From positions 8,618,001 through 8,682,000 of the forward strand of contig OZ316775.1 in the NCBI GenBank assembly GCA_973851085.1: DNA of 64,000 nucleotides. Reading direction: 5' to 3'. The notes below the pieces were generated by a model that was not told the origin of the DNA, did not search any database, and was given only the letters and a program-made list of their open reading frames with translations. Both the position numbers and the translations under genes were made by a program. How positions within the stretch are numbered: position 1 is the stretch's first letter; each line of letters starts with the position of its first letter. Positions 1 through 64,000 of this stretch are shown one piece after another. This DNA comes from Ptychomitrium polyphyllum. Its lineage: Eukaryota.

Positions 1-1898
1 TGCGGCGACGCCACAGGCACCACCGGAGTTGGTCTCACCACCTCCTTCACGGGAGTGACCCTCCCTGGCGTCGGAGAGGACGGAACACACTGCGAAACTC
101 CCGCACTCGTCGGTGTCGGCACAGCACACGTCTGTGTTGCGCAGGGAAGGCCGGCCTGTGCCTCCCACCCGGAACTGGAGCCTACGGGAAAATGCCCGGA
201 CCCCATTGCTCCTTGCATCTGAGATCCAAGGGTGTTCTGGATTGTTATCGACGCTGCTGCTATTTGCGCGTTCAGACTGCTTTGCAGCAGTGCGATGAGA
301 TGCTCTGGTGATGGACCCGTCAATCTCGAAAGAAGGCGTTGGGCCTCCACGGCCACACTGGTAGCTCCATGACCGTTGCTGGCTGCCAACTGTTGCGCCT
401 GCTGACCGAACGCAGATGTCAGGTGGTGGGGATTCGTCAGCAGCTGAGCCCACAAGGGTGTGGTTCGATTTATGTCCTCCAGCGACGCACTGATGGCCTT
501 CCTCAGAAGCGCCTCCCTATCGAACGCTGGAGCATTGACCCGCTCCAGGGACGCCGTCCCTGCATCACGACGGGAAAAAACCATACCGTAAATCTAGACG
601 CCACCGCAACCGAAACACCCAGTCGGTGCAATTACCAATCATGTGCGGCGTCACGACCGAACTTGGCCGGGGGCATGTAACTTCCGCGTGATTTGGCCCC
701 TCCACTGTCCGAGCTTACTCGCCAGCGAAAAGGTTCCAGGATGACCTCGACCCCGGGAGGAAGAACTGCACGAGACAAAATCAAACATCGTGAATCACGA
801 TCGCTTACCTGTTAGCTGAGACAGGATATTCAGCAGACTTCCGATCAACCCTGACCCGCCTTTCAGCCGCTCTTCTTCGGCCAGGATGTACGCCCGAGCG
901 GCATCTGCATCTGGCTGAGCCTTCCTCCTGCGCCTGTTGTGCCCGGCCAGGCGTCTCCGACAGCTCCGCTTGCCTTCGTCGAATTCTTGCAGTGGATGAA
1001 ATCTGCACAAACGGACGTCACCTCACCCTCAATGGAAGGCCACAGCCATTACCGCGCTGACACTCGCATAGGCGGCTACCTGCATCAGTTCACGTGCATC
1101 CACTGCGCATCTGCCACTCAAAGTACAAACAGGAGCCCGGAACTGAAGACTGGACGTCCGAGCCGACACAGACATGGTCCATGATTCTCCACCCTGTCCG
1201 CTGGGTGCCTCCAGATGTGGAAACCGGACGATGGTGTCGCAAGGCCACAACTCAGTTCCACGTCTACCTAAATAGTCCGGGCAAACCCTGACCAATTCTC
1301 CAGACTGCCCAACTCTCATCCTCACAGGCTTTGAGCGAGTGACGCACCTGCTGCATTGCTGACAGAAACGTTGCATTAGGCGAGAAACGGGTGCCTTCGT
1401 GGATTTCGAGTGCATCTCGCAAACTTTGTGGCGCCTGTAATAGTCCTTCGCCCTGCTGAGATCTGCCTTGCAGCCATCCACCTGGCATGACGGCGCCTGG
1501 TACTGGGGTGATGACGACCGGTTCCGCTTGCCATTTCGAGAACCACCTGCGTTCTCTTCCGCGTGCGCATATGCATCTCCTCCGAGCTTCAAGAGCGATC
1601 CCACTGCATCCTGTGAGTCATCGTCTCCAGGCAAGCTGCGCCCGTCGTTGAAGGGAGGGGAGGGAGTCTCCCTTCCGAACCCAGGCCTTCCCGTATTCCC
1701 CCTCTCATCCTCCTCGCTGCCCCTGCCACCTTGCTCTCTCGTCGAAGGCCTGTCTGCTGATTTTCCACCACCCGACACTCTGTGACTGCCTCCGTTTCCA
1801 TTGCTGTCCGACTGCCCTGGATCCTCCGAACACCCTTCCCCCCTCTCCCCGGCGCGTCGAGCGACGAACTTTGCAGGATCCCAGTTCCAGTTCTTCAT
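1..1898 (-). CDS. SBP-box (SQUAMOSA promoter-binding-like) transcription factor, SPL1/12/14/16-like; 3' part lies outside the window
   Basis: Exons ~1898-1348, 1002-809 and 559-<1 with GT..AG boundaries. The SBP domain [28 protein letters not shown]...[35 protein letters not shown] is split at the canonical intron. N-terminal WDxxxWxWD motif. The start codon is uncertain (see findings). Confidence 0.93.
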
Positions 1899-4230
1899 GT
1901 CCCAGTGAGGGGGGAAAATACCCCCTCCTCCGATCCCATCACCATCTTCCGAGGATACGCGTCCATTCCTGCCCTCCGCATTATTTGGGCGCGATGGCTG
2001 TATTCCGCCGGCTGTGAAACGCAACACCTCTCGGTGAGATTCTCAAACTGCAACGAGTCAAGTACCAATGTGGTCGTGGTTCCACCGAGAACGAACCAAC
2101 AAGCAAGCACAAGCGCTCATGGAACTCACGAACCATGACCACGTCCACAAGCACTAACGTCGTACAACAGGGTGCCTCCACTTTCGACCCCATGGTACGA
2201 AAACGACGGCGTCGTTTCTCTTCGCATGCAACGCCGTACTATACTCTCACATACATGGAGGCATCAGGACGGCCTCACGACCGGAGACTTACTTGGAAAG
2301 AATTGGTGCTGAAAGAAAGGGGGGCTCGTGCCGCTGCGCGCGTCAACGCCAAGCTGACTCGCGTCTCTCTCCATTGCGACCTTTCACCGACTCCCACTCG
2401 GCCTAGAAACAGATGCTATCCCACCCCGAAAGCGGGCGTGCCTGCGCACTCGCAAGTGACGGCCAATCCGCGTGCTGCAGATCGACCAAGACTTCTCCAC
2501 GCACGATAGAGCAACCTCCACTTGCCGGTGACCGAGGCGTTCCAACCTTAGCTGCTAAGAGTATGACTGGAGACGCATCTTCGGGCCAAGTCTGAGGAGT
2601 GGTCCTCCGGAACCCACAGCCTTCCAGCTGGGCGTGCTCGCCTCCACGCTACAGCAGGTGAACCTTGACTTGCTCGAGCGACAGCCAAGACTCGTAGGCA
2701 AGCATAAACATCGTTCCTGTCCGGGATACGCACTCCACCCAGCTTCCAGACGAGACGAGATATCGCTGCCAGCAACACCAGAGCAGCTCGAACCAGGCGG
2801 TCCCAACTAGCGAGAAGACAAGCGCGGTACCGATCCCGACCTATAAGCGGATACCGGAACGGAAACACCGGCCGAAACAAACAACTCCCACCACCGCTGC
2901 ATCGATCATCCCCGCTTCCTCAGAAACGCAGCCATCGGCCGCTCCGCCGCGCCAGCCAATCCACCCTCCACGGGGTCCTCCTGCCAGGCCACGGGCTTCA
3001 CCTCAGCGCCATTGTCCAAAACCCTCGCGAATTGGAATCGTGCAGGTCCAGGGCTGGAAAGAAATAGCAGCTGGACGCGGCCGCTGCACAACCCCAGGGC
3101 CTTGCTCGCTGCCACAGCAGGCGTCGACGGCACAAGTCCCTCCCCTGTGTGATTCCAGTATCTTGGCGGGCCCAGCTGCACCACTCGCGAGGGTACTGAA
3201 CTTCGAGCCAAAGCCCCTCACTTTCCACCTCTATAGCAGAGCTCCACAGTCCAGCTGTGCGCAACCCCCAGAGCACCGTGACGAGAGCACAATACCTCGC
3301 GGAAGCCGTGAGAGAATTCCCAGTGCATGGAGGTACAACATACGCCGAACGTATGTCGATCTCAGCAAGCCCCCTCCGAACTGAACATCACATCGGCATC
3401 GGCTGCGACATTTCGGAATGCGCCAACCTCAACGACGGACCTGGATTGTTGCAACTCGCTCGTCGAACCCGCATAGGACGAACCTCCAGCATCTCGGATC
3501 CCGCACAGTGTAACTCTTCCCTGCATCACGACTGAGAATGTCTCCCTTCCACTGCGACGCACCACATTCCGGTCAAGTGCAGGATGTAGAAGTTTCTCGT
3601 CGACCACGGTACAGCACCCTGCCCGACTAACAGCCCGCCGGCCACGTCCTTCAGCCGTCTGTCATCCGCGCCCCTCACAGCCCGGACGGGATCTCTCCCT
3701 GCGCATCAACGTCCACGGTACCCGGCCTCAGAGGATTTCCAGCTCATATTGCCCCTGCGAATAGAAGGAAGCTCAGAGAGCAAAAACCGCTTAGATAACA
3801 ACCATGCTGAGGGACGAATTTTTGAGGAGAGAGAAACCTTCTGGGTACAGCCGCGTCGCGCCGTCTCCGAGAGTCGACCGCAGAGCCATCCATCACTTCG
3901 CGCCTTCGCAGGAATCTCGAACCTAGAACGCCAACTTCAGAACATCACGTAAAACCCGTCAACTATGGAATCAGAACGGCAACGAAATCCGACCCTCCCC
4001 TAACGATACCACGCGCAAACAAACCCTACCAATTCCGCAAGGGGACCGCACCACAGCAACCGGAGGAGAGCCACGGTGCCGCAAACGACAACACGGGACA
4101 CCCAAGCTCCGTGGACGCGCAAGCGAGCACGCATCGGTACGGAAATCATCCGGTTCGGCGAAACACCAACAGCGATGCGCAGGAACGGAAGCAAAACGCA
4201 ACTCGACCATTCCTCACCTCACACGAGCTC

Positions 4231-4252
4231 GGGGGGGGGGGGGGGGGGGGGG
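4231..4252. repeat. G22 homopolymer in the GC-rich region upstream of the SPL gene
   Basis: 22 consecutive G read directly. Confidence 0.95.
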
Positions 4253-7200
4253 CGCTGGTCGCGCAAGCCAGGGAAACCGCGCCCGCAGGCGCTGTCCGGG
4301 CTCAAATTGCACGGGGCGCGCGTCGGGCGCAGGCGAGCGGGGGCAGCGAGGGCAGCAGAGGGAGCGCGGGAGTGAGCTCCGATCGGCAGCTGCGGAGGGC
4401 AGCATCCAGCATCGACGCGGCCATGGAGTCCGTCGGGGGTCCCTGTGAGCAGTGCCAGCGCCGTGCACACTCAGTGCCCGAGCAGCAGAGCGATGACCCC
4501 TGGATGAACAGACGGCCGCGTCGCCTGGACGGATGACCTCGCGATGAATGCCGCAGCGTCCGGACACACGACGAACAACGCGCTTCGAGGGCTGCGGCGG
4601 GCCAGTGCCACCCGTCGCTGTGCGGGCATCCGCAGCTTCACTCTGCACAGCACCCCCGCAGCTTCGCGGGCAGCCTAGTGGAGCAACGACGGAATTATAG
4701 CAGTAAATTGTCTGAGTTTCGGGGTGCTTTCGTGAATGGGGAACCAAAATTCTCAATCCCTCATAATACAGTGGGCGGAATTTTGTTTCTTGTTCTGCTG
4801 TTGTGATGTCAAGATAGGCATTGCAACTTTGGGATCATATCCTCACCTTCTTTTCCATTGCTTTCCGCAGGAGCCATACCTCTTGAATGTACCTTTTGTC
4901 TACCGTCTGCGACTCTTTACTTCAAAATTATCGTCTACTACAGCAGACCTGACTATGATATGATATTCAACCATGAAGTTTTTTTAAGTTTGAGAAACTT
5001 AATCCAGTCAGGTCCATTCCCACCACCTTCTATAGTGCTGCAACATTGCACCAAGATTCCATTTCTGACGTACTGATCATTCTGACCACTCGCAGGTGAC
5101 GAACTTATGTACCACTGTATAAGTCTCTGAAGTTCGTTTCCTTCATTTTTAACACTTTCAGCGCAGCCTGATACGTCGGCGTGGACCAATTAATGAGTGC
5201 CACGTGAGCTTCCTGGAGATATGACCCTGAATCTCCACTGCGGCGTCACATTCGTTGCTGGTAACGACCTTCTCGTATTGAAGTAGCCGGGAAGTTCAGC
5301 ATCTCGTATGTATGCTGTGAGTGCCGCTTTCAGTCCCTTTCAAGTTGAACCAGCTGCCATGGATAGGTGCCAACCACCTGTTCTGAATTTGCTACTCGCA
5401 TGTGCCAATCGCGGTTTCCTCGCCTTCAATGTGAACATCTTTGAAAGAATGTCCGGAACGACATTCAGTGTTTGTAGCCCAACAAAGATGCTTGGCCCAC
5501 TGAGGTGTCCTTACGTGCGCACGTGGTCGATCCAGGATGAGTACGATGATAAACTTAACGATCCGGTATGACGCGTGTCCCCATCTTGAGATGAATGTGC
5601 CGTACAGCCTAACGTTAAGTTTGGAAGTTCCGAAGCACGAGGGTTGAAACACTGGATCAACATATTGCGCTTGCCAAGATCAAATGACCATTCTTGCATT
5701 GCATGAGTTCTTCTGTAGCATGTATAGTCTACCCTTCATAAATGTTTGGCTCCGCGGAGTGGGAATTTTGTAGCGTGTACTGTAGTTCAACACTTTACCA
5801 AATAGGAAGAGAAGAATTTCAAGAGTTACTAGTAAAAAGTCCTTACATGTTTCTTTTAAAAAAGAAATTGCTGTATTGGATACTTAACTGAGTGGTTATT
5901 TGCATTATCTTTAATAATGTTTTCTATTCAATATATATGAAGTAGATGCCATGGAGTTAAATGTTTTTTGGTAGTTAGTGCTTAGAATTTTTCAGTTAAC
6001 AATTTTAGGAGATCAAATAAATAAAAGTGTAAAATTCATGAAAAGTTAAATATATTATTCATTCATTTTTGTAGAAGGATTCCCTGTTTTTATTACATCT
6101 AAGCTTTAATTTTATAGTGGTATTTTAAGCTTAAATACGTAAAGCATGATTCTTAATTCATTTTTTTATAGTTGTCATTGACAAAATAAATGTCAAAACA
6201 AACCATATTCTACTTGCACTAATCTTTAAGATTTTCATGAAATCAATCTTTATGTGTAGAATAAATTGTTACATATAATTCATCATTTTTTCATCAAAGT
6301 TTAAAAGAAGAAAAACATAATAATAAAAACTTTAAAAATAGTATAATTAAAAATAATCACATCAAAAAATTGGGTATATCTTCTTAATATATTTTTGCAC
6401 ATTTTACTTAATGATCTAGAATTTGCAAAAAAATGAAATGAAAGTTGTTAAACTTGCAAATGAAATAAAAGTTGCTAAATTTTTGAGCAAACAATTAAAA
6501 AGGTAAGTATTCAAATTTATAATGTTCAATTGCTAAAGTTGTTCATTTACAAATTTTATAATCATAAATATTTAAAAATTTAACAAGACATTTTTCCTTC
6601 ATTAAGTACTTGATCTTAATAAAAATATTAGATTAAATTCTAGCTCAAGTCTACTTGCTATGTTGAATCTTTTGCATCAATATAAGGTATTTTCAAGAAT
6701 TAGAAGACACTTCAATATAAGTAATTTGATCATAATTGTGTATTGTTTTTGAAAAATTTAGACCACCTTTTGACATTACAAAGCAATTGTCAAATCCATC
6801 ATTATTTTCTAATGATTTTCTATGTACAAGCACAATTATAAAATAACATTTCATCAAGTTTTATTTAAATATAATTTTATCAATGTTGGTATAATAATAG
6901 AATTTCAACTTCAAAATGCCATCAACCAAATCAAGGAACCATTTTAAATTATTAAAACATTATAATTTTTCAATCTTTTTAAATCTAGGAATAAAATTAT
7001 TATTACAACATCTACAATTAGTCTAACACAAAGCTGTACATTAATGATTTTAATATTTTACTTTGTTTACATCTATGAAATTTATAAAAATTGATGTTTC
7101 TAATCAATAAAAATATTCACACTTTTGGAATTAACTATATGTGATTTATATTAATTAAATAAATTATTAATAAATAAACAATACATTATTTGTTGATTTA

Positions 7201-10200
7201 GTATAAATATGTTAGCTATTTAGTTTTTGCAAGTAATAGCTTTAATGTACAATGTCCTTCTTCTTTAAAAGAAAAAATTCTTATAGTAGAATGATGCCTT
7301 TGAAAGATTATTTTCCAAAATATTTGTGAACAATACTATTATATAGTCAAGTTTATATTAATTCATTGTGGTAGTTAATTTTTTTTTACAATATTAGAAG
7401 TATATAAATATTATACACATATATCCTTATATTTATATATATTCATAAATGTTTTCAAGTTTACTTCATCAAAAGATTGTATAATTTTCTTCATAAGATA
7501 AAGCCTCAAATCATCTTACTTTATTCTTACATATGATTCTTATTATCTTGATTGAAAGTAAAAATAGACTTCATTTGTAGCTTTTGAAGAAATATTTCTA
7601 TAAAGAAAAAAAGAAACTAACTTTCATCCATTTTGAATAAATGAATTTGCATAAATGCCTTTTAAATTTCTTTTATAAGAAAGGTAGACATTACACCATA
7701 TAATCAACACAAACTTTAAAGAATCTAATACAAAAACAAAGATATATTGGATTTGGTGTTGGTTGTCAAATCAAAAGTTTATTTATTGATTGAATAAGAT
7801 TTTGTATGTTTTAGATTTGAATTTTTATAACTTAATTGAATAATTGAGTCATACAAAATGACTTGGTATTGAATTGAATCCTACTATAATAATTATATGT
7901 AGAGCACAAGGACTTTGTAATTGTTGATAACACATCTAATTTAAAAAGATTTCAATATATGAATATTTTGAATGTATTTACTCAAATATTGAAAATATTT
8001 CAATATAAGCTATTTTATATTATAACTTCAAGCTTCCAAATTATTGATGATGAATAAATTCAAAAGAATCCCTTCATTATTATAAATAATAATTTATTAC
8101 TTATTGATAAAATTCACTTCACTATATTTTCTTTAATTCTTGTATTAGTTAATCAATATTAAAATGGTTTGAATTTTTGCAACATCTGTACTAATATCTA
8201 ATAAGCAATTTTTAGTCGGTTAAAAATTCAAATTTCAAGAATTCTTTGAGGGTCCTTAATAAAAAAAAATAATGTCAAAGGTTGTCAATATTTTCTCATT
8301 TATAAAGGTCAATTTAAAAATAAAAAAAGGTTTTAGAAGTTATTTTGAATAGTAGTAATATGACAAAATTATTCAAATTATATATATATACATACATATC
8401 TCAAATAATACCTTACAATTTATTTTTTACATGCTTGTTATAATAGGAGTAGAAACTAAATTTACAACAAATCTTTTCAAGATGTTAAATTTCAAGAAAC
8501 GTTAAAAGAGGAAGAAGATAACATATTTAAACAACATTAAAGAATATCCTTCTTAATGTGAGAAATTGAGTCAAAATTGAGTACACTTAGACAATTTCTA
8601 AAATGCATTAAGCACATTTATTTCTTGGAACTTATTTAATAAGTATAGTGTGGTTAGATTTACTTTCATAAAGATACTCTTTTTATTGTTTTAGTATGGT
8701 CAGACTAAACCTTGTATAAACTAGAACAACCTAATTTTTAGCCATTTATAAAAAACCCACGATGCAATTAGAGTTAGATTTTGAGATTTTAAATTTTTTT
8801 TGAAGGAAACAACATAAAATATCATTGTATTTTTTTTGAGTCACATGTAGTTTCATGCAAATTTAAGAATATAACCAAAGGTGGAGACAGGCTTCTCCAG
8901 AACCGGCCAACTATGCATGCCATGTTTGCTTAATCACTATTAGAAAAAATCTTGCTTGTTTTACTTATAAACTAAAGTAAGTCATTGGCATTGCACTCAA
9001 CATAACACATGAAACCTTGCCCATATTACCAACCGGCATGCATACAAGACCTATGATAAACTCAAGATAAATACTTGCTAATTTGAACAACTAATAGTCA
9101 AATTTACTGTGAACAGCAGCTTGGGTTCAATCCTGGTAGCAATGTGTATTCCCCAATATATGGGACAAGATTCCTTGTGGTGATTAGAAACTGACAAGGA
9201 ATGATTACAGGCGTCACGAACGGGTGGGCGGGTAAACCAAGCAGTTCTACCTGAGGGACAATTTTCAGTTCTACATAGTTTTTGTGATACTTACTTTAGA
9301 ATGTTTCTACATATCACAATACATCTGTTGATGTTTTGGTGACGCAGTCACCAATCTCTGACTCTCCATTCTGAACATTGAGTCACCTCGCATGGACGGT
9401 ACATCACACAGTTTGGCTCCAGTACCACATAACCTATCATTCAAGATCTTTACCAGCCCATGCGCAAGGGTGATCTAGGTTTTCTTACTGGTGCTTAGTA
9501 CATAAGTTACAGACAGTTGAAGCTGGCTTGAAAATTTCGTTGCATGCAGAAGTCAGTGAAAATCTTATTGCAACAGGTGACAGTTACACTATCAGAAGAA
9601 CTTTGACCTCTTCTTAAAGCTGGCAAGAATCATGAATAATGAACCTATCAATAGTTTACTGATTGAACTCTTTACAGTAAACATATTCTTTCATATTCAG
9701 AGTCATGCCGTTTGAGATGTTCAGTAATTTAGACTACTACAGTAGTTATGGAGATGAAAAGGAAGCTTTAGTAGCTTTTGGCAGAGGCAGTTGTGGTGCA
9801 TGAATCACCTCGCTGTTAGTCTGTTATCTTATGTCTACAGAAACACATTTATCTTCTACATTTGTAAAAGTGCCTAATTACTGCTCAACGATGGCACATA
9901 AAGAAACGAACTGCTCACAAAAAGTGCATGTTAAAGCGCTCAGTAACTAGACTAAGCAAAGAAGCATGAAAATATTAAATGCTGTTATAATGGGCCCTCA
10001 TTTCAATTGATGAAAGTCCCTAGAAAATAGAAATCACATGTACCAATTTTAAGCCTGCCTTAACAGCTGTTGTAAGAAAACCATGGTGAGTACAGCTACT
10101 AGAAGGGCCTAAGTTATGGTGATGCACGAGACAGGCATGAACTTTGCACAAACCAAAACACATGGCCTTCTAGTAAGATGATGCCACCAATTTGGTGGAA

Positions 10201-10915
10201 CTAAAAAATATTATGGTGTCAATGGTCTGTATCAATGTAGAAAAAGTGTTCTACTCAGCACCCCAATGCAAAACAACCTGATTTCACCTGTGACCTTTCC
10301 GTCAGCATACCAAAGTGCGCCGAATGCAAAAAAGACCATCCTCTCTGACAGGGATTGGCACATACCAACCGGCTTACACGAAGTCCTCTCCCGTTGTACA
10401 TACCAATAGAACATTGAGCAGACACAGGTAAGGTTCGAGGAGGCAAAGTTCGAGTGTGCAAAGTTCCTGAAGAAAACATCATCAAGAGAAAATATCACCT
10501 TCTGTCAACAGTCCCTACTAAACTTCATAAGCACATTCCTCCAAATCAACAAACTAGCTATAGAGAACACAAGTTATAATATTACCCGGTTTCACCAAGC
10601 AATCGCGAGTAGGTCCATATATGTAGTGGAATTATCTTGTTAGGAACATTACAAATTAACAAGAACTTCTAGCAGACTTAAGACCACTTTGAACTTGGCT
10701 AAAATAATCTTGGTATTGATATACACAAGAAAGCTTTACATAAAAATACACGTGTTTCTACAATATACCGAAGTGCAGAAATCTTGGGTCCAGTGTTTTT
10801 TATATCAACCTTTGTGAGCAACAGAAGGGTTTGAAAGTGCATCTCGCATTGCAATTTCTGGTGCTGCATACAGGAAACAATCACACCTTCATCATAATTT
10901 ATCATAACTAATGTC

Positions 10916-13900
10916 TCAAGCAGAAGCTGTGACAAAGGCTCGAACATCTGGTAACAACAGAGATGCTAACTTGTAAATAAATTCTCTCTGTAGTATAATC
11001 AAGTATGACAACACCCTCTAATTCTGAGGTCAACCAACTGAAATATTATCACATCACCATCTTTGATACTATCGCAGATGACACATGACTGAAGTAACAA
11101 GTGCAAAAATGTCCTAGCACTTACCAGGAACGCCTGTGAAGTACTTGAACTGAGCAAAGGCCTGCCTGTAAAACATTTCCTCCCCACTCACGTCGATAGC
11201 GCCAATCTCTGTTGCATCCTTCAAGAGCTGTGTCTCTTTTGGTGTATAGACAGCATCAAATACCAAAGAATAGGCACTCAAGGCATCCTGAGCAATGTCA
11301 CACTATGTTCTTATACGCCATTGATATAAATCACAACGTTAACGCGAGCAGATATACAAATCGCTTCCAATTTTTTTGCTTACTTTTATTTATGCTCAGC
11401 CTAGCTGTCTCTAACGAACATTCAGAATGGGTTAGGTGCGCAGGTGTCTGTCCAACTGGAAGAGGCAATAGAGTTCCTTTCTTGATCAAAATTCAGATGT
11501 ATCATACACTCAGTTCTAGGTGAGGAACAGCTTCTGATAATCCAAAGGAATCGAAATACGGTAAGAAGTACGAAACGTGGGAAACCAACCTTGGAAATTG
11601 GGGACTTCGTAACTTCTGGCTCCATCCCAATAGACGTACTGTTGGCAAGTATCATGCCGGTTTCAGGGCGAAAGTCTGATAGCTTCTCAAGTTCTATTGC
11701 CTCCGCGCCTACAGACTCTGCAAGTGCCTTCGCTCGCTCTGAGATGCCACGGAAATAAGCATTAGTTCAGGCATACGCTTGATTTCAATGCGAAGAGCAG
11801 AAGCGTGAAGGGGTTACCATAATTGCGGTTGGCAACAGCAACTCGGGCGTGTCTTTCTTTAGCACCATAAGCCAAGGCTTTCCCAGCTCCACCAGCTCCA
11901 ATCACTACAAACAGCTTATCTTTCAATGGAGAGTCATTGTTGGTTGCAAGCCCTGTGAGCAGACAAGCTCTCCTTAGCAAAGAGGACGATTGTAAAGTTT
12001 AGCATCTTTCAAATACCTATCTACCAAGGTGAATCATTTTCTACATTTTTGATGAGGTGTCCTGTTTTTGAAACATGAAGGGAAGCATACACACAACTTG
12101 ATTAGAAAAACCACAAGCCTTCTGCTCAGGGGATAGATGAACTTGACACATTAAGAGATAACTATTTGTTTTCAGCTCCAATTGTGCAAACAAGCATATT
12201 AATAATATGACTTTGACGCAATAAGAGTAAACACAAATATTAATACCAGAATGACGAAGTCCGTCTTCGATAGCTGAGAGGGCACCTTCACAGTCAGTAT
12301 TGTAACCCTTCAACTCTTCATCCTCTCGTATAACAGTGTTCACTGCACCAATACCCTGGGATTTCACAAACGGCAAAATAAAGAGTTCAGTTTATATTGG
12401 TTCTCATATAAGGTTCTACAGAGGCTCTGCATAGCCTTCTAGGACTGTACATGAGATAAACCTGAAATACCCACCTTGGCAACAGATTCAACATCATCGC
12501 ACAACCTCAGTGCATCTTCCTTGTATGGTATCGTGACGCTGCCACACTCAATTCAAGTGTAGTAAGTAAAATTGAGAACCAGCATCCTCAGCGCCAGAAA
12601 AGTTATCTCTCCAGTGAAGTCTAAGAAGCAGGTTTTAGTGCCTTGAAAAGAATCTAGAGTCAAAAGAAAATGACACAAGATACCAAACAAGAACTTGATA
12701 AATAGATGATAGATAGGTGCAAAGTAGTACCTGAAACCACGAAAATGGGACGTGTTATAAACGCTCATGAAATGAGCGAAATCATCAACAAGAAAGGGCA
12801 CATAGACGTAATTAAGGTTGAGCTCTGCAAAACCTCTGTTATGAAGAATAGGGCCTTTGCTGTGATACACAGGCTTGCCAACCACTCCACAGACTATAGT
12901 GTCTCGATCCATAGACTTCACCCTGTCAGTGCACGTTCAAATTAGAACATACAAACAACCAACTGAGTGATTAACACCACCTTAATACAAAATGATTATC
13001 ATTCAAGATACGTGGACCAACTGAAATCAGGCAATGTAACTTTCTTCACTTCTAGAATAGAAAACAATTAGATAAAAAAATGATGCTAGTCATCGTTATA
13101 ATGGAAAGAGTGAGATGAAGAAGCAGTACCTGTACACTTCAATAAGATCCTGCACAGTGGGCTGACCAGGCGCAGATTCCTGACCTTTACTCAATGCTCC
13201 AAAAGTCAAATAGCCACCAAACTTTGGAGAAAGTAGACGAGAGATCATCCCCGTCGGTCCCATGACTAGTCCAATTGTTGGTCGCCCCTACAGTGACATT
13301 GTAATGTGAGTCCGTGCCGTAAAACACTCAGAGCCCAACAATCACGGGGAGTGTGAAACAAAGGCCATACATAAGAAATCCAATCACAGGAAGGTTGACT
13401 TGTTCGCACAGGAAATTAGATTCATTGATAAACAGCGCTAAACTTACTTTAGCTTCAGAAAGAAGGTGAAATACTCGTGAAACATCCGTGATGTCTTCAG
13501 CTGTGGTGACATATTTTACGATATCTCCACCAGTAGCCCACATTTGTTCAATAGTGGTGTCAATCTCCTCTTGTGACGGGGTAAATTCCCAGTTATGATT
13601 TGATACAATGACCTTCGTTGAAGACTTGATTCTATTGTCCGTCAACTTTTTGATGAACTCCCCAGCCACCTGTAAAATGAACATCCCAATGAGTGTACTA
13701 TTAGATACTGTTATCTACACCCTGTAAAACTAGTTCTAAATCTTCCGGAGAAAGAGTCGGCAACACACCTTGAACTCAACGTCAATGTAGTCGGCTCCTA
13801 GTTCGTAAGCCCTTCGCAGGAGGTTTTGCCTTGTTTCTTCATTACCCTCGTACCCTTCATTGCTATCAGCTTTACATTCCCATTTAGCCCTGAAACCCCC

Positions 13901-14227
13901 ACAAGTCAACACACAAAAGCTTTAATAATATGAAAAACTTATGTCTGTACATGCTCCAATAGTATGGACGGCAACCAAGCCCCTCCTGAAATAGCAAGTT
14001 GTAATTGCAGTAAACAGGCTATACCTAGGGGTGACAATAACAGGCAAAGGTCTGTCCTTCAACAGAACAGGCAGATCCGATTCGGCATTGAAATCCGTGA
14101 TACAGTCCACCCGTAACTCGGCTACATCAGCTCCGCTTTCTTTTGCCAATTGAAGCTGGAAAAGCATTTCATTCACCGTCTTCGCGATTAGTGGAGTACA
14201 TATGAGACATTTTTGTGAACGCTCCAT
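10916..14227 (-). CDS. Bifunctional 3-dehydroquinate dehydratase / shikimate (quinate) dehydrogenase, about 11 exons
   Basis: Spliced translation: MERSQKCLICTPLIAKT...ELRVD...ADYIDVEF...SNHN...GGDIVK...SRLLSPKFGGYLTFG...SAPGQPT...KPVYHSKGPILHN...FSVTIPYKE...IGAVNT...GYNTD...IGAGGAGKA...NRNY...NSTSIGM...FDAVYTP...GEEMFYRQAFAQF...; putative last exon 10947-10916. Confidence 0.93.
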
Positions 14228-14948
14228 CCCTGCTTTCTTTGTCCTCTCTCCGGCTCTTACTCGAAACTGACGCTCTCAAATCTTGTCGAATGAATACCAA
14301 CACAGAAACAAACCGCGTTAAGGATAATTCCCGATGAAATACATTATACGACATGTTGACAAGTCTTCTAAATGAAGAACGTCAAAAATGTGCGGGCAAA
14401 CATTGAGTTCACAAACATGGAAATCACACATCCTCCCATTTCCCTCAAATATTCTCAACATCTGAACATTCGAGGCTATCCTTCACAATTTGCCACAGAT
14501 TTTGAACATGGTGGCTATAGCAGAAATGGCACCCTTAAAACATGAGGAGCATCTAAACTATTAACATGAAAATCCTGGCAATGTTAAGAACGCTGCGTGT
14601 CGTTTTGGTTTTGAAGCAACCGAATGTCATTACCCAATAGGGTTTTGAAGGAAAAAACCCGACACTTTTTCATAGAAGTAGAGATTCCATTCAACTGACC
14701 AGCGCAAGAACGAGAGAACAGGCACCGATATACAATTGAGCGTGCCAAATGAAAAGAGTATCATCCCAAGCTCGCGTGCAAGGTTAGTACGTGTGCATGT
14801 GTGTGTGTTCTCTCCACCACCAACCCAGTTTCAGTTGTATATAATCTCTCAATGCTCAACTAGGCCGACAAGCGAGGTGGTGAATACTTACGAGGCTCCT
14901 CATCCGCCAATCTCACCACTCTCACCTCAACCCGTTGCCACACGTCCT

Positions 14949-15243
14949 TCCCTCTCTCTCCCTCTCCCTCTCCCGAGATTCACAATCAAACACCAAGTGA
15001 AATCCCACAAGAAGCAGGCAGCTACCTCATGACAAAGCAAGCACCACTTCCAGTACTCACTCTCTCTCGCACGTCCTTACCCCCCTCTCTCCTCTCACCC
15101 TCTCTCTCTCTCTCTTCTCGTTCTCTCTCTTTCTCTCTCTACTCCCTCGCTCTCTCTCGCTCTCTGCGTCGTTCTGGCGTAGTTGATGTGGCTCCACCAA
15201 CACAATGCCACGGCCACGGCTACGGCCACGGCCACGGCCACAG
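14949..15243. repeat. (CT/GA)n microsatellite tract and (CACGGC)n repeat; probably in the 5' UTR exon of the DHD/SDH gene
   Basis: CT-rich runs at 14949-15165 and CACGGC-like units at ~15209-15243. A minus-strand donor CTC|GTAAGT lies at ~14891. Confidence 0.7.
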
Positions 15244-17659
15244 GGAAATGAAAGAGGATGAATGAGAAATAGGCAAGTCAAAGGTGGATGAAAAGTTGCA
15301 GTTTGTAGCCCACCAGCCTTGACTCCACCCCCTCGCTTGCATCCCTCCTTTGCCACTGCCCCGTACACTGCACCCTGGTCCTTGGTGAGCCACACGGGTC
15401 GTGTAAATGGAAAAAAAGGTTGTTTGTGATAAAAATAGGATTGTTATGAGCGTGAGCAAAAAGGTTGTGGTTATGAGCGAAATGATCATTGGAAGCCAAA
15501 ATGGTCGTTGTAAGAATAAAGATTGTTGCAATGGAGGTATTTGAATGCGGAGATCTGCGTGTGGAGGCGTTTATGCGGAAGTCAATCTGCGAAGGTTTAT
15601 GTACAGTAGCAATGGCAGCGAAGCCCTTATGGTATGGCAGTGAAGGCAAGGTGGTAAAGGCGAAGTAGCATTGAGGCAAGAACATGGCAATGTGGAAGTA
15701 GGGTTAAGGTTTGCAAGGGCAGAATCAAGACCAAGGGGGATGGTGGGACCAGAAAAACAAGTCAGAATATGATTAGTCTTATAATCTTTATGATCTAATT
15801 ATTTTATTTTATTTTTTAATTTCATCTACGTCCTCTTTTATTGTTGTATGCATAACATGTTGTTAATAATGAAGATCAAATTCAAAGAGTTGTTGCAGTA
15901 CATTCCAATTTGAAGCAAAGTTATGGTATATTTTTCCAAAAATTAAATTTTGGAAAATAATTAAAAGTTGAAAATAACTTTTGAATAAAGATCTTCAAGA
16001 AGGCCATACCAATGGTCATGGAAAACTTAAATTTTGCCCAACATCATGATATTTTGTGCTATGTTTGTCTTTATAGCGGTGCTTATTATTTCTAGCAACA
16101 AAGATTTTGTTTAGAAGATTATGTATATTTGTAACATGAAGCACCTAATATTCTTAATATAAAGGTGAGGTGGACAATTTTTGGTGTATAAAATGTATTG
16201 TCCAATGCTATATTGTTGCTTAAGGATAAAGATGGTAGAAAGAATCAAAAACATTCCAAAAATTGTACTCCATATTATCTTCCTGTTTATGGTATTTTGT
16301 ATTTTGAATAAATAATTGTTTTAGTGAGTTTTCCTTGTTTTGTGTGTATTAAGAAGAAAAATATGGCTACCCTCTTACTATGTGATTAATGCTAATATAA
16401 TTGGCATATGCAATATTTGACACCATTTCTTTTTACACTACCTTTTGAAGATTGCATTTGTCATTATTGCAAATAATCTTCTAATTGACATATCTTATTA
16501 TATAAAATGTTGAGGAAAAAATTGTAACTTATTTACTAAAATTGAAGATCAAGACTTCAAAGAAAGAAGCTATTCAAAAAGCTTGATTTAGAATATCAAA
16601 GTCTTGTAACATAGGTGATTTACAAATAGCCATGTAAAGAAATATATTCTATTTTAGAAATAATTGATTAATGATTCTCTTCTTCATTCATGTTCTACAA
16701 ATTCAAAAATTTTACTACCAATTATTCCTTTCAATACATTAAATATTTTTAGTTCAACTTTAAGTGGATGTTATCAAAAGCTAATATAATTAAAAATATT
16801 CTATGATCGATTTAATTCCATATTTTTAATGACAAAATTGTAGTCAACTTCTTTTGTATTAAGCAAAAAAATATAATTTGCTAGCAAAAAATCAATTGTT
16901 TCAAATATTCTATTAATATCAATAGAATAACCTAATGAAAAAAAAGTTTAAAATTAGGTCATGATTTAGATGCCATTAGTGAAGAAGTTTTTTGTACAAG
17001 TATAAAAATAATTTTTGGTGGATAGCAAACTACCTTCCACCTTTGTAAATTTGGCATTCTTGCTTTAAACATACTTCCTTTATGTACAAATTCTTCATGT
17101 ACATAATTCAAAGCATTTTACAATGCATGAATAAAAAAAAATTCTTTTAAATATTTGCAATCTATAATATGTTTTAAATTTGAATATATATACAATTATT
17201 ATAACTAAGTTGTGGAAAAAATAGTTGTTTGTAATTGCTATAATTTGGAGCATGCATTAATTAAATTGAAGACATATTTTTTTATGGACGTGTAATTTTT
17301 ATCCATCTAAAAATCAATAGCGTATATAAAAAATATCTAATTTGCGGAACTTGAATTAATTCATTAATATAATTAAGAAAAAATACAACAAATTCATAAA
17401 ATACATACATTCTTTTATTAATTCAATACAAGTATTAATAATTATCATTTCAAAAGAATAAAAATATAATAATATAGTTGGTAGTACTTCATATAAAACT
17501 TCAATAATAATAATTGTGCTATGTAATAAATTATAAATATAGAAATTTCATTGTTCTTTGGCCATTCTATCATATGTCTTTAGATTATCTTTAAGATTCT
17601 CAACTATGATAGAAGTGTAATTTTGTCTTTTGTAGTAAGAAAATTTGTAAGAATGATAG

Positions 17660-18018
17660 TGTTACGGATAGAATAATTACAAGATAAGGCTCTAGGATTT
17701 CAGGATGTGGAACAAGATAAATCCAAATATATTAGAAATATAGAGTTATAACAAGGTATAAAAGACAAGGCTAGAAGATCTAAACTAGACCACAAGAAAT
17801 GCGTTGTCGAGACTAAAGAGCTCTTTAGCCTCAATTCCTATATATACTAGAACTACAAGCCTTGGAAGCTTCTTGAGAAGCTTCACCTACATTGCTTTCT
17901 ATTCAAACAACCTTGAGTTACTTCCTTGGGAGTTTCCTAGGCTACCATAACTTCCTTAGAAGCTTCATAAATCTTCTAAGAATCTTTCTCGATGCTTCTA
18001 ATATATATGTCCGTAACA
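17660..18018 (-). repeat. 3' LTR of element B
   Basis: TGTTACGG...CCGTAACA inverted termini; matches 29674-30032. Confidence 0.92.
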
Positions 18019-19102
18019 TCACCTCCCTTTCTAGCTCCAAGGTTTCCAAGGAGCAACAAATGCTTAGAGTTGTAAAAAGTAAAAATTTATCGCATGGTAT
18101 CTACAACATATTCCAATTACCTTTCTCGATTCAAATGGTTTATGTGTCTTTATAACCACCAATAGTATCCAACGCCTTCTACTTGGAACTATGCATGAAC
18201 TTTTGTATCTTTGTTGTAAAATTGTCCTTCAAACACAGCTTCTAGATAACTTTTGTAAGCTGGCTCTATTTCAAAGACAATCACCAACAATCTATTGCTA
18301 GGTATCCTCCGACGTCTTCTTAGTCCGATGTATTCTTCATTACGAGGTCATCAACAAGAACCACTTGATTGAATTGACACCACTAACATAGTATTTGCAT
18401 CTTGACTGTCTATATGTAATATGTTGAGCTAGTCTCAAAAAACTATAACAAACTTCAAAATAAAAACGACTAAATTGTAAATCATGACTGGGACCTAGGA
18501 AATTTATGATCTAAAAATTGCTTTATCTCCTACTTAAAAGCCCAAGCATCAATAGTCTTCAAGGTTATGCAGTCTTACTGAGCCACTATTCCATCTATTG
18601 CTACTTTTGGTTTGGATGGATGTTGTCAATGGAACTCACAAACTTTTATTGGTGAATTGGCATAGTTATTAACTAGCTCCCATGCACGTTCACTAATGTC
18701 ATATCCGCGCTAATGTACCAAGTATTTTAGCTTTCCACGTGTTATCTGTGAGTCAAGCACTTCTTCCACTTCAAATTAATGATGATCGTTGATTTCAACC
18801 ACAAGTGGTGGTAGCTGCCTTTGTCGAGGGTTATTTGATTCCTTATAAGTCTCCAAAAGTGAAACGTGAAAGACAAGATGTACCTTCATTGATATTGGTA
18901 GTTTTAAACAATATGCCATGTGGTTGACTTGTTTTTTGATTGCAAATGGTTCCAATCTGCGATAGTCCAGCTTGTTACATGGCCTACTGGTTTTTATATT
19001 GCGTCAAAAGAGCCACATCTTTTCACCAACTTGGAATGGAGGTTGTTCCTTCCTTCTTGCATCTGCTGCCGTTTTGTATAGTTTTCTAGCTTCTTCTAGT
19101 TG

Positions 19103-22100
19103 TGTCACGGACATAGATCATGCAACATACTCCTTAGAACATTCTAGAACCTTCTAATATACTATAATAGCTTCTTAGAATACATTTAAATGTCTCCATA
19201 GCCTTTCCATGCTTTTAGGAAGCTTCCTAGGAAAGTTCTTCCATCTTAGTAAACTTCCTAGGAAGTTTCTATCATCTTAGGAAATTTCTTAGAAAACTTC
19301 ATACAAAGATTCCATCACCTTAGGAAACTTCCTAGGAAAGTTCTACCTCATTAGAAAACTTCCTAAGAAGGTTCCACTACCTTAGGTAACTTCCTATGAA
19401 GATTCCAACTCCTTGGAAGCTTCTTATGAAGGTTCCCTAGACTTCCAGAATATTCTTAAAACTTATAGGAAGCTTCTTTAGAAGTATCCTAGGAGATACA
19501 AACATCATAGTATAAGTAGGAGGCAAGACAAGATATTCTTTAGTCTTGCCAATACAAGTTGTGGATCATATTGAATCCTACCTTGTTCTAATCTTTGTAT
19601 CAAGTTTTGTTTAAGAATTAGCTCCTTGAAAGCTAATTCTTTGGGAAACACTTTGTTTCTGCTTTTTGTTTCTTGTGACCCTAACAGTTTGGCAAGACTA
19701 TTCTTCATCTTTGTCAGAGCTAAGGTTCTTTGGAAAAGATTGTAGATTACCCATCTTCTTTAGGATTCCATAGCGTTTTAGAGGTTGTAGAATACCCTCT
19801 TTTAAGCTAGCACCATAGAGTTGGTTTCTCCTTCTAGAACCAAGTACTACTTCTTTCAAAGGACGTGGATTAGCCTCTTTTGAAGGTACTCATAGTCTTC
19901 TTATCTTTGCCAATCTTAAGAAATGGATAACGTGCCTGGAACATTAAAGAATAGGTTAGCAATTATTGCAAACTTTCAAGAGTTATTATATACAATTCAA
20001 ACGCAACTCGCTTGCTTTCACACCACCAATAATATAGAGCAATACACTCAGCAAGCTGAAGAATCGAATGGTGATAATAAAAGCCTATATCAAGAGGTTG
20101 TTCAATTGCGGGAGGCCAATATTGGAAGAGAAGGCTTACGTCAAACCCATGCCGAGCCAAAGATTAGTATGCGAGACAAGTTTGATGGATCAAGATCAAA
20201 ATTGAGAGGCTTTGTTCAACAAGTAAGACTCTTCCTTAGTTTGCATCAATCTCACTATTTTGACGGCACAAATTATGTAGTCTCCAACAAGGACAGCGCT
20301 CAGCTGCTATATATGCTGCAGAATTTCGACAATTAACTTGCGACCTTGATTGGAATGATAAAGTCTTGGTTACACAATTTTGATGGGGCTTAAGAAAGAA
20401 TGTCAAGGACTTGCTACTCACAATGCTAAGAATTGAAACATTGGACAAATTCATCACTCAAGCAATAGCATGTGACAACAGACTATTTGAGAGGCGCCAA
20501 GAACAACGCTTGGGATGGCGACCAGTACATCAAAGCATAGCTACCACTTCTTCAAGAATATCGGTAGGTCGACTACAAGGACCAAAACCTATGCAAATTG
20601 ATGCTGCCCAGTTCAGACGTTTGACTCCAGAAGAAAAAGAAAGGCGTCAAAGAGAAAACCTATGTTTGTATTGTGGCAAGTCTAGACATAAAGTGCGCGA
20701 TTGCCAAATCAAAGGATCTGCTTTTAAGGCTCAGAGCACAATGGTGGAGTTGGAAAACAAGGCTGTCCAGTCACAATAGGGACCATGCGACTGGACACCA
20801 CAAGGAAACGACCATCAAATCAAGGTCTCTTACTACCTTCAAGCCCTACCTCTTGTTTTACATTTCCTATCAAAATTAAATTGTTAGATGATGAAATAGT
20901 TAGTGAGGCTCTATTAGACGTTGGTACAACGGCATGTTTCATGGACAAGGATTTTGCAACCAAACATCACATGGTGCTTATGAATAAAAAATATCCCGCA
21001 CCTGTTGAATTTATTGATGGACGATCTCTTGCGTCTGGCAACGTTATTGAAGAAACTCAATCCTTGGAGGTTATTTTAAGGGACCAGACATCTAAAATTG
21101 CCTTCAACATCATTCAATGCCGTACAAATCCTATTGTCTTGGGCCTTCCTTGGTTTGAATTACATAATCCAGATATTGACTAGCGCTCACGGAGTGTGGT
21201 CTCAAAGAAAATACGTCAATATACAAGAAATCTTGGGCCATCATTTATTGGAGCTAAGGCATTTATGAGAGCGGCAAAAGATGAACCAATCTATGCCGTT
21301 TATGCCACGCCAATGTCTAGCTCAACAATAGAGACTAATCAAAACATACCTCATCAATATCAAGATTATAAAGACGTTTTTGAAAAGAAGAATGCAGACA
21401 TGTTACCAAAGCACCGGCCTTACGATTGTACCATTGAGTTGCAAGAAGGAGCCCAATCACCTTTTGGATCTATTTATAACTTATCACAATTTGAGTTGGC
21501 TGCCTTGAGAGAATATATTGATGAAAACCTTGGAAAGGGTTTCATTCAACACTCTAAATCATCTGCTGGAGCATCCATTCTGTTTGTAAAGAAGAAAGAT
21601 GGATCATTACGTATGTGCGTGGATTATTGAGGTCTCAATAAAGTAACAAAGAAGAATTGCTATCCATTACCATTAATCTCAAGACTCCTACAACAACTTG
21701 GCCAAGCAAAGAAATTTACCAAAATTGATCTTAGAGGAGCCTACAACCTTGTACGCATCAAAAAAGGAGACAAATAGAAGACAGCTTTTCGATCTAGGTA
21801 TGGTCATTTTGAATACAATGTCTTGCCTTTTGGACTTACTAATGCTCCCGTAGTCTTCCAATATATGATGAATGATATCCTCCATGAACATTTGGATGAT
21901 TTTGTAGTCATATATTTGGATAACATTTTGATATATTCAAAGGATGAACAAAACCACAAATGTCATGTACGACTGGTTTTAATAAAACTATGCCAGCGAG
22001 GATTATATGCCAAATTGGAGAAGTGCCTTTTCCATGAATTCTCGCTTGAATTTTTAGGTTATATTGTTTCCAAAGGAGGAATCCATATGGATAAGAAGAA

Positions 22101-25100
22101 ACTAAGCAATGTCATGGAGTGGAGTACGCCAAGATCAATTCGAGATGTTCAATGCTTCTTGGAATTTGCAAACTTCTACAGGATATTTTTTAAGGATTAT
22201 TCCAAGATTGCGGCACCATTAACACGTCTTACAAGGAAGTAAAAATTCATTTGGAATGAAGAAGCGGAAAAAACATTTCAAAGTCTTAAGAAGTCATTCA
22301 CGTCAACTCCAATCCTTATTCATCCAAATCCATCAAAGCCTTTCTATTTGGAAGCGGATGCCTCAGATTTTGCGCTTGGCTCAGTACTCTCAGAATATGA
22401 TGAAGACGGGAGATTTCAATCTCTTGCCTTTCGTTCAAGGAACATCTCAGCGGCAGAGATCAACTATGATATACATGATAAAGAACTACTTGCAATTGTG
22501 GATGCGTTTGAAGAATGGCGGCACTTATTAGAAAGAGCTCAACATACCATCACGATATACACAGACCACAAGAACTTGGAGAATTTCATGAGTGCGCGCG
22601 TTTTGAATCGCCGTCAAGCAAGGTGGAGTATGTTGCTTTTCAAATTTTACTTTGTCATTACCTATCAAGATGGTAGCTTACAAGGTAAGTCAGATGCGTT
22701 ATCTCGAAGATCTTAATTGGTTCTTCCTCCTAGAGATGATGTTTTGAATCAATAAAGGACTATTTTATTAAAGCCAGAGAATCTTCAATTAAAAGCAATG
22801 GTTATTAGAACAACATCCCATCTTGACAAAATTTGGAAGGCTTTGAAGAATGATGTATTTGTCTCAAATATAAAGAAGCGCCTCAAAGACAATGGAGATC
22901 CTTCAAATAGCGATGAGGACTTTGAATTTCAAGAGGGTCCACTTTATTATAAAGGAATTTTGTTCCTACCTCAAAACTCTTTGCGGTTGAAGATCTTTCA
23001 AATAAGTCATGATTTTCCAGCAGCAAGACATTTTGGATTCAATAAAACAATGGGGTTGATTGCTAGAGATTATTGGTGGCCACAAATGTGGAAGTACGTG
23101 AAGGACTATGTTCAATCATGCAACACTTGTGTAAGAGCCAAGGTACCAAGAAACCAACCTCATGGTCTTCTCCATCCGCTTCTAGTACCAAAGGGCCCAT
23201 GGTTGTCTTTGTCAATGAATTTTGTTACGGACCTTCCAAATTCCGATTCTAAAGATTCTATTTTGGTAGTGGTGGATTGATTTATCAAAATGACACATTT
23301 CATTCTATGCAATAAGACGGTATTGGGAGAAGAAACTACTAAGTTGTTCCTAAATCACGTCAACCGCATACATGGACTACCAGATGATATTGTACCCGAT
23401 CAAGGGTTGCAGTTCATTTCCAACTTTTGAAAGGCTCTATTCCAGCTGTTGCGTATAAAGATCATTCTTTCTTTAGCACACCATCTGCAAACTGATGGCC
23501 AAACTGAACATGTGAATCAAATTTTGGAGTAGTACCTTTGTTGTAGCATAAACTACCAGCAAGACAACTAGATGGATCTCTTGCCTTTGGCAGAGTTTTT
23601 TTACAACAATACAATGCATTCTTCAACAACTCAAAGTCCATTCTTTGCAAACTATGGCCATCATCTTTGAGCAGATCCTTTTCAAGTGAAGTATGTTGGA
23701 AGTCCTGCAGCAGAGGATTTTGCAATTCAACTTGCTAAAATCTATCAAGGAATTACCTTCCAATTACAACAAACTCAAGATCGTTACAAAACTTATGCAA
23801 ATTGCCATAAAAAAAACCATCCAAAGTCCAAGGTTGGAGATAATGTATGGCTTCCACGACAAAATATACAAACAAAAAAACCATCAAAGAAGTTGAACTA
23901 TCAAAGGCTGGGACCGTTTGAAATCAACAAACAGATAAATCTGGTTAATTATTGCTCAAAACTACCACCAAGCATGCAAATTCATCTAATATTTCATGTA
24001 TCGTTGTTGGAAACCTATAACAAATTATATATATCAGAGAGGATTGTCCCTCTGGCCCTTTTGCTAGAAATCAATAATGAAATAAAACATGAAATTGAAG
24101 AGATCTTAGATTCACGCACTAAGAACAGACATGTGGAGTACCTTATACATTGGCAAGGATATGGCATCAATGACCAAACATGGAAACCTTCAACGAATGT
24201 AACAAATGCATCCGAGAAGATACGCGAATTTCATCAAAGATGTCCTCAAAAACTAGGTCAGTGATGATGTGTCATCAATAGCCATTAGCTTCACAGAGAA
24301 GTTTTTCCTTAATAAATAAGTATAAGAAAGGAGGAGAGATATCCAAACCTCCAATTGTATGCAGCATTATTTCCAAGATAGATTATTTTTAAATCCTAGA
24401 TAGTATGTTAAATCTTTGTGTAATCATGAATATGCATGAAGAGTGGTCGGCCATGCCTTCATCAACAACAGCATCTGTTGAGCCAACTCAACTTTCAGCC
24501 TTTGGTAATGGAGGATCTAAGTCAAGATATGAGAGGGACATTCCAATGTTGAGTACGACCTCGTACAAAAGTATTGGCTAATTGCCCTTCACATTCTAGT
24601 CTTGATTCAGATGCTCGCGCTCTAATCATCTTATTAGAAGTTGGAAGAGTCACTCCTAGAGGACCCAAAATCTTGTTTGGAGGTTGTTTTGAAGGACTTA
24701 ATTAAGATCAGATCTTAGGATGGGACATTTCAACAACACAAGTCTTGGCTAGTGGCCATTGGCGCTTTTTGCAAGGACTAGTTGAACCAGTGAATAAAGA
24801 ACAACAAGCAGAGTATGTTATTCACTCCTTCGATAAATTTTGGAATTTATAGAAATGTGACAAGCAAGCCAAAAAAAGAGCTCCTCATGGAACTCGTTGC
24901 AAAATGAAGAAGTGATGTCACGGACCTAAATCATGCAATATAGTCCTTAGAACATTCTAAAACCTTCTAGTATACTATAATAGCTTCTTAGAATACTTTT
25001 AAATGTCTCCATAGCCTTTTTATGTTTTTAGGAAGCTTCTTAGGAATGTTCTTAGGAAGCTTTTCAAGAAAGTTCTACTTCTTTAGAAAACTTACTAAGA

Positions 25101-25418
25101 AGGTTCCGCTATTTTAGGAAACTTCCAAGGAAAATTTCAACTCCTTGGAAGCTTTTTGGAAAGGTTCCTTAGACCTCCAGAATATTCTTAAGCCTTGTAA
25201 GAAGTTTCTTTAGAAGTATCCTAAGAGATACAAATATCATAGTAAAAATAGGAGGCAAGACAAGGTATTCCTTAGTCTTGCCAACACAAGTTGTAGATCA
25301 TCTTGAATCCTGCCTTGTTTTAGTATTTGTATCAAGTTCTTGTTAATCATTAGCTCCTTGGAAGCTAATTCGTTCGGAAATACATCGTTTCTGTTTCTTA
25401 TTTCTTGTATTTTTAATA
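19103..25418 (+). mobile_element. Ty3/Gypsy chromovirus, element A (decayed), nested in the integrase of element B
   Basis: LTRs 19103-19686 and 24916-~25418; TSD AGTTG/AATTG (1 mismatch). Gag 19923-20779 with CCHC knuckle and an internal deletion relative to element C, then protease, RT (YLDNIL), RNase H, integrase, and chromodomain ending at 24264. The integrase frame of B rejoins across the insertion (LQTNMKTQ|LEEARKLYK). Confidence 0.93.
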
Positions 25419-28400
25419 AATTGAGTCTTCATATTTGTTTGAAGCTTTGCCATCATTTTGGCAAATTCCTCTGCTGTTGAATTTTTAGATCATGGAGGCT
25501 CTAACATATCCATTTTTAGATGATGTCCATAATTGGAGTAAAATGGTGTTTGTTGGGTGGAAGCGAGAGTGGTGTTGTTGTAGGCAATCTTAGCTAATGC
25601 CAAGTAAGAAGTCCAATCATCTTATTCATAGTTGATGGTACACTTCAAATATTGCTCCAAGATTTAGTTGACTTTCTTTATTTTGCCATCGATTTAAGGA
25701 TCAAAGGCAAAAAAAAGTTTTATATCTGCCTTAAGGATCTTAAAGAGCGTCTTCTAAAATCTTAATACAAATTGTGGTCCACGATCTGATATAATATTAT
25801 TGGATAATCCATAGTAGCGGTAGACATTATTCATGAAGAGTGTGGCAGTTTTATCATCCGTAATTGTCTTCTTGCAAGGTACAAAATATGCCATCTTGGT
25901 CAATCGGTCTACCACAACAAAGATGGTATCAAAAAAATTTGACGGCGGAAGATCTGTAATGAATTCTATTGAAAGAGATGACCACTCTTGCCTTGGAATA
26001 GGTAGTGGTTGGAGAAGTCCATATGGACGGTGTCGAAGGTTTTTTGACTTAGAGCAGGTATCACATGAGATTACAAACTCCTTAGGAGCCTTCTTTATTT
26101 AAGGCCACCAAAAGTCGAGAGAGAGGAATTCCAAGGTTTTGTTGAATCTAAAATGTCCAGCCGCAGGAAAGTCATAACATGTTTGAAGTACAGAAAGGCA
26201 AACTAGTCCTTCAGGAATATATAGACATTTGTCAAAGTAGAGAAGGTTGTTTTCTAATTTGAATTTAGACACATTTTTAGGGAGGTTGTTGGAATGACGC
26301 TTGATATCAAGAAGAAGAGGGTCCTTGGTAGATGCCACATGCACCTGGTCAAGAAACGATGAATCCACCAAAGTTGAAATGGTGGTTATGCATGTACAAA
26401 ACCGTTTGGGTTTCAATGAAGTTGCTCGTTGTTGATTGTGTGCTGCTTCTCCATTCTTTGGCTCAAGGTGTGATGGCCTTATGAAAGCATCTGATAACCC
26501 TTGCTGTTTTTTGGATCAATATGCGATGCAAAAATCAAATTGAGATAGAAACATACTCCAACAAGTTTGGCGGGATTCAAAACACGGGCTGACATGAAAT
26601 ATTCCAAGTTCTTATGATTTGTATATACAATCACTACATGTGCGGTACTCTTGAGCAAGTGACGCCATTTTTGGAAGGAATCCACAATTGTAAGGAGTTC
26701 CTTGTCGTGGATCTTGTAATTGATTTCTGTAGCTAAATTTTTTCAAAAATAGAATGCAATCGGATAGAGTCTTCCTTCATTCCCCGTTTGCGACAAAACA
26801 GCTTCTAGTGCAAAGTTGGAAGAACTTATCTCAAGATAGAATTGCTTTAAACAATCCAGATGGATTTGAATAGGAGCTGTCGTAAAAGCTTGCTTCAAAA
26901 TTTGGAATGCATCCTCAACATCGGATCTCCACTCAAGCTTTTCCTTGCATGTTAGTTGCGTGAATGGTGTAGCTATTCGAGAATAGTCCTTGATGAAGAT
27001 CTTATAGAAGTTTGCAAATTTAAGAAAGCATTGGACATCACATACTGATTATGGCCTCGTCCAATCACTAACTGCTTTAACCTTCTTTGGATCCATCAAT
27101 AGTCCTTTGTTGCAAATGTTATAACTAAGGAATTCTACTTGAGGTTTGTGGAATACACATTTCTCTAGCTTGACATATAAACCGGCATCTTGTAGCTTTT
27201 GTAGAACTATGTGGACATGCTGTTTATATTCCTCTGGATGCTTTGAATAAATCAAAATATCATACAGATAGCATGCAACAAAATCATTGAAGCACTCCCA
27301 AAATATATCATTCATCAAGTGTTGAAAAATGGCGGGTGCGTTGGTAATTCCAAAAGGCATGACAGTGTATTCAAAATGTCCGTACCTTGTCCGAAATGTT
27401 GTCTTCTATTTATCTCTTTCTTTGATACGCACTAAATTATAGGCTCTTTGCAGGTCTATTTTGGTATAGACCTTTGCTTGGCCAAATTGATCAAGAAGCC
27501 CAAGTATCAACAACAATGGATATCAGTTCTTCACCGTCATTTTGTTGAAGCCGTAGTAATTGACACACATTCGCAAGGATCCATCTTTCTTCTTTATAAA
27601 AAGTATTGGAGCACCTATAGGAGACTTTGAATGTTGTATGAAGTTCTTGGCTAAGTTTTCATCAATATTCTCCCTCATTGATGAAAGCTCGTTTTGGGAT
27701 AAAATATAGATAGGTTCAAATGATAGTTGGGCGCCGTCTTGGAGGTTTATGGCATAGTTGTAAGGACAATGTTCTAGTAGGATGTCTCCATTCTTCTTTT
27801 TAAATACATTGTTGAACTCTTTATACTTTTATAAAATGATTGAGGATGAAGCCACAACTTTGGACGTTGGAATTGCATACACAGCAAAAGAAGCACTAGC
27901 CTTTGATGCTCTCATAAATGCTCTAGCTCCAATGAAGAGAGGCTTTTTATATCTATAAGATGCATCAGCTTCTTCCGTAGGCTTAGTAGTTACAGGCTCT
28001 AATGATGGAAATTCTACTTTGCAAGATGCCCAAGTTGTACTTTTTAAGCTAAAAATGCCTAAACTGATGGGACTTGACGGAGACCTAATGACATTAAATA
28101 TTACTTGGCTATTATGGTTGTTCAATGTTACTGTTAATGTATTGGTTTTGTGAATAACATCTTTGGAAGATAAATGTTGATCATATATGACTTCTATATT
28201 GACGGGTTTGGATTTTCTACTAAAAAAAAACTTATGGGTTTTCATAAATTCTTTGTCAATAAAGCAAGCAAAGGCTCCTAAATCCATTAGAGCAAGGCTT
28301 TTGAGCTTTTGAACACCTAAACAAACAGGTATAATAAAACTAGAGAAAGGATGGGCTAATAAGACAAGACTTTTGTTTTCTTGCGAAGGAAGCGAATTTA

Positions 28401-29673
28401 GCTGCACGGTTCCTACTGTGGCTGGAAGTCCTCGTTTTTCTGCAAAGCATTTGGCATGGTGGTTGTACCTCTCATCTGATATATATGTGGAGGTTTGTCT
28501 AGGCAATTATCAACCTTGTAGCCAAATTTCCACAATACAAACACAACCTTTGCTCCCTTTGTCGCTTCTTCTCATGTTTGATAAGAGGCTTGAAGCAAAT
28601 TGCATCAATCTGCATGGCTTCCGCTTCCAAATACTTATTAGAGGTAAACAGGGCTGCAGCTATTGAAAAGTTGATATAAGGCCGAGGCATAATCAAAGTT
28701 TATTTATCTTCTTCACGTTGAAATAGACAATTATTACACTTCAAAGTTTGGCTGATGGCCTCATCAAGTGTTTGAAGGTCTAGCATGGATAGCAATAAAA
28801 CTTTTATCTTGTCGTGTACGCCTTAATGAAATTGACTCATTAGTGCTTCTTCTCCCCAATTCATGTCGCATGCAAGTTGTCAAAATTCTGATGCATAAAT
28901 TGATATAGAACGTGGCCTTTGGCATAAGGCACAAATCTTAGTAGTTGCAGAATGAAGCTTATTATGGTCACCAAATGCTTTTGTAAATGTGGCTAGGAAT
29001 GCTTCAAAGTTGCTAAGTATGGGAGAATTCTTCTCAAAAAGTGGTGCAAACTAGGACAATGTTTATTTTTAGAGCAACGTTCCTACCAAACCAATACGCA
29101 AAGTGTCCGTAGGATACTGCCAAAATTGAAGCAAGGCTAACAAACTGAATTTGGTTTACAAAGCCCCGGAATTTCAAATGCATACCATTAAACTTCTTTG
29201 GAAGGCTAATTCTTGGTTCTTTGGTTGTTGGCATTGAATTCCTAGCTTGAACTTGTCCGTCATCTACTAAATCAGGTCTAAACAATGATGCACCTAAATT
29301 GACTTGGAATAGCAACTTTGATGTTTTTGCTCCTTGACCATTGTGTATGGTCAAATATAGTTCTTTGTTTTGCTTGGATAAAGTCTTGATCTTGATCTTC
29401 AATGCTTCAAGGGCATTGATGATGGAATCTAACTTCATTTCTTTTAAATCAATCATATTGACTCCTTCACCCCCTGGTATAGAAATGAAGTGGGAATAGA
29501 GAAAAACTGCTATCTACGGAAGAAACTAAAGACATTTCAAGAAGAAATATCACTCCAAAGGAGGATAATCCGCAACTTCTAGAGTGCTATAGTGCTTTCA
29601 AGAAAGAAGGGTGATCCGCTTTCTATTAAGAAAGACCAAGCTTTGATATTGTTGTATGACAGCCTTGACAAAC

Positions 29674-30032
29674 TGTTACGGACAGAGTAACCACAAGACA
29701 AGGTTCCATGATTCCAGGATGTGGAACAAGATAAGTCCAACTATATTAGAGATATAGAGCTATAATAGGATACAAAAGACAAGGGCAGAAGGTGTGAATT
29801 AGACCACAACAGATGCATTATCGAGACTAAAGAGCTCTTCAACCTTGACTTCTATATATATTAGAACTACAAGCCTTAGAAGCTTCTTGAGAAGCTTTAC
29901 CTACATTGCTTTGTACTCAAGCAACCTTGAGTTGTTTCTTTAGAAGTTTTCTAAGCCAATGCAACTTCTTTGGAAGCTTTCTAAATCTTCTAAGAATCTT
30001 TCTAAATGCTTCTAATATGTATGTCCATAATA
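29674..30032 (-). repeat. 5' LTR of element B
   Basis: TGTTACGG...CCATAATA; direct repeat of 17660-18018. Confidence 0.9.
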
Positions 30033-33000
30033 GATAGCACTTTTAAAAGAAGCTAAAATTTGAATTCATTTGTGTCAATTCTGTTTAATAATATTTCCAT
30101 TTTTTTTCATGCTGCTTAAATTCCATTCAATTCTTATTTTAAAACCAACATGTATTTCTATTATAGACATGCATTGTATGCCTAAGTTCATACTTCTTAA
30201 GCCATTCATGTCCACTAATATATAGCATATTGAACATGTCTTTTTCCTAACAATAAGGGTTGTTTTAAGACATATTAAGAATAAACATTGTACTGATAAA
30301 AACAATTGAATTAGTGTGGTAAAACTTTGAATGGTGTCAAATATTGATGTTTTAAATAGATTCTAAATATCTTAAATGAATGTACACAATAAATTTGTTA
30401 TAATTTCCAATAATAATGCTATTATAATATATTTTTTAATAACATTAAAGAATCAATTGTGCTCTTTGTGCTTCCAAGACTTCCAAATTTTGACAAGAGT
30501 TTTATTAATACGCCAATGCATCTAAGAAAATGTAATAGCTAAGCAGCAAAGAAAATTCTTTTTAAAAAGATAAGCTGTCTTATTTCATTGTTGAATACAT
30601 GATTAATATAAGAAGCTATGAATATAGCATCCTTGCAACATATAATTTCTTATCAATTCTACACCGTAAAAGCATAAATGGTAATGTTATCATGATTTAT
30701 AAATAACAAAAAACTCAAAATCTTTTGTTGTGGCAAAAACTTGGATTTACAACCACATCCAATATATTTATTTTTTCCATAATTTGTACATGTTCTTTTA
30801 CTATAAGACAAAGTTGAGTAGACAATTCATCAATTTTAACAAATGAAAAATTGATGACCGACTCAAATAAAAAAAGAAGAGCTTCAAAGTTATTAAGAAC
30901 ATTGGTAACAATAATATTGTTGTTCATGTAGTTGTCATGGACATACATATTAGAAGCTTTCAAAATGACCAAAAAAACCTAATATGTAAGCTGTGAGCTA
31001 TGAGCAATAAGCAATGTGTAATGAGTAGTGAACAAAACAAAACTGCAGTGCAAACAAGGGTGCTATGAGAACCGGTTCATTACAGGCAAAGTGAGAATAG
31101 AGAATTGCAGCAGGAACTGTTAAAGAATGCCAGTAGCAATAGAGTTTCTAGAACTTTCACGGAAGAAAAAGGTCATGCCAAGTATTAAAAAAGAGATGGC
31201 AGAACTTTAGGGAAAGTCTTTTTTTTAAAGTATTTTTCTAGACTTTTAGTGGGGGATTATATTTTGTTTTTTGTTAAAGGAGAAAGTGTGAAGGAGAAGT
31301 ACTAGGAGAAAGGAAAAAGGAGAAATGCTAAGGAAAAGTGTTAGTTAAGTGAGTAATTAGTTTGAATAGAGCAGTGAAAAAGGTGCAATGAGTATTTAGG
31401 AAAAAATGTGGTTTGTGTGAGGAATGTCAATCTATTGTAATACCTTGATTTATTAAGGTTTCTTAATGCAAATATTTGAGTTATATCATCTTGTCATATT
31501 GTTGAATATTTAGTTGCAGCCAAAGGCTAAGTGTTTTTTTTTAAAGCAAAACTCTTTTATCACAACATCATGGATTGCATTTGAAAATGAAAAATAAGTG
31601 GATTATCTTTGTGGTGGAAAGTGAATTACAAAGGAATTAAATTACTATCACCATAGTATATTTCCAAAAAAAAAAGTACATTTTTCATAAATAGATTGTA
31701 ATTGTTTAAATTGCAATTAGTCCATAGAATCTCTCTATAGAAAATCTCTAAATAAGCAAAATCTACAATTTTATGGAATAATTACTATTTGTTATTGTTA
31801 GTTTAAATTTCATATATAGCATTTTAGAATTAAGAATAAAACTAACATCATATGATTTTTTTTTGTAATTAAGGTTTACCTTGAATGCTAAATTAAAGAT
31901 GTTTGCTATTATTTTTAATTTTGTCCTAATATATATCAAATAGTTTTGCGCAAAATGTAAAATCTAAAGTAGAAGTTTATTTTGTAATGAGGACCGTGTT
32001 TCTAAAATGATTTTATCCTTACAAATTACAATGAATTCTATAGTGAATTCCAAATTACAACAGATTTATGGCGTTATTATCATAAGAATATGACTTGGTA
32101 TCATTTCCGCACTTGAATAAGCATGTGTGCTTATCTAGGCTTGTTATTGCAGTATTAATAAAATCATTTCTTAGGTACAAAGTTTGAAAAACCAATCAAG
32201 AAATATATTTGCTCAACTGTATTACTTTGTTTGTTTCTTTAATTTTGCACCTAGACTTAAGGTCACCTTTTGGAATTTTATTTCATTTTGTAGAATTTAT
32301 TCTTCTTTAAGAATGTTGTTGGTAGAAATTTGCATTGGTAGATTCATTAAATGTTTGTCTATAAGAATTGGTTATACTAAGCCTATATTAAATCAAGCTT
32401 ATGTTCATTAAGATGCCTATATTTATTGATACACTCTAAATGACTATCATTTATAAACAATGTTGATTTAAGGCAATATCAAATTTAAATGTCTACTTTA
32501 ATGCAATTCCAATTTATTTAGAATATCACACATAAAACGTCATTCAAAATTCACCAAATTATTTTAAGATTGTGAAGTGAAAAATCTAACACCTCATTAA
32601 TAAAGGATAGTTTGTTTTTCAAATTTATGAATACTTATTTGATGTTTTTTTAGGAATGAAACTAAGATATGAATTTTAATGTAATTAAGAACATATTTTT
32701 CAATAAAATCAAAATTTATTATCAATAAATTTTTAAAAAGCTAAAAATTAACGAATTAGTTTTGTAACCACTAATTAATGAATGTACAATCATTCAAATT
32801 TCATTCAACAACCACCATAACTAAACCTATGTTCATTACATGTTTTCCCTCTTAAAGAAATATAAATTTATCTTCTTGTCCATTACCATCATTCCATATT
32901 CCATCTTCATCCAATATCAATTCATTACCTTCACTCACCAAATTTACACCACAAATGACACGAGACTAAACCTGGTCCTTGATAATATATGATAAAATAC

Positions 33001-33865
33001 ATGATATAACCCATATGAAATCCTACAAAATGTTGTGTCATAATGTGATGGTGGAGGAGAATATTTTAGAAATACTTAGCACATAATTCATTTTTGGTCA
33101 TCGAATTTCAATTAGGATAGATCAGGCGGCCTCGCTAGCGAGAGAGGCTGGTAGCGGGGGTGCGGGTAGCACAGCTGCAAAAATAACCAGTTGCCCCCAG
33201 TTAGGAGGATAGATGGTTCGCACAAATCGCGGGATAGAGTGGAAGCTCGCAAGCTAGGCTGCGAAGGAAATGCGCTGCAGTTCCAGGGATTCTAGAGGTT
33301 GGGGCGACCTCTAGCCAAGGTCCATGGCACGGGAGTTAGTAGGAGGGCGAGGGAGTTAGTTGGACTAGGCCCCAAATTTTTATACTTTTTTTTGTGGTGA
33401 TTGTTAGTAGAGGGATAAGGGATGTTAAAACTTTGTGCAACTAGGTTCATAAGCTCAAAAGAAAATTTGGTTCCCACAAACAATTGAGTATAGTTACTAT
33501 AATAACTTAAACATACAAGGATTATAGGCTTGAAGCCATAAAAACGTGTGATAGATTTTTGAGCCTCACTAATATGAACCCAAAAAACAAATTAAATACA
33601 AAAAATGAAGGTATACAAAATATTTGTAGAAGACAAGTGAAAGTAATCAATGAAGTTGTAGAGCTCAAATTACTTTTAGAGGATGAAGCGTCTATGCTTT
33701 TATCTTTTGTTTTTAAGTCTAAGAAGTGATCATCATGAGGATTGTTAGCCAATCTCTTTAGCAGTGGAGTTTGAAAAGCGGGCCATTGCCAAATTCATAG
33801 CAACAACCTTTGCATAAGTTGGAAGAACAAAGGACTTTGGAAGAAATATTGTAAAGGCTATCAAT

Positions 33866-34191
33866 TGTTATAAACAAAGTAACTATAAGACAAGGCTTCA
33901 CAATTCCAAAATATAGAACAAGATATGTCAAAGGCATAATAGAGGTAAAGAACTATAACAAGATATAAAGACAAGGCTAGAAGATCTGAACTAGACCACA
34001 AGAGATGCGTTGTCAAGACTAAAGATCCTTTTTACCTTGATTTCAGTATATACTAGAACTACAAGCCTTAGAAGCTTTTTGGGAAGCTTTTATTTACATG
34101 GATTTGTACTCAAGCAACTTTGAGTTATTTCCTTAGAAGCTTCTTAAATCTTCTAAGAACCTCTCTAAATGCTTCTAATATGTATGTGACA
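33866..34191 (-). mobile_element. Solo LTR, element B family
   Basis: Similar to 17660-18018; TG...CA ends; perfect TSD TCAAT on both sides. Confidence 0.9.
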
Positions 34192-36401
34192 TCAATCTAC
34201 AAATAATCATGCATTAGTAATAGAGATAACCATGGAAATAATTAAATAAGGGAATGGTGAGTCAAAAGAATCAATTGTAGAAAAGACTTCTTACGTACTC
34301 ACGCAATTGCGCTTTGCCATGTGACGGAAGGAGACATTGTTGTTAGCAGAGAGAGTATTCTTTGATAGATGAGCAAGTATTACAGAAGCTTATTTTTGAA
34401 GAAGTGCAAGCACTCTTTCAAAGATAAGCGGATTGGCTTCCAAAGAAATGATGTGACAATTCAAATTACAACAAGCATGAATTAAACCACCTTAATAAAA
34501 TAAATAAAGTAAGGCAATAATAAACTTCCAAATAGACGAGAAAATTTCAAAGGCATTACAAAGAGGTAGAAAATTACTTGTGGCTGCAATGACATTAGAA
34601 ATAGAATGCCAATAATTAAATATGCACAGCTTCTTTGACCTCTTAGATAATTGATTCAATTAGATAACAAAGGACTAAATCATTTGCATAATTATGTTTT
34701 TTGATATGCAAAGATGCCCAGAAAGATGAGGTATTCATCATTTGTAAAAGATTCTACAAGTCCATTATTAATTTGAATCCACAAAGGATCTCTATTACAA
34801 CAACACCACCACTAAAGTTGTCTATTTTCACTTCATGATTTTCTAATGCAACATAAAAAATCCCATTGCCTTCCATATATCCATTCAAAACAAAATATAA
34901 AGCTAAGTTCATCACATCATTCTAAAAAAAACGCTTTACAATCATGCGATATTTAAATTAAGCTCTTGGTTGAAACTCCATACTTTCAATGGAATAATTT
35001 GTATTAATTGATCCTTTTAAATGAGATCATGCATTTCTTTGTCAAGTTGCTTTGCCAAGTGGACTCATGATCCAATAGCTTAGACAAAATCAACTCAAAG
35101 TTACTATTGTTAAAAACGGTAAAAAATTCAATAAACTTAGCTCAATCTATTATTGATGTAACATAAAAATTCAAACACCTAGAACATGCAATTAGTATTG
35201 CCAAATAATACAACACAACTAAAAAATACAATAATAAGGGCTGCCAATTCCAGCAGCCATAATTAACTCGCCTCCTTTATTTTTGATTGCATTGTATTGT
35301 GTTGTATTGTGCTTCTAGGATATTTTTATATCTAACAAAACTTTGCAAAGTAAAGAGATGGTGGTACTGGCAGCTCTAGCAACAATTCTTCCACCTACTC
35401 TTTCACTTGGATCTACTGCAATGTGCAATCATTGAACTAGCCACTATTGTTAAGCTTCACAACAATGTGTACATGAAAAAATAACTTCCAAATAATCTTA
35501 GTGGCAAGTTGAAGAAATCATAGCAAGCGGGATATTAGTACCAACAAACTTAGCAACAACTCCTCCGCCTACTTTATCACTTAGGTCTACTATAAGGTGC
35601 AGTCATCGAATTGGCCATTGTTGCTAAGAATTATATATCTGCTCACATTACAAAAGAACTTCTAGGGATTTTATTTTGCTAATTGAAGTAATCTAAGTAG
35701 GAAGTTGCTAATATCGGCAGCCCTAGCGGCAATTCTTTACTGACTTTGGTTCATAGGTGTACCACAATGTGCACCCTCCGAGTTTGCTTTAAGTACATTA
35801 AAATTTATATAACAATGCTTAGCAGTGGATATTAGCAAAAGCAGCTCAACCAGCCTTTCTTTCCTTGCACTTTGTTGGTCAGCTTATTTGTATTGCTGTC
35901 ATCTACATTCTATACTAAGTACAATAAATAACAAAATTTCTCTTTTCCATGTGATACTCTTGATGCTAAAAGCAAAGATTAAAGACTAAAGCTTCAACAA
36001 GAAGTAAGATTACAAGGATAGCAGTCATATTTTCTACATGCATTAGCCAAAGGGGCTACCAAGACTGGTAGCCTTGCCTACTCTATTGTTGTTGACAGCA
36101 GCAACTTCTAAATGTATTGCAATAAAAGAATTAGTAGTATTTGGGATTGCAAATTCAACCTCTTTATGCAGTTAGAAGAAATAACCAAAGGGAGTGCTGG
36201 CTGCTCCCTTTGTTTTCCATGCTGACAGCAGCAACAATTGAATCCATTGTGTTGGAAGGTTGAACTCCTATTGACATTGTAATGACAAGCACAATAAAAC
36301 ATTGACAACCCTCCTTATCTGTCGTTGCCTAGTGCGGGAACTTCAACAAGTATCGACATAGTGACTTCACATACCTCCGCAACAAAAAAATATGTAGTCC
36401 T

Positions 36402-36879
36402 TGTCAGTGATACAGATCATGCAAACATAGTCTTTAGAACCTTCTAGATACTTTTGGTATATTGTAGTGGCTTCTTAGAAGACTTTCAATGTTTCCATAG
36501 CCATTCCACCTCTTTGGAAAGCTTCTTAAAAAGGTTCTAATTCCTTGGAAAACTTTGTAGGAAGGTTCCTTTTCCTTGGGGAATTTCTTAGGAGGTTCTA
36601 CATTCTTTGAAGAGCTTTTTAGGAAGGTTCGATTGACATCTAGAACATTCTTAAGCTTCTTAAGAAGCTTCTTTAGAAGTATCCTATGTGATACAAGCAT
36701 CATAGCATAATTAGGAGACAAGACAAGGTGTACCTTAGTGTTGCCAACACAAGTTGTAGATCATATTGTATCATGCCTTGCTCTAGTTTTTGAATCAAAA
36801 CTTGTTAGTCATTAATTCTTTGAAAGCTAATTATTGGAAAATACTTTGTATCTACTTCTTGTTTCTTGTGTCTCTAACA
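36402..36879 (+). mobile_element. Solo LTR, element A/C family
   Basis: Similar to 19103-19686; TGTCA...TAACA; perfect TSD GTCCT on both sides. Confidence 0.9.
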
Positions 36880-39029
36880 GTCCTAAACAAGAGTAAGCAC
36901 TAGCAAAATGATGGTGCTCACATCTGTAGCCCTTACTTGCCCCTAGTACTAGCATGTAGCAACTGTACAATTTACTAAGATAGTAACTTCAAGAACTAAC
37001 AAGACAGCTACTTTAGTAATCAGCGACTCCAGCAGCAAAGCCTATAGCAACCTCAAGATCAAGGAATCTAACAACTTCAGCAACCAAAAGTGGACGAGTG
37101 AAGGCATATAGTTCGTGCAGCCCCAAATCCCATCTTTTAGCTTGCCCGTTGCTCTCTTTGGCTTAAAACTAAGATTTTTGATCTTGCTTATTGTCGAGTT
37201 GAGTCACATCTAAATCTCCAAAAGTCAAAGCTGGTACCAATCAGAAAAAAATACTTACTTTGCCTTTGCTTGGGCTACTCTTTTAGAAGTGTTATTTTTG
37301 CTAACTCATATTGTGTGATTTGAAATTTGGTGCCTTTATATGTTTTATTTAGTGGATGATGGCAGAATTCAATGAAAAGGTTCAAGAAATTACCTTGGTC
37401 TATGCTAGTCCATCTGCGGCTGATTTTAACATCTTTGATGTTGTTGGTGGTGCGTCCAATTGATGCAAGGCATGAGTTCTCTCTTTGCATCTTTTCTAGG
37501 TCCTGGTCCTTTTTTAAATTAGTACACAATTGGAATGAGTTTAATCAAAGACTTGTATCTGTTGTATGACCACTTCATATTAAATCTCCTGAAAATGTCA
37601 AGTAAGTATAAGGCTGAACTATAATTTTTTTGTCAAGGAATACTCTATTTGCAAAGCACAGAACATTGACATATAACATTAGTTTACTTAAAACACTTAT
37701 CAATGTACTTATTTGAAATATTTCTTCAAAATCTTCATCTTCCATATTGCATTGTTTATCCATATTATCTAAATGCCTCTTCTCAGAGTTTGATGAAGGT
37801 ATGCTTAGTTGCTCATAGAAAATATTTAAATTGACTATGTTGTTGTTGTTACCAGAATTAAATGACAAAACCCTAGAAATGTCTACCATGTTTATTTCTT
37901 GGCTCTAGGCCTTTTAACTTTCCATTCTAGACATCTTTAGTTGTTTTCTATTGGAAAAGAATAATTCATGCTTTTGATGCTTTTTCTTCTAAACAATTGT
38001 AAGAATAGAAGATCCTAGGACCGTTCCTTTACACATTTGATAACCATGACATTACAATTTTAAGCCCCCAAATGCAATACTATCAACATCAATAGGGAAG
38101 TGACTTATGCCTTCTATTTAACCAACTCTAATTGCAAGCAGAATGAATGCTCAATCATACATCTTCAGTAAATTTATAATATTAATAATTTCTTTTGGCA
38201 TTGTAGTTAAAAAAATAGGTTGTCTTGTTTAACATACAATGTATTTTTTAGGTCATTATAACAATGCACTTCTTTATATTAAGCTACAATTTAAATAAAG
38301 ATGGATTCCATTTATAAAATATACATGCAACTTGCAATTCAATCTCTTTGCCGTCATAACCTTCCTATTATTTACTATATACTATCTTTAAATTCCTATT
38401 AATTCTTATATGCCATCTTTATCTTCTGATAATAATGCCTATTCAACTACCTTGATAATTCTTTCATGTTTCATACCAAATGTTCATGTAGCTTACTTCT
38501 TTGCTTATTTGCCATACTAATTCTTGCACATCTCACATTTTCTATTGTCTTGCAAAGCAATGGTGGACAACCTTACCTTAGTACTAGAAATGATGTTTAT
38601 TCTTGGTGATAGACAAAAAATTCGAATATTGTTTCCTATGGGAGATGATGGTTACAACAATATTAATTATATTTGTGTAAATCTTAGATTTCAATTTATT
38701 AAGGATTCTATGCATATTGATGGAAAAGTCTTTGATCAGGACTTAAAAGGTTTCATTTTTATTATTAGTCAAATTCCCTCAATGAATCTTAAGGGATTGG
38801 TTTGAGTTTTAAAACTCAACAAATACATAATCTATGGAATGACGGATGGCCTTCACAATAGATCCATTAAATATGAAATCTTAAATATGAAATCAAAACC
38901 AAACTCAAATGCATAACAAGCACACCCTCAAGTGCCCTTCCTAGCAAATAAAGAATCCCACCAATCAGCTAGGAACAAACACACACGTTGTTGGAGATGA
39001 TTGCCATGGTAATATTGCTGCAACACTTG

Positions 39030-42000
39030 TACACATCCAAAGTGTTGAAAACTTGAGAGAATCCAATTGCATGAAATAACTCCTCTGGCATTGACATCGG
39101 ATACTATTTTGACTTGGTCTTCTGATTAACTAGACGGTAATCTCCACACATCCGCTTTTCTATCCACTTGCCAAATATATCCTTCTTAGAAGGCATCATT
39201 AAGGCACAAGCATACTCCCTATTGGAGAGCTCAAGCAAACTTGGAGCCAATAACTATTGACAACAAATTTGAACACCAACTTTCTTTGAGGCACTCAACT
39301 TGTAAGGCCGTCGAAAGATTGGATGATCATCCTCCAACTGAATGTGAATGGATTTTCTTCTATAGAATGGATTTTCTTCTATAGACTTTAAGGTCGCTGA
39401 GGCTAAAGGCAAAACAGCAGCAATATGAACAAATAAAAGCCTGTACCCTTTGAGCTTTGGCACTTGTAAGATGTGGCCCTAATTCCAATGACTAATCATA
39501 AAACTCTGTGGTTTTTTTTTTTGCCAATTGAGAACCATTACATGTCGGCACAGCCTCTAATTGCTAATCTATAGCAAAAACAACTCCCATGCCTCCAGCA
39601 TCCTTACTAGAAGCCAAATGAGGAGCTTCACCACCATCATCTATGTGTGAGATGGCGGTTTCACTAGGACATGGAATACCTTGCAAAAAGAGCTGTGAGA
39701 ACATCTCTTGGGCATCTGCTCTTCCAAAGTCTTGCGCCAAAGCAGCAAAAACGCATTGAGCCTGTAGTTCTTCCGTTGCATGCCACTTCAAGCAAAAAAG
39801 TAACTCAGATCCTTAAGCTCAGTGAGTTTTGGCTCTACTGTCCCCTGAACATTGCTCTTTGACCTCAGAAAAAGCAAATGGCCATCATGATGTTGTTGGA
39901 CAGCAAGACAGATGCCAAAATCCATACCAAAGTGTTGAGGTCTATAACTTGGCTTAGAAGAAAGCAACGTTGACTCTCAGTGAGATCATGAGCAGTTGTG
40001 GTGCTTGTCAAAAAATCCATAGCGCGTACCCCTTCATCTGCAGTAGGCTCTTCTTGAATTTGTGAATGTGAAATCCCAAACCATGCCAAGCCCACATACT
40101 CGGAATGCAAAAGATCCCGGATATGTCACCAATGTGGGCAACGTGCCACGAGGTGCCTCTAGCTTGTTGACTAAAGCCAACGGAGACTCATTGTCTTTGG
40201 AAACAGCCAAGGGACCGCAATGATCATCTAAAATATCATCCACCTTGTGTCTAGTGGGTTGTTGGACTCTAGAAAGTGTTGCCGTGAGTACATGAGATGG
40301 TGCCAAGTTGGTCCAAATCCAACGAGGGCGATGTACGTAAGAACCCAATGATGCAACATCCACAAAGATTGGAGGACCAAGGAATTGGCAAATATATTGC
40401 CCATCTTTTAAAACCTTTGTCCGCGTATTATCTAATGGAGGCACATTCTCAAAAATATACCCAAGCAATGTAGCTTGGTGAGTAAACTACCACTTTGTAA
40501 GGCAGATCAAGTCTGCAAATAAACTTGACCAGGGGTCATTCAAACCCCGACCCGCTCCGACATGTGAATGGCCTTGATAAGGCCATCCAGCAATGAGTAA
40601 GTCAATATGGTCCAATCTCCTCAAATCCTAATCACTAATGAGAGTGACATCTTGAGGTAGTTGGCCAAAATAATCGTGAATGGCAGATGAAGGTAACTGC
40701 TCTAAATATAGAACCAATAACCTCTGAAGGTGATGTCGGGTTGCATGGTTGGATACAAACCCAATATTCTCATGAATGTACTATCGGACCTTAAGTATGG
40801 CCTCCAAAATTGTTGCCAAACAGGTACCAATGCCTGCAATTAGCTCCACATGGGTAATATCCTCAGTTGGTAGATGCCAATGAATAGGATGGGCAAAGGC
40901 AGATAGTGATGAGGTAGCTGGTACCTCCAAAAGCTCCAATAAAGCCACAATCTCCCGCCATTGCTAAGATAGCTCTACCGGAGTGCTCTACAATGGAAAT
41001 GGGTCCTTGCAATGTTGTGCAGGAACCTCTAAAGGTAGTAAATCATGTTGTGCCACTAAACTAGACATAAATGCAAATGTCTCCTCTAGTAAAATAGGTC
41101 TACTAGGTAAGTCTGCTGCTAAGGCGCTGCAACCAAATAAAGTCTTTGTTGACATAGTCATGGCAACTAATGCAAATGCTATAGGATTGAGTTTTTTCCT
41201 TCCATTTCCTGCGGACCATCCTAGCCTAATCCATGTCTCCTTAGTCCAGTTGATTAAACCAAAATTGAGCGGATAAAGTGCCTACTGACCAATTAAAATA
41301 TCATAGTTGGTAGCAGTTGTCACTGCCCAATGTAGTGACAAGTATGAATAAAAAGGTCTAGAACCAATGCGGAGAATCAACTGCAATGGTTGTCTACTAT
41401 AGCCAGTAGTACGCTCTGTGCCTCCAACTAAAGTGATGATGGTAAATAGACAAGGCTCAAGGTCTGCATCACCTAGACCTAGTTCTTGAGCAAGTCGCTT
41501 CCCAATCATAACTAGCTGAGCACCAGACTCCATTATAACACTCATCGGTGAAGTACGAGTGGCATTGCCATCGGTACGGTTAACAACAAATATATTGTTG
41601 TCATTAACTAGCTGCACCACTCCTAGTTGCATGTTCTGATGTTCCCAAGCAGGCCTAGTGATTGCTTGAGTCACTTCAAGAGATGGTATAGCCACCTTGC
41701 CTTCCAACATCTTGCCAACCAAGTGAAAATTTGGTGTTGCCATCTCAACAATGGAGAAAATAGGCATATACAATACTTTGTGTTCCAAGGTGTGTGCCAA
41801 GTCTCTAAAAGCTGTTCCTCCATCTTGTGCTAAAGTTGGAAGAATAAGTCAAGATGCAGAACCGACATCTGCAAGACTAAATGATAATGGCAATTGGATT
41901 TAGCCAATCTGATCTAGTAAACCACTATGACGCGTACGCACGCTTTGTTGTAATTCATCCATGTTGGTCGTCACCATTTTGACTGCTGTTTGGACACATG

Positions 42001-43450
42001 TAGCAACTGCAGCCACCATCGTCCCTGAAGCCCCAAACATATAAACATTTGAAGTAAAAGTGCTTGTTCCACCCTAAGGAACCACTCTAGAGTCAGTGAC
42101 GTGACCCAATGAAGCCACAGTCTAGAACTTCTTCTCCAACTCTATGATCTTGGCTTCTAATGCTTTCTCTTTCTCCAAAATAGGCAGCTTCTCTGGATAT
42201 AAAATAAAGCAGTGATTATCATCATGGTTGAGCTTGCCACAATGAGAAAACTTCAATTGCTTCTTCTTGGCCTTCTCTGCAGTCTTGACCACATTTGCCC
42301 TCTGCTTAGACTTATCCAATGTTGGAGCTCTCTTCTTCTTAGGGCAATTAGGATCATTCTTGGTATAGCCAGCTTCACCACACCTCCAACAATACAAAGT
42401 CTTCTGAGGCTGAGTCTCTGCCAAACTATTTGTAGCAATAGCAGCCTTCTTGAACTTGGAAGCATCTGTCATCCAAGAAACCATATCAGTGGCATTGTGC
42501 TGATAGAGAGTTTCATCACACATCTCACTTTTGTAAATGCTTGAGCCAACGTTGCTCAACCGTAGTAGTTGAGAATAATCCTTGGCATAGCCAAGTCTAG
42601 CAGTCGCTTATCAACATTGGACAAAAAGATCTTGACAAGTTGATTCTCTGCAAATACACCTCCAGATTCCATTGCAAACCTCGCCAACCGGGTATACATG
42701 GTACGTGGAGTATCTTCCTTTTCCCGATAGAAGTCTTAGATGCATTGCATCTGATCACGCCTAAAGCCCCCATACTCAACTTCCAGATGAGTTATGAACA
42801 GCGAAGTGGCTCAAAACAATGGTGGCTGACCAATTGCAGGCAACGTTGCCCGCGTAGCCTGCGCCACTCGTGATATTGTGACCGAGGGTTGACTCACTAC
42901 CAAAGCCTTGCCCTTTGTGTCTTTGGAAGATGAGCCACTCCCTTCTACAAGCTTCACTTCCACCTTCACTGCAGGGATAAAATTGGCCACTGCACCTTCC
43001 TTCAGGGCAGAGATGAGCTCCACACAAGCCTCCCATTAGCGTTCCACCTCACGCAATTGGAACTCATGCTCATCAATCTACCACTCATATGTCTGAAGTG
43101 CCTCAAATTCCAAATGCTATGGCAATAACTCAAATGCGTACCAATTATTGAAACTCGAAAACCGTTGGCACTTTTCCTTCATCCAGGTCCAAAACATGAG
43201 CTTCCAGTCAGGTAGGAAAATGCTCCTAGCCCTTCTAGAAAACCAATCCCTTATGACATGGCTGGAATCGTCATCCGTCTCGTCAAACGTGCCTATACTC
43301 CAAACCCAAAGCCTACTAGTAGTATCCAACATCAAAAGAGGCTCAAAAGCCTCGTTGGTATCTACCGCTAACTCAAAGTCTTTGGTGTGTGCACCCTCCA
43401 AGTAGTCTGGTGACGGAGATTGATAATATCAACTCCGTGTCTGCACCATA
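39030..43450 (-). mobile_element. Truncated, decayed Gypsy-like retroelement: gag(zinc knuckles)-aspartic protease-C5 DNA methyltransferase-RT (N-terminal part)
   Basis: Gag-like region 43400-42120 with CWRCGEAGY...C and (S)HCGKLNHDDNHC. Protease 41540-41285 (VIMESGAQ...YDILIGQ). MTase ~40860-39930. RT start IQLEDDHPIFRRPYKLS...KRMCGDYRLVN...YPMSMPEELF...FNTLD, truncated at ~39030. No LTRs recognised. Confidence 0.85.
39930..40860 (-). pseudogene. C5 DNA-cytosine methyltransferase domain (decayed) within the retroelement pol region
   Basis: Motif I ITHVELIAGIG; motif IV DLLIAGWP[Y]QGHS; motif VI YIFENVP; motif VIII HRPRWIWTN; motifs IX/X EGVRAMDF...LTESQRCFLLSQVIDL. Three in-frame stops and one frameshift near 40100. 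Confidence 0.85.
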
Positions 43451-44249
43451 AAAATGACTACTTGGGTACTTGCAACTATCTAAAAGATAAATGGGCAATT
43501 TGCACCTGCACTTGCAATCACTATCAACTACGCGATGAATTGGTCATCACCTCTGATCATCACAAGTCCAATAAGTACCGCCCACATGGTACCAACAAAA
43601 AAGATCTCGCCGGTTATCAACCCGACCTCATCCCTACGGTAAGCCTATAAATCCAGACTAAATACAATACAAAATGGAGCAACACTGTAAACCGACAGCA
43701 ATAATGCTCGCAACATGGAAAGGTACCATAACAAAAATAAAAAATCTAAAGCGTGGATTTTCTTCCCAACAACAAATTGCAAAATGCAAGTGGACTAGAG
43801 CAACCAGCATACGCCTGTGGATGATAGCCACAAAGTTGCAAAAACCTGCAATGCAAAAGTAAACACTTAAGGTGTTTCCCAAGTCTTAAACTAAGAAGAT
43901 AATAGGAAACATTGGCTGCGATGTTCAAAAATACAAGTCTCCCAATGAAAATAGCAACACTTAGGGATACAACGCACCACAAAGCCAATCCACCACTAAA
44001 ATTGGATTAAATGGCTAAAATCCCAAAATGCCCTCACATTCCATTTCCAAAGTTTAGACTCTATTTTATGTTATTTAAAAAAAAAACACATAAAAATGTG
44101 ATTTTTGAAAATCTTATATGACCAAAAGTTTTCTTTCCTAATAAATGTATTCACCCCTAGAGAACTCAAATCCGCAAACGAAATTCAAAAAAATCCTTTT
44201 TTGCAAAAGTTATGAAGTTGCAGTTGAGAAATTAGAGGCTGTACAGAGA

Positions 44250-44420
44250 CAGATTTAGGACCCGCAAGATTTAGGTCCTTGACGGTTTTAGAACCCCTGT
44301 ATAAAATCTACGAAAACAAATATTCTGAAATCCACGAAAACAAATACTATGAAATCCACGAAAAGGAAGATTTCTAAATCTAGGAAAAGTGAAGATTCTG
44401 AAATCTAAGAAATGTGAAGA
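44250..44420. repeat. Degenerate tandem repeats (~17 bp x3, then ~24 bp x5)
   Basis: GATTTAGGACC/GATTTAGGTCC/GTTTTAGAACC units, followed by AAATC(C/T)ACGAAAACAAATA..CTG-type units. Confidence 0.7.
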
Positions 44421-44949
44421 TGTCAGGTCGCACTATACCAGCACAGACCAGCACAGAAAGGGAAGAAACTTTGAAAACTTGAAATGGCTCCAATTTTTTC
44501 AAAAATTGTCCAAATCATATGCCATTTGTTGCGTTTTCTTTTTTTAACCGCGTTGTACAACAACGTAATAAGTAATAAGTACTCATAAACTTTCTTCAAT
44601 TATTCAAATTCAAATTTAAGTTCTAAAGAAATAAATGTGGAAACATTGTTGTCAAGTAACCTAGTTTCTCTCTACACTCAAGAAACTAATTATTCACACA
44701 AGAGTCAAGCTATCTCTCACTCCACAAAGGAAGAATCTAAGAGTGTAAGTGTAGGAGGGAACTCAAAATTTTACTAAAGGCTACTAAACCATAGCCACAA
44801 GAAAGCAACAACATAAGTTTCCTCCCCAAAAACACACTCACAAGACTTGACTTGACAACAATGTCAAGTCAAGAAGCTCTTCCTCTACTTACAACCAAAC
44901 CCTAGTTAGATGAGCCCTGAAATTTGGATGAAACTCATTCAAATCTAAC

Positions 44950-46500
44950 ATGGACTTTTATGGGAGTCCATTTAATAAACTAATTGACGTGATGTGGCCC
45001 TTCAATGTTACTTCACGTGACAAAATGTATACATTGCAATTCCAAGCAAAGCTCTATTGAGAGATGGACAAATGCCAAGATAGCCATGCGTGAACTAGGA
45101 TTATAACATCCAAAAATAATATGGATCTCACTTTTAGAATGTTTTCATGCCTAGATCGATGCAACAACGATGAGTATAGCTACTTATATTGTGCAAATAG
45201 CATTGTGCTTGCAAACAAAACCAAGTGGGATGGAATTTCATCTTTCACATTTGAAATTAAACATATATTACCTAAAGATTCTATGATAGTTTGCAAAACT
45301 TGTAATGTTCCTCTTTCTTGCTTAGACAGTTGTATGGCTAAGATTTATTACATTCTTGTATATAGATACATAACTTGTGTATGTGTCCATTTGGATTTGT
45401 ATAGTCATTTTATCAAGACTGATGATTAAAGAGGTCCAATGGAGAGGACATAGAGCCTTGTTGGAAAAAAAATTGTAAGAACGCCTTCATTAACAAATTC
45501 TGCCATTGTCCTTGAAGCTAACAAAGAATTTTTTAACAAATTGCTACTCTTTCCCAAAGGAATACTTGAAAAGACCCTTGTTCATAATTAACTAATGCCT
45601 ACATTCAGTAAGTTCAAGCACATATTTTCTTCCAACATTTGTAACGCAATTATCTCTTTCCAATACTTGCGCCTATTTGGTGTCATAAATAATATCACTA
45701 AACTTAAAAGTTTTAGCAATTGGACATTTGTTCAAGACAAAAAGTTTCATTGCCAAAGAACTCATTCCAATAAAGTCTTTGTTTTTAAAATGTCAAAGAT
45801 GGGACCTAAGAGCGGATTGGATTTAATAAAGCGGTTGCAAGTTGGCGATAATCTTGAAAATACTTGGCTCAAGTTTGACCATCTCAAATATGTCAAAAGT
45901 TGGACTACTATGGCTTATCATGCCTACAATGTTAACTATTATTGAATTATAAATAGAGCTATTTGCATCATGCAGCTTAAAAACGTTGTTGGTCAAACTG
46001 TGTTCTGGAAGAATTTCAACACTATTATTATTAGGCACAACATCTTCAGCCCAAGTTCAAGGGATTCATGGCAAATAGTACAAAGGCCAATTGGAATGTT
46101 AATTTTCTTATCTATCATAGCAAAGATGCATCAATTCCTATAAAGAATAATGAGAAAGAATTTCTCCCTTCTATTAAATCCAAGCCCTAGAGAAACACAC
46201 AAAGGTTGGCATTTGTGCAAACTTCCAAGATCAACATCAATAATTCTGTCCACAATACAAGAACGCTAAAACATTTGTTGATGTTGAGACTTGTTATTTA
46301 GCCATAAAATCTTAGTGGCTTTCTCCTGGAACAACAAATAATGAAAGACTTGTCCATCTTGACATTTGATTAGCATTTTTGCATTTCCAGTATTGCCAAT
46401 GGAGTGGATTTATAAAACTAGTACGTCTTGAACCATCTTCTTAAAACAAATTTTGTACTAATGAGCCGCATCTAGAAAGTGAGGAAGTCTTTGGATCATT
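44950..46500 (+). pseudogene. Decayed transposase-like sequence, possibly MULE-like; may continue at 52970-53350 beyond element C
   Basis: Cys-rich segment (CKTCNVP..C...C...CVCVH) followed by FDHLKYVKSWTTMAYHAY...AICIMQ...QTVFWKN...FKGFMANS..ANWN, resembling a DDE/RNase H-fold core. Family assignment is tentative. Confidence 0.4.
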
Positions 46501-46692
46501 GAAGTAGAAACTTGATCTCTTCTAAGTTTTGAGTATGATTTGTATAAATGAGACAAGATAAACTTTTCTTATCTTCAAGTTCAAACAAAGTCTACTAAAC
46601 CTTGTTTTAATGATGAAAATTTTGTAAATGATACTTGTAAGGAAATAAATAACTGCTACTAGCGGGATGTATTTATATAGAAGCAGAGACAC

Positions 46693-49600
46693 TGTTAGGG
46701 ACACAAGAAACAAGAAGCAGAAACGAAGTGTTTCCCAAGAATTAGCTTCCAAAGAGCTAATGATTAACAAGAACTTTGATACAAATACTAGAACAAAGTA
46801 GGATTCAAGATGATCCACAACTTGTGTTGACAAGACTAAGGAATACCTTGTCTTGCCTCTTATTTATACTAGGACATTTGTATCTCCTAGGATACTTCTA
46901 AAGAAGCTTCCTACAAAGCTTAAGAAGGTTCTGGAAGTCTAAGGAACCTTTCCAAGAAGTTTCCTAAGATGTTGGAACCTTCCTAAGAAGCTTCCAAGGA
47001 ATTGGAACCTTCCTTGGAAATTTCCTAAGGTAGCGGAACTTTCTTAGGAAGTTTCATAAAGAGGTAGAACTTTTCTAGGAAGTTTCCTAGGAAGTAACCT
47101 AAGATGATAGAACCTTCCTAGGAAGTTTCCTAAAGTGGAGGAACTTTTCTAGGAAGCTTCCTGAAAACATAAAAAGGCTATGGAGACATCTAAAAGTATT
47201 TTAAGAAGCTATTATGATATACTAGAAGGTTCTAGAATGTTCTAAAGACTATGTTGCATGATTAATGTCCGTGACATCACCTCCCCATTTAGCGACGAGT
47301 TCCATGAACAGTTGTTTTCTTGGCTTGCTTGTCACATTTCTACAAATTCCAAAATTTGTCGAAGGAATGAAGCAACATACTCTGCTCGTTGTTCTTTGTT
47401 CACTGGTTCAACTGGTCCTTGCAAGAAGCGTCGATGACCACCAACTAAGACTTGTGTTGTTGAAATGTCCCATCCCAAGATCTGATCTTGATTAAGTCCT
47501 TCAAAACAACCTCCAAACAAGATTTCGGATCCTCTAGGAGTGACTCTTCCAATTTCTAACAAGATGACTAGAGCGCGAGCATCTGAATCAAGACTGGAAT
47601 GTGAAGGGCGACTAGTTAATACTTCTGTACGAAGTCGTACTCAACGTTGGGATGTCCCTCTCATATCTTGACTTAGATCCTCCGTTACTGAGGGCTGAGA
47701 AAGTTGAGTTGGCTCAACAGATGCTGTTGTTGATGAAGGCGTGGCCGACTGCTCTTCACGCATATCCATGATAACACGAAGATTTGACATACTGGCTAGG
47801 ATCTAGAAATGATCTATCTTGGAAATAATGCTGCATACAGTTGGAGGTTTAGATATCTCTCCTCCCTTCTTATACTTGTCTATGAAGGAAAAACTTCTCT
47901 ATGAAGCTAACGGTTGTCGATGACACATCATCACTGACCTGGTTTCTGAGGATATCTTTGATGAAATTCGAATACCTTCTCGGATGCATTTGTTACATTC
48001 GTTGAAGGTTTCCATGTTCGGTCATTGATGCCATATCCTTGCCAATGTATAAGGTACTCCATACGTCCATTCTTGATGCATGAATCTAAGATATCTTCCA
48101 CTTCATATTCAATTTCATTATTGATTTCCAATGGAGGAGGCGGACGAACAATTCTCTCTAGTAAACATGATTTGTTATAGATTTCCAACAACAATACGTG
48201 GAATACTGGATGAATTTGCATGCTTGGTGGTTGCTTTAGGCGATAACTAACCAGATTTATTTGTTTGCTGATTTCAAACGGTCCCAGCCTTTGATAGTCC
48301 AACTTCTTTGATGGTCTTTTTGTCTGTATATTTTGTCGTAGGAGCCATACGTTATCTCCAACCTTGAACTTTGGATGGTCTTTTCAATGGCAATCTGCAT
48401 AAGTTTTGTAACAATCTTGAGCTTGTTGTAACTGGAAGGTAATTTCTTGATGGATTTTAGCAAGTTGAATTGCAAAATCCTCTGCTGCAGGACTTCCAAC
48501 ATGCTCCACTTGAAATGGATCTGTTCGAGGATGATGCCCATAGTTTGCAAAGAATGGACTTTGACTTATTAAAGAATGCACCGTATTGTTGTAAGCAATT
48601 CTGCCAAAGGCAAGAGGTCCATCCAGTTGTCTTGCTGGTAGTTTATGCTACAACAAAGGTATTGCTCCAAAATTTTATTCACACGTTTGGTTTGGCCATC
48701 AGTTTGTGGATGGTGTGCTGAAGAAAGATTGATCTTTACACGCAACAACTGGAATAGAGCCCTCCAAAAATTGGAAATGAATTGCGGCCCCCGATCGGAT
48801 ATAATATCATCTGGTAGTCCATGTATGCAATAGACGTGATTTAAGAACAACTTGGCAGTTTCTTCTCCCGTTACCGTCTTGTTGCATGGAATGAAATGTG
48901 CCATTTTGATAAATCAATCCACCACTACCAAAATAGAATCCTTAGAATTGGAGTTTGGAAGGTCCGTGATAAAATCCATTGATAAAGACAACCATGGGCC
49001 CTTTGGCACTGGAAGTAGATGGAGGAGACTATGAGGTTGGTGCCTTGGTACCTTGGCTTTTGCACAAGTGTCGCATGATCAAATAAAATCCTTCACATAC
49101 TTCCACATTTGTGGCCACCAATAGTCTCTTGCAATCAATTCCATTGTTTTATTGAATCCAAAATGTCCTGCTGCTGGAAAATCATGACTTGCTTGAAGGA
49201 TCTTCAACCGCAAAGGGCCTGGAGATAGGTACAAAAGTCCTTTATAATAAAGTAGGCCCTCTTGGAATTCAAAGTCCTCATTGTTATTTGAGTGACCTCC
49301 ATTGTCTTTGAGGCGCTTCTTTATATTTGAAACAAAGACGTCATTCTTCAAAGCCTTCCGAATTTCATCAAGATGGGATGTTGTCGTTATAATTGTTGTT
49401 TTCAATTGAAGATTCTCTGGTTTCAATAAAACAGTCCTTTGTTGATTCAAAACATCATTTCCAGGTTGAGGAGCTAAATAAGATCTTTGAGATAAGGCAT
49501 CTGGTTTACTTTGCAAGCTACCAGATCGATAGGTAATGACAAAGTCAAATTTGGAAAGCGACATACTCCACTTTGCTTGACGGCAATTCAAAATACGCGC

Positions 49601-52600
49601 ACTCATGAAATATTCCAAGTTCTTGTGGTTTGTGTATATCGTGATGGTATGTTGAGCTCTTTCCAATAAGTGTCGCCATTCTTCAAACGCATCCATAATT
49701 GCAAGTAATTCTTTATCATGTATATCATAGTTGATCTCTGCCGCTGAGATATTCCTTGAACGAAAGGCAAGAGGTTGAAGTCTCCCGTCTTCATCATATT
49801 GTGAGAGTACTGAACCAAGCGCAAAATCTGAGGCATCTGCTTCCAAATAGAAAGGCTTTGATGGATTTGGATGAATAAGAATTGGAGCCAACGTGAATGA
49901 CTTCTTAAGACTTTGAAATGCTTTTTCGGCTTCTTCATCCCAAATGAATTTTTGCTTTCCTATAAGATGTGTTAATGGTGCCGCAATCTTGGAATAATTC
50001 TTGATGAATATCCTGTAGAAGTTTGCAAATTCCAAGAAGCATTGAACATCTCGAATTGATCTTGGCGTACTCCACTCCATGACAGTGCTTATTTTTTTTT
50101 TATCCATATGGATTCTTCCTTTGGAAATGATGTACCCTAAAAATTCAACCGAGGATTCATGGAAAAGGCACTTCTCCAATTTGGCATATAATCCTTGTTG
50201 GCGTAGTTTTTCTAAGACCAATCGCACATGACATTTGTGGTCTTGTTCATCCTTTGAATATATCAAAATGTCATCCAAGTATATGACTACAAAATCGTCC
50301 AAATGTTCATGGAAGATATCATTCATCATATATTGGAAGACCGCGGGGACATTTGTAAGGCCAAAAGGCAAGACATTGTATTCAAAATGACCATACCTAG
50401 ATCGAAAAGCTGTCTTCTATTTGTCTCCTTTTTTGATGCGTACAAGGTTGTAGGCTCCTCTAAGATCAATTTTGGTAAATTTCTTTGCTTGGCCAAGTTG
50501 TTGTAGGAGTCTTGAGATTAATGGTAATGGATAGCAATTCTTCTTTGTTACTTTATTGAGACCTCAATAATCCACGCACATACGTAATGATCCATCTTTC
50601 TTCTTTACAAACAGAATGGATGCTCCAGCAGATGATTTAGAGTGTTGAATGAAACCCTTTCCAAGGTTTTCATCAATATATTCTCTCAAGGCAGCCAACT
50701 CAAATTGTGATAAGTTATAAATAGATCCAAAAGATGGTTGGGCTCCTTCTTGCAACTCAATGGTACAATCGTAAGGCCGGTGCTTTGGTAACATGTCTGC
50801 ATTCTTCTTTTCAAAAACGTCTTTATAATCTTGATATTGACGAGGTATGTTTTGATTAGTCTCTATTGTTGAGCTAGACATTGGCGTGGCATAAACGGCA
50901 TAGATTGGTTCATCTTTTGCCGCGCTCATAAATGCCTTAGCTCCAATAAATGATGGCCCAAGATTTCTTGTGTTTTGACGTATTTTCTTTGAGACCACAC
51001 TCCGTGAGCGCTAGTCAATATCTGGATTATGTAATTCAAACCAAGGAAGGCCCAAAACTATAGGATTTGTTCGGCATTGAATGATGTTGAAGACAATTTT
51101 AGATGCCTGGTCTTTTAAAATAACTTCCAAGGGTTGAGTTTCTTCAATAACGTTGCCAGACGCAAGAGATCGTCCATCAATAATTTCAACAGGTGCGGGA
51201 TATTTTTTCTTTACAAGCACCATGTGATGCTTGGTTGCAAAATCCTTGTCCAAGAAACATGCCGTTGCACCAGCATCTAATAGAACCTCACTAACTATTT
51301 CATCATCTAACAATTTAATTTTGATAGGAAATGTAAAACAAGAGGTAGGGCTTGAAGGTAGTAAGAGACCTTGATTTGATGGTCGTTTCCTTGTGGTGTC
51401 CAGTCGCATGGTCCCTATTGTGACTGGACAGCCTTGTTTTCCAACTCCACCATTGTGCTCTGAGCCTTAAAAGCAGATCCTTTGATTTGGCAATCGCGCA
51501 CTTTATGTCTAGACTTGCCACAATACAAACATAGGTTTTCTCTTTGACGCCTTTCTTTTTCTTCTGGAGTCAAACGTCTGAACTGGGCAGCATCAATTTG
51601 CATAGGTTTTGGTCCTTGTGGTCGACTTTCCGATATTCTTGAAGAAGTGGTAGCTATGCTTTGATGTACTGGTCGCCATCCCAAGCGTTGTTCTTGGCGC
51701 CTCTCAAATAGTCTGTTGTCACATGCTATTGCTTGAGTGATGAATTCGTCCAATGTTTCAATTCTTGGCATTGTGAGTAGCAAGTCCTTGACATTCTTTC
51801 TTAAGCCCCATCAAAATTGTGTAACCAAGGCCTTATCATTCCAATCAAGGTCGCAAGCTGATTGCTAAAATTCTGCAGCATATGTAGCAGCTAAGCGCTG
51901 TCGTTGTTGGAGATTTTGGATCCTTGTCTTAGCCACCCTCTCTCGGTCGGTGTCTCCAAAAGTAGATGTCAATGCTTCTATGAAAGCATCTAAGTTGTTC
52001 AATAATAGTGACTGTTTATTCATTAGTGGTGCAAACCACGATAGTGCATTGTTTGATAAAAGAGTGGCCACAAATCCAACTTGAGTTGTGCCCTCAGGAT
52101 AGCAAGATTGATGCAAACTAAGGAAGAGTCTTACTTGTTGAACAAAGCCTCTCAATTTTGATCTTGATCCATCAAACTTGTCTGGCATGCTAATCTTTGG
52201 CTCTGCGTGGGTTTGACGTAAGCCTTCTCTTCCAATATTGGCTTCTCGCAATTGAACAACCTCTTGATATAGGCTTTGAATATCACCATTAGTTTCTTCA
52301 GCTTGTCGAGTGTGTTGCTCCGAATTGTTGGTGGTATTAAAACGGGCGAGTTCCGTTCGAACTGTGTTTAATAATTCTTGAAGGTCTGCAATAGTTGCTA
52401 ACCTATTCTTTGATGTTCTAGATACGTTATTCATTTTTCAAAACTCTCAAAGACAGAAAGACTATGAGTACCTTCAAAGGAAGAAAATCCACGTCTTTTG
52501 AAAGAAATAATATTTGGTTCTAGAAGGACAAACCAACTCTATGGTGCCAGCTTAAAGGAGGGTAATCCGCAACTTCTAAAACGCTATGGAATCCTAAAGA

Positions 52601-52966
52601 AGATGGGTAATCCACAATCTTCTTCAAAGAACCTTAGCTCTGACAAAGATGAAGTGTGGTCTTGCCAAACTGTTAGGGACACAAGAAACAAGAAGCAGAA
52701 ACAAAGTGTTTCCGAAGAATTAGCTTCCAAAGAGTTGGAACCTTCCTTGGAAGTTTCCTAAGGTAGCGGAACTTTCTTAGGAAGTTTCCTAAAGAGATAG
52801 AACTTTCTCAAGAAGTTTCCTAAGGTGATGGAACCTTCCTAGGAAGCTTCCTAAAAACATAAAAAGGCTATGGAGACATCTAAAAGTGTTCTAAGAAGCT
52901 ATTATAATATATTAGAAGGTTCTAGAATGTTCTAAAGACTATGTTGCATGATTTATGTCCATGACA
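46693..52966 (-). mobile_element. Ty3/Gypsy chromovirus, element C (same family as A, inverted relative to it)
   Basis: 3' LTR 46693-47276 and internally deleted 5' LTR 52671-52966; TSD GACAC/GATAC; PPT AAATGGGGAGGTGA. Gag 52434-51415, protease (LLDAGA), RT (YLDD), RNase H, integrase (SDRGPQF), chromodomain ending at 47931. Confidence 0.95.
47332..47790 (-). pseudogene. Extra ORF (ORF3) of unknown function between the chromodomain and 3' LTR of element C; homologues in A (24405-24860) and B (~18020-18485)
   Basis: 153 codons from ATG to TGA with one internal TGA; protein-level similarity to the equivalent region of the diverged element B. Confidence 0.65.

Positions 52967-64000: not shown

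Follow-up and report, generated by a model that had tools for sequence, protein, structure and literature searches.

How did an intronless C5 cytosine methyltransferase come to lie between the protease (PR) and the reverse transcriptase (RT) of a Gypsy retrotransposon in the moss Ptychomitrium polyphyllum, and of what use could it be to the element? The element occupies 45022-~38855 on the minus strand of the window (the whole 64,000-nucleotide stretch analysed, from contig OZ316775.1) and is dead. We lean towards the reading that it is an internally deleted copy of a family whose members encode Gag, PR and a DNMT3-type DNA methyltransferase (DNMT) in a first open reading frame (ORF1) and would express a second (ORF2) by readthrough, with the DNMT packed at the level of Gag and methylating CG sites of the element's own cDNA.

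State and extent of the window copy

The domains of L001, an open-frame relative, were searched against the window by tblastn. Matches of 64-78% identity were obtained in the order Gag (43299-42266), PR, DNMT and RT residues 1-101 (39334-39032), confirming the minus-strand Gag-like region, protease, C5 methyltransferase and RT N-terminus described in the original prediction (Table 1). When the window frame was scanned with Pfam, with X at stops, the methyltransferase matched PF00145, the profile anticipated for it (cut-off 22, E 2.6e-6). The companion profiles gave less: Asp_protease_2 (PF13650) was weak (14.5 bits) and under cut-off in the window copy and in relatives alike, and neither the RT fragment nor the Gag part taken alone had a match. 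Pfam matches to zf-CCHC were found only in relatives P0014 and L004.

Motifs I (40849-40827), IV (40591-40568), VI (40450-40442) and VIII (40333-40319) were re-read in canonical order at the positions first reported, with motif IX/X (~40050-39935) in the next frame, downstream of a frameshift near 40070. At the catalytic position the window copy reads TAT (40579-40577), Tyr for Cys, against TGT in L001; the single G>A change that had been noted was thus borne out, and the window copy itself lacks the catalytic Cys of motif IV that C5 methyltransferases require. Ten in-frame stops between ~42500 and ~40070, plus frameshifts, agree with the earlier view that the copy is dead.

The same view held it to be 3'-truncated, which applies only to the terminal B-A-B repeats beyond ~38855. 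Matches by blastn to L001 2990-5594 and then to L001 8436-8596 adjoin one another in the window, L001 5594 being fused to L001 8436 across TTGGA, and this 2.8-kb internal deletion took most of ORF2 out of the window copy. Its 3' end is 70-74% identical to L001 8436-8596 and L003 8028-8175 (blastn). A self-search of the window found no second copy of repeat A, and the terminal B end and the second B are also missing.

Table 1. Parts of the Gypsy element in the window
Feature	Position	Strand	Remarks
5' terminal repeat A	44638..45022, inner end approximate	-	starts TGTCACG; similar to repeat A at the 3' end of L001 (8787-8996) and of L003 (8241-8327)
5' untranslated internal region	43450..44637	-	L001 509 onward aligns from 43952; rest by position
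Gag region of ORF1	42200..43449	-	ATG start 43449; stops and frameshifts; tblastn 64% to L001 Gag
Two Cys/His knuckles in Gag	near 42390 and 42240	-	
Aspartic protease	41171..41569	-	tblastn 75% to L001; ESG in window (41530), DSG in open-frame relatives
DNMT3-like C5 cytosine methyltransferase	39887..40858	-	PF00145 27.6 bits; 65% to L001 DNMT
ORF1/ORF2 junction TAG CAA TTA, candidate leaky stop	39558..39566	-	TAG = 39566-39564, ORF1 end; CAA TTA in frame
ORF2 remnant: linker and first ~100 residues of Gypsy RT	39040..39563	-	tblastn 78% to L001 RT 1-101
Deletion joint, TTGGA microhomology	39036..39040	-	remaining RT lost, with RNase H, integrase and PHD; blastn vs L001
3' untranslated region, purine tract (~38943-38935), most of repeat B	38855..39035, outer end approximate	-	

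Conservation and predicted activity of the methyltransferase

A search for intact relatives with PCQ had been proposed, and AGWPCQGHS, ENV and HRxR were present in all 18 open-frame DNMT domains, which differ by up to 51%; the catalytic Cys (IV), Glu (VI) and Arg (VIII) are invariant among them, and 14 of the 18 were found by searches independent of the AGWPCQGHS motif. Relatives scored 31-54 bits for PF00145 (17/17 above cut-off). In three unsaturated pairs, dN/dS was 0.10-0.13 for DNMT versus 0.09-0.13 for PR, a substitution pattern showing that the DNMT domain is under purifying selection in open-frame relatives.

A PDB sequence search with the L001 domain placed DNMT3A/B/C above HaeIII, HhaI and DRM2 (top 29 of the 50 listed matches). 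The best fold match of the L001 DNMT model (pLDDT 70.6) was DNMT3B/3A (E 2e-15, TM 0.64; Foldseek), and all of the Foldseek matches listed were DNMT3; model residues 201-268, the target-recognition region, fell below pLDDT 50, and the model is therefore no guide to specificity. By its sequence matches and predicted fold, the methyltransferase is DNMT3-like, and this kinship predicts catalytic activity for the DNMT of the family. The ESM Atlas returned mostly-viral PF00145 clusters for the DNMT and generic RT clusters for the RT, as feature matches without alignment.

At four-fold sites, CG was more depleted than CHG in five of five open-frame elements (CG 0.13-0.58, CHG 0.69-1.02), and this excess was absent in the three DNMT-less Gypsy relics that the window also holds, a contrast confounded by the controls being old dead copies and the compared elements being metagenome loci whose hosts are not known. 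The CG loss could also come from host MET1/DNMT3. Because the DNMT shares an ORF with Gag, it would be packed into particles at the level of Gag, and DNMT3 kinship together with the CG-biased depletion suggests that it would methylate CG sites of the new cDNA.

An active enzyme freed by the protease could instead work in the nucleus, on the insertion site or on existing copies, in a self-limiting or chromatin-shaping role. The motif conservation and the selection data would fit such a role equally, free enzyme could come from high ORF1 output, the PHD finger encoded by ORF2 suggests that the element engages chromatin, and a benefit of slower transposition to the host is discussed in PMC5890265. 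We nevertheless consider nuclear action unlikely, given that fusion to Gag argues for packaging and that Pfam scans of ORF1 found no chromatin-targeting domain on the DNMT itself.

A non-catalytic role, in which the domain binds nucleic acid or SAM, or is a partner of or decoy for host DNMT3, while the CG loss is host-made, appears more doubtful still. It would accord with the domain of KnitGypsy-Dnmt3 of Klebsormidium nitens, which gave no methylation in yeast, a result termed inconclusive by its authors (PMC5890265); SymbioDIRS-Dnmt3 domains produced de novo CG methylation in yeast (PMC5890265). It would also accord with the variability of motif IV across 150 wider relatives (77 Glu-Cys, 43 Pro-Cys, 11 other and 19 not parsed), but not with the three catalytic residues fixed in every open-frame member. 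Methylation of particle cDNA by an active enzyme is the reading followed below.

The in-frame stop and the integrity of the family

The methyltransferase had been placed, intronless, within pol. Intronless it is, but it stands at the end of ORF1 (Gag-PR-DNMT), and a stop precedes the RT in 22/22 loci holding both DNMT and RT; ORF2 encodes RT, RNase H (RH), integrase (IN) and a PHD finger. In the open-frame elements L001, L003 and L065, ORF1 is followed by a single TAG and then by RT-RH-IN-PHD with the frame unchanged (ORF2 of 1047 aa in L001 and L003), in place of the one continuous PR-DNMT-RT-RH-IN ORF that had been expected. L002 and L004 have one extra ORF1 stop each, which were treated as mutations.

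In all 22 loci, and in the window, the single in-frame stop is followed by CAR-YYN in frame with RT; it is also in frame with DNMT in 15 of them, and the remaining seven are decayed copies. The strict leaky-stop consensus of the TMV type, CAR YYA (PMC2754532), was found in 5/22 loci and in the window, and CAA CCC, which departs from it at the sixth base, in 17/22; these 17 junctions all come from a single decayed subfamily, several loci of which probably represent one insertion, and only ~4-5 independent lineages are thus represented. CARYY has a chance of ~0.006 per site, and the six bases are kept while neighbouring codons and residues diverge. From this TMV-type context, ORF2 is likely made by readthrough of the in-frame stop, which would yield an RT-RNase H-integrase-PHD product. 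An in-frame stop between two ORFs in CAR-YYA context is likewise found in TMV (UAG-CAR-YYA), SIRE1, Tca2 and MuLV (PMC2754532, PMC2194720), unlike which the upstream ORF here joins Gag, protease and a DNA methyltransferase.

We give little credence to the alternative in which expression of ORF2 depends on splicing, reinitiation or an internal promoter, the stop context having been kept for another reason. Precedent for it exists in Ogre elements, where an intron splits GAG-PROT from RT-RH-INT (PMC6317226), readthrough of Tca2 was undetected in yeast (PMC2754532/PMC2194720), and CAA CCC is an incomplete consensus. The two ORFs, however, have no spacer between them, the frame is kept in all open-frame copies, the first Met of ORF2 lies within RT (residue 117 of L001 ORF2), and the conservation of the six bases exceeds that of the codons around them. 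These features favour readthrough.

The family has the Gypsy order GAG-PR-RT-RH-IN with a Ty3-like RT, the best PDB match of L001 RT-RH being Ty3 RT (E 3.8e-72). L001, L003 and L065 end in a PHD finger with no chromodomain at the integrase C-terminus (Pfam), unlike chromoviruses (Tcn1, Chlamyvir), and RT identity to the window's chromoviruses is ~30%. Two equal LTRs of the usual Ty3/Gypsy kind were not found; the repeats are split as A-coding-B-A-B, and the whole insertion of L025 reads A(342)-coding-PPT-B(113)-GC-A-B. Both loci with two ends preserved have TG...CA ends and a 4-bp target duplication (AAGG in L025, CACA in L022), neither of which shows a Phygy-like NCGN target preference. The B-A junction GACA-nn-TGTC is common to L025, L001, L003 and L065, and in the window species 11 and 12 contigs whose flanks differ beyond L001 8659 mark the B end as the right terminus.

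Pairwise distances of PR and DNMT co-vary (Spearman 0.89, 15 sequences). A search with the protease region only gave PF00145 in 14/16 matches; the other two, P0058 and P0059, were rejected as DNMT-less sisters, both ending in the PR-DNMT linker just ahead of the domain. These comparisons support the original prediction that the methyltransferase is part of the polyprotein: it is an integral, conserved part of that of a Gypsy family and not a host retrocopy. An origin of the methyltransferase as a retrocopy of host DNMT3/DRM, by nested insertion or through chimeric assembly is scarcely credible, even though moss hosts have DNMT3 genes (PMC6453930) and nested repeats abound in the window, given the same in-frame DNMT position in dozens of independent records, the co-variation of PR and DNMT, the predominance of retroelement polyproteins among DNMT homologue matches (106/150), the absence of DUF3444 from the ORF1 proteins (Pfam scans) and the unrearranged motif order, where host DNMT3 has DUF3444 and DRM rearranged motifs (PMC6453930), and contigs of two sequencing runs, possibly the window's own source, that span both outer junctions with zero differing letters.

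Relatives in the green lineage and implications

Retrotransposon-borne cytosine methyltransferases were previously described in dinoflagellates and one charophyte (PMC5890265); no land-plant family was found in the open-access literature. The charophyte element, KnitGypsy-Dnmt3 (de Mendoza et al. 2018, PMC5890265), resembles the moss family in its intronless, unrearranged Dnmt3-type domain within a Gypsy polyprotein, under purifying selection, and in its DIRS-like A-coding-B-A-B repeats with Gypsy domains. It differs, by its published description, in that its DNMT shares an ORF with RT and RNase H, whereas in the land-plant family the DNMT ends the Gag-PR ORF with an in-frame stop ahead of RT; the main text of PMC5890265 contains neither "PHD" nor "readthrough". 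None of 30 looked-up homologous proteins was named as Klebsormidium.

Proteins of Closterium (Zygnematophyceae; CAI7886383.1, CAI5973665.1 and kin) are Gypsy polyproteins that have a DNMT of the same clade upstream of RT-RH-IN, with an RT 47-48% identical to that of L001 (33-47% for the RH-DNMT-IN type). Unlike the moss family, they have DNMT and RT in one ORF and ECQ at motif IV. They are database records for which no describing publication was found in the open-access literature. The 'pol' of Scenedesmus sp. PABB004 (KAF8056149.1), in the RT-RH-DNMT-IN-PHD group, shares the DNMT clade (~32-43% identity), a related RT and a C-terminal PHD finger; in this group, whose sole named member is a chlorophyte, RNase H and integrase flank the DNMT, a position that would give it Pol stoichiometry. 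SymbioDIRS-Dnmt3, SymbioLINE-Dnmt and EpiLTR/DAM-LTR are also retrotransposons encoding a DNA methyltransferase, of other element classes or enzyme clades, the EpiLTR DNMTs being sister to DNMT4 (PMC5890265; bioRxiv 10.64898/2026.05.21.726589); moss, bryophyte and land plant do not occur in the available text of the latter. Gypsy-7a_cRei of Chlamydomonas, compared by description only, has a PHD finger in a Gypsy polyprotein and LTRs of subparts, and no DNMT among its listed domains (bioRxiv 10.1101/2022.06.16.496473).

In a FastTree DNMT tree, which had phage outgroups only, some poorly extracted, and whose rooting failed, the PR-DNMT forms grouped weakly (0.85). In the RT tree (FastTree) the RH-DNMT-IN forms joined the window's family (0.996), with Closterium outside; the trees partly disagree and hence do not fix an order of domain moves. 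Moss labels on these trees are provisional for every sequence except the window's. The link to Klebsormidium suggested by the original prediction is plausible from the DNMT3 type and the repeat layout, and the Closterium relatives favour persistence from streptophyte algae. A viral donor was rejected, as 30 viral loci aligned over short stretches only (motifs I-VI, E 2e-13 at best), and scanning viral contigs for RT gave no relative. A bacterial donor was also rejected; one of 28 candidate stretches in genome contigs was a relative, a whole open-frame element. The open-frame element in an assembly titled cyanobacterium is most likely plant contamination. One of the window's genes indicates a moss host, and the host range of the family is likely mosses.

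Since LTR-based surveys need two matching LTRs, the split repeats suggest that such surveys could have missed the family. Mosses are tractable, and P. patens has MET1, CMT, DNMT3 and DRM mutants (PMC6453930), so the use of the enzyme to the element can be tested. Placement in the Gag ORF makes a concrete dosage prediction, and the single-ORF algal forms offer none. The PHD finger would read unmodified H3 tails and so steer integration, as its closest solved relatives presumably have that specificity. A wider reading, which we offer tentatively and with some doubt, is that an ancient green-lineage Gypsy clade, present in chlorophytes, zygnematophytes and mosses, kept an active DNMT3 from before the move to land, and that in mosses a leaky stop made it a bulk particle enzyme giving CG-methylated cDNA, with the PHD finger on integrase reading unmodified H3. 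If this is true, the element would have rebuilt the pairing of reader and writer found in animal DNMT3, and would start CG methylation de novo in the genome of a land plant with no guidance from the host.

The window copy and its surroundings

The copy in the window is dead, as originally predicted: it carries ten in-frame stops together with frameshifts, ESG as the protease site and Tyr for the catalytic Cys. On the minus strand, a single frame from ~42500 to ~40070 holds two Cys/His knuckles, the protease and methyltransferase (DNMT) motifs I-VIII; motif IX/X lies downstream of a frameshift, in another frame. All motif coordinates of the original prediction were correct on re-reading of the sequence, and the expected PF00145 match was obtained (27.6 bits, cut-off 22, stops translated as X). 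The predicted 3' truncation stood in that the copy breaks off inside the first B, one of the terminal repeat parts A and B; the 2.8 kb, however, went by internal deletion.

In the alignment to L001, a related metagenome locus (76-86% identity), C>T and G>A changes were observed at 26-40% of CG sites; the figures were 24-26% for CHG and 9-12% for CHH, with transitions at A/T of only 4%. This decay pattern resembles the effect of host methylation. The dN/dS of the window copy was 0.34-0.52 (Nei-Gojobori; pairs non-independent). Contigs from X1/X2, two coded sequencing runs of one sample, span both outer element junctions with zero differing letters, and the runs are possibly the window's own source.

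The SBP-domain part of the SPL exon, ~37 kb from the DNMT-bearing element, best matched Physcomitrium patens SPL (65%, query coverage 96%, E 5.5e-74). Next among the 48 matches came Sphagnum (49% and 42%), Ceratodon (43%) and the liverworts, at 39-42%. On this single gene, a moss host, though not P. patens itself, is most likely. The first 6 kb of the window are GC-rich (51-59% vs 21-44% elsewhere). DNMT was not found by tblastn in either chromovirus-type copy.

Features of the window and of the terminal repeats in related loci
Feature	Position	Strand	Remarks
SPL/SBP gene exon	~1029-2042	-	SBP-domain part 1403-2042 by protein match
Second relic of the DNMT-bearing lineage, more decayed: integrase end and PHD finger	15988-16485	+	57-60% to L001
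Chromovirus-type Gypsy copy: RT, RNase H, integrase, chromodomain	19900-24260	+	
Third decayed Gypsy element	25500-29500	-	RT related to both chromovirus copies
Internal deletion of the window copy	39040-39036	-	2.8 kb, five-base microhomology
5' end of the window copy (repeat A)	45022	-	
Chromovirus-type Gypsy copy: RT, RNase H, integrase	47900-52440	-	Close relative of the 19900-24260 copy
L025, whole insertion			TG-A(342 bp)-coding-purine tract-B(113 bp)-GC-A-B-CA; AAGG flanks at both sides
Internal B-A junction region	L025:10238-10805; L001:8648-8668; L003:8228-8248; L065:7051-7060		

Open-frame relatives and the ORF1/ORF2 junction

A search of longer proteins with the window DNMT yielded 17 matches, all with PF00145; 11 of them, 1252-1451 aa long, combine Gag, protease and DNMT and lack RT. 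The protease region alone retrieved 16 proteins: 14 carried PF00145, and two end just short of the domain. The metagenome scan gave 125 pattern matches and 34 loci, a biased sample because motif IV was one of the two search patterns used. The genome scan added one locus, L065, on contig CADCWO010000201.1. The element there is whole and open-frame; its assembly is titled uncultured cyanobacterium, which most likely reflects plant DNA contamination. A second ORF of 1047 aa with RT, RNase H (RH), integrase (IN) and a PHD finger was present in L001, L003 and L065. X1/X2 contigs cover 30/30 bins of L001, including the stretch deleted from the window copy; therefore, other copies in this sample keep RT, RH, IN and PHD sequence. 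Copies with long internal deletions of their own (e.g., 4850 to 7921 and 5934 to 7162 on L001) were also seen, and decayed copy L022 holds an inverted duplication of 468 bp (10858-11325 and 14923-15390).

The methyltransferase had been placed inside pol, with a continuous PR-DNMT-RT-RH-IN ORF expected in relatives. Neither holds for this family: the DNMT is the end of the Gag-protease ORF (ORF1), outside the RT-bearing ORF2, and one stop parts the two ORFs, which share a frame. A stop followed by CAR-YYN, in frame with RT, was found in 22/22 loci holding both DNMT and RT, and was in frame with DNMT in 15, the remainder being decayed copies. The strict TAG-CAR-YYA occurs in five of these loci and in the window (TAG CAA TTA, 39566-39558). 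CAA CCC follows the stop in 17 (TAG in 10, TAA in 7); these loci are one decayed subfamily, several probably one and the same insertion, leaving only about four or five independent junction lineages, which span DNMT identities down to about 50%. According to the accessible text of PMC2754532, TMV readthrough needs the CAR YYA context, and a plant reporter gave 32%. Known elements with an in-frame stop include SIRE1, Tca2 and MuLV, but Tca2 readthrough was undetectable in yeast (PMC2194720, accessible text). By analogy, the ORF1/ORF2 stop may be read through in this family.

Termini and range across the green lineage

The B-A junction GACA-nn-TGTC is also present in L001, L003 and L065; its near-palindromic form GACA-GC-TGTC resembles joined element ends with two extra bases. 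CACA flanks lie on either side of L022. A purine tract was seen upstream of the first B, and L012, L016 and L017 seemingly end after it, as though recombination had removed A-B. In X1 and X2, 11 and 12 contigs depart from L001 just beyond the B end, with unlike flanks. KnitGypsy-Dnmt3, a Klebsormidium nitens element (de Mendoza et al., 2018), has the DIRS-like order A-coding-B-A-B, yet Gypsy domains (PMC5890265, Fig. 1 and 4 legends), and L025 has the same layout.

Of 1.84 billion representatives searched by profile, 494 matched at E <= 1e-30. Among the best 150, the DNMT lay between RNase H and integrase in 90 and after protease or before RT in 16, while 44 had no other domain by blastp; a C-terminal PHD finger occurred in 48, and motif IV had Glu-Cys 77 times and Pro-Cys 43 times. 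Related Gypsy polyproteins (P0111-P0257) house the DNMT at two alternative positions, and most algal-type relatives in this set have Glu replacing Pro ahead of the catalytic Cys. Five of 20 looked-up relatives were Closterium records, with the DNMT preceding RT or following PR and in one ORF with RT wherever RT was present; one was a Scenedesmus 'pol' (RH-DNMT-IN-PHD). No Klebsormidium name occurred among 30 looked-up proteins, and KnitGypsy-Dnmt3 was compared by description only. In FastTree trees, the window's family formed one clade by RT (0.987), and by DNMT the clade (0.949) also took in four unplaced proteins; the trees partly disagree, and neither fixes the root or deeper order.

Gypsy-DNMT3 was already known from Klebsormidium (PMC5890265). 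The accessible portion of a 2025 DNMT survey restates the 2018 result for 'streptophytes' (PMC12344493), and that of a 2026 preprint names streptophyte Gypsy-DNMT3 and not mosses (bioRxiv 10.64898/2026.05.21.726589). No land-plant family was found in the open-access literature searched; moss members or the domain order may stand in subscription papers, in Repbase, in papers' supplements, including the main supplement of PMC5890265, or in its figures. As far as these searches reach, the following are new: a land-plant family with open-frame members; a Gag-side DNMT position set by a conserved candidate leaky-stop context; the PHD finger; confirmed termini; and a spread over green algae with the DNMT at two positions.

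The methyltransferase, the PHD finger and a proposed replication scheme

Against PDB sequences, DNMT3A/B/C took the top 29 of 50 matches to the L001 domain (best E 7.5e-8), with HaeIII, HhaI and DRM2 ranking below. Its AlphaFold model (7-sequence alignment, pLDDT 70.6, residues 201-268 unreliable) likewise matches DNMT3B/3A as a predicted fold (E 2e-15). AGWPCQGHS, ENV and HRxR are kept in 18/18 open-frame DNMT domains examined. For unsaturated pairs, dN/dS was 0.10-0.13 for DNMT, 0.09-0.13 for PR and 0.02-0.09 for RT (Nei-Gojobori; pairs non-independent), and PR and DNMT distances co-vary (0.89). The element PHD finger was closest to those of CHD4, PHF12, PHF21A, KAT6A, ATXR5 and KDM5, which we take to be readers of unmodified H3 tails.

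At four-fold sites, CG depletion exceeded CHG depletion in 5/5 open-frame elements and in 0/3 DNMT-less relics of the window. The depletion is compatible with CG self-methylation, the contrast being confounded by age and host. In nearly open-frame L004:654-6809, depletion was extreme and CG-only (CG 0.13 of expectation, CHG 1.02).

Action of the DNMT in the nucleus, on targets or old copies, appears unlikely. Slightly less probable is a non-catalytic role for the kept domain, favored by the lack of signal from the KnitGypsy domain in yeast (PMC5890265, accessible text). Production of ORF2 by a route other than readthrough, which is independent of both, is similarly doubtful. As originally predicted, the DNMT is no host retrocopy, and that origin or a chimera is excluded in practice; host moss DNMT3 has DUF3444 (PMC6453930, accessible text), which Pfam scans did not find in the element proteins.

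We lean, by a little, towards a scheme in which the full-length RNA would yield mainly Gag-PR-DNMT and readthrough a minority product, Gag-PR-DNMT-RT-RH-IN-PHD. The DNMT would then be packed in particles at the Gag level. There it would methylate CG on new cDNA, and after integration this methylation could be maintained by host MET1.
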